Made by a program: the position numbers and the translations under genes
Source: an uncultured Bacteroidota bacterium
GTDB lineage: Bacteria > Bacteroidota > Ignavibacteria > UBA10030
DNA: 40,000 bases
NCBI GenBank assembly: GCA_963739335.1
Contig: CAVUAC010000051.1
Coordinates: 99,500-139,499, forward strand
Direction of reading: 5' to 3'
Notes under the pieces: generated by a model
Told to the model about the DNA's origin: nothing
Seen by the model: only the letters and a program-made list of their open reading frames with translations
Databases searched by the model: none
In this document: piece after piece, positions 1-40,000 of the stretch
How positions within the stretch are numbered: position 1 is the first letter of the stretch
Layout of the letters: each line of letters opens with the position of its first letter

Positions 1-423
1 TACGAGCCATCTCGATCAATCTTGAGGAGCGTGATGAGCTTAGGATTCTCCTTGTTCTTGTCCGTCAAGAACTTCCGCAGACTCTTTCTGCTCAATGCGG
101 TTCGCGGGCTCGGTGCCAATGTTCCAGAAGACCTCAGCAATTTTCACACCACTGGGATCTCTGGTCAGAGCGGGAGCCACACGAATCGTCAGCAGATTTG
201 ATTCAGCGACCTCAACCTGCGACTTCTCATCCGGTGGAAGGTTCAATTCCATCGTCTGAGGCTTGCTGAAGTACGTCGTGAGCATGAAGAACGTCAATAA
301 AAGAAACGCAACGTCCACCATCGGCGTCATATCGATCCGAATACTCAGGCGGCGTTTCTTCTTGTGCTTCTTCCCTGCACGAGCATGACTTCTCGATTCA
401 CCACCACTTTCAACTGCTGCCAT
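1..423 (-). CDS. exbD: ExbD/TolR-family biopolymer transport protein; apparent frame change near 80-90, 3' end runs off the window
   Basis: ORF 40..423 has a basic N-terminus followed by the ExbD/TolR TM signature RIDMTPMVDVAFLLLTFFMLTT. A second minus-strand frame over bases 1..~90 reads SLRKFLTDKNKENPKLITLLKIDRDGS. This parallels the C-terminal NPKLRTLVKGDKEAPYG of the adjacent paralog, so the stop at 40..42 looks like the result of a frameshift. Confidence 0.8.
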
Positions 424-439
424 AGATAGACTCCATTAA

Positions 440-905
440 TTAGTTTTTCTCGAATTCCGTGACGAGATTGAAACGCGTGATTTTCACCTGACGCAGAATG
501 TCAAGGACATCCTCGATTGGACCATAGGGCGCTTCTTTGTCTCCCTTAACGAGGGTCCGCAGTTTCGGATTCTGAGATTCTCGCCTGAATGAGCAGATCA
601 TGAAGGGCCCTGCGGTCAACTTCCATGGAGGGCCTCAGCTTGTTGGACTCGCCAAATAGCTGTGCGCGCAAGCTCTGCGCATCAACTCCCAAAAACGTCC
701 GTCCTTCCTTGTTCACCGTCACAACCATAACGTCCGTTTCGGGCATTTTGACGAGCGCGTGAGAAGCTGGGAGCTCGATTGCTGTCGCCTCTTCCGGACG
801 GAACTGCGTCGTCATCATGAAGAACGTCAGCAAGAGCATCGCCACGTCCACCATCGGTGTCATATCGATCTTAAACCCGACGCGTTTTTTCTTGATTTTT
901 GGCAT
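440..905 (-). CDS. exbD: ExbD/TolR-family biopolymer transport protein; apparent frame change near 568-578
   Basis: ORF 546..905 starts MPKIKKKRVGFKIDMTPMVDVAMLLLTFFMMTTQF (ExbD signature). Another minus frame from ~575 down to the TAA at 440..442 reads NPKLRTLVKGDKEAPYGPIEDVLDILRQVKITRFNLVTEFEKN, a typical ExbD periplasmic C-terminus. Total length is 466 nt (3n+1), consistent with a 1-nt indel. Confidence 0.8.
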
Positions 906-919
906 GGCTTGCCCTCACC

Positions 920-1660
920 TTATTTGGATTTTCCAGCAGGAAATTTCTCTGCGAGTGACTGAACGATCGAATAGCTGGCTTCGTCAATCATATAAGTGAA
1001 ATTGTCAACCTTTGTTGTGAAGAAGTTGTAGGCCAGAATACCACCAATTGCTGCGATGAGACCACCAGCAGTGTTAACCAGAGCTTCCGAGATACCGAGC
1101 GCAAGCGCGACGGCATCCGGTGAACCGGCCTTGGACATAGCACGGAATGAACGAATCATCCCCAGCACTGTGCCGAGCAGACCCCACATCGTGGCGATCG
1201 ACGCAATCGTGGACAGTGCAACAAGGTTCTTCTCGAGCAACGGCACTTCAAGCAGCATGGCTTCTTCGATGGCGCGCTGGACTTCTGCCATCATCTCCTT
1301 CTGACCCTTCACATCACCTTCATGAACAAGCATTTTGTACTTGTCCAGGCCGGCCCGAATGATGTTCGCGCAGGAACCCCGCTGCTTATCGCACGCGGCG
1401 ATACCACCTCGATGTTGCCTTTATTGATTTCCTGCGTAACGTTCTTCAAGAACACGGCGAGTGAACCGCGTCCCTGGGCCTTCCGCAGAGAGAAAATGCG
1501 CTCTAAAATAAATGTGACCACCATGATCGTCATCGCGATCAAGCCAATAACCAGCTTGCCACCGTCATAGATGTAATCTGGCAGCGTGTATTCGTAGATG
1601 AAATACGACGGCGACGAACGCGAGAACCAGAACGACCGAGATGAATACAGATTGTTTCAT
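920..1660 (-). CDS. exbB: MotA/TolQ/ExbB-family proton channel protein; two compensating frame changes (~1400-1408 and ~1595-1600)
   Basis: ORF 920..1333 carries the conserved MotA/TolQ/ExbB C-terminal core (LSTIASIATMWGLLGTVLGMIRSF...ALGISEALVNTAGGLIAAI). ORF 1309..1542 gives the first TM region (YEYTLPDYIYDGGKLVIGLIAMTIMVVTFILERIFSLRKAQG). The ATG at 1660 gives the signal-like MKQSVFISVVLVLAFVAVV. Start and end are in the same frame (741 nt) but the middle ~200 nt read in another frame. Confidence 0.8.
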
Positions 1661-1712
1661 AGGTACTCCTTTTGATTATGTGATGAGTAGAAAACGACTG
1701 CAACGACCAAAA

Positions 1713-2054
1713 CTAGAACTTCTTGATTGCCGCATCACGCGTTTCTTCCAGATCAAACACGCTGGCAAGACGCGTGATAACAAACACATTCTGAACACCT
1801 TTCCCCATCTGACACAGCTTGATCTTCCCCCCCGCTTTCGTGTACATCGTGTGAATGCCAACCAAGGCACCAATGCCGGAGCTGTTGATGTACGAAACAC
1901 CGCCCAAATCCAAAACCAACTTCCGGTTTCCCTGCTCCAGCAGATCGCGGGCCTTGGCCTTCAGTTCGTCCGTCTCCTCGCCGCCGATGAGCGAACCACG
2001 CGGCTCAACGACAGCAATTTCCAGGTTGTTCATCGTGGTAACTTTGATTGCCAT
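1713..2054 (-). CDS. STAS-domain protein (SpoIIAA-like anti-sigma-factor antagonist)
   Basis: MAIKVTTMNNLEIAVVEPRGSLIGGEETDELKAKARDLLEQGNRKLVLDLGGVSYINSSGIGALVG fits the STAS/SpoIIAA pattern (LDLxxVxxIdSsGlgaL). The start is placed at the ATG at 2054, which has GGAGGAGGT immediately upstream. Confidence 0.75.
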   Translation of the reverse strand: MAIKVTTMNNLEIAVVEPRGSLIGGEETDELKAKARDLLEQGNRKLVLDLGGVSYINSSGIGALVGIHTMYTKAGGKIKLCQMGKGVQNVFVITRLASVFDLEETRDAAIKKF

Positions 2055-2132
2055 ACCTCCTCCCACTATTTGCGTTAGGGGTGACCACCTGGCTCTTCGC
2101 CAAGCTTTCGTTAATTACTTAATGATTTGGGC

Positions 2133-2148
2133 TGCAATCCCTGTGCCA
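2133..2148 (-). promoter_or_regulatory. sigma-54 (-24/-12) promoter upstream of the STAS-exbB-exbD-exbD genes
   Basis: The minus strand reads TGGCACAGGGATTGCA, an exact match to the RpoN consensus TGGCAC-N5-TTGCA with GG and GC correctly spaced. It lies ~80 nt upstream of the STAS start and in the intergenic region after the NtrC-type regulator. Confidence 0.7.
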
Positions 2149-2230
2149 CGCAAAACTGCAACGAGTGAGCCGGAAATCAAGAGTTGTTCGCGGGTGCGAA
2201 CACAGACGGGCGCAAACCATTGTATTCTGC

Positions 2231-2248
2231 ATTGTCACAATTGACAAT
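2231..2248. promoter_or_regulatory. Perfect 7-4-7 inverted repeat ATTGTCA-CAAT-TGACAAT; candidate enhancer-binding-protein site (UAS)
   Basis: Perfect palindrome read directly, ~85-115 bp upstream of the sigma-54 promoter on the minus strand, which is the usual UAS distance. A second inverted repeat, GTTCGC-GGGT-GCGAAC, lies at 2186..2201. Confidence 0.4.
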
Positions 2249-2324
2249 AGTCGCGGAATTCCGATAACTCATTAGAAATAAATCGGTTGGGTCACCCTGC
2301 AAATTGCAAGGCGAGGGGAGGACT

Positions 2325-3653
2325 TCAAAGACCGTATTTCTTCCTCTTGCGCCACAAGGTTGCCGGATCTATACCCAGGATCCGCGCGGCCTCATCATAG
2401 TCCTTTGCCTGCTGCATCACACGCTTGATGTGGAGTTTCTCCATCTCCTCAAGCGAACGCACATCACCGGGTTGCTCCAAAGCAACTTGCACTTCCTGCG
2501 GGAGATGAATCAAATCCACCAACCCATTCTGAGCCAACAACACCGATCGTTCGATGACATGCTCGAGCTCACGAACGTTGCCACTCCATCGATAAGCCCG
2601 AAGAGCTTTCATCGCCTCCGGCGCCAGATCGATCGTCGTCTCTTTTGCGTACTTCTTCATGAAGTGGTGAATGAGAACTGGAAGATCCTCCATCCGATCA
2701 CGCAACGGAACGAGCTTGAGACGGACGGCGTTGAGCCGATAGAACAAGTCTTCACGAAATGCACCTTCTTTCATTGCTTCTTCCAGATTTCGATTCGTCG
2801 CTGCGATCACACGAACGTCTACTTTTCTTGGCTCACTTTCCCCCAGACGTTCAAACTCCTTGTTTTGAAGAACTCGTAATAGCTTACCTTGAATGCCCAA
2901 CGTGAGATCTGCAATTTCATCCAAAAAGATCGTCCCATTGTCTGCCAGCTCGAATCGACCTTGCCGGTCTTTTACTGCTCCCGTGAATGCGCCACGCACG
3001 TGACCGAAGAGTTCGCTCTCGAGCAGCTGCTCGGGAATCGCCGCGCAGTTCACTTTCACAAATGGCTGTTGCCACCGCGAGCTCTTCTCGTGGATAAAAT
3101 GAGCAAAGAGCTCCTTCCCTGTTCCGCTCTCCCCCTCGATCATCACCGAGATCGTGCTATCGGCCACCCGCGCGGCCAGATCGATCTGCGCAAGCATCTC
3201 CCGGTTCCGCGTAGTCAGATCTCCCGTGTCTCGCGCAACGCCCAGCTGATTCCGAAGCTCCTGCACCTCCATCGTGAGTTGATGATATTCCCAGGCCTTT
3301 TGAGCGAACAGCTGCAATTCCTTGAAATCAAATGGCTTCTGCAAGTAATGGTACGCGCCGCGTTTCACAGCCTCAATGGCGCTATCGATCGAGCCGTGGG
3401 CGGTAATGATAATCACCGTCGTTTCGGGCGAGAACTTCTTGATTTCTGCCAGAAATTCCATTCCGTCAATCGGCGCCATTTTCAAATCAACGAACGCGAG
3501 ATCGAACTTCTCCCGGTGAAGCGCCGCGAGGCCCTCCTGCGGCTTCAAGAACAACTGCGTCGGATAGCCAATCGCGGTGAAGCACACACCCATCGTCTTC
3601 AGGATGTTCGGCTCGTCATCGACAACAAGCACTTTGGGCGATGCAGATGTCAT
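2325..3653 (-). CDS. sigma-54-dependent Fis-family response regulator (NtrC-type: receiver + AAA+ + HTH)
   Basis: Receiver domain ([13 protein letters not shown]...[11 protein letters not shown]), Walker A GESGTGKE, the sigma-54 contact motif GAFTGA, and a C-terminal Fis-type HTH ([21 protein letters not shown]). Overlaps the kinase gene by 4 nt. Confidence 0.92.
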
Positions 3654-5554
3654 CGGGAATTCCTCTCTGACCGCGGAATAGTAAAGAAAAACGTACTCCC
3701 CTTCCCAACACTGCTCTCCACCCAGATCTTGCCACCGTGGGCTTCAACGACCTCCTTCGCGATCGCCAGCCCCAACCCCACACTCCCAGGGGTTGCATCT
3801 GTAGACTGCTTCACCTGGACGAACTTATCGAAGATTACTTCGATTGCATCTGCTGGGATTCCTCGCCCCGAATCTTTGACCGAAATACGCACAGAATCAT
3901 CGATCAAATCTGAGCGAATCGTCACTGTGCCATCCGCAGGTGTATACCGCAGGGCATTGCTGACGAGATTGGTGATAACCCAGGAGAGCTGCTGGTGATC
4001 TCCGCGTATTTCACCCATCTCTTGCGGAATTTCCGTTTCCAGGTGAATGCTTCTCTCTCGGAACTGAAGGCGAAGCGGCTTCAAGGCTTCATCAACGAGC
4101 AAGCGAAGATTGATGATCTCCCGTTTCAATTCGTACTTGCCTGATTCCAGCCTGGAGAGATCAAGCAATTCCTTGACAAGTTTTGTGAGGCGCTCACAGT
4201 CGTCCTTGGCCGTGGCAAGCATATCGCGCTGCGGTGCGTTGACCACGCCGAGGACTTCCTGTGACAGGATATCCACAGCCATATTGATGGAGGTCAACGG
4301 GGTGCGAAGCTCATGCGAGACAGTCGCAATGAACTCGGATTTCATCCTGTCCAGGTTCTTGAATCGTGTTACATCCTGAAGCAGTGTCACTACACCAAGA
4401 ATATTTCTTGACTCATCGACGATCGTTGTTTGCCGTGGACGGAAATAGAGCATCTGTTTGCCCGGCTGCTGGATCGACAGCAATGTCTCATGCCTTGCAA
4501 GCTCGTCCTCGCTGATGCCACTGCGACTCAACAATTCCCGCCAGCGCTGGTCGGCGACAATCTGGTCGAACGGCTTCTCTTTCCAGTCTGTTCCGCGAAT
4601 ATGAAGCAAGCGCAGGGCGGCCTGGTTCATCAGCAGAAGGTTATTCGCCTTGTCCGTCATGATCACAGGATCAGGAATGCTGGCGACGATGGCCTCCGAT
4701 TTCTTCTTTTCGGCGATGAGCTGGGAAACGTTCATCTCCTCATACATCCTCAGTCGCTCTGTCATCTTGTTGAACTCGCTCCCCAGTTCACCGATTTCGT
4801 CATTCGTGGTAATGTCGATTTTCTGATTCAACTGGCCTCGTCCGATCCGGCGAGCAGCCTCCGTGAGTTTTTCCGCAGGCCTGATAATGGTCCGTGTGAT
4901 CTGAACGCTCGCAAAGAGAATCAGCACGATCGCAAAGATCGAAGTGAAGAGAACAGCGAATGCAGCGTTGTTCGATGCTACTTTTGCCCTCTTATCAGCG
5001 GAAGAAATCGCTGCCTGGTTGAAGTCCAGAAAGCGCACACATTGACCTCGCAACATCTGCACGAGAGGTTTCAGGGTTCTCTGCTGGAGGTCCCGAGCAC
5101 TTGCGCGCTTGACTTTGTTCTCGAGAATCTTGAAAAACGAGTTGGAGAATTCAAGGAACGTCCCGTAGCCGCGACGGATGCTGTCGAGCACCGGTGGCTT
5201 GGGGGCTACGATGACACTATCGGTCGCGGCAACATACCATTTCAAAAAGTCGTCTCGGTTCTTGTTGAAGATCACCTTCGCAGAGCTCAGTTCATCACCC
5301 AATTCTACTTCCCTCAGCCTTACTCCGCCGAGTGGAACACTGACATAGATCAACGCTTCCTGGGTGTTCTGCTGCTGCTCAAGAGCTTTGGACATGTACT
5401 CAGCCGCCAGAACGCTTTGGTAGTTCTCACGGATCATTTGCCCAACCGAGCTCTGGAGCTCGAGAAAGTTGTACAGAGCCACAACGCTGGATGCAAGGCT
5501 TACGCATACCAGCAGAAAGTAGCTGAACCCTATCTTATAACGAAGACTGCTCAT
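3650..5554 (-). CDS. sensor histidine kinase (TM - HAMP - PAS - HisKA - HATPase_c)
   Basis: Two TM segments flank a ~170-aa periplasmic region. HAMP ([18 protein letters not shown]), H-box [10 protein letters not shown], and G-boxes DSGRGIP and [19 protein letters not shown] are present. Confidence 0.92.
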
Positions 5555-5785
5555 TCCGGCAAAAAGTATTGCTTTTTCGCCCTAAAGGCAAAGCTCCGCA
5601 ATCCTGTCAGTTTTGATTGCCTCAGGTCCTCGAATTCAAGCTTTTTTTGGGAATTTGACGTCTCAGTTGTCGCTCAGCGCTGTTCTTTGACGAATCTCAT
5701 GGCATGAAGTATAACTTTTTGCTTAACTTCATCGTATAAACTGACCGATAGTCATTCATTAAACTGGGGTGAATTGTGGGTACCC

Positions 5786-6449
5786 ATGAGAGAAAGAGAG
5801 AGAAAAAGAACACCGACGGGAAGACATTCTGGACGCCGCCCAGCGCGTGTTCTTCGAAAAGGGCTTGGCGACAGCCACGATGGACGACATCGCCGAGATT
5901 GCTGAGTTGAGCAAAGGCACCCTTTATCTTTACTACAAGAGCAAGGAAGATCTGTACCTCGCGGTGATGATGCGAGGGATGCAGATCCTTCTTGACATGT
6001 TCTCAAAGATCACGAAATCCGCTGAATCTCCCGCCAAGATGCTGATTCGTCTTAGCGACGCATACTTCGCTTACTTTGACAGCCACAGGGATTATTTCCG
6101 CATGATGCACTTTCTTCAGACCCCGCAGTTCCACAAGCAGGTCTCTGAAGAGTTGATGCACAGCTGCAGCATCCTGAATCAACACATCTGGGCATTGGCA
6201 AATGGAATTCTCCAACGATGCATCGACGGGGGAATCCTCCGCAAGGATATCAATCCCACCCAAGTCGGCCTCATCCTGTGGTCAAGCGCAACGGCTTTGA
6301 TGCTGCGCCTTGACAGTGAACACGAAGTCTGGACCAAAATATTCAACATCGACCTTGCTCAAACTCTCAAGCTTTCTAATAGCCTGTTGTTTGACGCTAT
6401 TTGTACAGAACAAGGAAGACGTGAATTAGCTTCTCTATCAAACTCTTGA
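5786..6449 (+). CDS. TetR/AcrR-family transcriptional regulator; frame change inside purine tract ~5799-5810
   Basis: HTH ATMDDIAEIAELSKGTLYLYYKSKEDLY. The conserved helix-1 residues (KEHRREDILDAAQRVFFEKG) are in frame with ORF 5847..6449 but have no start codon. The only ATG (5786, MRERER...) is one frame off across GAGAGAAAAAGAA. Confidence 0.8.
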
Positions 6450-6468
6450 CAATACTAACGAGGGATAC

Positions 6469-7885
6469 ATGAACCTGCGATGTAAATCACTGATAATTCT
6501 GCACATCATTTTCGGGACGGCGCTCCTCTCGTCCACCGCTCAAGCGCAAGCTCCGGCGGAACGACACCTCTCGCTGGAAGACGCAGTGCGACTGGCCATG
6601 AGACAGAACCCTGATCTTACCACCGCCCGGCTCGAGGTGAAGCGCTCCGATGCTCGCGTCCTCGAGGCCTGGAGCAATGCTTTGCCTGCGGTCGATTTGT
6701 CGGGACAATACGTCCATATGATCGACAAACCGGTCTCGTTCTTCCCGGACTACTTCCTGTACAGTTTTCTGAAGGGGATCGACTCGACCATACCGAAACC
6801 GACAGGACAACTGGTTCCGATCTCGTTCGCACCTGGCTTCACCGCCAGCGCGACACTCAACATCCGGCAGATCCTGTTCAACGGAGCAGTTTTTGTTGGC
6901 GTAGGCGCAGCGCACATTTACTCCCATCTTGCCCGGGACCTCTATCAGGCAAAGCAAGTCGAGACGGTGACGAAGGTACGGAAAGCGTACTACGGAGCAC
7001 TCCTTGCGCACGAGGCACTGGAGCTGATGCATTCAAGCCTGCAGAACGCTGAAGACAATCTCAAGAACGTCCGCCTCATGATGAAGCAGGGAATTGTCTC
7101 GGAGTACCGATGAACTACGCGCCTCGGTGGGGGTTGAGAACCTTCGGCCCATGGTCATTCAGAGTGAAACCAACTTCGACCTCTCTCTCGACAATCTTCG
7201 CAATACCATTGGAGTAACCAACAAGGAGAATTTTCTCCTCACCGATAGCCTGTCGTTCCGGACCGTCGACGAAGGCATCCTATCACGGGCTGAGGCGCTC
7301 GTACTCGAACTGAATCCAAACCTGAGCGCCGTCAAACGCCAGATCGAGCTGAATGGGGCTGTTGTGAATGCCGAGCGCTCAAACTACTTGCCTACCATCG
7401 CGGCGTTCGGCTCATATCAGTATCAGGCAGCAAAGGAACAGTTCAACTTTTCCACGAATGACTTCTACAAAGGTTCAAACGTCGGATTGTCGGTTTCTTT
7501 GAACCTTTTCCAGGGCCTCCAGACCTACGCCCGTGTCGAGCAAGCCCAGCTGGAAGAGCGAAAAAGTCAAGAGCAACAGGTCAGCCTCGAAAGATCCTTG
7601 CAAACGGGACTGCATTCAATCCTTGGAAACCTGCAGCAGGCACGCAAGCGAGTCGAGGCACAGGGCAAGACTATTGAAATGGCCGATCGCGGCTACAAGA
7701 TTGTAACGACGAGGTTTCTCAGCAGTGCAGCCACACAGCTGGAGGTCAACGACGCCCAACTCGCTTTGACCCAGGCAAAAGTCAATCGCATGCAAGCCAT
7801 CTATGATTATCTTATCGCGTCGGCCGACCTCGATCAGCTCATCGGCCGACTGCCGAGCTACGCCCTCGAAAGTGAAGAAAAGTAA
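6469..7885 (+). CDS. TolC-like outer-membrane efflux protein; frame change near 7107
   Basis: Signal peptide (LLSSTAQAQA), then typical OEP repeats (LSLEDAVRLAMRQNPDL; LEVNDAQLALTQAKVNRMQAIYDYLIASADLDQLIG). The two ORFs 6469..7113 and 7094..7885 join as ...QGIVSEY/DELRASVG... if one C is removed from GAGTACCGATGAA. Confidence 0.82.
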
Positions 7886-7909
7886 ACTACCGACAGAAGG
7901 AACACATCC

Positions 7910-8957
7910 ATGAAAAGTATAAAACGGATTTCTGCAACGACTCTCATAGTCCTGAGTGGCCTCATGTTGCCTTCGTGCGGCAAGCCCGGGGCAGACAATA
8001 ACAGCAATACCATACAGCCGGTGAACGTGAAGGTAGAGATCCTGAAACCATCGCGCCTTGTGGACGGCCTCCAAGTGGCAGGGACGGTCAAGGCCTATGA
8101 GGACGTCAATATGAGTCCCGAAGAAGGGGGCGTGGTAAAAGAATGGAAGGCCAAGAAGGGCGATCATGTGAAGAAGGGAGACCTCATCGTTATGCTCAGA
8201 GACGAAGTGATGAAAGCGAGCTATGATGCGGCATCTGCGCAGTATAAGATGGCCGAACTCAACCTCGAAAAACAGCGCAAGGTGTTTGATGAGCAGGGCA
8301 TCAGCGAGCTTCAGCTGAAGAACCTTGAGTACAGCCGCGACGCAGCGAAGGCCAATGCAGACCTGATGAAGGCTCGGTGGGAACGAACGCAGCTTCGAAG
8401 CCCCATCGACGGGATTGTCGACAACACGATTCCGAACGAAGGCGATTTTGCACCTCCGGGTATTCCGATCGCCCGGGTCGTCAACACCTCGACCATCAAG
8501 ATTCAGGCGGATGTCCCCGAATTGTACTCGGCCTCCGTTCCCCTCGGCGCACCAGCCATCATCACGTTTGATGCTCTGCCCGGTGATACGCTCAGGGGCA
8601 AAGTCACATTTGTGGGTTCGACTGTCTCTTCGTCCAACCGCGCGATGCAGGTGGAGATTATTCTCTCCAATCCATTTCACCGAATCAAAGCCGAGATGGT
8701 GGCAGAGGTAAAACTACTGCGCGAGACTAAAACTGAACGCTCTCCTCGTGAGCGAGAACATCATCCAGCTCGTCGACCGTGATCGTTCGATTGTCTATGT
8801 CGAGAACGCAGGCAAAGCTGAAGAGCGCCGGTTGAAACTCGGCGGCCGCCAGGGAATCATGGTGGAAGTGCTGGAGGGTCTGAATCCCGGTGACCACCTC
8901 ATTGTCACCGGCTACCAAAAGGTCGTCAGTGGTTCACCAGTCATCGTGATGCAATAG
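7910..8957 (+). CDS. efflux RND periplasmic adaptor (MFP/HlyD family); frame change in A4 run 8729-8732
   Basis: Lipoprotein signal (LMLPSCG), lipoyl-like hairpin (GVVKEWKAKKGDHVKKGDLIVML ... LRSPIDGIV), coiled coil, and beta-barrel. The C-terminal piece 8748..8957 continues the protein (LNALLVSENIIQLVDRDRSIVYVEN...) in another frame. Confidence 0.82.
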
Positions 8958-8970
8958 CGGAGAGCCGACC

Positions 8971-9861
8971 ATGAAAATCTGGAGTATTGCAGTAGACAAT
9001 AAGACACGCGGTGTACATCCTGATGGTCATTATCGTCATCTTTGGATGGACCTCGTACAGTGGACTTCCACGCGAAGCGGCCCCCGACGTCAAGATTCCT
9101 CTCGTCATTGTGGCGACGCCTTACATCGGCGTGTCGCCCGTCGACATCGAGGGATTGATCACGCAGCCGCTCGAGCGTGAGCTCAAGGGATTGAAGGACC
9201 TCAAACAGATCACTTCCGTCTCGAAAGAAGGGCTCTCCACGATCCGTGTGGAGTTCAATACGGGAATTGATATTGACGAAGGACTTCGGCGTGTCCGGGA
9301 CAAGGTGAACTCGGCGCGCTCACAGCTCCCAAACGACATTCTCGATCCCGTCATCACGTGAAATCAATATCAGCGAATTTCCGATCATGTACGTCAACAT
9401 CGGCGGCCAGGTTGGATTGGCACGACTGAAGAAAATCGCCGATGATGTGCGTGATGAAATTGAAGCCATCCCCGGTGTGATCAGCGCGGATATTTCTGGC
9501 GGGCTGGAGCCGGAAGTTCAGGTCAACGCTGATGTTTACCGGATGAACGCCTATCAGATAAGCTTCGACGATATCGCAAACGCCATTCGCGGTGAGAATC
9601 TATCCATTCCCGGCGGCTCCATCGACACAAAGGAAAAGAACCTGACCATCCGGATTCCCGGCGAGTTCAAGGAAGTAGACCGCTTGAAGACATCGTGCTG
9701 AAGATGCAGAATGGCAAGCCCATCTACCTGCGCGACGTGGCAAAGGTTGATTATTCGTTCGAAGATCGCCAGACGTATGCTCGCCTTAATCGGAACGGAA
9801 GTCGTGTCGGTAGCACGTCCGCAAACGTGCCGGGGAGAACTTCCTTCGCATCTCGGATGAG
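8971..9861 (+). pseudogene. N-terminal ~300 codons of the RND permease, broken by at least 5 frame changes (~9009, 9359, 9683, 9789, 9812)
   Basis: The pieces MKIWSIAVDNKTR / VYILMVIIVIFGWTSYSGLPREAAPDVKIP... / EINISEFPIMYVNIGG... / EDIVLKMQNGKPIYLRDVAKVDYSFEDRQTYARLN / GTEVVSVA / VRKRAGENFLRISDEV lie in alternating frames. Joined together they read as a normal AcrB-type N-terminus. Confidence 0.75.
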
Positions 9862-12204
9862 GTGAAGAAAATCGTCGAAGAGACAAGCAAGCTCAGTTGC
9901 CCAAAGGGATCACGGCTCGATATCTCCAACGACCAGTCAAGGTTCGTTACACGGATGGTCAAGGAATTGGAGAACAGCGTTCTCACTGGTATGTTCCTCG
10001 TCGTCATGTCGTTGTTCATGTTCTTCGGATTCAAGAATTCGCTTCTTATTTCGACTGCGATTCCGTTGTCGATGTTTGTCGGTTTTATCGTCCTCTCCAC
10101 CCTGGGCATCACGCTGAACATGGTCGTCCTTTTCTCCTTGGTGCTGGTCCTCGGCATCCTCGTTGACGACGCCATCGTCGTGATCGAAAACACCTATCGA
10201 CACCAGCAGGAATATGGCGAAAGTCCGGGCAAGGCGGCGAAACTGGCAGCGGGAGAAGTTTTTGTGCCGGTCTTAACGTCAACGGTAACAACGCTCTCGG
10301 CGTTTCTCCCCCTGGCATTCTGGCCTGGGATCGTCGGCGACTTCATGAAATATTTTCCATTCACACTCATCATTACGCTAACTGCCTCGTTGTTCGTGGC
10401 CTACGTCATAAGCCCAGTCCAGGCAGCACGTTGGATCAATTACAAGCGAGACATACGCAAAGCAAAGCAGAATCTTGAACACCCCCACTGGTACAAGAAA
10501 TACAATCCCTTCACCATCCTGTACCACAAGGTGGACGAGATAGCGTTCCCATGGCTTCAGCGTGAATACGTCAGAACCCTCAAATGGACACTGGAGCACA
10601 AATCGTTCACCATGAGTGCTTCCTTCGGTTTGCTGCTATTCATCATGGTCCTCTTCGGCCTGTTCAACAAAGGTGTCGACTTCTTCCCGAACACACAGCC
10701 GTCGCAAGTGAGCGTCACCGTCGAGACGCCCTCAGGAACATCGCTCGATGTCACGAATGGTATCTCGCAGGTCCTGGAAGAACGCCTGGATCAGATTCCC
10801 GGGCGGAAGGATGTCGAGTTCATCGCGAGCAGCATCGGAACTTCAGAGGACCCGTTTGACTTCGGCGGCCAAGGCACTTCCAACAAGGGCCGGATCGCCA
10901 TCAATTTCTACGAAAAGAAGCTGCGCAGTCAGAATACGTTTGCTATACTCGAAGAGATCCGCAAGACAACTGTGGGGATCGCCGGCGCTGATCTGCGAGT
11001 CGCGAAGCAGCAGATGGGGCCCCCCGTCGGAGCGCCCGTCAGCGTTGAGGTTTCTGGTGAAGACTACGATCAGCTGGAATCTCTGAGCAAGATTGTGCGT
11101 GAGAAAATCAAAGATGTACGCGGCCTCGTCGACCTTAAAGATGATTATAATATCGGGCGACCGGAGGTTGAGATCAGGATCGACCGCGAGAAGGCCGGCA
11201 TGTACTACACCACGACAGGACAAATTGCTTCGACAGTTCGTGCGGCGATTGCCGGTGTCGACGCATCAAAGTACCGCGTCGGCGAGGATCAGTACAACAT
11301 CCGTGTGCGACTGAAGGAAGATCAACGCACGTCGCCTGCAGATCTCGAGAATCTCCGGATCACGTTCATGAACCGTCGCGGACAATTGCTGTCCATTCCG
11401 CTCACATCTGTTGCCGACCTGAAGCGAACAACGGCCGTGACCGATATTCGACGCAAAGATCAAAAGCGCGTGATTACCGTGTCAGGCGAGGTGGAAGGCC
11501 GGGTACAATCGGAGGTCATCAATGACGTGAAAGCACGCCTTGCCGGAGTGAGCCTTCCAGCCGGTTATGGCATCAAACTCACCGGCTCGCAGGAAGAACA
11601 GCAAAAAGCAACCAGCTTCCTCGGCAGCGCATTCGTCATCACGCTGTTGTTGGTCTTCTTGATCATGGTCGCAGAATTCAATTCGCTGAGAGTTCCCTTC
11701 GTGATCTTGATCTCGGTCATTCTTTCACTCATTGGCGTGATGCTTGGATTGGTGGTCACACGCACACCGGCAAGCGTAATCATGACGGGTGTTGGTGTCG
11801 TCGCACTTGCAGGCATTGTTGTACGCAACGGCATCGTGTTGCTCGATTTCGTGAAGCATAAACATGATGAGGGTGGACTTTCTCTCGAAGATGCTCTGCT
11901 CGAGGCCGGACGGATTCGTCTTCGGCCGGTACTCCTGACAGCGGCTGCTACCGTGCTCGGTGTGCTGCCGATGGCGACAGGAATCGACTTTGATTGGCGC
12001 GAGTTCCACTTTGTGATTGGTGCAGAGAGCGCTGAGTTTTGGCGACCACTGGCAGTGACCATCATCTTCGGTCTCACCATTTCGACATTCCTGACGCTGG
12101 TAATCGTACCAACGGTATATTCGTTGCTGGAAGATTGGTCAAACAAGATGTCGGATTTCTTCAAGCGTTCTGGGAACCCTGGAGAGGAAACAAGATCAGC
12201 TTAG
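9862..12204 (+). CDS. RND efflux permease (AcrB/HAE1-like), uninterrupted C-terminal 780 codons of the same gene
   Basis: Long multi-TM ORF with RND hallmarks (GIVVDDAIVVIEN, LAFWPGIVGDF, second TM bundle LVFLIMVAEFNSLRVPFVILISV..., GIVVRNGIVLLDF). Confidence 0.9.
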   Translation: MKKIVEETSKLSCPKGSRLDISNDQSRFVTRMVKELENSVLTGMFLVVMSLFMFFGFKNSLLISTAIPLSMFVGFIVLSTLGITLNMVVLFSLVLVLGILVDDAIVVIENTYRHQQEYGESPGKAAKLAAGEVFVPVLTSTVTTLSAFLPLAFWPGIVGDFMKYFPFTLIITLTASLFVAYVISPVQAARWINYKRDIRKAKQNLEHPHWYKKYNPFTILYHKVDEIAFPWLQREYVRTLKWTLEHKSFTMSASFGLLLFIMVLFGLFNKGVDFFPNTQPSQVSVTVETPSGTSLDVTNGISQVLEERLDQIPGRKDVEFIASSIGTSEDPFDFGGQGTSNKGRIAINFYEKKLRSQNTFAILEEIRKTTVGIAGADLRVAKQQMGPPVGAPVSVEVSGEDYDQLESLSKIVREKIKDVRGLVDLKDDYNIGRPEVEIRIDREKAGMYYTTTGQIASTVRAAIAGVDASKYRVGEDQYNIRVRLKEDQRTSPADLENLRITFMNRRGQLLSIPLTSVADLKRTTAVTDIRRKDQKRVITVSGEVEGRVQSEVINDVKARLAGVSLPAGYGIKLTGSQEEQQKATSFLGSAFVITLLLVFLIMVAEFNSLRVPFVILISVILSLIGVMLGLVVTRTPASVIMTGVGVVALAGIVVRNGIVLLDFVKHKHDEGGLSLEDALLEAGRIRLRPVLLTAAATVLGVLPMATGIDFDWREFHFVIGAESAEFWRPLAVTIIFGLTISTFLTLVIVPTVYSLLEDWSNKMSDFFKRSGNPGEETRSA

Positions 12205-12250
12205 ACAGGCGCTCGCCCGAGCGCACAAACCAGATTTCCCGTATCTAGGA

Positions 12251-12296
12251 AAGGGAGCTCTCTGCAGGATATACAAAGGTATGCAGCTCCCTTTTC
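12251..12296 (+). terminator. Rho-independent-type terminator after the RND gene
   Basis: AAGGGAGCT (12251..12259) pairs with AGCTCCCTT (12285..12293), with an inner CTGCA/TGCAG pairing, followed by a T run. It lies ~45 nt after the stop at 12204. Confidence 0.5.
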
Positions 12297-12479
12297 CCTT
12301 CTCTGGCGCGCAACGGCCTGTGTTTTTTGGCAGATTCACCGGGTCTTTTCGATCGTTACGTCTCAAGGTTCAGCGAGACTAAATGCTGCTTCATTCGTTT
12401 TATCCCTCAGCATTGCACTTATTTGAGTATTTTGACTCAACGCAAATCTCCATTTTGTTTCACGCATTGAGGGAGGAGA

Positions 12480-13334
12480 GTGGACATGCTCATTCAATCC
12501 ATTGTTCGATCTAACGATTCGGCAAATCAATCGCGCCGCCTGCATCTTCTCGTTTCGCTCGTAGTCGCGTTCACTTTGTTCGGCTGCAGCAGCTCAGTAG
12601 AACTTACGAGCGGCTGGAGCGCTCAGGACATCAGGATTGACGGCGATAACGCCGAATGGAAGGATGCCACGACGCGTCTTGCCGGCCCCGATGTCCTTGT
12701 CGGAATCAAAAACGACAACAAGGACCTTTACCTCTGTCTCATTACGTCGAATGTTCAGACCCAGGCGCAGCTGCTTGCTCTTGGAACGACAGTTTGGTTT
12801 GACACGGAAGGGAAAAAGAACAAATCATTCGGCATTCAATTTCCGGTCACTGGGTTGCTTCAGGGCCGACGTTTCAACCAGCGCCCGAACGCAGAGGATT
12901 TGCGTCGCCTCATCGAGGTAGCACAGCGTCAATTGGAGATTGTCGGACCTAGCGGCGAGCATCAACGATTCGCCGACAAGGGATGCAAGGGCATTGACGT
13001 TCATCTCGGTTATGCAGATGGAACACTCACCTATGAACTGAAAGTGCCTCTGCACTCGAGCGCTGACCAGCCGTACGCGATCAACGCTGACCCAACCAAG
13101 TTGCTGGCCATTGGGCTTGAGACAGGAAACCTCGCAGATGCCATGAGGGGAGCATTGAATCCGACGAGCCCGAGTTCAGGACCTGCTGGCGGAGGGCGAA
13201 CGGGCGGGCGCTCCGGAGGCGGAGGCGGAACCGGAGGTGGAGGGGGCTCGGGCCTTGGTGGCGACGCGCCGGAACCGCTCAAACACTGGCTCGTCGTTCA
13301 TCTTGCGGGTGGAAGCATTCCCGGGCAACAATAA
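12480..13334 (+). CDS. hypothetical lipoprotein with Gly-rich C-terminal tract
   Basis: Lipobox LFGCSSS. A globular region is followed by GPAGGGRTGGRSGGGGGTGGGGGSGLGG. No family recognised. Confidence 0.5.
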   Translation: MDMLIQSIVRSNDSANQSRRLHLLVSLVVAFTLFGCSSSVELTSGWSAQDIRIDGDNAEWKDATTRLAGPDVLVGIKNDNKDLYLCLITSNVQTQAQLLALGTTVWFDTEGKKNKSFGIQFPVTGLLQGRRFNQRPNAEDLRRLIEVAQRQLEIVGPSGEHQRFADKGCKGIDVHLGYADGTLTYELKVPLHSSADQPYAINADPTKLLAIGLETGNLADAMRGALNPTSPSSGPAGGGRTGGRSGGGGGTGGGGGSGLGGDAPEPLKHWLVVHLAGGSIPGQQ

Positions 13335-13436
13335 TGTCATGAGGATCGAACTCCCATTAGCGAACGTAGTCTCTTCGCTTGTGAATTCACAACTTCAATT
13401 CACTCTATCTACCAACAATCTGATTGGAGCACATTT

Positions 13437-13829
13437 ATGAAAACAACCACCAGTATCATGCATCGGCTTGTCGTGGTCGCAGCGATGGTATTCGTCGCTG
13501 GGTTGTTACAGCTTGCCTATTCTCAACCGGGCCCTCAGGGGATGAGAATGTCACCACAACAGCGCGCAGACACACTCGGAAAACAACTTGCCCTTGACTC
13601 AGTGACTGTGGCGAAAATCGCGAAGATCTATGAACAATCTGACAAGGAAAGGTCGGATAAGAGGGCTGAACTCCAAGGCGATATGGATGCAATGCGGAGC
13701 GCCATGATGGAAATCCGAGAAAAAACCAACAAGGAAATTGCAGCGTTGTTGACGAAGGAACAAGCAAAGAAGTTCGAAGAGATCGTGAAGCTACAACAAC
13801 AGCGTATGCAGCGGCCGCGCAATAACTGA
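13437..13829 (+). CDS. periplasmic Spy/CpxP-like helical protein (LTXXQ motif)
   Basis: Signal peptide, then a charged helical protein with LTKEQAKKFEE (LTXXQ-type motif) and MSPQQRAD. Confidence 0.55.
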   Translation: MKTTTSIMHRLVVVAAMVFVAGLLQLAYSQPGPQGMRMSPQQRADTLGKQLALDSVTVAKIAKIYEQSDKERSDKRAELQGDMDAMRSAMMEIREKTNKEIAALLTKEQAKKFEEIVKLQQQRMQRPRNN

Positions 13830-14120
13830 GTACAGTTGCAGAGCTTTCTTGCGGGGGCGACAATACAGTCAGCAGACTATCCTGGGCTTGCGTCGCCCCT
13901 TGATGTTTCATCCCCACTCAATACTATTCATCTTCCCACTCTCTAGATCCTCCCGAAGGTGCCTAGCAGTTCGTTCCACACATCGATGATCGTCAGCACA
14001 TTCAGGATAATCGAGGTTCGGTTTAGCTTGTAACTGAACCAAATTGTTCCAAATATTGTAGTGTGTGGACATAGGACCACTCTGGCAACCATCAAGTTCT
14101 CAACAGGAATAGCAGTTCTT

Positions 14121-14930
14121 ATGCAGGACAAGGTCATCCTCATCACAGGCTCGACAGATGGCATCGGGAGGCAGGCCGCATTGGAACTCGCTGCTCTGGG
14201 TTCAACAGTCATTGTCCATGGGCGCGATGCCTCACGAGGCAAAACCGTTGTCGAGGAGATCCAAACGGCCACGGGAAATCAGAAGGTTGATCTCTTTACC
14301 GCTGACCTTTCATCGCAGAAACAGGTGCGCCAGCTCGCCACTGAGGTAACCAGGCGGTACGACCATCTCCACGTCCTCATTAATAATGCCGGCGTCTTCA
14401 TGAATGAGCGGCAAGTAACGGAGGATGGTCTGGAAACGACATTTGCTGTCAACCACCTCGCCCCTTTCCTTCTCACAAATCTTTTGCTCGATCTCTTGAA
14501 GAAAAGCGCCCCATCACGCATTATTACCGTAAGCTCCGTCGTGCACACCCGCGGAAGAATCGACTTCGATAACCTCCAGGCCGAAAAGAAGTTCGGCGGC
14601 TACGACGCTTATGCTCTCTCAAAACTCGCAAACGTGCTGTTCACGTATGAACTCGCTCGTCAGCTGACGGGTTCTGGAGTCACTGCAAATTGCCTGCATC
14701 CCGGTGTCATCGGGACAAAGCTATTGAGGAACGGATTCAATACCTCTGGATCAAGTCCTGCCGACGGCGCCGAAACAATCGTCTACCTTGCGGTCTCCCC
14801 TGAGGTCGAGCAGGTGACCGGAAAGTACTTTCAGGACAAACTCGGCACACCATCGTCCCAGGAGACATACGACCAAGATCTGCGGAAAAAGCTGTGGAGC
14901 ATCAGCGAGAAGCTGACCGGACTCGGTTGA
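14121..14930 (+). CDS. short-chain dehydrogenase/reductase (SDR family oxidoreductase)
   Basis: TGSTDGIGRQAA (TGxxxGxG), NNAG, and the catalytic YALSK (YxxxK). The start is moved to the ATG at 14121 (MQDKVILITG). Confidence 0.88.
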   Translation: MQDKVILITGSTDGIGRQAALELAALGSTVIVHGRDASRGKTVVEEIQTATGNQKVDLFTADLSSQKQVRQLATEVTRRYDHLHVLINNAGVFMNERQVTEDGLETTFAVNHLAPFLLTNLLLDLLKKSAPSRIITVSSVVHTRGRIDFDNLQAEKKFGGYDAYALSKLANVLFTYELARQLTGSGVTANCLHPGVIGTKLLRNGFNTSGSSPADGAETIVYLAVSPEVEQVTGKYFQDKLGTPSSQETYDQDLRKKLWSISEKLTGLG

Positions 14931-14954
14931 CGTCAGTTCGATTTTCTCCTGGAC

Positions 14955-15461
14955 TCAGAAGACCTTCCCTATTGCCACTCCAAACCAGGGGAGTACGTGG
15001 AATCCTCAGCGATCGTTCCCCTCCGAAACGAAGCATCGGTCCCGCTTTGATGTATAAACCATCCTCGCGCGGTCGATAGTCGTATCCGAATCTTATCAAT
15101 CCGAAAACGCCAGTCGTCATTGATCCCTTGTGAAGCAGGGGAAAGTCAATTCCTGCATCGACGAAGAGGCGATGTCTGATGCCAACGGGGTACCAGCTTG
15201 CGAACATCGGAAGGATCGCTAGGCTTGTGTCGCTGCTCCTGCCGACAGTTGGTTGTGTCCCATCCTGAAAGTCCAGATTCGCAGGCAGCACCGAGAGACC
15301 ACAGCTCACACCAAAAGTATCATTCAGGAGATGTCCGTTCCGTAAAAGAGGCCATAGAAAAACCTTTTTCCGCCCGCTTCGATATACATTGCCTCTGTTG
15401 AGGCGATCTTGGATTGACCAAGGATTTGGCGGGCAGTCGCGACACTCAGAACCACAGAGAA
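14955..15461 (-). pseudogene. small outer-membrane beta-barrel-like gene remnant, frameshifted and abutting/truncated by the IS at its 5' end
   Basis: Different minus frames give SVVLSVATARQ...YIEAGGKRFFYGLFYG (signal-like, then a beta strand). They also give FGVSCGLSVLPANLDF...FGLIRFGYDYRPREDGLYIKAGPMLRFGG and a terminal GFHVLPWFGVAIGKVF-stop (aromatic C-terminus typical of OMPs, stop at 14955..14957). No intact start remains next to the IS end. Confidence 0.35.
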
Positions 15462-16612
15462 CTAGTGCCAGTTCCAAAAAATAAGGTTGTACTTCGTTGA
15501 GGCGTTTAGCACATTAGAGGAGCCACAAAAGAGGAGGCCCGACAATGTGCTTGTATGTTCGTACTTTGAAACTGAAGGAAGGCCGGAAGATCCAAGCCAT
15601 CCTGCGCCGTGGAAAGAATCGCACGGCGATACGGCGTGCACAGGTGATCCTGATGTCTGCGCAAGAGATGCGGGTCAAGGGAATAGCATTGCAGACCTAC
15701 TTGCATCCTGAATACGTTCGGCGGCTCATTCGGCGGTTCAATACCGAAGGACTGCAATTGTTTCAAGAGCGTCCTGGCCGTGGTCGTCCCGGCGAGTTCT
15801 CCGAAGAGATCAAGGCCGAGATCGCAGAAATCGCCCAATGTCCACCCTCGTTGTTGCATCAACCGTATAGCCGATGGTCGCTGGAGAAGCTTCAGGTCTA
15901 TCTGATCAAGACAAAGGTTGTATCGAAGATCAGTATAGAGACCTTACGAACAATCCTCAAAGAGCAACGTGTCAGCCACCAGCGAACCAAGACGTGGAAA
16001 GAGTCAAATGACCCAGACTTTGACGTTAAAAAAAACGAGTGACACGGCTGTACCGGAAACGTCCCAAGGGTTCGCGTGTTGTTTGCTTTGACGAATTTGG
16101 CCCGTTTGAACTGCGTCCGCAGTATGGAATGCACTGGGCACAACGGCGGCATCCGCAACGTCTGCCTGCGACCTACACTCGCCTCCACGGGGTCAGGCAC
16201 TTGCTGGCGTTCTTTGATGTCCACCGTGATCAGTTCTGGGGATACTTCTTTCAGCGCAAGCGCTGGCAAGAGACTCTTCGTGCGTTCAAACGCTTACGCA
16301 AACACTATCCCCGACGAGAACGAATCTATCTTATTCTGGATAACTTTTCGCCCCATAAGCGTCCGGAGATACGACGCTGGGTGCGAGAGAACAATGTTCG
16401 CCTCGTCTGGACGCCGACCAACGCTTCATGGCTCAATCGGATCGAATGCCAGTTCACCGAAATCAGGAAGTTCAGTATCGACGACACCTATCACAGGACG
16501 CATCGCCAGCTTCAGCGCGCCGTCCGTAGGTTCATCCGCTACCGCAACAAGCGGCAACGCAGTAAGAAGGCAAAAAAGAAAACGCAACCTTAATTATTAG
16601 ACCCAGTACTAG
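15462..16612 (+). mobile_element. IS630/Tc1-mariner-family insertion sequence (~1.15 kb) with 27-bp imperfect terminal inverted repeats and TA flanks
   Basis: Left end CTAGTGCCAGTTCCAAAAAATAAGGTT (15462..15488) matches the reverse complement of the right end (16586..16612), CTAGTACTGGGTCTAATAATTAAGGTT, at 20/27 positions. TA is present at both junctions (15463-64 and 16610-11), the IS630 target duplication. The size and the DDE transposase fit the family. Confidence 0.8.
15545..16593 (+). CDS. IS630-family DDE transposase in two frames (orfA 15545..16042, orfB frame open from 16030); -1 shift at the A8 run 16028..16035
   Basis: orfA carries HTH/winged-helix domains (RRAQVILMSAQEMRVKGIALQ; RWSLEKLQVYLI...ISIETLRTIL). 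orfB carries the DD(35)E core (VVCFDEFGP ... LILDNFSPHK ... ASWLNRIECQF). The frames overlap on GTT AAA AAA AAC (an A AAA AAC slippery motif). Confidence 0.85.
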
Positions 16613-16710
16613 AATGCTCGTCTGCCATTTGAGACAGATATGGGTGATCGCATGTTGCTCATCCCTGGAAGTCCATGATGCGACTCGCCGACAATATTGA
16701 TGCTCATGCT

Positions 16711-17679
16711 TCAGCTCTCAGTCCCGGTGTAGCGGTCCGCTGGCCTGAGTATTCGCGGCGCCCACTCCGAATGTCCGCCGTCTTCAAAGAAGTCCTGTCG
16801 AAGGTGCTCTTCCATCCGTTGCAGTGCCATCGCGAGCCATTCCTTCGATTCTCTGAACTCTGGAAAGACCACTACAATCTGGGCAAGCGTGTAGGATCCA
16901 TGGCACTGCCAGTTGCCTGAACGATACCCTTCCCATCGTTCCAGCTCATACAGCCACCGCGCCGCGCCAAGGACCGTTTTCAACATTCGCTCATGGGTTT
17001 GCCACGCTCGTGCTTCATAGTGCAGCAGATAGTATTCGATAAACACCCTGTTCCGAGTTCCAAGACCAAGCTCATAGTACACAACATCGAGCTCGGGAAA
17101 TCCCCGCGTAATCGAATTTCGTTGGTTATACCAGCAAGGAAACAACTCGTCGAATTTTGCAGGATATTGCTGCTCGTGCGTGAGCACGTATGCCGCGATG
17201 AGTGGCCTCGACCACCACCAATAGTGAAAGCCATATTTCCCTGATTGGCCGATGGCACAGTTGAAATCGACACTCGCACCGAAATCGATCACAGCATCTC
17301 CCCATGGGCGGATGATGTTCTTCCATATCCATGACGCACTTGCCATGATGGTGTCCGTTTCTTCGCGATGCCGTGCTGCGTACGCCCGGGCTTCATCGTA
17401 TCCTTTCAGCATATGCGTATCGAGCAAGAAACCGACGTTTTGGGTCATGTACTTCGGCTGGACCTTGGCGCTCCAGTACGACGCCCATGCTTGATATGCT
17501 CGGTCAAATTCATTGTGCCGGACAGCGCGTTCGACCTGCTGCAATCCGTTTTGATCCAAACGAAGCGCAAGAAAAAGATCACCGTTGCTGATGTCTTTGA
17601 TCTGATGCTGAAGGTAGTCCGCGTCGTTCAGTCGCGAATGCTCAGCAAACTTGAGCTGGCCGGAAAGTGACCCTATCAT
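16711..17679 (-). CDS. heparinase II/III-like (alginate-lyase superfamily) protein, N-terminal alpha/alpha-toroid part only; probably truncated
   Basis: GNWQCHGSYTLAQIVVVFPEFRESKEWLAMALQRMEEHLRQDFFEDGGHSE matches my recollection of the heparinase II/III N-terminal domain ending (N-H...FPE...DG...E.S..Y). The expected C-terminal beta-sandwich domain is absent, and the ORF stops 100 bp from the IS. The signal-peptide-like KTLLLFILMIGSLSG lacks an in-frame canonical start. Confidence 0.5.
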   Translation of the reverse strand: MIGSLSGQLKFAEHSRLNDADYLQHQIKDISNGDLFLALRLDQNGLQQVERAVRHNEFDRAYQAWASYWSAKVQPKYMTQNVGFLLDTHMLKGYDEARAYAARHREETDTIMASASWIWKNIIRPWGDAVIDFGASVDFNCAIGQSGKYGFHYWWWSRPLIAAYVLTHEQQYPAKFDELFPCWYNQRNSITRGFPELDVVYYELGLGTRNRVFIEYYLLHYEARAWQTHERMLKTVLGAARWLYELERWEGYRSGNWQCHGSYTLAQIVVVFPEFRESKEWLAMALQRMEEHLRQDFFEDGGHSEWAPRILRPADRYTGTES

Positions 17680-17796
17680 CAGAATGAAAAGGAGAAGGGT
17701 TTTCGAGAACGAGAAGGATGTTCTTATTGCGGTCAGACGGTTCGGATGACGAGGGTGAGATTGAGGAAACCTGTTCCTGCCGGGAGGATGCTGCGG

Positions 17797-18684
17797 CTAC
17801 GGGATGACGACTTCCGAGCCTTCCATCGCGCCTATGCACTCTGTCTTTCCACCGTAGAGTTCGACAAGCTGTTTCGCCTCGGTGAGCATTCCGTCCACGA
17901 AGTTGTCATCATGGAGCGGATCATGATGAAACAGGGCGAACGTCCTCACATTAGCTTGAACGGCGAAACGAACGATGGCTTCCAGAGGAGAATGTCCCCA
18001 TCCCTTCTTTTCCTTGTATTCCTCGCTCGTGTATTGCGCTTCGCCGATATAGAGATCAGCTTGAGACAAGAACTCAACGAACTTTTCATCAAGATACGTG
18101 GGGAAGTCTGATGGAGATGTCTCACTTTGACTTTGGGCAAACAGCGTGCTTTGATAGGGCTCATTGTCCGTTGCATACACCACGATTCGGTGACCGTCAG
18201 ACACGCGGTACGCAAGGCACATTGCGGGATGATTCAGATAGAACTGTTTCACTGTGAGATTGCCAATCTTGACTTCCTCGCGCATTTCATGGACTACAAT
18301 GTTGGGGCTCATCGCTCCGAGTTCAACAGGAAAGTAGTCCGAATCCATCTGAATCTTCAGGATCTTGTCCAGAGACTTATCCCGGCCTGGAGGGCCATAG
18401 AGATGGATCGTATTCTGAGGTTCGTACGCGGGAAGAAAGAATGGAAACCCCTGGATGTGATCCCAGTGCGTATGGCTGATAAAGACGTGGATGGTCAGCG
18501 GTTGGGATTTGAATTCCTTGAGGAGATGGTTGCCAAGCTCACGAATTCCCGTTCCTGCATCGAAGACAATGATTTGGTGGCCCGAACGCAGCTCGACGCA
18601 GGAGGTATTCCCTCCATAGCGCATGGTCGATGGCCCGGGAGTAGCAATGGAGCCTCTCGTCCCCCAGAAACGCACTTTCATCAT
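17797..18684 (-). CDS. MBL-fold metallo-hydrolase
   Basis: HTHWDHIQGFPFF (HxHxDH motif) and further His/Asp ligands (GEAQY...HSP...FHHDP). Overlaps the upstream receiver gene by 4 nt. Confidence 0.82.
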   Translation of the reverse strand: MMKVRFWGTRGSIATPGPSTMRYGGNTSCVELRSGHQIIVFDAGTGIRELGNHLLKEFKSQPLTIHVFISHTHWDHIQGFPFFLPAYEPQNTIHLYGPPGRDKSLDKILKIQMDSDYFPVELGAMSPNIVVHEMREEVKIGNLTVKQFYLNHPAMCLAYRVSDGHRIVVYATDNEPYQSTLFAQSQSETSPSDFPTYLDEKFVEFLSQADLYIGEAQYTSEEYKEKKGWGHSPLEAIVRFAVQANVRTFALFHHDPLHDDNFVDGMLTEAKQLVELYGGKTECIGAMEGSEVVIP

Positions 18685-19064
18685 GAGGCATTCGCGCGTT
18701 TGTTCATATGCTCTCGGGCAACCTTCACTATGTCGCTCAACTCAAATGGTTTGACGACGTATGCATCAGCTCCGAGCTCAGTCGCTTTGTCGATGTCCGG
18801 CTTGTAGGATTTTGCTGACATGACGATGATCGTTGTCGATGAGAACCGTATATCCTGACGAAGCATTCGACACACTTCGAAGCCAAGCAGCCGCGGCATC
18901 ATAAGATCAAGGAGAATCAAATCAGGCACCTCTGTGCCCGCTACTTGAACGGCATCTTCGCCGTTATCGGCTTGCAGAACGGTAAATCCTTCTCGTTCAA
19001 AGCCGTTGGCGACTAACCCCCGAAAAAAATCCTCATCATCGACGATGAGTACCTTCGGTTTCAC
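18681..19064 (-). CDS. single-domain response regulator (CheY-like receiver)
   Basis: KVLIVDDEDFF ... DLILLDLMMP ... IIVMSAKS ... GADAYVVKPF; all receiver hallmarks are present. Confidence 0.88.
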   Translation of the reverse strand: MKPKVLIVDDEDFFRGLVANGFEREGFTVLQADNGEDAVQVAGTEVPDLILLDLMMPRLLGFEVCRMLRQDIRFSSTTIIVMSAKSYKPDIDKATELGADAYVVKPFELSDIVKVAREHMNKRANAS

Positions 19065-19568
19065 GGGTTTTCCTACTCCGGGAATTGGCAGCTGAGTTTT
19101 TGAGAAAATAACGGGGGGTGCGTTGTCAGATCACTTCCCGCGTTGCCGGGAAACATATCAATTACTTTGCCGAAAGGCAACTTAAGCGAAGCACTATCCG
19201 GCGATTGTCAACAGTGAGAAGCCCGAAAATACAGCTTGCGGAGACAATTTGTGAGGCCACCCTGTTAAACGAGAGGATCCACTTCTGCATTCGAAATTCA
19301 GCGTTCGGTGTTCGACATTCATCGGGGCGCGATCCAAACGGAACGAGCCTGGGGAATATCCAATAACGAACGCCCAATCATGAATGATGAAGTGGATCGC
19401 CCAGCTGTCGGGGTGAGAGCATTCCCCGCCCGCTTGACCGCAGGCGGTCGGGCGGGGAACCTCCGGTCCCCTGTTCGAAATTGTCCGGCGAGCACGTTCT
19501 TAGCGAGCCGTCGACAATTTCAGAATCCCCGTCTGTTTTTCAGACGGGACGCCCATCACTCAGCATTG

Positions 19569-19643
19569 TCGGGGTGACAGGATTCGAACCTGCGACCCCC
19601 TGCGCCCAAGGCAGGTGCGCTAACCGGACTGCGCTACACCCCG
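19569..19643 (-). tRNA. tRNA-Pro (anticodon UGG), 75 nt, CCA not encoded
   Basis: The minus strand reads CGGGGTG TA GCGC AGTCCGGTTA GCGC A CCTGC CTTGGGC GCAGG GGGTC GCAGG TTCGAAT CCTGT CACCCCG A. It folds as a full cloverleaf, the anticodon loop CT-TGG-GC gives Pro, and the T-loop is TTCGAAT. Confidence 0.92.
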
Positions 19644-19645
19644 AA
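19601..19645. repeat. attL: copy 1 of a perfect 45-bp direct repeat (tRNA-Pro positions 1-43 plus 2 upstream nt)
   Basis: TGCGCCCAAGGCAGGTGCGCTAACCGGACTGCGCTACACCCCGAA is identical to 27266..27310. The bases on both sides differ (C/T before, G/A after). Confidence 0.9.
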
Positions 19646-20044
19646 GAAAATCAAAGGTTTTTTGACAGTTTTTCTTCCCTCAACGTTATGAAATTGCTAT
19701 TTGTCATTAGCAATTTTATTAGCACCTCATAACGTCAAGAACGCTGAAATGGAACTGCTTGTTTTTTGTTTTTTGCAGAAATTTGACAACGAGAATTCTT
19801 GCTACTTCTGTAAGTTACAGAAAAAGACTCCTCATATCAAGGGGCATTTTCCTGTAAGTTCTACACGCATGAGAAAAGGAATCACCATTTCTTTAACTCC
19901 TTGTCGTCACGAAGGCTTCGAGCAAGCCCATCGTATGCCAAGCGAATAGGGGTTGTGTACCACTATTCTGCTGTCTAACTTATAGCCAGATTCTTGATTG
20001 AGTCTGGCTTTCTTGTGGTCAGAACAGCGTGTGTTACGACTGGT

Positions 20045-20593
20045 ATGAAATCAGAAATGGATTCTGAGTTCGAGGAATCATTGCATGAATTGCTTGGTCA
20101 GACCCCATCCGCCTGGGTAGAGCAAGCCGAGTGTCTTAGGATATCAGCAAAACTACACTGGACTAAGTTGATGGAGCTTGAGACTCTGTCGCCAACACTC
20201 CCGGGAGTTCGTGTACAAACGCTGGCTTGCATAGATTCGTATATGTTACTGACGGGTTTATCGTTTGAGGTACTCATTAAGGGAGTTCACATTTCAAAAA
20301 CGCCTAATCTGTCCGTTGAGCAACGATTCAATGAATGGGACAAATATCGTGGCGGGCATGGCATATCAACACTGATAGACTTAGTTGACTCAATTTCTCT
20401 TGAAGAAAAGGAGATGCTCAAACGACTAGAAGAATTTACCCAATGGGCAGGCAGATATCCTATACCAAAGAGAGTGCATACATACTGCAACAGTAAGGAA
20501 AAGCATTTACTTTCAGTCAATACTCGGGACCCAATTTTATGTGACGCTCTTTTCAAGCGATTATCGGCCATGATAAAGACCACGAACCAATAA
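20045..20593 (+). CDS. hypothetical all-alpha protein, possibly HEPN-fold-like (island cargo gene 1)
   Basis: The ORF 19994..20593 is shortened to the first ATG at 20045, because a hairpin at 19984..20009 overlaps the TTG start. Motif layout LLTGLSFEVLIKGV ... YRGGHGISTLIDLV ... FTQWAGRYPIP resembles HEPN-type four-helix proteins. No canonical Rx4-6H is seen. Confidence 0.45.
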   Translation: MKSEMDSEFEESLHELLGQTPSAWVEQAECLRISAKLHWTKLMELETLSPTLPGVRVQTLACIDSYMLLTGLSFEVLIKGVHISKTPNLSVEQRFNEWDKYRGGHGISTLIDLVDSISLEEKEMLKRLEEFTQWAGRYPIPKRVHTYCNSKEKHLLSVNTRDPILCDALFKRLSAMIKTTNQ

Positions 20594-20645
20594 TGTCTGC
20601 CGCCGACTTAGGCTTTCAATTGGCTGACTTACAAGGAAGATTCCA

Positions 20646-21452
20646 ATGCCTGACGAGAACAAGAAATCATTCATAAATATCAGTTCCAATGTGCTATTCC
20701 ATTTCACCGGGAGTCTTGACAATCTGAAAAATATATTACGCAATGATTTTTCTCCCCGCTACTGTCCAGAATACGACCCACAAGAGTCAACGGTCGCCCA
20801 CTTGGAGAAGGGAGCACCAAAGTTCGCGAGACCTATGGTATGTTTCTGCGACCTACCATTGTTCCTTATCAAGAATCATCTGATTCGCTATGGACCTTAC
20901 GGAATAGGATTGAAGAAAGAATGGGGTATGAAGAAAGGCATTACTCCAGTGCTGTACGTTCATGTTTGGTCTGAAACCCTAAGACCTCTCCAATGGATAC
21001 GTTCTCTAATACCATGGCAACAAGGTGGACCCAATGCCGAGATAGAGGACATCCAAGGCAATGCAGAAAGTGCTGCCAACTGGATAATGTCCTACGCAAA
21101 ACCATATGAAGGTCCTGCATGGAGAAATGATGTGTATGAAGAACAGGTAAGATTCTATGATGAGCGAGAATGGAGATATACACCAGGTTATTCGCTGCGA
21201 GGTTTTGACTTGCCCCGTTGGATTCCGTACACCGCCAAGAAAGACTTGAGCGGCGCGAACTCGGACATGGAAAGTGAATGCAAGTTGAGTTTTACACCAG
21301 GCGACATTCAATATATCATCTTGAAAGAAGAGGATGAAATTGTGCCCTTTATTCCCATCCTCGCGGACATCAAAGAGAAATTCGGACCAGATGAGGTTAG
21401 CAAGGTCACGACAAAGATTATCACAGAAGACCGAATACGGGAAGATATGTAG
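20646..21452 (+). CDS. AbiGi-like protein (putative abortive-infection component; island cargo gene 2)
   Basis: The N-terminus ISSNVLFHFTGSLDNLKNILRNDFSPRYCPEY matches my recollection of the AbiGi family (Pfam PF10899) signature LFHFT...L..IL..GF.PRYC. The SD-like AAGGAAG lies 6 nt upstream. Needs HMM confirmation. Confidence 0.45.
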   Translation: MPDENKKSFINISSNVLFHFTGSLDNLKNILRNDFSPRYCPEYDPQESTVAHLEKGAPKFARPMVCFCDLPLFLIKNHLIRYGPYGIGLKKEWGMKKGITPVLYVHVWSETLRPLQWIRSLIPWQQGGPNAEIEDIQGNAESAANWIMSYAKPYEGPAWRNDVYEEQVRFYDEREWRYTPGYSLRGFDLPRWIPYTAKKDLSGANSDMESECKLSFTPGDIQYIILKEEDEIVPFIPILADIKEKFGPDEVSKVTTKIITEDRIREDM

Positions 21453-21472
21453 TCAACTCAGAGATAAAGTAG

Positions 21473-22084
21473 ATGAACTCCCCGAGTGCAGGCATCTTCA
21501 TTTTTATACTCTACATTATTCTTGTTTGGAGCGGCGTCAAAGCCATCCGTGCCGGGCTCAGACAATTAAACAATCCTAAAGCCGGCTCCCCTACGTCTGA
21601 TTCCACCCTTCAAACGATTTGGTTCAAGTGGTACGGACCGGCTGGACTGATATACGGTGCAATCGCCATCATCAGTGTCATCTTCATGGCGAAATCCGAC
21701 TTTTCTACAGAATACCCTAACATGGTCGTAGGTCTTCAATCAAGAATTAAAGACCTCGAAGAAGAGAACGCATATTTCAGAGCCGTTGTCAAAGATAGCT
21801 CCAAGTATTCACGCTACACTTTCACTGCGGATATTTACCGCGGGTCAACTCCGTTGTTTGGTGGGACAGTCCTATTGACCTATGATGGAGAACATTTCAT
21901 TTTCAAGGGCGTAAAAGGAGTGTCTCGCGACAGAACAGGTCCATTTTATCTTGATACAATTGATTATAAGGACGGCGACAAGTTCTACCTGAAATTGGAT
22001 TCTGACCAGGTCTGGGGAGTCAATGTGTATACTGGATATACTAACAACATTACTCACCTCTTTCTTCAGTTTTACAGGACTTGA
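21473..22084 (+). CDS. membrane protein: two N-terminal TM helices, short coiled coil, beta-rich C-terminal domain (island cargo gene 3)
   Basis: TM1 GIFIFILYIILVWSGV, TM2 GPAGLIYGAIAIISVIFMA, then LQSRIKDLEEENAYFRAVV and a Tyr/Gly-rich domain. Starts 20 nt after gene 2. No family recognised. Confidence 0.55.
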   Translation: MNSPSAGIFIFILYIILVWSGVKAIRAGLRQLNNPKAGSPTSDSTLQTIWFKWYGPAGLIYGAIAIISVIFMAKSDFSTEYPNMVVGLQSRIKDLEEENAYFRAVVKDSSKYSRYTFTADIYRGSTPLFGGTVLLTYDGEHFIFKGVKGVSRDRTGPFYLDTIDYKDGDKFYLKLDSDQVWGVNVYTGYTNNITHLFLQFYRT

Positions 22085-22273
22085 ACCACGGCTTAACCAT
22101 CTACTGGAAAACATTTAGGTACACCCATGTATTTTGACACGGAGAAGTTGAAAGGAATTCTCCCATATGTTGGACCAATTCTCGTACTGTTAGGTTATCT
22201 GAGGCTGGAAATTGATTGTGATTTTTTATGCGGTTAAACAAAATCGTTACAAATTGTCTTATGGGAGATTATT

Positions 22274-22597
22274 ATGAGAATCCTACCTGTTGGATACCTT
22301 ATTCGCGTATCTTCAAAAGAGGGTCACAGTTTTCTTTTGTGCGTAGCGCACGCACTGGATACAGAGGGCAAATTCTTGGTGGCTGATTTTGCTGAATTTA
22401 TTACAACTTATCCAAGTCGGGGTTTCAATATACCTGCTGGTCGGTCCTTCACTTTTCAAGAGGAATTACAGACTAGTGCAAGAACAAGTTGTTTGATACC
22501 TGTGGACAATGAGAACTTATATGCTTGGATTACCGACAAAATGAAAGAAACCTACGGAAAAGATTTGAAGGTAGAGGTAGAACAGATAAAAGAATGA
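22274..22597 (+). CDS. hypothetical protein (island cargo gene 4)
   Basis: 107-aa ORF with GGGAG 6 nt upstream of the ATG, in the same orientation as the cargo genes. No motif recognised. Confidence 0.45.
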   Translation: MRILPVGYLIRVSSKEGHSFLLCVAHALDTEGKFLVADFAEFITTYPSRGFNIPAGRSFTFQEELQTSARTSCLIPVDNENLYAWITDKMKETYGKDLKVEVEQIKE

Positions 22598-23013
22598 ATT
22601 AGGCGTTAGTCAACACCGTGTTCCTCATCGGAAATTCATAACTCAAAAAAATCCCTCACCGGATACCGGCTGCGATATAGCTACACCCCTTCCCGCTCTA
22701 TTCTGACAGGCGATGTACCGGTGCCCAATGTCGCTCTCTCCTCTGTTCCATGACCCAGGCACATCTTGACTGTTCATGAATCACTGATTAAAACCACTCT
22801 GTTGCGGCGCAATCACGCAACCCCTAGAGTTTACTGAGCGGCCTTTCTAGGTGTGCCCGGCATTTCTGTCGAGTTCAACAAAACTGGCTCGCGCCAATTC
22901 CAGGTTTTTTCGATGACAAAAACCTCAACTTTCACATGTGCAGTTAGTATACCCAGTTTGCAGATTCACCTGCCAAAGGGCTTGCCCTTAAGGAAGATTG
23001 CTGAGGTCCATTT

Positions 23014-23271
23014 CTACTTGAGGTTCTCTAACTCTGCCTCAAGGATTGTCAGCCCATAAGCAACCGGGTCAACAATTTCTGACCCGGTTGCGATGCTGTC
23101 GAGAACTGCGGCAAAGACATTCGCTCTCTTCCATACTCCATAAAGGATTGCCTGAGTCTTCTCTGAAGCTCTTCCTTTTCTGTAGGCGTTTTCAATTCCT
23201 CTGTCCTTAAGGAAATAGCTTATATAGAATGGGTTTTTTGGCTCCCAGCTAAGAATACGGAGTACAATCAT
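23014..23271 (-). CDS. hypothetical protein (island backbone)
   Basis: ORF 23014..23331. The first 20 codons (MDLRMDLKMVVRMDLRMVVR) are just the translation of the 12-bp repeat array, so the start is moved to M21 (23271). No family recognised. Confidence 0.4.
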   Translation of the reverse strand: MIVLRILSWEPKNPFYISYFLKDRGIENAYRKGRASEKTQAILYGVWKRANVFAAVLDSIATGSEIVDPVAYGLTILEAELENLK

Positions 23272-23545
23272 TCTTACGACCATTCTCAAATCCATTCTTA
23301 CGACCATTTTCAAATCCATTCTTAAATCCATTCAATTCATTTTCTCTATTCTTTTACATTTTCAACATTCATTAACATTGATAACATCATTGTTTGTCAC
23401 CAAACTGGTCACCATTTGTTCACCAACTTGTTCAATACTTGGTCACCAAGTTGTTCATTATGGAGTCAGTTGTCATCACCATTCTCATCACCATTCTGTT
23501 CACCACTCTGTTTACCACTCTGTTTACCGTTCTGTTTGTGGATTG
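23268..23545. repeat. 12-bp-phased direct-repeat array in three blocks with an AT-rich spacer (iteron-like, candidate origin/operator region)
   Basis: Block 23268..23339 has six 12-mers (TCATTCTTACGA CCATTCTCAAAT CCATTCTTACGA CCATTTTCAAAT CCATTCTTAAAT CCATTCAATTCA). Block 23396..23453 has ~five units with core GTCACCA. Block 23474..23533 has five 12-mers (CATCACCATTCT x2, GTTCACCACTCT, GTTTACCACTCT, GTTTACCGTTCT). An AT-rich stretch lies at 23340..23395. Confidence 0.8.
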
Positions 23546-23870
23546 TTTGATACCATTCCCAGTTCTTTATGGAAATCACCGTGGTTACATTAGTGGTTCT
23601 GAACTCCACCATTTCATGTTCTTTAAGCCATTCCAGGAAAACCCGCACGGTCTTGAAGTTCCACTGCCATCTTTCGGCTAGAGTCTGTTGAGAGTAACAT
23701 AGGTCTCCCGGTTTGAGGTCGATTCCTATTCCCCTCCTAATGAAGACAGTGTGTCTCTTGTGTGAGGCGCAAAGCAACAGGTCTATCCAGGCCTGACACC
23801 TTGTAAATGGCTCGCTAAAATATAGTTCGTTTTCTGTGATTTGTCGGTGAAGCATTATCCATCCTCGCAT
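23466..23870 (-). CDS. replication-organizer / DnaD-like winged-helix protein (island backbone)
   Basis: MRGWIMLHRQITENELYFSEPFTRCQAWIDLLLCASHKRHTVFIRRGIGIDLKPGDLCYSQQTLAERWQWNFKTVRVFLEWLKEHEMV follows a pattern seen in phage/element replication-organizer N-terminal domains: W-I-x-L-H/Y-R-K-I ... AWIDLLL.A ... G ... S...LA..W.W....V..FL..L. The start at 23870 has AAGGAG 5 nt upstream; the ORF track starts at 23942. Confidence 0.55.
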   Translation of the reverse strand: MRGWIMLHRQITENELYFSEPFTRCQAWIDLLLCASHKRHTVFIRRGIGIDLKPGDLCYSQQTLAERWQWNFKTVRVFLEWLKEHEMVEFRTTNVTTVISIKNWEWYQTIHKQNGKQSGKQSGEQNGDENGDDN

Positions 23871-24048
23871 ATTGACTCCTTTTCTTTGGATGCCATTTTC
23901 ATTGTTTCCATCATCTAGGTCTGTTTTTGTTTCAATGGTCAAGTGGCAATGGTCACTTCAGTTGAATTTGTTCAACCACGAGGTCGCACGGTGCAGAGAA
24001 CATAATTCAAATGTGCTGGTTGAACTGTTATTGGTGATTATGAGTCGT

Positions 24049-24483
24049 TCAAGAGTGCGCCATGTGTCTATTTTGCTTTTTCCTTTCTTGTTCCTCAATC
24101 ATTTGCCTAATAGGTGATTTGTCACTCTGCCGTTTTTGCGATTTCTTCCATTCGTCAACTTTGTCCATTCCAAAATCTGACAACCGAAGGTGAAGTTGTT
24201 CGTCCCAACCGAACTCTTGAACTGTAAAACAGTGGGCAATGAAGAATTCCCGACTTCTTTCAAAAATTCTTCCGTCTGAAATACAAAGACGCAATTTGTT
24301 GAAATGTAATTCTTCAATTAACTCCTTCGCAAAACCAGCGGAATTGTACTTTTCAAATATGTTGGCAGCACTCTTCCATATTTCAAGGATGCCGTCTTTC
24401 AGTGTGCCAATCCTGCACCATTCGGCTCCATCTCGTGCTTCGTTACGGAAGAACACCGCACCATCTTTTGCTTTCCGAACCAT
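24049..24483 (-). CDS. hypothetical protein (island backbone)
   Basis: 144-aa ORF with a strong SD (AAGGAGG, 4 nt before the ATG at 24483) and a Lys/Glu-rich C-terminus. No family recognised. Confidence 0.55.
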   Translation of the reverse strand: MVRKAKDGAVFFRNEARDGAEWCRIGTLKDGILEIWKSAANIFEKYNSAGFAKELIEELHFNKLRLCISDGRIFERSREFFIAHCFTVQEFGWDEQLHLRLSDFGMDKVDEWKKSQKRQSDKSPIRQMIEEQERKKQNRHMAHS

Positions 24484-24515
24484 AGGACCTCCTTATTAAG
24501 AAAGAAATAGTTCCA

Positions 24516-24538
24516 TTGGTGCTGGTTAACAGCACCAA
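24516..24538. promoter_or_regulatory. 9-5-9 perfect inverted repeat TTGGTGCTG-GTTAA-CAGCACCAA; candidate operator upstream of 24483 gene
   Basis: Perfect palindrome 33-55 nt upstream of the ATG at 24483. Its arms share the TTGGTG core with the reverse complement of the GTCACCAA repeat units. Confidence 0.45.
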
Positions 24539-25313
24539 GTGGTGAGAGGATGACGCTCTAGCTAATCGTTTTAGTTACTGGGACTGCTCAGTGGAAACTT
24601 CTGCGGGACTATGCAACGCTTGCTTGTTGCTTGCAGGCGACTACATGCGAGGCAAGGGGATTCTTAACTGTTGTGCTGCTAAGAATCTTTAAGTTTTGTA
24701 AATCTGCAGGTTTGCCAAGAAGTCTTTTGTCACGAAAATCCGGCCATTCTTGGCACTAACAGCCGGAGTACAACTCAGTAGGTTTCTTTTCCTCGAGTTT
24801 AATGATTTTGAATTGCTCTCATAATATACGGCGCCCCAATGTAGAATCAAGAGAAAAAATTACAAAATGCGCGAGAGCTGTACCTTTCTTGTGCTTCTCT
24901 ACAATCCAAGCTCAGTCACACGACTTCGCAGCCGGCCATTCTCACATCGGTTTCATCTCAGCTACTTCAATGACATCCGTCTCCGCGCCAGAAATTTCCG
25001 ACAACGGAATAGCCTTTTCATCTGCTAGGATTATGGCCTCAACTTCAGAGATAGCCGGGACAAGAAGAGTATAGTTGGCCTCCATCTTCATCGTCACCCG
25101 GTAGAGTTTCAGTGAGGGCTGGCCAATCGGAGTATCCTTTCAGCCTGTTTTCAGACCTCACCGTGAGAACTTCCGGTACAACGGTAACTGGAATGACCAC
25201 AAGGAGTCAAATCGTCGCCAGAAAAATCAGCGTAGGAGCTTCAAGAGGAAAGGGGTAGTAAAAACAAAAGGCGGTATTTGAAAAACCAGTGACCGGATAA
25301 TATGTGGAATTGA

Positions 25314-26060
25314 TTACTTGCTCTCGACACGAGGCAAAAACTTGGACACATCTAAGACTTTTGAGAGTTTCTTTAACGTGTTAAGACTGGGATAGGTTAA
25401 ACCCCATCTGACATAATACATAGAAGTCGCGCCAGTTCTCTTTTCAAGTTCTGCTCTTGAGATTGATAGTTTCTTCATTTGGTCCCGAATATGATTTGCC
25501 ATCTCCCAATTTCTTAGCGGCATTGACAAAGGTCGTCTCGTGTACCAAGTTCGGATTCTAGAAGGAGGTGGCTCTTTTTCTGGTGGAATCAAATGATACA
25601 TCTCTAGAGCATCTGCGATTATTTTTAATCGTTCAGGTTTCGGATAGAAATATCCTTTGCAATACGCGTAGATGTTCGTTCGGTTTATACCAGTTTTTCG
25701 TGACAATTCCGGTACCGACATATGTAACTTTTCCAATCTGGCGATTAGAGTACCAGCAAAATGTTTATATCGTGGTGTTCTTGCTCTATCTCTCATCAAC
25801 TTCTTCTGATATTGTGCCGCTGTTTCAACCCCTTTCCTGTGGGCTAACTTCTCAAGGTATTGCTCTTGCGTGAAATTGCCTTTTGACTCTCTCCAATGGC
25901 ACACATAATCGTAATATGATTTGAATCCGAGTTTCTTAGCAATTTTGTTCAGATGCTCTGAGTATTTCTCGCCATGCCTCTTACGAAGAACGGCTTGGTA
26001 ATGGTCTCTATTACCAATCTGAATTATGTCTCTCAGATTGAGTCGCTTCTCGCTTTTCAT
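25314..26060 (-). CDS. DNA-binding protein with two XRE-type helix-turn-helix domains (island regulator)
   Basis: Two HTH-like segments are present: MSVPELSRKTGINRTNIYAYCKGYFYPKPERLKIIADAL and LSISRAELEKRTGATSMYYVRWGLTYPSLNTLKKLSKVL. Confidence 0.65.
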   Translation of the reverse strand: MKSEKRLNLRDIIQIGNRDHYQAVLRKRHGEKYSEHLNKIAKKLGFKSYYDYVCHWRESKGNFTQEQYLEKLAHRKGVETAAQYQKKLMRDRARTPRYKHFAGTLIARLEKLHMSVPELSRKTGINRTNIYAYCKGYFYPKPERLKIIADALEMYHLIPPEKEPPPSRIRTWYTRRPLSMPLRNWEMANHIRDQMKKLSISRAELEKRTGATSMYYVRWGLTYPSLNTLKKLSKVLDVSKFLPRVESK

Positions 26061-26149
26061 AGTTGCCTTCCTAGACCAACTATAGAAAGAAATAAAGAGA
26101 TATTCAATTACTCCGACGAACGAGAAAAGAAAGTCCCACTCGCCACTTC

Positions 26150-27181
26150 TCAGTTCAATGCAAAAGCAATCCTGTTTACAGCACTGTGCAGTTGACTGCC
26201 CACAAGGTGCGAGTAGATTTGAGTGACCACTACACTCGAATGCCCAAGCAGCTTTTGAACCTCATAGATACTGACTCCATCCTGCACTAGCCAGGTCGCA
26301 AATGTGTGCCTGAGACAGTGGAAATGCAACCGGCCATTCAGTCCCGAAAGGCGTATGTATTTCTTGAACTTATGCGTGACGAATCCGGGCAACAATTGTC
26401 TACCGGCCAGCGCAAAGACATAGTCAGATGCCCCGGCAGTGCAAGATTTCGCTGTCAGCAATTGAATTGCCACATCGTTTAATGGAACCGTCCTTTTCTT
26501 TCCACATTTTACTCTGAATGTCGGGCTGCTATGTATGTGTACCAACCTGCGAGCTAGGTCCACATCTTGCCATCGTAGGTTGATAACCTCAGCCCTCCGC
26601 ATTCCAGTCACAACCGCAAAGACAATAAGCCCCTTGAACCATTCTTCCTTTATGAGGCTGAGAAATTTCTGAAAGTCATCCTTCGTGAAATATGTTGGTT
26701 CGGCTTCCGGCACTCTAACGAGCTGTACCTTGCTAAAGGGATTGCTCTCAACCAGTCTCCATCGCAACGCAACAAAACAAATTGAGCGAAGAGCCCTCAG
26801 TTCAACATTAACGCTCACAGGCGAAACCTCTTTCAACCGCTCCGTCTTGTATTGGTCGACATGCCAAGGTGTAATTTCAACGAGAGTGCAGTTCCCGGTC
26901 ACTTTTTGAAGGTTTCTCAGAGCAACCCGAAACATGTCGACTGTTGCCTTGGCATAGTTCACGCCCGCATAACTGAGAAACTCCTCAGTAAAGACTTGGA
27001 GGGTTTTTACTTTTGGCTTGCTACTAAGGAGGGTTTTGAAATCTGTTAGCTGCTTTAGTGCATCGCTCTTTAATGAACATCCGGTAGACTTCCATCTTTG
27101 TCTACCCTCATCATTGTAGATGATGTACCAGAAACCGTTTGAACGTTTGAAAAGGGAAAGTGAAAGGTGGGATGTGGTCAT
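26150..27181 (-). CDS. int: tyrosine-type site-specific recombinase (phage integrase family)
   Basis: N-terminal SAM-like core-binding domain. Catalytic residues are in TGMRRAEVINLRWQDV (Arg), HCLRHTFATWLV (HxxR) and LLGHSSVVVTQIYSH (His...Tyr). It sits adjacent to attR. Confidence 0.92.
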   Translation of the reverse strand: MTTSHLSLSLFKRSNGFWYIIYNDEGRQRWKSTGCSLKSDALKQLTDFKTLLSSKPKVKTLQVFTEEFLSYAGVNYAKATVDMFRVALRNLQKVTGNCTLVEITPWHVDQYKTERLKEVSPVSVNVELRALRSICFVALRWRLVESNPFSKVQLVRVPEAEPTYFTKDDFQKFLSLIKEEWFKGLIVFAVVTGMRRAEVINLRWQDVDLARRLVHIHSSPTFRVKCGKKRTVPLNDVAIQLLTAKSCTAGASDYVFALAGRQLLPGFVTHKFKKYIRLSGLNGRLHFHCLRHTFATWLVQDGVSIYEVQKLLGHSSVVVTQIYSHLVGSQLHSAVNRIAFALN

Positions 27182-27265
27182 TGCTAAACCTCCTTATGGT
27201 TTAGCAATTCCATTAGCACTAGAAGAAAAACGTCAAGATTCCGGGCAACGAATCACGGCAAACGT

Positions 27266-27310
27266 TGCGCCCAAGGCAGGTGCGCTAACCGGACTGCGCT
27301 ACACCCCGAA
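27266..27310. repeat. attR: copy 2 of the 45-bp direct repeat (orphan 5' fragment of tRNA-Pro)
   Basis: Identical 45-mer. It has no tRNA 3' half after it and lies 84 nt upstream of the integrase start on the same (minus) strand. Confidence 0.9.
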
Positions 27311-27656
27311 AACATGAATCAAGTTTCTCTGGGCGACTGGAGACTTTGTCAAGGAAACAAGTCTCAATCCGACGATCTTACATGCAACCACCAAAGAGCC
27401 AATCGCCGCCCGCAGCATTCGAAATATACGAAAATCGTGATTGCGCTGCAATGAAATATCTCTTCAATGAACACCAGCGTCAATTCTACTGTCACGTCCC
27501 GTGCCACAGGCCCTCAACGCAGACATCTATGTTTTGTCCCCCCTTTTTTGTACCATTCTGGGGAGGTGATTACAGCGCCACGAATAACCTCACCGTGCAC
27601 AATAGAACTCCACTGTTAGTACGCAGGACATTTCTGCGACTCGTTCAAAGCTGATT

Positions 27657-28136
27657 ATGGATCAAAAGGACGACCTGCTTGAGCGGATGGGTTGGGACGA
27701 AGAGAAACTAAAGCGCGTCCAGGAACTCATCAGCCAGCGCGAGGAGAGACGCTTCGCCAGGACGAAAAAGCTCGTACGAATCCTGGCGTTGATTGCTCTC
27801 GTCGGAGCGATCCTCATTCTCATTGATATTCTTTCACACGGTAAGGGAGCTCCGGTGCCGGTTGACTTCATGAACAAAAGAGCAACGATCGCTGAATGGG
27901 TGAGATCGGGATTCATCAAATCAATCAACGACACTGCATCTACCATTGTGATTGACGAAGCAACGTGGAGCAAGATGTCCGAAGTGAGAAAGAACGCAAT
28001 CGCCCTGCTCTTCAAGGCTTACTTCATGGAAGCAAGCGGCAACAAACAATTCAAGTTCACGGTCAGGGGGAGCTCATCAAACAAGCTGTTGCTCTCCATT
28101 GACAATCCTGGTGTGGGCACAAAGGAAAATCCTTAA
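27657..28136 (+). CDS. hypothetical membrane-anchored protein
   Basis: Charged N-terminus, one TM helix (ILALIALVGAILILIDIL), then a globular C-domain. No family recognised. Confidence 0.5.
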   Translation: MDQKDDLLERMGWDEEKLKRVQELISQREERRFARTKKLVRILALIALVGAILILIDILSHGKGAPVPVDFMNKRATIAEWVRSGFIKSINDTASTIVIDEATWSKMSEVRKNAIALLFKAYFMEASGNKQFKFTVRGSSSNKLLLSIDNPGVGTKENP

Positions 28137-28145
28137 GACAAGCCT

Positions 28146-28544
28146 GTGGGACAACAACAGTTACTGCTCATCGTACTGGGAATACTGATCGTCGGCATGG
28201 CGATCTACGGTACAACTCACATCCTGGAATACTACAACGCAGTTCAGACCCGTGATCGGGTGCGCCAAGAGGGATTGCTCCTATGCCAGTATGCGGAAGA
28301 ATACAAGCTCAGGGCAAAGCAATTGGGAGGAGGGGGAGGACTCTATGATGGTTTTAAACTGCCAAAATTCTTCATTGGTGAACCGGACATTGGATACTGG
28401 GTCGGCGGATGGGGCCAATTCCTCCTCGTCTATACTTGCAGTTGGGGTCCAGGCGCTGTGAAAGGAGAGGATAGCACATGGCCCATTTCCATTCTCATCA
28501 TAAAATCCGGCAACGATCCAGCGCGCGTATATACGCTTAACTGA
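28146..28544 (+). CDS. hypothetical protein with N-terminal TM anchor
   Basis: GTG start 9 nt after the previous TAA. Contains the TM helix QQQLLLIVLGILIVGMAIYG. No family recognised. Confidence 0.45.
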   Translation: MGQQQLLLIVLGILIVGMAIYGTTHILEYYNAVQTRDRVRQEGLLLCQYAEEYKLRAKQLGGGGGLYDGFKLPKFFIGEPDIGYWVGGWGQFLLVYTCSWGPGAVKGEDSTWPISILIIKSGNDPARVYTLN

Positions 28545-28755
28545 TTTGTTCAAGTGCAGGATTTCCTTCCAGAGCAAGCCTCGTTTTGCCATCTCAGCAT
28601 CTCAACGCCGCTGCAACATAAATCGCCCCCCAAGAAGGAGTTGCAACTCCTTGATAGACTCCTTGACAATCCCTCCGGTTTTCGCTTACTTTGTGAAGCG
28701 ATATTCCGGTTATCCGTCTGCTTTGCGGGTTCCAAGTCAGGGATTGGATCCCTAC

Positions 28756-28980
28756 GTGAAGAAAACTTCAGCCATATCGCTCCTCTCAGTCATCCTTCTT
28801 CTCTCCATTTCTCTGATCCTTGTCACTGCAACAGGTTGTGTCTCGTCGCGTGATGCGCTGAGGCTCGAAGCTGCCGCGAACTGTCCGTTGATGAAAAACC
28901 TGCAGGACAACGATGAGGATCTTTTCCAGATCGAAGACGGCACAGGTGCCGTTGGGGAGGCCGCGGCCTGCCCCACATGA
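28756..28980 (+). CDS. small lipoprotein (~74 aa) with two Cys in the mature part
   Basis: The GTG start gives VKKTSAISLLSVILLLSISLILVTATGC (lipobox-like TATGC). The mature part is acidic with Cys in AANCPL and AAACPT. The stop lies 10 nt upstream of the next gene's ATG, in its RBS region. Confidence 0.4.
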   Translation: MKKTSAISLLSVILLLSISLILVTATGCVSSRDALRLEAAANCPLMKNLQDNDEDLFQIEDGTGAVGEAAACPT

Positions 28981-28990
28981 GGGTAGGACC

Positions 28991-30006
28991 ATGTTTCAGG
29001 CGAAACAGAGACATACGACGTTTTATCTTTTGTTCCTCGGAGTTCTCAGCGGCGCCGCGGCGAACGCGCAGGGGTACGACGACGCGTTCGAAATGAAAAA
29101 CAAGCTCAAGGTCGAGCTTCAGTACGCCGACTACGGAGAGTACCGAGTACCCTGAGCCGATCATCTATCGATATGGTGTGAATGAATACCGTCAGTTGGA
29201 GCCATACATGGCGAATTTCCCTGAGAAACGAGCACTTATCAAATTCACCCGCCTGGTCGCGGAAAATTCGGCGCTCGGGATCAAGTATCAGTATTCCGAC
29301 CTGAAACAAGACGCGCGACAGCATTTCCTTGAAGCAAAGATCACACAGACGATCACCGACGAAACGATTGCCCTTGCCAGCGTGCAGTTCCTTCGCGATT
29401 CGAGAGGGTACAGCGCATTCCAGGGAGGTGTGGGTACACTCTGGGATATCAACGCCCTGACATCCATACAAGGGGATGTGCAGTACTTCTATCGGGGACC
29501 TGAGGCGGCAATTGTTGGCGGTCGCATGGGCACAGTCAACGCCCGCATGAAGTTCCGCCAGGTGCTGACATTGTCGACTGCGCTGCAGTTCGAATACAGC
29601 TTCTACGACGCGAAGGGAGAGGGGCTAAAATTCAGTTCTCACACCGCGGCTCTCTGGCTGAGTCAATTCCTGCCGACTCAAACAGCTGTGCATCTGAACA
29701 TGCGGGTACTATACGAATACAATGGGAATTACATCGGTGGCTCCTTCTCTCGAAGTCGCCCAGTACATCGATTGGGCGACGACGCTCTGGCTCAAGTACC
29801 GGTACTACAAGAACAGAAGCGACAATGTGAGTCTTGGAGAGCAATCGATTATCGTGCCGGATGGATTGCGATCATCGTCCGCGAGCATCCAGCTTAATCG
29901 CGAAATGAGTCGAGAGCTTCTGCTGTATGCGAAGTACCGCTACTACGGCAGCAACCTTCATGTTCAGATGAACACGTACATGGTGGGAGCGGTCTATTCC
30001 TTCTGA
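28991..30006 (+). CDS. outer-membrane beta-barrel protein (unknown family); two frame changes (~29150-29180 and ~29720-29745)
   Basis: Signal peptide MFQAKQRHTTFYLLFLGVLSGAAANAQ, alternating-residue beta strands throughout (LGIKYQYSDL, ALQFEYSFYD, TLWLKYRYYKN), and a C-terminal MVGAVYSF-stop (terminal Phe). Three ORFs in three frames join colinearly. Confidence 0.6.
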
Positions 30007-30018
30007 GGAAACAGTGAA

Positions 30019-30798
30019 ATGCAAAGGCGCATGCACTTCATAGTTCTTGCCTGTCTGTTGGCTGCGAGCGTTTTTCTGCAGCGGTGCGGCAGCCCGCCGC
30101 CTGCGACCCCCGACCCAGTCACTGGATCGATACAAGTCATGGCTATGGACACGGCCACGATTCGGAGCATCTCGTTTGTACTTGATGATGTGAAGTACGG
30201 CTTGCATTCTAATCCTTATATTCTAAACAACGTCGTCATTGGCGTGCACAAACTGTTCGTTTCGGATGAATCGGGAATAGGCGCATCAACAATCGTTGAG
30301 GTGCTCCGAGAACGCCGGTCGGATGCGACTGTCTGGTTGCTGTCTGAAGGACCGTACCTTGGGAGAGTCGCGCCGAAATTCACGGCGACTTCGATTGATA
30401 ACCAAGTCATCGACCTCCAGCAACTTAGAGGAAAGGTGGTGCTCCTCGCGTTCTTCGAGCATACTTGACTGGACTGCATTCAGACGGAGTTGCCGTCTTT
30501 CCAACGAACATTGACAAATGCTTTTCCTCCTAATAAATTGACTGTCGTCGGTGTCAACAACACTTCCTCAAAACAGTGGCTGTCGAACTATAGAAATCAG
30601 AGTGGAGTCTCATACCCGCTAATATATGACGACAGGAGTCAGCTATTCAGCCTCTACGAGGTGGGACCCTCGTTTGGTAACAGTCCGCCAACGTATGTTC
30701 TGATCAACACAAAGGGAGTTGTGCGGTCCAGGACGGACAACAAGTTCAAACAAACAGACACTCTTGCCGTCCTCATACAGCAGATGTTGAATCAATGA
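30019..30798 (+). CDS. TlpA/redoxin-like thiol:disulfide oxidoreductase, candidate selenoprotein (UxxC; in-frame TGA at 30466..30468)
   Basis: ORFs 30019..30468 and 30490..30798 are in the same frame, with only the TGA between them. Read-through gives KVVLLAFFEHT-U-LDC-IQTELPSFQ, so the TGA falls on the first Cys of the thioredoxin-fold CxxC. N-terminal signal with Cys (VFLQRCGS), and a hairpin lies 13 nt downstream. Confidence 0.7.
30482..30498 (+). promoter_or_regulatory. SECIS-like hairpin downstream of UGA
   Basis: AGACGG-AGUUG-CCGUCU: a 6-bp stem and a 5-nt loop containing GU, beginning 13 nt after the UGA. Its sequence is similar to the hairpin in the paralog (shared CGGAGUU). Confidence 0.45.
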
Positions 30799-30892
30799 TG
30801 AGGGGGGTCAGGACGGCCATGACACTCGTGATGTCTTTTGCAGTGACGGAACATGAACTTACACACAGAGCGGAGTTTGAAAGGAGGTCGAC

Positions 30893-33301
30893 ATGAATAG
30901 AAGGGAACTCCTCAGAATCGGGTCCATCCTTCTTCTCCTTCTCCTGCCGCTGCTTGCGACAGGGCAAAATCTCGCATCAACCGGCTGGGAGTCGCTGGGT
31001 CCCGAGGGTGGAAATCTCTGGTCGCTGGTTCGTGATCCAGTCTCCGGTGCTTTGTTTACCGCGACCTATGACTACCCCACAAGAGTCTACAAATCGACGA
31101 ACGATGGTGATCTCTGGACTCCTCTCGGGCAGATACAAGACAATATCGGTTTCTTGCTCATCGATCCCCAGCAACCTGAGTATCTCTACGCTGCCAGTTC
31201 TTACCTTGGCTATGGGACAAGTCTTGGTATTTACAAGAGCATAAACGGTGGGTGGTCGTGGAGCAGGCAAACGTTCGCGGGTGAAACCGACTACAACTAT
31301 ACGATAAGCGAATTTTGTATTGATAACGCGAACCCCAAAAACCTGTCCATCGTGGGGTATTTCTACGTTTTTGTCGGTAGCAATGTCACCTATCGTTCGT
31401 ACGAGTATCGATCGACTGACGCTGGAGTGACATGGTCAGTCAAGACTTTTGACAACGTTGCTGCCGATCAGTTTGTTGCGTACTGCAAGGAAACCGACCC
31501 GAGTGACTCAAGGATTCAGTACATCGGCGGATACACAATCAAAACCGGCAATACGTATCCGAAGGTTTTTAAGACGACGAACGATGGATCCAGCTGGATT
31601 GAACTGGCTGGATTGTCTGGCATGGGGTATGTATACGATTTCTTGATTGATCCTACATCTCCTTCCAAAGTCTACGCAGTCGGTAGCATGGGAGTCTACA
31701 GAAGCCTCGACAAAGGAGCCAACTGGCAGCTCTTGACAAGCTCTGCGTGGGGCGCAAAACTCCTGTTTGACCCGAAGAGTTATTCAACAATCTACGTTTT
31801 CGGCAGTGGAGTGAATTGCTTCCGGAGCACCGATGCGGGGGTAACGTGGACGAGCATCAGCCTGGGCCTGTCGGGCGGAGCCACGAACGGACTCCTGGTC
31901 AATCCGTCCGCAACGAACACGATGTACACGGTGACGCATGGCGGATTCTTTCGGTCAACCGACAGCGGTGCCCACTGGACAACGGCAAACCATGGAATGC
32001 TCAGCACGTACATTCCTTCGGTGAAATGTTCTCCTTCGTCGCCAACGGTCCTCTATGTCTCTGTTCTAAATTCCGGTTTGTACAAGACGACCAACGCTCT
32101 CGGAAAAACATCTCCCGCTGGCAGTCAAAGCATCGTGTGGCAGAAAATGCCTGAATATTCCTATTGTGAGGGGATACTCAGGATGGAGCTCAGCCCGGGC
32201 GATGCGAATATCCTTTACATCCAGGAAGGGGCTGGGTGAAGCAACGCCAGGCTCTTCAAGAGCACGACTGGCGGCGCCAGTTGGACCGTGATCGATGAGA
32301 CCATAAAGGGCTACAACTTCCGTCTGGCGGGTACCCTCTATGAAGCGGGGAGTGCTTACAACCAGTCAGATCAGTCGTACAAGATGGTCCTCCGAAAGAG
32401 TACAAACGACGGAGTTTCATGGACGCAGTATCTTCTGGACGAGCGGGTAAGTTGTGCGTACGCCGTGCTTCCCCACCCCACGAACAACAACATCATCTAC
32501 ATAGGGGGTGACGTCACGAAGGCCGATGGCTACAATTACCCCATCCTGTACCAAACGACAGATAATGGGGCGACATGGCGCTCGCTCGGCGAGAACACAT
32601 TCACGCAGTCATGGGAGAAAATCCAAATTCTGCTCTGCGACCAGAACAATCCAAACCGGATGATAGCAGGAACAAACTATGCCTTCTTCCTCTCAACCAA
32701 TGGCGGCGCGTCATGGTCTAAGACCCTGAGCAACGTGGATGTTTCCTCAGCAGTAATCGACCCACAGAACGGCAATACCATCTACCTGGGAACGCGGTAC
32801 TCAGGCGTCAAATTGTCCACCAACGGCGGAGCATCTTGGACGGATTACAATGATAACCTCCCAAGCCTAGACGTGGAGTCGATGGATTATGACAACGTCA
32901 ACAAGGTCCTGTATATTGGGACCCGGATATCGGGGGTGTACCGGCGTATCGTTGGAACCGCTGTCGCTGTAGAACAGGAATCAATGCCTGGACGCTTCGA
33001 GCTCGCGCAAAACTATCCTAACCCGTTCAATCCAACTACCGATATCGAATTTAGAACTGCTAATTTCGAATTTGTGACACTGAAGGTGTTCGATGTGCTC
33101 GGTAGAGAAATTGCCACGTTGGCTGAAGGGTATCACAGCGCTGGATCCTACAAAGCAACTTTCGATGCCTCTGGACTGAGCTCTGGCGTCTATTACTACC
33201 GGCTGGAAGCCCGCCAGACAGATGGCGGACAGCCAGGAGGCGCTTCAACAGGGTCGGCACGGAGTTTTGTGCAGACAAAAGCCATGGTGCTTATGAAATA
33301 G
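30893..33301 (+). CDS. BNR/Sortilin-type repeat beta-propeller protein with T9SS C-terminal sorting domain; in-frame TGA at 32237..32239
   Basis: Signal peptide, then more than 12 BNR-like motifs (YKSTNDGDLW, YRSTDAGVTW, FKTTNDGSSW, YRSLDKGANW, FRSTDAGVTW, FFRSTDSGAHW, STTGGASW, STNDGVSW, TTDNGATW, LSTNGGASW x2). C-terminal FELAQNYPNPFNPTTDIEF...VFDVLGREIATL...SGVYYYRL is a Por_Secre_tail. The two ORFs are in the same frame and separated by one TGA. Confidence 0.8.
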
Positions 33302-33408
33302 GATAGAAGATCAGCCGGGGGCTTTGTATATTCCGAGCGAAGACGAGGCCCCCGGCAAACATTCAGCAGGTCACAACACTCAGCGGAAGACCCCACCATT
33401 ACAGGCGA

Positions 33409-33906
33409 ATGCGCACCTCATCACTTAGACAACTTGTCACCCTTTGTCTGCCATTTCTCTTTGCAACCACTTCGGTCGTTACCCAGGAGGGGTTGCGGGC
33501 GGGAATGGAAGCCCCCGAATTCAAACTGCCCACCATAGCAGGCAAGACCGTTACGCTCCGGGAGTTCCAGAACAGGAAGGTTGTCATTGTTCATTTCTGG
33601 AAGTCGAAGTGAAAGGAATGCCAGGCGGAGTTTCCGTCTCTCCAGAAGATCTTCGACGAATACAAGGACGTGGCAATTCTCTCGATCAATCCCATCGATA
33701 TGGCCGGCAGAGTACAGGCCGACGCAAAGTACTACAAGCTTCCCTACGATGTACTAATCGGGAGAGATTCAGATATCATCTCGGAATATCAGATCATCAA
33801 ATTGCCGCGTCTGATGATTATTCGAAGTGACGGGAAGATTGCTTTCACGGAGAGGTATGTGACGTACGAGAAGTTAAAGGAGGAGATCGATCGCGCCGTG
33901 AGGTGA
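33409..33906 (+). CDS. TlpA/AhpC-TSA redoxin-like protein, candidate selenoprotein (UxxC; in-frame TGA at 33610..33612)
   Basis: ORFs 33409..33612 and 33670..33906 are in the same frame. Read-through gives KVVIVHFWKSK-U-KEC-QAEFPSLQKIFDEYKDVAILSINP, the standard redoxin layout with the TGA at the first Cys. Signal peptide present, and a hairpin lies 11 nt downstream. Confidence 0.7.
33624..33638 (+). promoter_or_regulatory. SECIS-like hairpin downstream of UGA
   Basis: GGCGGA-GUU-UCCGUC (6 bp including one G-U pair), or alternatively a 5-bp stem with loop AGUUU. It begins 11 nt after the UGA. Confidence 0.45.
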
Positions 33907-34049
33907 CGCACACACTCCCAACACCTGCCCTGCAATCCAGCGCTCCCTTGAGCATCATCCACACTGTGAGGCAATAGGAGAGGATACGCGCGCTGCCCTT
34001 CAAGAGGCATCTAGGCAGGCCTTTTGATCATTTGGCATTCACGGAAAAC

Positions 34050-35618
34050 TCACCGGGTCGGCTTTTCAATCCGGTACAGCTCCTCCCCCACACGCACGAA
34101 TCGAAAGCCATCCCTGCTCATCAGCGCCATCGTATGAAAGTCATACGAGCGGCGATAATCGTCCAACATCTTCTGGTTCTGTGGGTAACGTGACCGCCAC
34201 GCATCAAACGGTCGCGCCTGAGAGGCCGTGCAATAGTACACTGTCAAACCAGGCGGAAGGTAACATCGCTGAAGCGGAAGATAAAATGATCGACCTTGCA
34301 GGATGTACGGCTTTATCTCGCGGAGAGGAAGATCACCTTCATGGGAATAGAGGGCATAGATATTGTTGTGCTGGAACCCTTCGATGAACAGATAGTACCA
34401 GAAATTCGCGGCGTAATCATAGTCCGGGCAGAGGATCAATGCGTTCTTGCCGACAACCCTTAACGATTCTTCCGTCAGCTTCTTTGCCTGAACACTATTG
34501 CTTTGATCGGCAATTCTATAATTCGTAAGAAGGAAATAGAATGGCAGAATTGCAACCAGGCAACTGAGGATCACTGCGTAGCGTGCTGCGGTTTTGGTGA
34601 ATATCCACTGAAGTCCGACACCGAGCGCAAGCGCCAATATCACATAGACTGGCAACAAATAAACAAAGAGGTCCGGAATCACATAGGACAAAGTGAAGAA
34701 CAGCGTCCCACACATACCCAGCAGAAGAAAATTTCTTACACGGGCGTGCTGCAGCACAACAAATCCCAAGACTGAAATCGGGAGAAGGAAAACATACTCG
34801 AGCACCAGCAACCGGAGGACAAAAGGACTTCGGACGAAAATAACTCCCCTCAGGCCGTCCACGAAAAAGTTCGCATGAAACTGGCCTCCGGAGACATAAT
34901 ACCAAAGCGTTTGGACGTCCGGGACTGTGATTTCGAGATAAGATGTCTCGTGGGCGTAGTATCTCCAGATAAGATAACCATATTGCGCCGCACCGAGGAT
35001 GATGATGACAGCAACCTGGAGGATGACCCGCGGGTTCCAGAAGAACTCCTTCCGCGTCACCCACACGAGATAGGCAATCGCCGGCAGTAGTGTCACAACG
35101 ATCAGATGATCGCCAAACGAGCATGCATACACCGCGCATGCGAGCAGGAAGTCCCGGTGTTTGCCCAGAAGATGCCAGCGGATATAGAAATGAAGAGTCA
35201 GCGCGACGAAGAGAACGCTGAGAGCATAGACTTCAGCGATAACTGACTGCGACCAGAGCGTATACGTGAATCCAAAGATTGCGACGACTGCCGCCGTGAG
35301 CGTATGACGAACACCGAGCAAGAGCAATGAACGAGAGAGGACAAACAGCGCAAGGGCCGAGAAGATTGCTGACAGGAGATTGGCTCGGAAACCTATCGTG
35401 CCGAACGGGAAGATTGAAACAAACAGATAGTTGAGCATGACGTAGGTAGGCGAGCCCGGCTCATGGGGAGTACCCAGAACCTTGCCAACGAATTGAAACT
35501 TGCTGGTGTCACCGGAATAGCCAACACCTGGCAGCAGGGTCCGTATGTACACAACAAACACCAACAAGACCACCACCACCGGGAGCACTGATACTAAACG
35601 TTTTCTGAGTTCTGTCAT
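34050..35618 (-). CDS. DUF2723-type GT-C membrane glycosyltransferase (protein O-mannosyltransferase-like)
   Basis: Polytopic membrane protein. The N-terminal loop GYSGDTSKFQFVGKVLGTPHEPGSPTYVML fits the DUF2723 signature (D/E in the first loop, G.aH.PGyP). The soluble C-terminal domain ends in FVRVGEELYRIEKP. Confidence 0.65.
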   Translation of the reverse strand: MTELRKRLVSVLPVVVVLLVFVVYIRTLLPGVGYSGDTSKFQFVGKVLGTPHEPGSPTYVMLNYLFVSIFPFGTIGFRANLLSAIFSALALFVLSRSLLLLGVRHTLTAAVVAIFGFTYTLWSQSVIAEVYALSVLFVALTLHFYIRWHLLGKHRDFLLACAVYACSFGDHLIVVTLLPAIAYLVWVTRKEFFWNPRVILQVAVIIILGAAQYGYLIWRYYAHETSYLEITVPDVQTLWYYVSGGQFHANFFVDGLRGVIFVRSPFVLRLLVLEYVFLLPISVLGFVVLQHARVRNFLLLGMCGTLFFTLSYVIPDLFVYLLPVYVILALALGVGLQWIFTKTAARYAVILSCLVAILPFYFLLTNYRIADQSNSVQAKKLTEESLRVVGKNALILCPDYDYAANFWYYLFIEGFQHNNIYALYSHEGDLPLREIKPYILQGRSFYLPLQRCYLPPGLTVYYCTASQARPFDAWRSRYPQNQKMLDDYRRSYDFHTMALMSRDGFRFVRVGEELYRIEKPTR

Positions 35619-37408
35619 TGAGCGCCCGCCGGATTTTTCTGCAGCACTTCATAGATTGGAAACGGACCGCCTCGCGCAAGCGCCAACGAGTCGGCACCCA
35701 CAATGCCCCGGGTGTACGGTGCCGGGACAGAATACCAGAGGATAAAAATCCTGCGATGCTGGCGTTGCAGCTCCTTTGTCAGGCGAACAGCATCGGCCCC
35801 TTCATCTGCCCCGGCATCAAGAATGACCACATCGCGCGTCAGCAGCAGTGGACCCGCAGCGTCTTTCGAACCCCAATATGCGAACACCGCGGAGTGAGCT
35901 GGAATGACTTCCTCAAGCATCTTTAGCTCCATCGCGGTCCTCGTCCGCCGATTCCTCGACGCCGGCAGGTCATCCAATGTGTGAACGAACAACGACCATC
36001 CAAGACACAGTCCCAGCGTCATTGGCAGCAAGAGACGCGCGCTCGAGTGCCATCGGAAGATCCAACTGAGGAGGAGGAGTACGGCAACAAGCAGCGGCAC
36101 CCTCATCAATGCAATTTCATAGAGCGTATGGGAAGGAAGCATCAGGGCTGCCGCGAACGCGATTCCACCAGCCAGGAATCCGATAACCATATGTACAACG
36201 CTAAGGGAAAGGCCGTCAAGAGCCAGAGCGACCGCAAGCGCCGCGAGCGGAATCATCTCAAGAAAATACCGCTGGTTGTACGCCAGTCCGTCCACGCGGC
36301 CAGCACCCGACACGCTGAACAACACAACAAGAGGAAACATCAGCAACGAGAGCCCCCGTAAGCTTCTTCGCACATCTTCCTTCCGAGAGTCTCTCCAGAA
36401 CCAGGCGAGCACCAGCACGACAAATGCCAACCCGATCCATGGACACGATTGAAGGAACGCTTTCTTCACCGTTCCGTAGACAAGGTATGCCCCCGATGCC
36501 GGGTTTTGTTTGTACATGTCGGCCTGGACCAGATAGGTAATCTCCGGATGCATAGAAAAGTCTATGAATCGAGCCCAAAACACTCTGAGCGGCTCAAGGA
36601 TCGAACCTGCGCCGACGTGCTGTTTCAACTGGTTGGAGTACGCCACAAATTTAGGAAACGGATGCCAAAGGTGGTCACGAGAAAGATTCATCGTTGCAAT
36701 CACCACCAACGGCAACAATGTTCCGATGCCGTACCAAGCCGTTGCAAGAATTCTTCTTCTGGCAAAGAGAAGGACTGTGAGTCCGAGGCATCCGGTGAGA
36801 ACGATGTTTTGTTCCCTCACGCCGATAGCAATCCCCATCAGCAACCCACACAGAACCGCAATCGTGGGCTTTCCCCCTTGCCAGATCTTGCTGGCGATAT
36901 ACAGCGCACTTGTAACGAGAAACACTGAGAACATATGGGGCCAAACACCCTGGGCGTATTCTATGCCGTATCCCCCGATGAGCACCAGTGCAGCGGCAAG
37001 CCACGGGGTTTGCCGGTCAACAGCATAGTGCTTTGACAGTACGAAAACTATTAAGCCGGTGAGGAGGTAGGAAAGGGTGTTGAGCAACACCAATCCATGC
37101 CAGCCGAGAACGAGAAACGGGAGAGCAAAGGGGGCATACAGTGGAGGAGCTAATGAAGCAACCGGTGTTCTCGCTGCCACCCTGCCATAAGATTCCGGAT
37201 CAAAAGAGAACAACTCCTTGCTTGGTCCGAGTCCTTCCGTTCCGGGCACCGTGAGTTTTCCCTCGCGGAGACCAATCGCTGTAACCATGTAATTGATCTC
37301 ATCGATGGTGAATGGACCTCTGATCGTCGTAGCAACAAGAACGATCCCGAGGAACACGAGGAGAACGATGAGGAGGATATATTCTCTTTTGTCGCCTTGG
37401 GTCATCAT
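35615..37408 (-). CDS. GT-C-fold membrane glycosyltransferase (ArnT/PMT, GT39/83-like)
   Basis: About 12 or more TM helices, an FTIDEINYM motif (Asp-Glu after TM1, as in ArnT/PMT-type enzymes), and a soluble C-terminal domain. The 4-nt overlap with the downstream gene implies an operon. Confidence 0.5.
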   Translation of the reverse strand: MMTQGDKREYILLIVLLVFLGIVLVATTIRGPFTIDEINYMVTAIGLREGKLTVPGTEGLGPSKELFSFDPESYGRVAARTPVASLAPPLYAPFALPFLVLGWHGLVLLNTLSYLLTGLIVFVLSKHYAVDRQTPWLAAALVLIGGYGIEYAQGVWPHMFSVFLVTSALYIASKIWQGGKPTIAVLCGLLMGIAIGVREQNIVLTGCLGLTVLLFARRRILATAWYGIGTLLPLVVIATMNLSRDHLWHPFPKFVAYSNQLKQHVGAGSILEPLRVFWARFIDFSMHPEITYLVQADMYKQNPASGAYLVYGTVKKAFLQSCPWIGLAFVVLVLAWFWRDSRKEDVRRSLRGLSLLMFPLVVLFSVSGAGRVDGLAYNQRYFLEMIPLAALAVALALDGLSLSVVHMVIGFLAGGIAFAAALMLPSHTLYEIALMRVPLLVAVLLLLSWIFRWHSSARLLLPMTLGLCLGWSLFVHTLDDLPASRNRRTRTAMELKMLEEVIPAHSAVFAYWGSKDAAGPLLLTRDVVILDAGADEGADAVRLTKELQRQHRRIFILWYSVPAPYTRGIVGADSLALARGGPFPIYEVLQKNPAGAQ

Positions 37409-37718
37409 CGTACGTTCGGACCATGAACACTGCTTGATAGTGCCCTTCGATGTCGACTCGAGGGTTTTGCACCGCCGGCAGGTGAGTGCATGCGAGCTTC
37501 AAAAACACAGGAATGACTGGTTACTCGCCCGAGCAGTATACGAAACTATGAAAGGGAAGGCAACAGAGTTCTCCCGGACCTTCACGGTGGGCTGCCTCAG
37601 ATGCAGTTTGTTCGATGAGTTGCTGGGATTGAAGGCAGAGGATCTTCGTCTGATGCATCGAAATCTGATTGTGCACCGTACGGTTCGTTCCAGGCGTGTC
37701 GACTGAGCGCTCTCTTGC

Positions 37719-39944
37719 TCATGGCGTCTTGTCTACGCCAGATCGGTACATCACTTTGACATTGATCAGGCTGAGGTCCTTGACATTGTCGAGAACATCT
37801 GGTTCAGCGACGTTCTTGAACGTGCAGTTCTCAAGATAGATTCTGGTGGCCGGCGATCGGTCATAAGCGCGAATCCAGATACCAAACCGGCTCTTGTTGC
37901 ATTCCAGATTCTTGATCTCCACATTCCGCACGATCGGCGTGAAATTCCCCTTGTCCCCCTCTTCATAGTAGAAATCGACCTTCACGACTGCCTCAGCCAC
38001 CTGCCCCACCTTGACATTCCTCATGTAGACGTTTTCGATCACGCCACCGCGCACAGCATTTGTTTTGATTCGAAGAGCCCTGTCGAGGTTGGGGCTGTCC
38101 ATGGTGCAGTCCTCAGCAAAGACGTTCCTCACGCTCCCGCTGACTTCGCTTCCGATCACGACACCGCCGTGACCATTCTTCATCGTGCATCCCTGGATGA
38201 TGATGTTCTCACTGGGCACGTTCACGCGCCTGCCATCATCGTTTCTTCCGGATTTAATGGCGATGCAATCATCACCATTATTGAAGAAACATTTCTTGAT
38301 GAGCACGTCTGCGCACGATTCCGGATCACAGCCATCGTTGTTCGGTCCCTGTCCTTCAGTCGTAACGCCAATGATGGAGACGTTTTTGCAGAGCACGGGA
38401 TGGAGAAACCACATCGGAGAGTTCTTGAAGGTGACACCCTCGACCAGAACATTCTTGCACCGGTATGGCTGGAAGAAATTCGGACGAAGGAATGATCCTT
38501 CCCCGAATGTTCGGTCGCTGACGGGGATTCCTTTCTCCCCCATATCCATCAATCTCCTCCTGGCCTCATTCTGGTTTGATTTCCCAGCGCTGCTGTCCCT
38601 ATTCCCCTTCCAGCTCCACCAGTTGCCAGACGCGCCCTGACCGTCGAGAACACCTTCACCCGTCACGGCAATATTCTCCTGCTCGAAGGCATAGATAAGA
38701 GCAGAATAGTTCATGCACTCGACTCCCTCCCACCGCGTGAAGACGACAGGAAGATACTTTCTTGGATCGGTACTGAAGCGGATCGTTGCGTCTTTGGAAA
38801 CGTAGAGATTGACATTACTCTTCAGGTGTATCGCGCCGGTGAGGTAAACTCCCTTCGGAACTACAACTCTGCCGCCACCTTCGGCATTGCACTTTTCAAT
38901 TGCCAACTTGAACGCCTTGCTGCAGTCGGTTTCCCCGTCACCCACCGCGCCAAATCCTGTAACATCAAAGACCTTGTTCGGAAATACTGGCGGAGAAGTA
39001 CGTTTCAAGAGCGCAGGGAGGCCATCCCACCCTTGCGGACTTTGCGACACAGACTGCGCGATTGCCCGGGGCACCAGAGACTTAATCAGACCCCGCAGCT
39101 TGAGCCACGCAACCAGGTCCCTCGTCCACGGAAGGGTATTGGCAAACGGAGGCTTGTCCCCCAATCCAAGCCCATGCTTCCCTTGCTCGTAGAGATGAAG
39201 ATCAAACGGGACCCCATTCTTCTGCAGCGCTCGAGCAAACTCAAGACTATTTTCCACGCTGACAGCCTGATCTGCGACGGTATGCCAGAGAAAACAGGGT
39301 GGTGTGGACGCGGTGACCTGAAGTTCGTTCGAGTAGCGCGTGACCAAATCCTCGGAAGGATTGAGTCCAAGAAAATTCTCCCGCGATACTTTATGTCCGA
39401 TTGGGCCCATCGAGATGACCGGATAACAAAGAACACCAAAGTCGGGGCGCGAGCTGACACGTTCGATGGAATCTCTCGAAGCCGGGTCGCCGTTGTCGAA
39501 ATGCGTCATCATCGTTGATGCAAGATGCCCCCCGGCTGAAGATCCCATGATGCCGATTGCATTCGGATTGAGATTCCATTGAATTGCACGCGCGCGGACC
39601 ATCCGTATCGCCTTTGCCGCATCCGCAGTGATTTCGCGGAACCCGTACCCGTCGCAACCAAGTCGGTACTTCAACACAAACGCCGTGATGCCATACATGT
39701 TGAGAAAACGAGCGTAGTCTTCCCCTTCATGCTTTGCGAGACCTCTGTACGCCCCGCCCGGACAGATAACTATTGCTGTCCCTGTGACGTTGTCCGAATC
39801 TGGCGTATACATCGTGAGCGTCGGAATGTCTTTGTCTGCCGCGCCGACTACCTCGGGCCACAACCGAAAAACCTGTTGACCGTTGCTCGCTTGAATTCCG
39901 AGAAAGATCGCGAGGACAATCAGCAGCGACCGTGTGTTTTTCAT
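37719..39944 (-). CDS. fusion protein: alpha/beta-hydrolase esterase domain + glycoside hydrolase family 28 (polygalacturonase-like) domain
   Basis: Signal peptide from M16 (MKNTRSLLIVLAIFLGIQASNG). Esterase motifs are CPGGAY..L and GSSAGGHLAS (GxSxG). GH28 motifs are NNDGCDPESC, NGDDCIAIKSG, GHGGVVIGSE and RALRIKT. Confidence 0.88.
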   Translation of the reverse strand: MKNTRSLLIVLAIFLGIQASNGQQVFRLWPEVVGAADKDIPTLTMYTPDSDNVTGTAIVICPGGAYRGLAKHEGEDYARFLNMYGITAFVLKYRLGCDGYGFREITADAAKAIRMVRARAIQWNLNPNAIGIMGSSAGGHLASTMMTHFDNGDPASRDSIERVSSRPDFGVLCYPVISMGPIGHKVSRENFLGLNPSEDLVTRYSNELQVTASTPPCFLWHTVADQAVSVENSLEFARALQKNGVPFDLHLYEQGKHGLGLGDKPPFANTLPWTRDLVAWLKLRGLIKSLVPRAIAQSVSQSPQGWDGLPALLKRTSPPVFPNKVFDVTGFGAVGDGETDCSKAFKLAIEKCNAEGGGRVVVPKGVYLTGAIHLKSNVNLYVSKDATIRFSTDPRKYLPVVFTRWEGVECMNYSALIYAFEQENIAVTGEGVLDGQGASGNWWSWKGNRDSSAGKSNQNEARRRLMDMGEKGIPVSDRTFGEGSFLRPNFFQPYRCKNVLVEGVTFKNSPMWFLHPVLCKNVSIIGVTTEGQGPNNDGCDPESCADVLIKKCFFNNGDDCIAIKSGRNDDGRRVNVPSENIIIQGCTMKNGHGGVVIGSEVSGSVRNVFAEDCTMDSPNLDRALRIKTNAVRGGVIENVYMRNVKVGQVAEAVVKVDFYYEEGDKGNFTPIVRNVEIKNLECNKSRFGIWIRAYDRSPATRIYLENCTFKNVAEPDVLDNVKDLSLINVKVMYRSGVDKTP

Positions 39945-40000
39945 AGAGTTCTTTCCTTCGTGCGAAAAGGGTTGTTTCGCCTCAGCCAAAAGTCACTTTG

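What the first reader, a model, noticed from the sequence alone, without database searches (positions are those of the whole stretch)
19601..27310. Integrase-bearing ~7.7-kb island inserted in tRNA-Pro(UGG), bounded by a perfect 45-bp direct repeat
TGCGCCCAAGGCAGGTGCGCTAACCGGACTGCGCTACACCCCGAA occurs identically at 19601..19645 (inside the complete tRNA-Pro, minus strand) and at 27266..27310 (orphan fragment). The flanking bases differ on both sides. Between the copies lie a tyrosine integrase next to the orphan repeat, a double-HTH regulator, a replication-organizer-like gene with an iteron-like array, and an oppositely oriented cargo cassette. Backbone genes have strong SD sequences (AAGGAGG/AAGGAG). 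This is the attL/attR architecture of a site-specifically integrated element. There is no capsid, relaxase or primase gene, so it looks like a minimal integrative (possibly satellite- or plasmid-like) element.
Basis: partly seen in the sequence, partly recalled or inferred. Interest (0 to 1): 0.7.

Follow-up and report, generated by a model that had tools for sequence, protein, structure and literature searches.

The report
Small integrase island upstream of tRNA-Pro
A 7.6-kb mobile element carrying its own integrase, a phage-type replication origin and an abortive-infection gene sits in a proline tRNA gene of an Ignavibacteriales bacterium; it is an ordinary kind of genomic island, unusual only in replacing the front half of the tRNA rather than the back half.

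Summary
The 45-bp repeat is exact, occurs only twice, and brackets a segment of 43.5% GC in a 52% GC genome (tetranucleotide distance z = 19).

The interpretation, a site-specifically integrated minimal element, is supported and can be sharpened:

- **Which half of the tRNA.** The repeat is the 5' half of tRNA-Pro(UGG): tRNA positions 1-43 plus 2 upstream bases. The element therefore lies upstream of the rebuilt tRNA. The displaced 5' half stays behind the native tRNA promoter, 85 bp in front of the integrase gene. About 4% of Islander islands have this configuration.
- **Relatives.** Integrase relatives (40-73% identical) show the same mirrored layout at tRNA-Pro, tRNA-Leu and tRNA-Thr. One has the identical tRNA-Pro junction in a different host flank.
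- **Empty and variable sites.** A sister species has an identical tRNA-Pro with no island. Conspecific strains carry a diverged copy of the element's left arm followed by different cargo.
- **Backbone.** Integrase, a double-HTH regulator, a small acidic ORF, a rare phage-like 144-aa protein, and a replisome-organiser N-domain protein next to about 20 twelve-bp iterons.
- **Cargo.** An AbiGi-like gene (no AbiGii) plus three unknown genes.
- **Absent.** No capsid, packaging, relaxase, primase or helicase gene, and no recognisable excisionase.

Verdict: a new member of a known kind. How it transfers between cells is unknown.

The parts
19568..19643 (-). Complete tRNA-Pro(UGG). The 3' part (19568-19600) is host DNA; the 5' part (19601-19643) lies in the repeat and is inferred to come from the element.
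   Evidence: ARAGORN; Rfam tRNA 68.3 bits; 76/76 identical to the tRNA-Pro of the sister species.
19601..19645 (.). attL core: the tRNA-proximal copy of the 45-bp direct repeat (tRNA positions 43 to 1, plus 2 nt upstream).
   Evidence: It covers the anticodon stem 5' strand, the loop and 3 of 5 nt of the 3' strand, which is the anticodon-loop sublocation (cloverleaf read from the sequence).
19646..20011 (-). P arm, the left-end block of the element. It holds the arm-type motif pair GTGCTAATaaaATTGCTAA (19707-19725), a TCTTGACGTT box (19731-19740), a candidate tRNA promoter TTGCTA-N17-CATAAC (19685-19713) and a hairpin at 19984-20009.
   Evidence: 38.5% GC. Conserved at 87.0% in strains L001/L003, against 98.8% for the adjoining host DNA; homology ends at 20011. 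Motifs. Hairpin. Promoter function is inferred, not shown.
20045..20593 (+). ORF182, unknown function. The public record starts it at ATG 20045; the ORF listing extends it to TTG 19994.
   Evidence: No Pfam, PHROG or PADLOC hit. 23 homologues, found in other mobile-element contexts and not linked to AbiGi.
20646..21452 (+). AbiGi-like abortive-infection protein (268 aa).
   Evidence: Pfam PF10899 at 1.9e-30, 106.7 bits against a cut-off of 22.4. PADLOC AbiGi 3e-45. phrog_13416 3.6e-40. The NCBIfam equivalog scores only 46 bits against a cut-off of 300.
21473..22084 (+). ORF203, unknown, with a hydrophobic N-terminus.
   Evidence: No significant family hit.
22274..22597 (+). ORF107, unknown.
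   Evidence: No significant family hit.
22810..22922 (.). Conserved non-coding block of unknown role.
   Evidence: 85% identical to L103:3656-3768, with unrelated sequence on both sides. No significant RNA fold on either strand (z = -0.8).
23264..23545 (-). Putative replication origin. About 9 GGT(G/A)A-type 12-mers lie at 23401-23545, a 65-bp spacer of 75% AT at 23336-23400, and 5-6 AATGG-type 12-mers at 23264-23335.
   Evidence: TRF arrays of period 12/24; repeat families D1/D2; AT content and spacing. The array is conserved in L102 and L103. It overlaps the 3' end of the initiator gene.
23466..23870 (-). Origin-binding initiator candidate: a replisome-organiser / DnaD-like N-terminal domain only (134 aa; start MRGWIML, preceded by AAAGGAG).
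   Evidence: PF09681 1e-05; phrog_2514 'DnaD-like helicase loader' 2e-24, matching profile positions 2-128 of 270. Start fixed by homologues in L102/L103. tblastn finds 190 phage records against 16 plasmid records.
24049..24483 (-). 144-aa backbone protein of a rare, phage-associated family; function unknown.
   Evidence: 43 hits among 1.84 billion representatives. AF2 model pLDDT 95.7. No significant PDB fold match; best is the Hjc resolvase at E = 0.14. Matches uncharacterised Caudovirales proteins at E = 6e-7. Homologues lie in the L009 island just upstream of a DnaB-like helicase, and in L012.
24942..25091 (-). Small acidic ORF (49 aa, MKMEANYTLLVPAISEVEAI...).
   Evidence: 78% and 92% amino-acid identity in L102 and L103, where the DNA is 81-83% identical. 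No family hit.
25314..26060 (-). Regulator with two Cro/C1-type HTH domains (248 aa).
   Evidence: PF01381 8.9e-13, two stretches; phrog_8 9.2e-18. Replaced by an unrelated gene in the otherwise similar L102.
26150..27181 (-). Tyrosine integrase (343 aa).
   Evidence: PF00589 1.5e-35; phrog_1 2.4e-68. Aligns to XerA/XerD structures. Catalytic R195, H288-x-x-R291, H314 and Y323 are present. 965 homologues at E <= 1e-40.
27182..27265 (-). P' arm. It holds the motif pair GTGCTAATggaATTGCTAA (27201-27219), a TCTTGACGTT box, and the perfect inverted repeat TTGCTAAACC-N7-GGTTTAGCAA (27181-27207) that covers the int Shine-Dalgarno sequence and start codon.
   Evidence: (D13). The same layout occurs in L006, L101 and L118; a different motif occurs in L009.
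27266..27310 (.). attR core: orphan 5' half of tRNA-Pro, in the same orientation as the tRNA and int.
27423..27452 (-). Host DNA, not part of the element: the native tRNA-Pro promoter-like block TTGCAG-N17-TATATT. It now lies 114 nt upstream of the orphan half.
   Evidence: 27/31 nt shared with the region upstream of the unoccupied tRNA-Pro of L088. The same TTGCAG-N17-TATATT lies 28 nt upstream of the orphan in L118. Coordinates.

Best explanation
Window 19646-27265, plus one copy of the 45-bp core, is a compact integrative element. Its own tyrosine integrase inserted it into the anticodon-loop region of the host tRNA-Pro(UGG) gene.

Unlike most tRNA-targeting elements, its attP carries the 5' part of the tRNA. 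After recombination the element therefore lies upstream of a rebuilt tRNA: element-derived positions 1-43 joined to host-derived positions 44-76. The displaced host 5' half stays attached to the native tRNA promoter, just in front of int.

Shown:
- the anatomy described above;
- the compositional foreignness of the segment;
- the same mirrored anatomy in relatives at four tRNA species;
- the identical tRNA-Pro junction in a second host background;
- an unoccupied site in a sister species;
- different cargo in conspecific strains.

Inferred:
- Crossover occurs in the 7-nt anticodon loop, with the stem arms acting as core sites.
- The TGCTAA repeats on both arms are arm-type Int sites. The inverted copy over the int start codon gives autoregulation.
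- The element's P arm supplies the promoter for the rebuilt tRNA, while the native promoter reads into the orphan half and int.
- After excision, by an unidentified directionality factor, the N-domain-only replisome-organiser protein binds the iterons. It recruits a host or helper helicase and primase to replicate the circle.
- The AbiGi-like gene gives the host abortive-infection defence.
- Transfer between cells needs outside help, because no packaging or conjugation gene is present.
For: Repeat and tRNA.

Composition: 43.5% against 52.3% GC; tetranucleotide z = 19.

Gene content.

Mirrored layout (5' fragment, then int, then the full tRNA at the far end) in integrase relatives:
- L006: tRNA-Leu, 72-bp repeat, 6.5 kb.
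- L009: tRNA-Thr, 69-bp repeat, 7.5 kb.
- L101: tRNA-Pro(GGG), 64-bp repeat, 5.7 kb.
- L118: integrase 73% identical, orphan tRNA-Pro(UGG) positions 1-43, the same GCGCA|ACGT junction, and a different host flank carrying TTGCAG-N17-TATATT.

Unoccupied site: L088/L110, L109, L111 and L112 show RND pump, tRNA-Pro (76/76 identical), response regulator, MBL. Their upstream promoter block matches the window's right flank at 27/31 nt.

Conspecific strains: L001 and L003 share the P arm at 87.0%, against 98.8% for host DNA, and then carry different cargo.

Arm motifs: TGCTAA pairs on both arms plus an inverted copy at the int ATG in the window, L006, L101 and L118. L009, the most divergent integrase, has GGTTGCC instead. 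Five of the 11 TTAGCA/TGCTAA sites in the 40-kb window fall in these arms.

Replication module: conserved at about 81% nt identity in L102 and L103, beside different accessory genes. Iterons and AT-rich spacer. The initiator family is mostly phage-borne.

Precedent: 159 of 3919 Islander islands have a 5' tDNA fragment (PMC4383910). Upstream-integrating islands are noted in Klebsiella (bioRxiv 10.1101/2020.11.02.365908).
Against: - No excised circle, attP junction or same-species empty attB was seen. The exact integrase is on record on a single contig.
- The sister-species 'empty site' is not syntenic beyond about 150 bp upstream of the tRNA.
- No excisionase was recognised.
- The candidate promoter for the rebuilt tRNA matches only 8/12 of the sigma-70 consensus, and the scan did not list it.
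- No helicase, primase or loader is present, so autonomous replication is uncertain.
- AbiGi lacks its AbiGii partner and scores far below the NCBIfam equivalog cut-off.
- No relatives of the element were found in IMG/VR, phage or plasmid collections.
Confidence: 0.85

Rival explanations
1. It is a helper-dependent phage satellite (PICI-like or minimal). A helper phage lifts repression by the HTH protein, the element excises and replicates from its iterons, and it is packaged in helper capsids. The AbiGi-like cargo interferes with competing phages.
For: The int, HTH regulator, initiator with adjacent iterons, and defence-type cargo follow the order seen in satellites. The initiator and the 144-aa protein have phage relatives. 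The element is compact and has no structural genes.
Against: No terS, capsid-remodelling, AlpA/Xis or primase-helicase gene was found. No relatives were found in 2.9 million IMG/VR contigs or in the phage collection. The regulator is co-directional with int rather than divergent, and the related L102 has a different gene in its place. At 7.6 kb the element is smaller than classical PICIs.
Confidence: 0.25
2. It is a tycheposon-like or integrative-plasmid element. It excises, replicates as a small circle, and spreads passively (vesicles, transformation, generalised transduction), carrying variable niche or defence cargo.
For: It combines a tyrosine recombinase, a replication module and variable cargo at a tRNA gene. 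Cargo differs between conspecific strains and between relatives: methyltransferases, T9SS-secreted proteins, an ion channel. Tycheposons use tRNA-Pro(UGG) among other tRNA targets (bioRxiv 10.1101/2020.12.28.424599).
Against: The integrase was not tested against the tycheposon clade. The replication module lacks the primase or helicase described for tycheposons. No circular form or vesicle data exist.
Confidence: 0.3
3. It is an integrative mobilisable element that carries only an oriT and is moved by a conjugative element present in the same cell.
For: A conserved non-coding block (22810-22922) shared with L103 has no assigned function and could be a cis site. Bacteroidota and their relatives are known to host small mobilisable elements (general knowledge).
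Against: No relaxase, mobilisation or coupling protein was detected by Pfam, PHROGs or NCBIfam. Nothing in the block resembles a known oriT; no structure signal was found. There is no DNA match to the plasmid collection.
Confidence: 0.08
4. It is a decaying prophage remnant that can no longer move.
For: No structural, lysis or excision genes are present. The initiator lacks its C-terminal domain. The element is seen on one contig only.
Against: The 45-bp repeats are perfect. The integrase is full-length with all catalytic residues. Relatives of 5.7-7.5 kb share the same compact layout and the short initiator. Conspecific strains differ at this site. The backbone ORFs are intact and have strong ribosome-binding sites.
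Confidence: 0.1

Closest known systems
tDNA-integrated genomic islands with a 5' tDNA fragment (Islander class; 159 of 3919 islands)
   Same: An intact tRNA gene plus a displaced terminal tRNA fragment in the same orientation, with a tyrosine integrase between them. The fragment is the 5' end and lies upstream. The identity block ends at the anticodon stem-loop.
   Different: None in kind. The host phylum (Ignavibacteriales) and the gene set are not among characterised examples, as far as the searched literature shows.
Tycheposons of Prochlorococcus and other marine bacteria
   Same: A tyrosine recombinase, a replication module and variable cargo; tRNA targets that include Pro(UGG); small size; no transfer genes of its own.
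   Different: The initiator here is a replisome-organiser N-domain with iterons, and there is no primase or helicase. Membership of the integrase clade was not tested. The host phylum differs. The configuration here is on the 5' side.
Phage-inducible chromosomal islands (PICIs / SaPIs)
   Same: The order int, HTH regulator, initiator, then iteron origin immediately 3' of the initiator gene; cargo of the anti-phage type.
   Different: No packaging module, no Rep helicase or primase, half the size, a non-divergent regulator, and no helper known.
Lambda-type heterobivalent tyrosine integrases that use the anticodon-loop sublocation of tRNA genes (Williams 2002 classification, as cited)
   Same: A catalytic R..HxxR..H..Y set. 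An N-terminal extension of about 60 aa. Repeated motifs on both arms. A core that spans the symmetric anticodon stem-loop.
   Different: The identity block extends to the 5' end of the tRNA instead of the 3' end. Arm binding is inferred only.
Lactococcal AbiG abortive-infection system
   Same: An AbiGi-family protein.
   Different: No AbiGii partner. The match is far below the NCBIfam equivalog cut-off (46 against 300 bits). The neighbouring genes are unrelated unknowns.

Membership tests
tDNA-integrated genomic island (Islander criteria) | Full tRNA gene plus a terminal fragment of the same tRNA, in the same orientation and on the correct side (5' fragment upstream) | tested here: met
   tRNA at 19568-19643(-); fragment of positions 1-43 at 27266-27308, same strand, upstream of the tRNA.
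tDNA-integrated genomic island (Islander criteria) | Tyrosine integrase gene inside the interval; interval length 2-200 kb | tested here: met
   PF00589 1.5e-35 at 26150-27181; interval 7620 bp.
tDNA-integrated genomic island (Islander criteria) | Mobility: unoccupied site in relatives, or attP/attB junctions | tested here: inconclusive
   Unoccupied identical tRNA-Pro in a sister species, different cargo in conspecific strains and the same junction in another host flank. No same-species empty site or circle junction was available.
PICI-type phage satellite | Integrase plus regulator plus replication initiator with adjacent origin | tested here: inconclusive
   int, a 2xHTH protein and an initiator N-domain with iterons are present. 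The initiator has no helicase or primase domain, and the regulator is not divergent.
PICI-type phage satellite | Packaging or capsid-redirection genes (terS, cpm, ppi and the like) | tested here: not met
   No such Pfam or PHROG hit for any ORF of 50 aa or more.
PICI-type phage satellite | Induction and packaging by a helper phage | not testable with these tools
   No relatives in IMG/VR or the phage collection.
Tycheposon | Integrase belonging to the tycheposon tyrosine-recombinase clade | not tested
   No reference sequences were at hand; only the description was read.
Tycheposon | tRNA-targeted, replication module, exchangeable cargo | tested here: met
   The replication module lacks a primase or helicase.
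Integrative mobilisable element (NBU-like) | Relaxase or Mob protein and oriT | tested here: not met
   No relaxase or Mob family hit. oriT cannot be assessed.
AbiG abortive-infection system | AbiGi protein | tested here: met
   PF10899 at 106.7 bits (cut-off 22.4); PADLOC AbiGi 3e-45. The NCBIfam equivalog cut-off is not reached.
AbiG abortive-infection system | AbiGii partner encoded next to AbiGi | tested here: not met
   No PADLOC or Pfam AbiGii hit for the flanking ORFs.
Heterobivalent (lambda-type) tyrosine integrase | Catalytic R-K-H-R-H/W-Y set | tested here: met
   R195, H288, R291, H314 and Y323 lie in the conserved motifs and align to XerA/XerD. The lysine was not mapped precisely.
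Heterobivalent (lambda-type) tyrosine integrase | Arm-type binding sites on both arms of attP | tested here: inconclusive
   TGCTAA-N5-TGCTAA pairs on both arms in four elements, with a different motif in the most divergent one. Binding has not been shown.

The most novel reading that the evidence does not exclude
This may be one member of an undescribed family of 5.7-7.7-kb helper-dependent replicons of Ignavibacteriota and Bacteroidota. In this reading the family inserts on the 5' side of tRNA genes and so swaps promoters. The element's arm, whose Int-binding TGCTAA repeat overlaps a -35-like hexamer, would drive an essential tRNA. The strong host tRNA promoter would read through the orphan half into int and the co-oriented backbone. 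That would couple element gene expression and tRNA supply to the integration state. The 144-aa protein and the N-domain-only organiser would form a minimal origin-recognition pair that hijacks a phage replisome.
Probability: 0.2. Interest if true: 0.6.

Novelty: new member of a known kind. Interest (0 to 1): 0.38.

Why it matters
The result gives a precisely bounded integrase/attP/attB set for Ignavibacteriales, a phylum that has no genetic tools. The att prediction is concrete: the core is tRNA-Pro positions 1-43, with arm motifs on both sides. That could be used for site-specific insertion.

It also documents the rarer 5'-side tRNA configuration across several relatives, with both the native promoter and a candidate replacement promoter visible. 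This makes testable the question of how such elements keep the target tRNA expressed.

The cargo adds an AbiGi-like gene without AbiGii, and three unknown genes, as candidates for anti-phage function. None of this changes the current understanding of genomic islands.

Tried and rejected
- **Exact look-up of the integrase.** The look-up of encoding contigs found nothing, although the protein database holds it on one 355,731-bp contig.
- **Same-species empty site.** Contigs with the exact flanking proteins either break at the repeat (L002 and L005, from run ERR10755944) or carry a different element. No same-species empty attB could be read. Four further contigs had no DNA on file.
- **DNA searches of the whole island.** No match against phage or plasmid collections.
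- **attP/attR junction in IMG/VR.** The 19-mer gave no match.
- **Backbone proteins in IMG/VR.** The 144-aa protein and the initiator gave no relatives. The integrase gave only 23-26% relatives.
- **Rfam over 19000-28000.** Only the tRNA was found.
- **Fold of the conserved 115-nt block.** No signal on either strand.
- **Excisionase among small ORFs.** No family hit.
- **Hypothesis that ORF182 partners AbiGi.** Rejected, because its homologues occur without AbiGi.
- **Hypothesis that 19646-20011 is host DNA.** Rejected for three reasons: it lies inside the repeat; it is 10 times more diverged than the host flank; and it carries the same arm motifs as the integrase-proximal arm.
- **ORF 23014-23331.** Judged probably not a gene. 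Its N-terminus is the iteron array, and the rest is not conserved as an ORF in L103.
- **Williams 2002.** The paper could not be read.

Full report
**1. The observation**

The 45-mer TGCGCCCAAGGCAGGTGCGCTAACCGGACTGCGCTACACCCCGAA occurs exactly twice in the window, at 19601-19645 and 27266-27310. No third copy appears at up to three mismatches, and none in 100 shuffles. ARAGORN and Rfam place one complete tRNA-Pro(UGG) at 19568-19643 on the minus strand.

The bases bordering the repeat differ on both sides, and the repeat finder shows no larger duplication around it.

GC falls from about 52% to about 43.5% between the repeats. The tetranucleotide distance of the segment to the host flanks is 0.393. 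Thirty-five host windows of the same size give 0.105 +/- 0.015, so z = 19.

**2. Which half of the tRNA is repeated**

The tRNA is on the minus strand with its 5' end at 19643. The anticodon is CCA on the plus strand at 19606-19608. The repeat therefore covers tRNA positions 1-43 plus two upstream bases. That includes the acceptor 5' strand, the D arm, the anticodon stem 5' strand, the anticodon loop and three of the five bases of the stem 3' strand (sequence).

The element consequently lies upstream of the intact tRNA. The orphan copy is a 5' half. It sits 85 bp in front of the integrase start codon and in the same orientation.

This mirrors the usual arrangement. In the Islander survey, 3760 islands had a 3' fragment and 159 had a 5' fragment (PMC4383910). 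A Klebsiella survey likewise notes a rare integrase clade that inserts upstream of its tDNA (bioRxiv 10.1101/2020.11.02.365908). The configuration is uncommon but known.

**3. Gene content**

All backbone genes are on the minus strand, co-oriented with the tRNA.

| Feature | Coordinates | Evidence |
|---|---|---|
| Tyrosine integrase | 26150-27181 | PF00589 1.5e-35; phrog_1 2.4e-68; aligns to XerA/XerD; R195, H288-x-x-R291, H314, Y323 present |
| Protein with two Cro/C1 HTH domains | 25314-26060 | |
| Small acidic ORF, 49 aa | 24942-25091 | conserved at protein level in two relatives |
| 144-aa protein | 24049-24483 | see below |
| Initiator candidate, 134 aa | 23466-23870 | matches only the N-terminal domain of phage replisome organisers / DnaD-like loaders (PF09681 1e-05; phrog_2514 2e-24, profile positions 2-128 of 270) |

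Homologues fix the initiator start at MRGWIML, which is preceded by AAAGGAG. Its relatives occur in 190 phage records and 16 plasmid records.

The 3' end of the initiator gene runs into an array with a 12-bp period:
- about nine GGT(G/A)A-type units at 23401-23545;
- a 65-bp spacer of 75% AT at 23336-23400;
- five to six AATGG-type units at 23264-23335.

This is the layout of an iteron origin.

The 144-aa protein belongs to a rare family, with 43 hits among 1.84 billion representatives. A 43-sequence alignment gave a confident model (pLDDT 95.7). The model has no significant match among solved structures; the best is the Hjc resolvase at E = 0.14. It does match uncharacterised proteins of uncultured tailed phages (E = 6e-7). 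Its homologue in the L009 island lies immediately upstream of a DnaB-like helicase and a Phage_rep_O gene. I therefore place it in the replication module, function unknown.

On the plus strand, converging on the backbone, lie four cargo genes:
- ORF182 (20045-20593);
- an AbiGi-family protein (20646-21452): PF10899 at 106.7 bits against a cut-off of 22.4; PADLOC AbiGi 3e-45; NCBIfam equivalog only 46 bits against 300;
- ORF203;
- ORF107.

No AbiGii partner was found. Homologues of ORF182 occur in other mobile-element contexts without AbiGi.

No capsid, terminase, relaxase, primase, helicase or excisionase family was detected.

**4. Host and relatives at the same locus**

*Host.* The flanks encode T9SS-sorted proteins. 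The MBL-fold neighbour falls in a 90% identity cluster with a protein from an Ignavibacteriales MAG. The host is therefore an Ignavibacteriales bacterium.

*Conspecific strains.* Contigs carrying the exact response-regulator protein (L001, L003) are 98.8% identical to the window in host DNA. They are only 87.0% identical over 19646-20011. Beyond 20011 they carry an unrelated membrane-protein gene. Different strains of the species therefore hold related but different elements at this tRNA.

*Sister species.* In a sister species (MBL 89% identical), four independent assemblies show an RND pump, a 76/76 identical tRNA-Pro, the response regulator and MBL. They have no integrase and no orphan fragment. 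That site is unoccupied.

*Native promoter.* The region upstream of the tRNA in the sister species shares a 27/31-nt block, ATTGCAG...TTTTCGTATATT (TTGCAG-N17-TATATT), with the window's right flank at 27423-27452. It does not share it with the island side. The window's right flank is therefore the native tRNA upstream region, now separated from the tRNA by the island.

**5. The integrase family**

The integrase has 965 homologues at E <= 1e-40, mostly from Ignavibacteria and Bacteroidetes MAGs.

| Locus | Integrase identity | Target tRNA | Repeat | Distance between repeats | Layout |
|---|---|---|---|---|---|
| L006 | 54% | Leu(UAG) | 72 bp | 6.5 kb | mirrored (5' side) |
| L009 | 40% | Thr(CGU) | 69 bp | 7.5 kb | mirrored |
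| L101 | 59% | Pro(GGG) | 64 bp | 5.7 kb | mirrored |
| L098/L099 | 57% | Pro(GGG) | — | — | ordinary (3' side) |

In the mirrored cases each repeat starts 1-5 nt upstream of the tRNA 5' end and stops in the T-loop region. L098/L099 shows that both orientations occur within the family.

The closest relative, L118 (73% identical), comes from another metagenome. It has TTGCAG-N17-TATATT 28 nt upstream of an orphan tRNA-Pro(UGG) of positions 1-43. The junction is the same GCGCA|ACGT as in the window, followed by the integrase and then a methyltransferase gene. The same crossover point in a different host flank is what site-specific integration predicts.

**6. Arm motifs**

In integrase orientation, the window carries GTGCTAATaaaATTGCTAA 60-80 nt upstream of the core (19707-19725). 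It carries GTGCTAATggaATTGCTAA 47-65 nt downstream of the core (27201-27219). Each has a TCTTGACGTT box beside it.

An inverted TTAGCA overlaps the int start codon, inside the perfect palindrome TTGCTAAACC-N7-GGTTTAGCAA that spans the Shine-Dalgarno sequence. Five of the eleven TTAGCA/TGCTAA sites in the 40-kb window lie in these two short arms.

L006, L101 and L118 have the same arrangement. L009, with the most divergent integrase, has paired GGTTGCC repeats at the same positions instead.

The motif changes with the integrase. Together with the roughly 60-residue N-terminal extension of the protein, this makes arm-type Int sites the most likely reading. That is an inference; no binding was shown. 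It also confirms that 19646-19745 belongs to the element's attP.

**7. Mosaic relatives of the backbone**

L102 and L103 are about 81% identical to window 25120-23200, which spans the acidic ORF, the 144-aa gene, the initiator and the iterons. L102 has a lipoprotein-like gene where the HTH regulator sits, after an integrase 3' end that is 90% identical. L103 has a methyltransferase upstream. The replication module therefore travels with different partners.

A 115-nt non-coding block (22810-22922) is 85% identical in L103 and flanked by unrelated DNA. It has no Rfam hit and no fold signal. Its role is unknown.

**8. How it most likely works**

Shown:
- the integrated anatomy and the foreign composition;
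- the family-wide mirrored architecture;
- the identical junction in a second host;
- the unoccupied sister-species site and the strain-level variation.

Inferred:
- Int recombines attP with the tRNA-Pro gene. Strand exchange occurs in the 7-nt anticodon loop, and the stem arms act as inverted core sites. The identity block extends to the tRNA 5' end, so the gene is rebuilt.
- The rebuilt tRNA must be transcribed from the element's arm. The candidate promoter TTGCTA-N17-CATAAC (19685-19713) is weak (8/12) but conserved in L001. L006 has an analogous TTGCTA-N16-TATATA at the same place, and in both the -35 hexamer is an arm-motif copy.
- The native promoter now points through the orphan half into int and the co-oriented backbone. 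The palindrome over the int ribosome-binding site, or Int bound to it, may limit expression.
- Excision needs a directionality factor, which I could not identify.
- The excised circle would be replicated from the iterons by the N-domain initiator, using a borrowed helicase and primase.
- The AbiGi-like gene plausibly benefits the host through abortive infection.
- Transfer needs a helper phage, vesicles, transformation or a conjugative partner. No data discriminate among these. Searches of IMG/VR, phage and plasmid collections found no relatives of the element.

**9. Comparison and verdict**

The element meets the structural criteria of a tDNA-integrated genomic island of the 5'-fragment class. 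It works like a cargo-carrying tycheposon or a stripped-down PICI. It fails the packaging-gene criterion for PICIs and the relaxase criterion for mobilisable elements. Membership of the tycheposon integrase clade was not tested.

It is a new member of a known kind. It is worth recording for its clean att definition in a phylum without genetic tools, and for the visible promoter exchange, but it is not surprising to a specialist.

Noticed in passing
window 14998-17531: This segment is present in the window and absent from the conspecific contig L001 (L001:3015/3016 joins window 17532 to 14997). The heparinase II/III-like ORF at 16711-17679 is only 322 aa (N-domain), whereas the sister species has a 746-aa gene with both domains. 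It may be a truncated or frameshifted gene and a strain-level indel.
   Followed up: partly
window 19406-19424: A 19-nt copy (89% identical) of the tRNA-Pro 3' end (TGTCGGGGTGA...) lies about 160 bp downstream of the tRNA. Similar repeated 3'-end copies follow the tRNA-Pro in L018 (9216-9233, 9312-9329) and L088. They could be scars of older integrations on the 3' side, or a repeated terminator unit.
   Followed up: partly
window 22810-22922; L103:3656-3768: A non-coding block of about 115 nt is conserved at 85% between two otherwise diverged elements. It has no Rfam hit and no significant fold. It is a candidate cis site (pac, oriT, partition or promoter).
   Followed up: partly
window 19984-20009: A 10-bp-stem hairpin followed by a T-rich run on the plus strand lies exactly where homology with L001/L003 ends. 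It marks the boundary between the conserved arm and the variable cargo. The ORF at 19701-19949 is not conserved in frame in L001, so the arm is probably non-coding.
   Followed up: partly
L010:4266-4645: In an Ignavibacteria MAG, a complete tRNA-Pro(UGG) lies upstream of a 53%-identical integrase that appears frameshifted (it is split between two ORFs). Between them are 151-bp tandem repeats that include the last 18 nt of the tRNA. The configuration could not be resolved because the contig ends.
   Followed up: no
L009:9864-9935 and 17444-17516: ARAGORN calls both ends of this 7.5-kb island as complete tRNA-Thr(CGU), because the repeat covers 68 of about 72 nt. Which copy is functional cannot be told from the sequence.
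   Followed up: no
L104:3848-5605; L105:2848-4605: Homologues of ORF182 lie divergently next to an unrelated (26% identical) integrase and before a Na+/H+ exchanger gene. The family seems to travel with integrase modules in several element types.
   Followed up: partly
window 19276-19398: A 45-nt imperfect inverted repeat (76% complementary, 33-nt spacer) lies in host DNA between the response-regulator gene and the tRNA.
   Followed up: no
L118:1258-2667; L103:79-972: Relatives of the element carry N6/N4 DNA methyltransferase genes where the window has the HTH regulator or cargo. This suggests that restriction-modification or anti-restriction cargo is common in the family.
   Followed up: no

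What the first reader, a model, noticed from the sequence alone, without database searches (positions are those of the whole stretch)
20045..22597. Four-gene cargo cassette on the tRNA-Pro island: candidate undescribed abortive-infection/defence module (HEPN-like? + AbiGi-like + 2-TM protein + small protein)
Four co-directional genes occupy the cargo end of the island, opposite in orientation to the int/HTH/rep backbone. A possible 36-codon hydrophobic ORF at 22127..22237 lies among them. The N-terminus of gene 2 (ISSNVLFHFTGSLDNLKNILRNDFSPRYCPEY) resembles, from memory, the AbiGi family signature, but there is no AbiGii-type nucleotidyltransferase partner. Gene 1 is instead an all-alpha protein laid out like a HEPN-fold protein (LLTGLSFEVLIKGV ... 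YRGGHGISTLIDLV ... WAGRYPIP) without a canonical Rx4-6H. Gene 3 is a 2-TM protein with a coiled coil and a beta-rich domain, the kind of membrane effector common in Abi systems. Gene 4 has no recognisable features. I know of no described defence system with this composition. Cargo next to an integrase at a tRNA site is the typical location of anti-phage systems.
Basis: partly seen in the sequence, partly recalled or inferred. Interest (0 to 1): 0.8.

Follow-up and report, generated by a model that had tools for sequence, protein, structure and literature searches.

The report
Mosaic defence-type cargo, not one system
The four genes are real and sit at one end of a small mobile element inserted in a proline tRNA gene, but they look like a patchwork of separate poorly known accessory genes (a HEPN-type protein, a stand-alone AbiGi-type protein, a membrane protein and an orphan), not a new four-part anti-phage machine.

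Summary
Four co-directional ORFs (G1 20057/20045-20593, G2 20646-21452, G3 21473-22084, G4 22274-22597) form the integrase-distal end of a 7.66-kb low-GC island bounded by a perfect 45-bp repeat of tRNA-Pro.

- **G2** is a clear AbiGi-family protein (PF10899 1.9e-30; PADLOC 3e-45). The window has no AbiGii.
- **G1** is an all-alpha protein of an unannotated HEPN-superfamily branch with no Rx4-6H motif. Its subfamily aligns by hhalign (97.9%) to a subfamily whose member passes the Pfam HEPN threshold.
- **G3** is a 2-TM protein of a small unannotated family (42 remote homologues).
- **G4** has no detected homologue (its searches were less sensitive than G3's).

The four-gene-system reading is not supported. 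In about 110 G1-family loci, 7 G3-family loci and about 75 AbiGi loci, the genes do not co-occur. The one exception is a closely related metagenomic element. It shares only a hairpin-G1-G2 block; homology stops at the G2 stop codon and a HEPN_Cthe2314 gene replaces G3/G4.

G2 belongs to a His-type AbiGi clade: 0 of 55 sampled members are followed by AbiGii. The sampled members lie mostly on viral contigs and plasmids, some beside cI repressors, integrases or other defence genes.

Most likely this is mosaic, defence-island-like cargo. A functional HEPN-AbiGi pair remains possible.

The parts
19568..19643 (-). tRNA-Pro(TGG), intact copy. Its 5' end abuts the island.
   Evidence: ARAGORN; Rfam tRNA 68.3 bits
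19601..19645 (.). Left copy of the 45-bp perfect direct repeat (att core). It covers tRNA nt 1-43 plus 2 nt upstream.
   Evidence: the repeat finder family D2, 100% identity
19984..20009 (+). 10-bp-stem hairpin followed by a T-rich tail (terminator-like). It marks the upstream edge of the block shared with L006.
   Evidence: Terminator scan; RNA fold of 19970-20060 gives -29 kcal/mol, z -2.97; 79% identical to L006 2072-2114. In L006 the stem carries mismatches, judged by eye.
20057..20593 (+). G1: 178-aa all-alpha protein (182 aa if started at 20045). Member of an unannotated HEPN-superfamily branch ('WAGRYPIP' family). Invariant E75, K79, H105, R137, Y138. No Rx4-6H.
   Evidence: 23 close homologues; alignments A1/A2; AF2 pLDDT 80.8; best Foldseek PDB matches are HEPN proteins but E>=0.2; 7/73 relatives hit PF05168, one above the gathering score; hhalign 97.9% to that subfamily
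20646..21452 (+). G2: 268-aa AbiGi-family protein of the His-type ('LFHFT') clade that is not linked to AbiGii. Retains H19, Y82 and E173-x-E175.
   Evidence: PF10899 1.9e-30, PADLOC AbiGi 3e-45, phrog_13416 3.6e-40; NCBIfam AbiGI equivalog only 46 bits against a 300 cut-off; alignment A3; clade cross-tabulation
21473..22084 (+). G3: 203-aa protein with two N-terminal TM helices, a variable coiled-coil linker and a conserved beta-rich C-terminal domain (GD.FF.K...IWGVNVL..LEFY). Member of a small unannotated family.
   Evidence: Only a self hit in the word-seeded search, but 42 homologues (19 below 1e-10) by full phmmer; alignment A4; only coiled-coil noise in Pfam; hydropathy
22127..22237 (+).
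   Evidence: No family hits; no TM segment in my scan; not called as a gene on L125
22274..22597 (+). G4: 107-aa ORF with no detected homologue and no recognisable domain.
   Evidence: Only a self hit among 5.8e9 clusters; no tblastn match in phages or plasmids; weak SH2_1 hit, E 0.032, below cut-off; called as a gene on L125
23014..27181 (-). Island backbone: ORF105 with 12-nt repeats (23014-23331), Phage_rep_org_N-like protein (23466-23942), ORF144 (24049-24483), double-HTH protein (25314-26060), tyrosine integrase (26150-27181).
   Evidence: Pfam; ORF list; repeats D1
27266..27310 (.). Right copy of the 45-bp direct repeat: a truncated 5' fragment of tRNA-Pro next to the integrase.

Best explanation
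The region is the accessory end of a 7.66-kb tyrosine-integrase element inserted in tRNA-Pro. It is a mosaic of at least two independently acquired blocks, not one system.

**Block 1 (19975-21452).** A terminator-like hairpin, then G1 (a stand-alone HEPN-superfamily protein), then G2 (a stand-alone His-type AbiGi-family protein).

**Block 2 (21453 to about 22600).** G3, a 2-TM protein of a small unannotated family, and G4, which has no detected homologue.

**Shown.** Family memberships, island boundaries, lack of co-occurrence, the block boundary at the G2 stop, and purifying selection on G1 and G2.

**Inferred.** Each gene acts on its own as an element-borne, host-expressed accessory function, most probably anti-phage.
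- G2 is the best candidate. It belongs to a family with an experimentally proven Abi member. The literature classes the family as ADP-ribosyltransferase-like, and G2 keeps the H/Y/ExE positions. Its clade sits where prophage defence genes sit. The likely mechanism is ADP-ribosylation of a phage or host target, triggered by infection, that halts phage development.
- G1 would act as an RNA-binding or RNase HEPN protein that uses a non-canonical E/K/H/R-Y residue set.
- G3 would be a membrane-anchored protein of unknown activity.
For: **Island.** The 45-bp repeat, tRNA, GC dip and integrase/HTH/rep backbone define it.

**G2.** It is AbiGi.
- An HMM built from three annotated AbiGii proteins finds nothing in the whole window.
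- Of 68 unique AbiGi-family proteins, 55 carry His at the G2-H19 position and none is followed by AbiGii. Of the 13 with N/K/T, 10 are.
- His-type members lie directly downstream of cI/S24 repressors (L153, L162), and next to an integrase (L151), putAbiC (L136) and a type I R-M S subunit (L132). In E. coli IncF plasmids one lies next to Avs4.
- AbiGi is listed among known ART-like families, related to DarT and DUF2971 (PMC12522546). Lactococcal AbiG is a proven Abi triggered by a major tail protein (PMC13064643).

**G1.** It links to HEPN.
- About 110 family loci show no recurrent neighbour and no MNT partner.
- Neighbours are heterogeneous. Defence or mobile genes among them include Mrr_cat, HNH_2, HNH_5, Abi_C, integrases and IS110.

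**G3.** Homologues are in unrelated contexts: after a KAP NTPase in L128, before Pyr_redox_2/AraC genes in L126, and among small ORFs in L130. None has AbiGi, G1 or G4 nearby.

**Block boundary.** Window-to-L006 DNA homology covers only 19975-21451, and HEPN_Cthe2314 follows in L006. dN/dS is 0.30 for G1 and 0.32 for G2.
Against: - G1 and G2 do stay adjacent across 64%/76% protein divergence, with a shared upstream hairpin. That is also what a functional pair would show.
- The G2-G3 gap is only 20 nt, with no terminator-like site between them, so co-transcription of G2 and G3 is likely.
- No phenotype data exist for any of the four genes or their close relatives.
- The defence flavour of the G1 and G3 neighbourhoods is qualitative, with no control set. 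Many G1-family neighbours are housekeeping genes.
- The ART fold of G2 could not be verified here: the single-sequence AF2 model failed with pLDDT 29, and the profile search against PDB was empty.
- G4 and G3 context sampling is thin (three informative G3 loci).
- G4 was searched only with the word-seeded method that also missed all G3 homologues.
Confidence: 0.6

Rival explanations
1. G1 and G2 form a functional two-gene HEPN-plus-AbiGi module, Abi- or toxin-antitoxin-like. G3 and G4 are unrelated passengers. By analogy with HepT/MntA, the ART-like G2 would covalently modify or otherwise hold the HEPN protein in check, or the reverse. Phage infection would release RNase or ADP-ribosylation activity.
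For: - The block hairpin-G1-G2 is conserved as a unit between the window and L006. Homology begins at the hairpin and ends exactly at the G2 stop.
- Both genes are under purifying selection.
- The order and orientation are the same, with short intergenic gaps (52 and 116 nt).
- HEPN genes of another family have been reported in operons with ART-like enzymes and Macro domains (PMC3710099).
- PF05168-type HEPN proteins are classically paired with a modifying enzyme (MNT). G1 keeps an invariant R-Y.
Against: - Only one independent recurrence, in a close relative, so shared ancestry explains it equally well.
- dS differs between the two genes (0.87 against 0.45).
- All other G1-family loci (about 110) lack AbiGi.
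- His-type AbiGi loci outside this lineage lack any G1-family gene. None of the ten large neighbours scanned was a HEPN protein.
- Both families therefore function without the other.
- There is no translational coupling, unlike the 2-5 nt gaps seen between AbiGi and AbiGii.
Confidence: 0.22
2. All four genes, with or without the 36-codon ORF, make up one new multi-component abortive-infection system. G2 and/or G1 would be sensor or effector and G3 a membrane effector.
For: - The genes are co-directional and tightly spaced, opposite to the backbone.
- The G2-G3 gap is 20 nt.
- No predicted strong terminator lies inside the cluster.
- No known system matches the set.
Against: - The closest relative of the G1-G2 block has a different third gene and no G3 or G4.
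- G3-family genes never sit with AbiGi or G1 in the loci recovered.
- G4 has no detected homologue.
- TM neighbours of AbiGi are no more frequent than roughly expected: 9/40 downstream and 9/47 upstream by a crude scan.
Confidence: 0.05
3. The genes are not host defence. They serve the element itself, for example as anti-defence or host-takeover factors (an ART-like enzyme modifying host immunity proteins) or as addiction or maintenance functions.
For: - His-type AbiGi is common on viral contigs and plasmids (67 viral loci).
- In E. coli IncF plasmids one lies beside psiB and a ParB-family gene. From my own knowledge, this leading region is rich in anti-defence genes.
- Phage ARTs such as T4 Alt and Mod modify host targets (established knowledge).
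- Neither L. lactis abiGi nor abiGii was toxic in E. coli (PMC3985639).
Against: - The only experimentally studied family member confers phage resistance (PMC13064643).
- Positions directly downstream of cI-type repressors and beside R-M and AbiC genes are typical of lysogen-expressed defence genes.
Confidence: 0.12

Closest known systems
[quoted passage not shown]
   Same: G2 is a full-length member of the AbiGi family (PF10899; PADLOC AbiGi model covered 8-259 of 260). It shares the invariant PMxCFCD, Y-G and ExEWR motifs and is carried on a mobile element.
   Different: - No AbiGii anywhere in the window.
- Only about 27% identity to lactococcal AbiGI.
- The NCBIfam equivalog model scores 46 bits against a cut-off of 300.
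- G2 has His at motif I ('LFHFT'), where AbiGii-linked proteins have N/K/T.
- The neighbours are a HEPN-like gene upstream and a 2-TM gene downstream.
Stand-alone His-type AbiGi-like proteins of phages, prophages and plasmids (phrog_13416; RefSeq 'AbiGi family protein')
   Same: Same clade signature (H19, T21, Y82, ExE), the same length (about 245-290 aa) and no AbiGii partner. They are carried on mobile elements, some next to integrases, repressors or other defence genes.
   Different: The window copy and L006 are the only ones found with a G1-family HEPN gene immediately upstream. Identity to the sampled viral and plasmid members is 39% or less.
HEPN-T / classical HEPN domain (PF05168) and HEPN-MNT (HepT/MntA) toxin-antitoxin modules
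   Same: G1 has an all-alpha bundle whose best PDB matches are HEPN/HepT structures. Its family is connected to PF05168 by profile comparison. Stand-alone PF05168 proteins, and versions lacking the canonical His, are known (PMC3710099).
   Different: - No MNT nucleotidyltransferase partner.
- No Rx4-6H: R102 is not conserved in the wider family.
- The conserved set is E75, K79, H105 and R137-Y138 within 'WAGRYPIP'.
- G1 itself hits no Pfam model.
- G1 carries an extra N-terminal helical extension.
DarT-DarG and other ART-toxin modules; pEK499_p136-like HEPN genes in operons with ART-like and Macro genes
   Same: If AbiGi is ART-like, as published profile analyses say, then a HEPN gene next to an ART-like gene has precedent. 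An ART effector acting on nucleic acid, as DarT does, is a plausible mode of action.
   Different: There is no macrodomain or other ADP-ribose-removing partner. The HEPN family is different. The ART fold of G2 was not verified here.
Defence islands and cargo regions of small tRNA-integrated elements and prophages
   Same: Variable accessory genes at one end of an integrase-bearing element. Cargo differs between relatives: G3/G4 here against HEPN_Cthe2314 in L006.
   Different: The element uses the 5' part of the tRNA as its repeat, and the cargo lies beside the intact tRNA, not beside the integrase.

Membership tests
AbiGi protein family (Pfam PF10899 / PADLOC AbiGi) | Score above the curated threshold over the full-length model | tested here: met
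   PF10899 gives 106.7 bits against a cut-off of 22.4, profile 1-184 of 185. PADLOC AbiGi gives 3e-45, profile 8-259 of 260.
AbiGi protein family (Pfam PF10899 / PADLOC AbiGi) | Family-invariant motifs (PMxCFCD, Y-G, D/N-E-x-E-W-R) | tested here: met
   G2 has P63 M64 F67 C68 D69, Y82 G83 and E173 E175 W176 R177.
AbiG two-gene system (AbiGi + AbiGii) | An AbiGii gene immediately downstream of AbiGi | tested here: not met
   G1, G3 and G4 have no PADLOC or Pfam AbiGii hit. An HMM of three annotated AbiGii proteins finds nothing in six frames of the window. G3 against AbiGii by BLASTP gives E 1.7.
AbiG two-gene system (AbiGi + AbiGii) | Orthology to lactococcal AbiGI (NCBIfam NF042957 equivalog) | tested here: not met
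   46.1 bits against a cut-off of 300.
AbiG two-gene system (AbiGi + AbiGii) | Abortive-infection phenotype against phage | not testable with these tools
   Needs a phage challenge of a clone.
HEPN superfamily (G1) | Sequence-profile connection to an established HEPN family | tested here: met
   The link is indirect. G1 itself has no Pfam hit. Its subfamily aligns to the Pseudomonas-type subfamily at hhalign probability 97.9%, E 4.8e-13. A member of that subfamily (L021) scores 25.1 bits on PF05168 against a gathering score of 22. 7 of 73 family members hit PF05168.
HEPN superfamily (G1) | Four-helix up-and-down HEPN fold | tested here: inconclusive
HEPN superfamily (G1) | Rx4-6H catalytic motif | tested here: not met
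   G1 has R102-G-G-H105 (Rx2H), and R102 is not conserved in the 73-member family. The conserved residues are E75, K79, H105, R137 and Y138.
HEPN-MNT toxin-antitoxin module | Adjacent minimal nucleotidyltransferase (MNT) gene | tested here: not met
   G1-family genes have no recurrent neighbour. No NTP_transf_2 appears among the 25 most frequent Pfam families listed for 150 neighbours (94 families matched in all, so a single MNT is not excluded). There is none in the window cluster.
ADP-ribosyltransferase superfamily (G2) | ART fold with H/R - Y/S - E motif triad | tested here: inconclusive
Multi-gene defence system (any) | Conserved co-occurrence and adjacency of the component genes across lineages | tested here: not met
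   G3 and G4 are absent from 117 G1-family loci, and AbiGi occurs only in the L006 group. G3-family loci lack the other genes. No G1- or G3-family gene occurs in the AbiGi loci outside the window's own lineage.
Integrative element at a tRNA gene | Direct repeats derived from the tRNA, bounding a block that includes a tyrosine integrase | tested here: met
   45-bp perfect repeat; integrase PF00589 1.5e-35; GC dip.

The most novel reading that the evidence does not exclude
The conserved hairpin-G1-G2 block is a previously undescribed two-gene immune or toxin-antitoxin module. In it, an ART-fold AbiGi enzyme and a non-canonical HEPN protein regulate each other by covalent modification, an ADP-ribosylation analogue of the AMPylation-based HepT/MntA type VII system. 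In this lineage the HEPN protein would replace AbiGii as the AbiGi partner. As a corollary, the His-type AbiGi clade would be catalytically active ARTs, whereas AbiGii-linked AbiGi proteins would have lost the motif-I histidine.
Probability: 0.15. Interest if true: 0.65.

Novelty: new member of a known kind. Interest (0 to 1): 0.33.

Why it matters
As proposed, a new four-component Abi system would have been a notable addition to the anti-phage repertoire. The evidence instead points to ordinary mosaic cargo.

Three by-products are still useful:
- **AbiGi splits into two clades.** One is His-type and never followed by AbiGii in this sample (0 of 55). Many of its sampled members lie on viral contigs and plasmids. 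The other has N/K/T at that position and is tightly coupled to AbiGii. This bears on how the still-unexplained AbiG system works, and on the questionable 'antitoxin' label in the databases.
- **G1 defines an unannotated HEPN branch.** It has a distinctive invariant WAGRYPIP motif, no Rx4-6H and no MNT partner.
- **G3 defines an unannotated 2-TM family.**

All three are cheap candidates for phage-challenge screens.

Tried and rejected
**Searches that found nothing.**
- Word-seeded homology searches for G3 and G4 returned only self hits. For G3 this was a sensitivity artefact, corrected by full phmmer with 42 hits.
- Profile searches against PDB with the G1 alignments A1 and A2, the A2 consensus and the AbiGi alignment A3 found nothing relevant.
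- The G1-family consensus sequences scanned against Pfam gave no HEPN hit. Only individual distant members hit.
- tblastn of G1, G3 and G4 against plasmids, and of G4 against phages, gave no match.
- A viral scan with G2 alone found no pattern match. The G3 alignment was too divergent to build patterns.
- Foldseek of the G1 model against BFVD gave nothing significant.
- Rfam found only the tRNA.
- Promoter and terminator scans gave counts at chance level.

**Structure attempts.**
The single-sequence model was unusable at pLDDT 29, so no fold search was run on it.

**Ideas tested and rejected.**
- G3 as a degenerate AbiGii or HEPN_Cthe2314: rejected, with BLASTP E of 1.7 or worse.
- G1 as a backbone gene of this island family: rejected. 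The backbone proteins are not found in G1-family loci apart from generic integrases.
- A TM protein as the regular AbiGi partner: not supported.

**Not achieved.**
- Source organism: exact look-ups gave no names, and flanking proteins were not found.
- tRNA adjacency of G1 or G3 relatives: no tRNA genes in 27 loci.


Full report
**1. What is there**

The window holds one tRNA, tRNA-Pro(TGG), at 19568-19643 on the minus strand. A perfect 45-bp direct repeat lies at 19601-19645 and 27266-27310. It bounds a 7.66-kb segment with GC 0.42-0.45, against about 0.52 outside.

On the minus strand the segment carries five genes:
- a tyrosine integrase (26150-27181, PF00589 1.5e-35);
- a double-HTH protein (25314-26060);
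- an unknown ORF (24049-24483);
- a Phage_rep_org_N-like protein (23466-23942);
- a repeat-containing ORF (23014-23331).

On the plus strand, at the end far from the integrase, lie the four ORFs of the finding:
- G1 20045/20057-20593;
- G2 20646-21452;
- G3 21473-22084;
- G4 22274-22597.

The conserved start of G1 is the ATG at 20057. The 36-codon ORF at 22127-22237 has nothing to support it.

**2. G2 is an AbiGi-family protein of the AbiGii-independent clade**

G2 matches four libraries:

| Library and model | Result |
|---|---|
| Pfam AbiGi (PF10899) | E 1.9e-30, 106.7 bits against a cut-off of 22.4 |
| PADLOC AbiGi | 3e-45 over the whole model |
| phrog_13416 | 3.6e-40 |
| NCBIfam lactococcal AbiGI equivalog | 46 bits against a cut-off of 300 |

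G2 is thus a family member, not an orthologue of lactococcal AbiGI.

Annotated plasmids show two situations.
- AbiGi followed within a few bases by AbiGii: Lactococcus, Enterococcus and Bacillus.
- AbiGi without AbiGii:
  - E. coli IncF plasmids, next to Avs4 and the psiB/ParB-family genes;
  - Klebsiella and Shewanella plasmids;
  - E. coli phage-plasmids, where a 403-aa protein follows that shows no detectable similarity to AbiGii.

An alignment-based scan of viral contigs added 67 loci. I aligned 68 unique family proteins to one profile and cross-tabulated them.

| Residue at the G2-H19 position | Proteins | Followed by AbiGii |
|---|---|---|
| His ('LFHFT') | 55 | 0 |
| Asn/Lys/Thr | 13 | 10 |

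Of the other three in the second row, one is at a contig edge. The other two are followed at 2 nt by proteins the AbiGii model did not detect.

Y82, C68, D69, E173, E175 and R177 are essentially invariant. All of these except Y82 were part of the search patterns, so their invariance is partly by ascertainment.

His-type genes have these neighbours:
- directly downstream of cI/S24 repressors on the same strand (L153, L162);
- next to an integrase (L151);
- next to a putAbiC protein (L136);
- next to a type I R-M specificity subunit (L132).

Missing AbiGii is therefore the rule for G2's clade, and its typical setting is a mobile element, in several cases beside repressor, integrase or defence genes.

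The literature adds four points.
- The AbiGi family is listed among known ART-like families and is related to DarT and DUF2971, with a poorly conserved motif-I His, a conserved Tyr and an ExE motif (PMC12522546).
- A 2026 review found no structural match for AbiGi or AbiGii. [quoted passage not shown]
- Lactococcal abiGi and abiGii were each non-toxic in E. coli (PMC3985639). The 'antitoxin/toxin' labels are therefore unproven.

I could not verify the ART fold. The single-sequence model failed at pLDDT 29. The PDB profile search was empty.

**3. G1 is a stand-alone, non-canonical HEPN-superfamily protein**

G1 has no hit in Pfam, PADLOC, NCBIfam or PHROGs. It has 23 close homologues of about 179 aa. 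Their invariant motifs are GLSFE.LIKG, R-x-G-H-G-I and RLEE..WAGRYPIP.

Genome and metagenome scans gave 109 more loci from many phyla. In the 73-member alignment the invariant residues are W24, E75, K79, H105 and W134-A-G-R-Y-P-I-P. WAGRYPIP was the search pattern, so its invariance is partly by construction. R102 is not conserved, so there is no Rx4-6H motif.

The AF2 model is all-alpha, with pLDDT 80.8 and pTM 0.78. Foldseek against PDB gives no significant hit. The top of the list is nonetheless enriched in HEPN/HepT proteins: 7bxo_G, 1wol (probability 0.97, TMt 0.63), 4nqf, 6m6w, 5yep, 1jog and 7ae2.

The sequence link to HEPN runs in steps.
- 7 of 73 family members hit PF05168 HEPN.
- The Pseudomonas capeferrum member (L021) scores 25.1 bits against a gathering score of 22, over profile positions 31-111.
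- hhalign of G1's subfamily against that Pseudomonas-type subfamily gives 97.9% probability, E 4.8e-13. It aligns the E..K helix, the His and WAGRYPIP.

Anantharaman et al. 2013 describe PF05168 ('HEPN-T') as having stand-alone versions, and versions in which the canonical His is replaced and another His may contribute (PMC3710099).

There is no MNT partner and no recurrent neighbour. Neighbours are heterogeneous.
- Defence or mobile genes include Mrr_cat, HNH_2, HNH_5, Abi_C, DUF5677, integrases and IS110.
- Many others are housekeeping genes.

**4. G3 and G4**

The word-seeded search found only self hits for both. A full phmmer scan of 1.84 billion representatives found 42 G3 homologues. Of these, 19 are below 1e-10. 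They share at most 39% identity with G3 and are about 200 aa long.

The G3 alignment shows two TM helices, a variable coiled-coil linker and a conserved C-terminal domain. Pfam returns only coiled-coil noise for the family. G3 is therefore a real gene of an unannotated family.

The retrievable G3 contexts are:
- after a KAP NTPase (L128);
- before Pyr_redox_2 and AraC genes (L126);
- among small ORFs (L130);
- two short contigs.

None of them contains AbiGi, a G1-family gene or G4. G3 is unrelated to AbiGii and to HEPN_Cthe2314.

G4 has no homologue in the searches run and no domain. Those searches were less sensitive than the one that recovered the G3 family.

**5. Do the genes belong together?**

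phmmer of G1-G4 against all ORFs of 117 G1-family loci finds AbiGi only in L006/L007/L008/L038, which are copies of one metagenomic sequence. It finds G3 and G4 nowhere. Clustering the neighbours shows no recurrent partner.

In L006 the order is G1 homologue (64% identity), AbiGi (76%), then HEPN_Cthe2314. DNA homology between the window and L006 covers 19975-21451 only:
- it starts at a terminator-like hairpin (19984-20009, followed by a T-rich tail);
- it runs through G1, the intergenic spacer and G2;
- it stops exactly at the G2 stop codon.

dN/dS is 0.30 for G1 and 0.32 for G2. dS differs, at 0.87 against 0.45.

So hairpin-G1-G2 is one evolutionary block, and G3/G4 are a different, replaceable block. 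Whether G1 and G2 also work together cannot be decided from a single recurrence in a close relative. Both families otherwise occur without each other, which favours independent function.

**6. Most likely explanation and rivals**

| Reading | Confidence |
|---|---|
| Mosaic, defence-island-like cargo of independent accessory genes | 0.6 |
| G1+G2 are a functional HEPN-ART pair, by analogy with HepT/MntA | 0.22 |
| The genes serve the element itself (anti-defence or maintenance) | 0.12 |
| One four-gene system | 0.05 |

In the mosaic reading, G2 is the strongest anti-phage candidate. It would be an ART-like enzyme triggered by infection, which is an inference. G1 would be a non-canonical HEPN RNA-binding protein or RNase, and G3 a membrane protein of unknown role.

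For the pair reading, HEPN genes of another family have been reported in operons with ART-like and Macro genes.

**7. Novelty and score**

The cluster is not a new kind of system. It contains a member of a known, already annotated protein family (AbiGi), a new branch of a known superfamily (HEPN), an unannotated membrane-protein family and an ORF with no detected homologue, all on an ordinary integrative element.

I rate it 'new member of a known kind', with interest 0.33. The residual value lies in three things:
- the His-type against AbiGii-linked split of AbiGi;
- the WAGRYPIP HEPN family;
- the untested possibility of a HEPN-AbiGi module.

Noticed in passing
window 19568-19645 and 27266-27310: The island's direct repeat is the 5' part of tRNA-Pro (nt 1-43 plus 2 nt upstream), not the usual 3' part. 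The tRNA's 5' end abuts the island, and the integrase sits next to the truncated 5' fragment. The element must therefore supply the 5' half, and presumably the promoter (19646 to about 19760), of the functional tRNA-Pro.
   Followed up: partly
AbiGi-family loci L118-L197 (plasmids and viral contigs); G2 residue H19: The AbiGi family splits cleanly. 55 of 68 unique proteins have His in 'LFHFT' and none is followed by AbiGii. 13 of 68 have N/K/T ('LFNFM', 'LFKFM') and 10 of them are followed by AbiGii, typically at a gap of 2-5 nt. The classical lactococcal AbiGI lacks the motif-I histidine expected of an active H-Y-E-type ART.
   Followed up: yes
window 19984-20009 (+); L006 2072-2114: A 10-bp-stem hairpin with a T-rich tail lies about 45 nt upstream of the G1 start. 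It is conserved in sequence (79%) in the only related element and marks the exact upstream edge of the shared G1-G2 block. The RNA fold has z -2.97. Its role (terminator/insulator or regulator) is unknown.
   Followed up: partly
window 23263-23333 and 23474-23508: 12-nt tandem repeats (units like TACGACCATTCT / CAAATCCATTCT) lie inside ORF 23014-23331, giving the 'MDLRMVVR' peptide repeats. Related copies lie at the 3' end of the rep-organiser-like gene. They are iteron-like and may be the element's replication origin.
   Followed up: no
L121 (E. coli IncF plasmid NZ_CP133918.1, 64467-65288): A stand-alone His-type AbiGi gene sits beside psiB and a ParB-family gene (the leading region, from my own knowledge) and is adjacent to an Avs4 gene. 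The position is compatible with either a defence or an anti-defence role.
   Followed up: no
L119 4831-6042 (E. coli phage-plasmid NZ_CP061757.1): A 403-aa hypothetical protein follows a His-type AbiGi at a gap of 27 nt. It has AbiGii-like length but no detectable similarity to AbiGii. Its only Pfam hit is weak (HSDR_N_2, E 0.0077). It may be a different partner family.
   Followed up: partly
L130 (metagenome contig), minus strand near 7.5-8.4 kb: Besides the full-length G3 homologue, this locus has two or three weak extra matches (33-34 bits) to the G3-family profile on the opposite strand. This suggests paralogues or fragments of the C-terminal domain.
   Followed up: no
window 15545-16593: Two consecutive ORFs (165 aa and 184 aa, + strand) read like the two halves of an IS630/Tc1-type transposase: an HTH part, then a DDE-like part with '...WTPTNASWLNRIECQF'. 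This judgement is by eye only and the ORFs were not searched.
   Followed up: no

What the first reader, a model, noticed from the sequence alone, without database searches (positions are those of the whole stretch)
30019..30798. Candidate selenoprotein 1: TlpA/redoxin-like lipoprotein with UxxC (in-frame TGA replaces the first Cys of CxxC) plus a downstream SECIS-like hairpin
ORFs 30019..30468 and 30490..30798 share a frame and are separated only by TGA at 30466..30468. Read-through gives ...KVVLLAFFEHT-U-LDC-IQTELPSFQ... The TGA therefore sits exactly where the thioredoxin-fold redox motif (hhhhFWa.WC..C..E.P.L) has its first Cys. Thirteen nt downstream, AGACGG-AGUUG-CCGUCU (30482..30498) forms a hairpin with a GU-containing loop. 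This is within the spacing known for bacterial SECIS elements. Most other broken genes in this window are frameshifts rather than in-frame stops, which makes this TGA stand out. UxxC thioredoxin-fold selenoproteins are an established class, but standard annotation would split or miss this gene.
Basis: partly seen in the sequence, partly recalled or inferred. Interest (0 to 1): 0.7.

Follow-up and report, generated by a model that had tools for sequence, protein, structure and literature searches.

The report
Selenocysteine redoxin lipoprotein gene with SECIS
The in-frame TGA at 30466-30468 is almost certainly a selenocysteine codon in the active site of a membrane-anchored thiol-disulfide oxidoreductase: a genuine but unsurprising example of a known class that gene callers routinely cut in half.

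Summary
ORFs 30019..30468 and 30490..30798 are one 259-codon gene interrupted only by TGA 30466-30468. The TGA aligns with the first Cys of the CxxC motif of a ResA/TlpA-like thioredoxin fold.

- **TGA conservation:** all 21 distinct homologous DNA sequences recovered have TGA at this codon, down to about 40% protein identity. That includes 17 of 17 loci from a metagenome search that did not constrain this codon. Each continues in frame for 106-112 codons.
- **Selection:** dN/dS is about 0.1-0.2 on both sides of the TGA.
- **Hairpin:** AGACGG-AGUUG-CCGUCU (30482-30498) meets all four published bacterial SECIS criteria. It has no synonymous changes in any lineage, while neighbouring codons vary freely. 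The few changes it does show keep or extend base pairing.
- **Sec machinery in relatives:** tRNA-Sec and a Sec-containing selD lie a few kb upstream.
- **Second gene:** the window holds a paralogous UxxC gene (33409..33906, TGA 33610-33612) with nearly the same hairpin.

The protein has a lipoprotein signal, a PEGA-like beta-sandwich and a UxxC redoxin domain. It belongs to a large family that is almost always Sec-type and is truncated at the UGA in public protein sets.

Not verified: selA, selB, selC and selD in the source genome itself. Overall this is a new member of a known kind.

The parts
30019..30798 (+). Complete selenoprotein CDS: 259 codons plus stop, with Sec at codon 150. Gene callers split it into 30019..30468 and 30490..30798.
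   Evidence: Pfam AhpC-TSA/Redoxin match spans the TGA. Orthologs have the same architecture.
30019..30087 (+). Signal peptide ending in the invariant Cys23 (C-G-x-P-P). This is the inferred lipoprotein acylation site.
   Evidence: Cys23 and Gly24 are invariant in alignments A2 and A3. Many family members have a canonical L-x-G-C lipobox. The AF2 model shows a helix at residues 2-20. Lipidation is inferred, not tested.
30121..30336 (+). N-terminal seven-strand beta-sandwich (residues 35-106), a divergent PEGA-like domain.
   Evidence: AF2 strands at residues 35-106. PF08308 PEGA is above threshold in family members P0178, P0118 and P0054. There is no Pfam hit in the window protein itself.
30361..30795 (+). 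ResA/TlpA/CcmG-like thioredoxin-fold domain (residues 115-259).
   Evidence: PF00578 at 58.3 bits and PF08534 at 36.5 bits. Foldseek best hits are 4nmu, ResA and CcmG, with target TM-score 0.82-0.88.
30466..30468 (+). UGA = selenocysteine codon (U150), the first position of the U-L-D-C redox motif.
   Evidence: TGA in 21 of 21 distinct homologous sequences. It aligns with the first Cys of CxxC. In the model it lies in the loop between strand 140-146 and helix 152-168.
30475..30477 (+). Resolving Cys153 codon (TGC) of the UxxC motif.
   Evidence: Invariant Cys with TGC/TGT synonymous variation across lineages. This shows that the segment after the UGA is translated.
30482..30498 (+). SECIS hairpin: stem AGACGG / CCGUCU, apical loop AGUUG (30488-30492), with 19 nt between the UGA and the loop.
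   Evidence: Meets the bSECIS criteria. Codon-invariant in 6 of 6 columns against 4 of 58 elsewhere, p = 2.8e-6. All 126 core pair cells are standard pairs, with G-C to U-A and A-U to G.U or U.G changes. The motif occurs twice in the window against 0.04 expected.
30796..30798 (+). True stop codon (TGA, followed by a second TGA).
   Evidence: Orthologs end at the same position with TAA or TAG. UGA therefore also serves as a normal stop in this lineage.
33409..33906 (+). Paralogous second UxxC selenoprotein gene: signal peptide plus thioredoxin fold, ...HFWKSK-U-KEC.... TGA at 33610-33612, hairpin AGGCGG-AGUUU-CCGUCU at 33623-33639.
   Evidence: The TGA is conserved in L008, L001, L014 and L015. 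PF00578 at 70.6 bits across the TGA.

Best explanation
Window 30019-30798 is a single gene for an exported, probably lipid-anchored thiol-disulfide oxidoreductase. Its active site is U150-L-D-C153.

**Translation (inferred).** UGA 30466-30468 is recoded as selenocysteine. The hairpin 30482-30498 lies 13 nt downstream, with its AGUUG loop 19 nt after the UGA. It acts as the bacterial SECIS that recruits SelB.GTP.Sec-tRNA(Sec) to the ribosome. The real stop is TGA 30796-30798.

**Mature protein (inferred).** It consists of an N-terminal lipid anchor at Cys23, a PEGA-like beta-sandwich, and a ResA/TlpA/CcmG-like thioredoxin fold. The Sec sits at the N-terminus of helix alpha-1 and cycles between selenol/thiol and selenenylsulfide with Cys153 to reduce or isomerise disulfides outside the cytoplasm. 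Likely clients are the conserved neighbours: an outer-membrane-barrel-like protein and two BNR/sortilin-like proteins, one of which carries a T9SS sorting tail.

**Shown here:**
- conservation of the UGA;
- translation of the downstream segment;
- structural constraint on the hairpin;
- the fold and the position of the Sec;
- Sec machinery next to the orthologs.

**Inferred, not shown:** actual Sec insertion in this organism, lipidation, direction of electron flow, and substrates.
For: 1. **TGA conservation.** TGA is invariant in 21 distinct homologous sequences from independent assemblies, at 40-95% protein identity. This includes 17 of 17 loci found with the pattern VVLL[AVL]FFEH, which does not constrain that codon.
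2. **The downstream frame is translated.** It stays open for 106-112 codons everywhere. dN/dS is 0.10-0.20 after the TGA and 0.13-0.23 before it. The codons between the TGA and the first possible restart (Leu, Asp, Cys, Ile) vary synonymously while the amino acids are kept.
3. **Sec faces Cys.** U aligns with the first Cys of CxxC in TlpA-type homologs and in the full-length Cys form P0178.
4. **The hairpin fits the SECIS model.** It satisfies loop 3-9 nt, stem 4-16 bp, a G in loop position 1-2 followed by G or U, 16-37 nt spacing, and MFE <= -7.5 kcal/mol.
5. **The hairpin is under structural constraint.** Its six codons are the only run with no synonymous change: 6 of 6 against 4 of 58 columns, Fisher p = 2.8e-6, and 4 of 4 against 0 of 35 for codons that are at least 4-fold degenerate. 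Its rare substitutions change the amino acid but keep pairing. None of 500 shuffles reaches the observed covariation score.
6. **Sec machinery in relatives.** tRNA-Sec (ARAGORN; Rfam RF01852 at 68-70 bits) lies 2.8-4.5 kb upstream in L003-L007. SelD (TIGR00476 at 289-312 bits), itself carrying an in-frame UGA in G-x-G-U-x-G-K, lies a little further upstream in L003 and L006.
7. **A second gene in the same window.** A paralogous UxxC gene carries the same hairpin motif.
8. **Structure.** The AF2 model (pLDDT 84) places residue 150 at the canonical CxxC position. The best structural matches are ResA and CcmG-type proteins.
Against: - No tRNA-Sec, selA, selB or selD lies within the 40-kb window.
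- None of the 120 best SelD relatives in the protein database lies on a contig of the source's length. Sec decoding in this particular genome is therefore unproven.
- The immediately upstream gene carries two frameshifts here, so some local gene decay or assembly error exists.
- The hairpin is short. Its folding energy is not distinguishable from shuffled sequence, and no Rfam SECIS family matches it.
- Covariation rests on only a few divergent sequences.
- There is no experimental evidence of selenium incorporation.
Confidence: 0.88

Rival explanations
1. The family is a genuine selenoprotein family, but this copy is a relic. The source organism has lost Sec decoding, so translation ends at codon 149 and the downstream part is no longer made.
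For: - No Sec machinery is present in the window. A SelD on the source contig was not found by the contig-length fingerprint.
- The local synteny with tRNA-Sec and selD seen in relatives is broken here by a rearrangement and an integrated element.
- The adjacent upstream gene has two frameshifts.
- The post-TGA part is much more divergent from the closest relative than the pre-TGA part.
Against: - Both UxxC genes in the window keep an intact downstream frame (109 and 97 codons, no stop or indel), in an assembly where frameshifts are common.
- The extra post-TGA divergence affects synonymous sites as well (pS 0.12 to 0.69), with pN/pS 0.28. It begins abruptly just after the hairpin. That pattern indicates recombination with a divergent functional allele, not neutral decay.
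- The hairpin is intact.
Confidence: 0.07
2. The TGA is a nonsense mutation or a sequencing or assembly error in this genome. The gene would then be an ordinary CxxC redoxin pseudogene or a misread TGC/TGT.
For: Several genes in the window are broken. That shows either a low-quality assembly or gene decay.
Against: - The same TGA occurs in all 21 distinct homologous sequences from independent JGI, ENA, NCBI and Logan assemblies.
- In the exhaustive profile search, nearly all gene calls for the wider family end at exactly this residue.
- The other breaks in the window are indels, not in-frame stops.
Confidence: 0.02
3. There are two real genes. A 149-residue PEGA-domain protein ends at the TGA, and a separate 102-residue protein starts at TTG 30490. 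The conserved GGAGUUG would then be a ribosome-binding site plus start codon, or a regulatory hairpin.
For: - Gene callers annotate exactly this split.
- The invariant loop region contains GGAG immediately before a TTG.
Against: - The split would cut a thioredoxin fold between its first core strand and the active-site helix.
- The 21 nt between the TGA and the TTG encode L-D-C-I-Q-T-E, with an invariant Cys and Ile that vary only synonymously, so this stretch is translated in the upstream frame.
- GGAG directly abuts the TTG with no spacer, which is not a workable Shine-Dalgarno geometry (established knowledge).
- The Cys form P0178 is one continuous protein.
Confidence: 0.02
4. The organism uses an alternative genetic code in which UGA is a sense codon (Trp or Gly), so no Sec is involved.
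For: None specific. The only point in its favour is that an in-frame TGA is tolerated.
Against: - The gene's own terminal TGA aligns with TAA or TAG stops in orthologs, so UGA terminates translation in this lineage.
- In-frame TGAs are confined to the Cys position of redox motifs and are followed by a hairpin.
- Relatives carry tRNA-Sec with anticodon UCA and selD.
- Most large ORFs in the window are intact under table 11.
Confidence: 0.01

Closest known systems
Prx-like thiol:disulfide oxidoreductase selenoproteins (PF00578, UxxC/UxxU). [quoted passage not shown]
   Same: - A thioredoxin-fold domain that scores best with PF00578 and PF08534.
- Sec replaces the first Cys of CxxC.
- A bSECIS hairpin lies in the coding region directly downstream.
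   Different: - It carries an N-terminal lipoprotein signal and one PEGA-like beta-sandwich (one to about four copies in relatives).
- The motif is FFEHT-U-LDC-IQTELP rather than W-C/U-x-x-C.
- Cys forms are very rare in this subfamily.
- I could not retrieve the reference accessions to measure direct similarity.
ResA / TlpA / CcmG (DsbE): extracytoplasmic reducing thioredoxins, e.g. PDB 1su9, 1st9, 4nmu, 2b1k.
   Same: - Best structural matches: target TM-score 0.82-0.88, rmsd 1.9-2.7 A over about 140 residues.
- Membrane-tethered and extracytoplasmic.
- The active site is followed by an acidic residue and then x-P.
- A conserved Pro-Thr at the cis-Pro position.
   Different: - These proteins are Cys enzymes with W-C-x-x-C.
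- Sequence similarity is low: NCBIfam ResA subfamily 53.5 bits against a cutoff of 170, TlpA 19.6 against 230.
- No cytochrome c maturation genes lie nearby, so the client is probably different.
NCBIfam NF041054 'ResA-like WAxxUGC motif-containing protein', a curated ResA-like selenoprotein family.
   Same: A ResA-like thioredoxin fold with Sec in the active site.
   Different: It scores 19 bits against a cutoff of 300. The motif (U-G-C) and the architecture both differ, so the window protein is not a member.
Sec-containing SelD (TIGR00476, UxxK) of the same lineage. Used here as an internal SECIS reference.
   Same: In L003 and L006 the SelD UGA is followed, about 22 nt later, by the apical loop of a G+C-rich hairpin whose loop region reads AGG. 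The geometry matches the redoxin hairpin.
   Different: - The SelD hairpin is much longer and more stable, about -24 to -26 kcal/mol over 60 nt.
- It is an unrelated protein family.

Membership tests
Bacterial selenoprotein gene (UGA recoded by SelB/SECIS) | The in-frame UGA is conserved among orthologs rather than sporadic. | tested here: met
   TGA in 21 of 21 distinct sequences. This includes 17 of 17 loci from a search that did not constrain this codon.
Bacterial selenoprotein gene (UGA recoded by SelB/SECIS) | The sequence downstream of the UGA is protein-coding in the same frame and under purifying selection. | tested here: met
   Open for 106-112 codons. dN/dS is 0.10-0.20 after the TGA. 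There is synonymous variation at the invariant Cys and Ile just after the UGA. The Pfam domain spans the UGA.
Bacterial selenoprotein gene (UGA recoded by SelB/SECIS) | Cys-containing homologs align a Cys with the UGA position. | tested here: met
   The first Cys of W-C-x-x-C in P0012-P0031, and C-A-P-C in P0178 (E = 5e-15 over both domains).
Bacterial selenoprotein gene (UGA recoded by SelB/SECIS) | A bSECIS stem-loop: 3-9 nt loop, 4-16 bp stem, G in loop position 1-2, 16-37 nt from the UGA, MFE <= -7.5 kcal/mol (PMC13188914, Fig. 2). | tested here: met
   Loop AGUUG, 6-bp stem, 19 nt spacing, -8.1 to -9.5 kcal/mol. Frozen at synonymous sites. Pairing-preserving changes.
Bacterial selenoprotein gene (UGA recoded by SelB/SECIS) | selA, selB, selC (tRNA-Sec) and selD are present in the same genome. 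| not testable with these tools
   - None lies in the 40-kb window.
- The source assembly could not be identified or fetched.
- In relatives, selC and a Sec-containing selD lie next to the ortholog.
- One MAG appears to have SelD on the same 381-kb contig, judged by matching contig length.
- selA and selB were not seen in any locus.
Bacterial selenoprotein gene (UGA recoded by SelB/SECIS) | Selenium incorporation is demonstrated (75Se labelling or mass spectrometry). | not testable with these tools
   This needs an experiment.
TlpA/ResA/CcmG-like redoxin (PF00578 / PF08534, thioredoxin fold) | The family HMM scores above its curated threshold. | tested here: met
   PF00578 at 58.3 bits (cutoff 26) and PF08534 at 36.5 bits (cutoff 26.6).
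TlpA/ResA/CcmG-like redoxin (PF00578 / PF08534, thioredoxin fold) | A thioredoxin fold with the C/U-x-x-C at the N-terminus of helix alpha-1, and a conserved cis-Pro loop. | tested here: met
   AF2 model at pLDDT 84, with residue 150 between strand 140-146 and helix 152-168. Best PDB matches are ResA, 4nmu and CcmG. The invariant P224-T225 aligns with the P-T of TlpA homologs.
NCBIfam equivalogs ResA (NF002854), TlpA (NF047696), StoA (NF041202) | The score reaches the curated equivalog or subfamily cutoff. | tested here: not met
   53.5 against 170, 19.6 against 230, and 31.4 against 210 bits. It works like these proteins but is not an ortholog of any of them.
Peroxiredoxin proper (Prx/BCP; P-x-x-x-T-x-x-C peroxidatic motif) | The conserved PxxxTxxC(U) active-site motif (motif as given in PMC13188914). 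| tested here: not met
   The sequence around the Sec is L-A-F-F-E-H-T-U-L-D-C. Thr is at -1, not -3, and there is no Pro at -7. The motif is a CxxC-type dithiol or selenol-thiol centre.
NF041054 WAxxUGC ResA-like selenoprotein | The score reaches the curated cutoff, and the W-A-x-x-U-G-C motif is present. | tested here: not met
   19 bits against a cutoff of 300. The motif here is F-E-H-T-U-L-D-C.

The most novel reading that the evidence does not exclude
The gene may represent a distinct selenoprotein family that has not been curated. Its features would be:

- lipoproteins with one to about four PEGA-like domains fused to a UxxC redoxin;
- almost always Sec-type, with Cys forms extremely rare;
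- found in Ignavibacteria-like and related uncultured bacteria;
- organised with two further Sec-redoxin paralog types (UxxC and UxxxC), tRNA-Sec and a Sec-containing SelD in one 'selenium island';
- a near-identical SECIS sequence shared between paralogs, which also appears to serve as a recombination breakpoint.
Probability: 0.4. Interest if true: 0.5.

Novelty: new member of a known kind. Interest (0 to 1): 0.4.

Why it matters
**Annotation.** This gene, its paralog at 33409-33906 and dozens of homolog clusters in public protein sets are stored as truncated fragments ending ...FFEHT. Their catalytic domain is either missing or called as a separate small ORF. No curated NCBIfam model captures them. 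A family model with a Sec-aware rule would repair many records.

**Biology.**
- It adds an extracytoplasmic, lipid-anchored selenoenzyme to the selenoproteome of a poorly studied lineage, the Ignavibacteria-like FCB-group bacteria.
- In relatives, several Sec-redoxins cluster with tRNA-Sec and a Sec-containing SelD.
- It offers a compact, sequence-invariant SECIS (AGACGGAGUUGCCGUCU) that could be tested for SelB recognition.

It does not change what is known about Sec decoding or about thioredoxin-fold selenoproteins.

Tried and rejected
- **Identifying the source assembly, to scan it for selA/B/C/D.**
  - Exact look-ups of two window proteins found no indexed contig.
  - The cluster look-up gave only 'NCBI/ENA, contig 355,731 bp' and no name.
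  - The genome-representative scan did not contain the source.
  - A SelD search used as a contig-length fingerprint found no SelD on a 355,731-bp contig among the best 120 of 4,891 hits. This is negative but not conclusive.
- **tRNA-Sec or a remnant in the window.** ARAGORN, Rfam and blastn with the relatives' tRNA-Sec found nothing. The blastn did reveal the tRNA-Pro att repeat.
- **Rfam at permissive thresholds over 30400-30600.** Only noise came back and no SECIS family matched.
- **Folding energy alone.** It is not distinguishable from shuffles. RNAalifold on 9 sequences showed no covariation because the stem is invariant among close relatives. Covariation appeared only after adding distant metagenomic members.
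- **A lower stem (UGGA/UCCA) suggested by RNAalifold.** It is broken in 3 of 9 sequences and is not claimed.
- A 34-sequence alignment was too diverse for the metagenome scan, so an 11-sequence one was used.
- **Relaxed selection after the TGA in this lineage.** Considered and rejected, because synonymous divergence jumps too and pN/pS stays low. That points to a recombination mosaic.
- **Peroxiredoxin function.** Considered because PF00578 is the top Pfam hit. Rejected as the primary reading because the PxxxTxxC motif is absent and the best structural matches are ResA and CcmG.
Full report
**1. The observation**

The sequence is as described. ATG 30019 opens a frame that reaches TGA at 30466-30468 and then continues in the same frame to TGA 30796-30798. 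The read-through product reads ...GKVVLLAFFEHT-U-LDC-IQTELPSFQ... Thirteen nucleotides after the TGA lies AGACGG (30482-30487), loop AGUUG (30488-30492), CCGUCU (30493-30498).

With Cys in place of the stop, Pfam AhpC-TSA matches residues 115-237 in one stretch. That is profile positions 2-123 of 124, at 58.3 bits against a cutoff of 26. Redoxin scores 36.5 bits. So one domain spans the stop.

Taken alone, the hairpin is not thermodynamically special. Its z-score is about -0.6 to -0.7 against dinucleotide shuffles.

**2. Conservation of the UGA**

A word-indexed protein search found ten close relatives at 58-100% identity. All were 143-154 residues long and all ended in KVVLLAFFEHT.

I fetched DNA for these relatives. 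I also fetched four further lineages from genome representatives and 17 loci from JGI metagenomes. Together they gave 21 distinct sequences.

- Every one has TGA at this codon and then 106-112 further in-frame codons.
- The metagenome scan used the peptide pattern VVLL[AVL]FFEH. That pattern places no constraint on the codon in question, so 17 of 17 TGA is an unbiased result.
- The gene's terminal stop is TGA in some lineages and TAA or TAG in others, at the same position. UGA is therefore an ordinary stop in this lineage, which rules out a reassigned genetic code.

**3. The downstream part is translated**

Nei-Gojobori dN/dS is 0.13-0.23 before the TGA and 0.10-0.20 after it.

The four codons right after the TGA encode L, D/A/E, C and I. 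They vary synonymously (CTG/CTA/CTC, TGC/TGT, ATT/ATC), while Cys and Ile are invariant. This stretch lies upstream of the TTG that gene callers use as the start of the 'second ORF', so it can only be translated by reading through the UGA.

In an alignment with distant full-length TlpA/redoxin proteins, the Sec position faces the first Cys of W-C-x-x-C and Cys153 faces the second. The only clear full-length Cys form with the same two-domain architecture is P0178. It aligns over residues 9-238 (E = 5e-15), with C-A-P-C opposite U-L-D-C.

**4. The hairpin as a SECIS**

The published bacterial SECIS model (PMC13188914, Fig. 2) sets four requirements. The hairpin meets all of them:

| Requirement | This hairpin |
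|---|---|
| Apical loop of 3-9 nt | AGUUG, 5 nt |
| Upper stem of 4-16 bp | 6 bp |
| G in the first two loop positions, usually followed by G or U | G at position 2, followed by U |
| 16-37 nt between the UGA and the loop | 19 nt |
| MFE <= -7.5 kcal/mol | -8.1 (hairpin only, centroid) to -9.5 kcal/mol (MFE) |

The stronger evidence is evolutionary.

- **Synonymous sites are frozen.** Across nine lineages there are 64 amino-acid-invariant, degenerate codon columns. Only 10 are also codon-invariant, and six of those are the six consecutive hairpin codons CAG ACG GAG TTG CCG TCT (Fisher p = 2.8e-6). For codons that are at least 4-fold degenerate, the count is 4 of 4 in the hairpin against 0 of 35 elsewhere.
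- **The substitutions that do occur preserve pairing.** In the 21-sequence set the hairpin shows no synonymous substitution at all. Its few substitutions change the amino acid but keep or extend pairing.
  - A-U becomes G.U in L015 and L033.
  - G-C becomes U-A, and A-U becomes U.G, in L031.
  - A new flanking C-G or G-C pair appears in five sequences.
- **Formal pair count.** All 126 core pair cells are standard pairs. None of 500 column shuffles reaches the observed covariation score.
- **Occurrence in the window.** The motif AGRCGGAGTTKCCGTCT occurs exactly twice in the 40-kb window against 0.04 expected. Both copies lie just after an in-frame TGA of a thioredoxin-fold gene.

No Rfam SECIS family matches. 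That is unsurprising given how diverse bacterial SECIS elements are.

**5. Sec machinery**

None lies in the window. The only tRNA is tRNA-Pro. No selA, selB or selD appears among the ORFs, and there is no remnant of tRNA-Sec.

In relatives the picture is clear.

- **tRNA-Sec.** A tRNA-Sec with anticodon UCA lies 2.8-4.5 kb upstream of the orthologous gene in L003, L004, L005, L006 and L007. Rfam RF01852 confirms it in L003, L006 and L007 at 67.6-69.9 bits against a gathering score of 47.
- **SelD.** In L003 and L006 the gene before the tRNA is SelD (TIGR00476 at 289 and 312 bits, cutoff 125).
  - Its called start is truncated because SelD itself has an in-frame TGA in the G-x-G-U-x-G-K loop.
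  - A strong hairpin follows that TGA, with its apical loop about 22 nt downstream.
- **MAG JAZDJN01.** A SelD relative (P0200) sits on a contig of the same length, 381,125 bp, as the one carrying the redoxin ortholog L015.

In the window, the synteny with tRNA-Sec and selD is interrupted. An integrated element lies at about 19.6-27.3 kb, with a tyrosine integrase at 26150-27181. It is bounded by tRNA-Pro (19565-19647) and a 45-nt copy of part of that tRNA (27266-27310). There is also an inversion relative to L001.

I could not identify or retrieve the source assembly. Sec machinery in this genome therefore remains untested.

**6. What the protein is**

The AlphaFold2 model has mean pLDDT 84.2. 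It shows:
- an N-terminal helix (residues 2-20), the signal peptide;
- a seven-strand beta-sandwich (residues 35-106);
- a thioredoxin fold, with residue 150 in the loop between strand 140-146 and helix 152-168. This is the canonical CxxC location.

The best PDB matches are the B. anthracis thiol-disulfide oxidoreductase 4nmu, ResA, CcmG/DsbE, DsbF and the pneumococcal surface lipoprotein thioredoxin Etrx2. Target TM-scores reach 0.88.

Cys23 followed by G-x-P-P is invariant, and many family members have a canonical L-x-G-C lipobox. I infer a lipoprotein from this. Lipidation was not tested.

The beta-sandwich is a divergent PEGA domain. PF08308 is above threshold in P0178 (42 bits), P0118 (31) and P0054 (23), and below threshold in the closer relatives.

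The motif is of the CxxC type, not the peroxiredoxin PxxxTxxC type. NCBIfam equivalogs for ResA, TlpA and StoA, and the curated WAxxUGC selenoprotein family, are all far below their cutoffs.

The most likely function is extracytoplasmic disulfide reduction or isomerisation through a selenenylsulfide. The conserved neighbours suggest the clients, but nothing here tests this. They are:
- a 337-residue protein ending in an outer-membrane-barrel-like ...YSF;
- two BNR/sortilin-like proteins, one with a T9SS sorting tail.

**7. Size of the family**

An exhaustive HMMER profile search was run with the N-terminal fragments against 1.84 billion cluster representatives. It found 180 hits at E <= 1e-3 and 54 at E <= 1e-10.

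Almost every hit that carries the N-terminal domain ends exactly at the profile's last position. The C-termini read ...FFEHT, FFEYT, FFSHT, FFEST and similar. This includes proteins of 239-410 residues with two to four copies of the N-terminal domain. Only P0178 is a clear full-length Cys form.

The family is therefore large, almost always Sec-type, and systematically truncated in public protein sets.

Two further paralog types exist.
- **Paralog 2** is present in the window at 33409-33906.
  - It has a signal peptide plus a thioredoxin fold, HFWKSK-U-KEC, with TGA at 33610-33612.
  - Its hairpin is AGGCGG-AGUUU-CCGUCU at 33623-33639. PF00578 scores 70.6 bits.
  - The TGA is conserved in L008, L001, L014 and L015.
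- **Paralog 3** is absent from the window.
  - It reads FFGxxG-U-GGxC and is found in L003, L006, L007 and L009.
  - Its hairpin has the loop AGGCU, and its stem changes in a compensatory way between lineages. I read those changes from the sequences by eye.

**8. Is this copy alive?**

The upstream neighbour carries two single-base frameshifts in the window, and other genes look split. So there is either assembly error or gene decay.

The focal gene is 97-100% identical to its closest relative (L023) up to about 30 nt past the TGA. It drops to 50-77% immediately after the hairpin. Synonymous divergence rises from 0.12 to 0.69, while pN/pS stays at 0.17 before and 0.28 after.

Neutral decay would leave pS unchanged and drive pN/pS towards 1. 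The observed pattern is a recombination mosaic, with the breakpoint at the invariant SECIS. It does not indicate loss of function.

Both UxxC genes in the window keep uninterrupted downstream frames.

**9. Comparison with what is known, and verdict**

UxxC thioredoxin-fold selenoproteins are an established class. The 2026 review lists Prx-like thiol:disulfide oxidoreductase (PF00578, UxxC/UxxU), thiol:disulfide interchange protein, thiol-disulfide isomerase-like protein, redoxin family protein (PF08534, UxxC) and a UGC-type TlpA family.

This gene fits that class by domain, motif and SECIS. It differs in four respects:
- the lipoprotein plus PEGA architecture;
- its near-exclusive use of Sec;
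- its clustering with paralogs, tRNA-Sec and a Sec-containing SelD;
- the absence of a specific curated model.

A search of the held literature for Ignavibacteria together with selenocysteine or selenoprotein terms turned up nothing relevant to this lineage.

The finding is real, well explained and of moderate interest: a new member of a known kind.

Noticed in passing
window 33409-33906 (+): A second, paralogous UxxC selenoprotein gene: signal peptide plus thioredoxin fold...KVVIVHFWKSK-U-KECQAEFPSLQ.... TGA is at 33610-33612. The hairpin AGGCGG-AGUUU-CCGUCU is at 33623-33639, 10 nt after the TGA. The TGA is conserved in L008, L001, L014 and L015.
   Followed up: partly
window 19565-27310: A roughly 7.6-kb integrated element bounded by an intact tRNA-Pro (19565-19647, minus strand) and a 45-nt copy of part of that tRNA (27266-27310). 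A tyrosine integrase lies at 26150-27181 (-). The element interrupts the synteny that links the redoxin cluster to tRNA-Sec and selD in relatives.
   Followed up: partly
window 28991-30006 (+): The conserved 337-residue upstream neighbour has no Pfam family and ends in an outer-membrane-barrel-like ...YSF. Here it is split across three frames by two frameshifts, near 29148 and 29706. By eye each looks like a single-base insertion. This is either a pseudogene or an assembly error.
   Followed up: partly
window 6469-7885, 9011-12204, 15545-16593: Other genes look split.
- A TolC-like OEP is divided into two ORFs.
- An AcrB-type pump's 780-residue ORF covers only profile positions 309-1020, with small ORFs upstream.
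- A transposase is present as an HTH ORF plus a DDE_3 ORF.

This is consistent with indel errors or gene decay in this assembly.
   Followed up: no
window ~30498-30500; L023: A sharp recombination breakpoint lies immediately 3' of the invariant SECIS. Identity to L023 is 97-100% before it and 50-77% after it. There is no blastn match at all across 30770-32138 (the first BNR gene), and then 85% again from 32138. The invariant hairpin may act as a crossover site between diverged alleles.
   Followed up: partly
L003 5419-5979; L006 3488-4255; L007 5431-5988; L009 76-651: A third Sec-redoxin paralog type sits directly upstream of the focal gene in relatives and is absent from the window. It reads ...KVVLLAFFGxxG-U-GGxC (a UxxxC spacing). 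Its hairpin has the loop AGGCU, and its stem shows compensatory changes between lineages, read by eye.
   Followed up: partly
L003 1843-2871 and 3098-3196; L006 962-1981 and 2004-2100: SelD with its own in-frame UGA (G-x-G-U-A-G-K) and a strong downstream hairpin, followed directly by tRNA-Sec. Both lie a few kb upstream of the Sec-redoxin cluster, giving a compact selenium-utilisation neighbourhood in Ignavibacteria-like MAGs.
   Followed up: yes
window 30893-33301 (+): Two conserved BNR/sortilin-Vps10-like beta-propeller proteins lie between the two selenoprotein genes. The second has a T9SS C-terminal sorting domain. The same order is kept in L001, L003-L005 and L008, and they are candidate clients of the redoxins.
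   Followed up: no
P0035 (public protein set): One family member (185 aa) runs on after ...FFEH in a different-looking sequence (CSPSSSTPDATASRR...). This is probably a frameshift at the Sec codon region in that assembly rather than a real variant.
   Followed up: no
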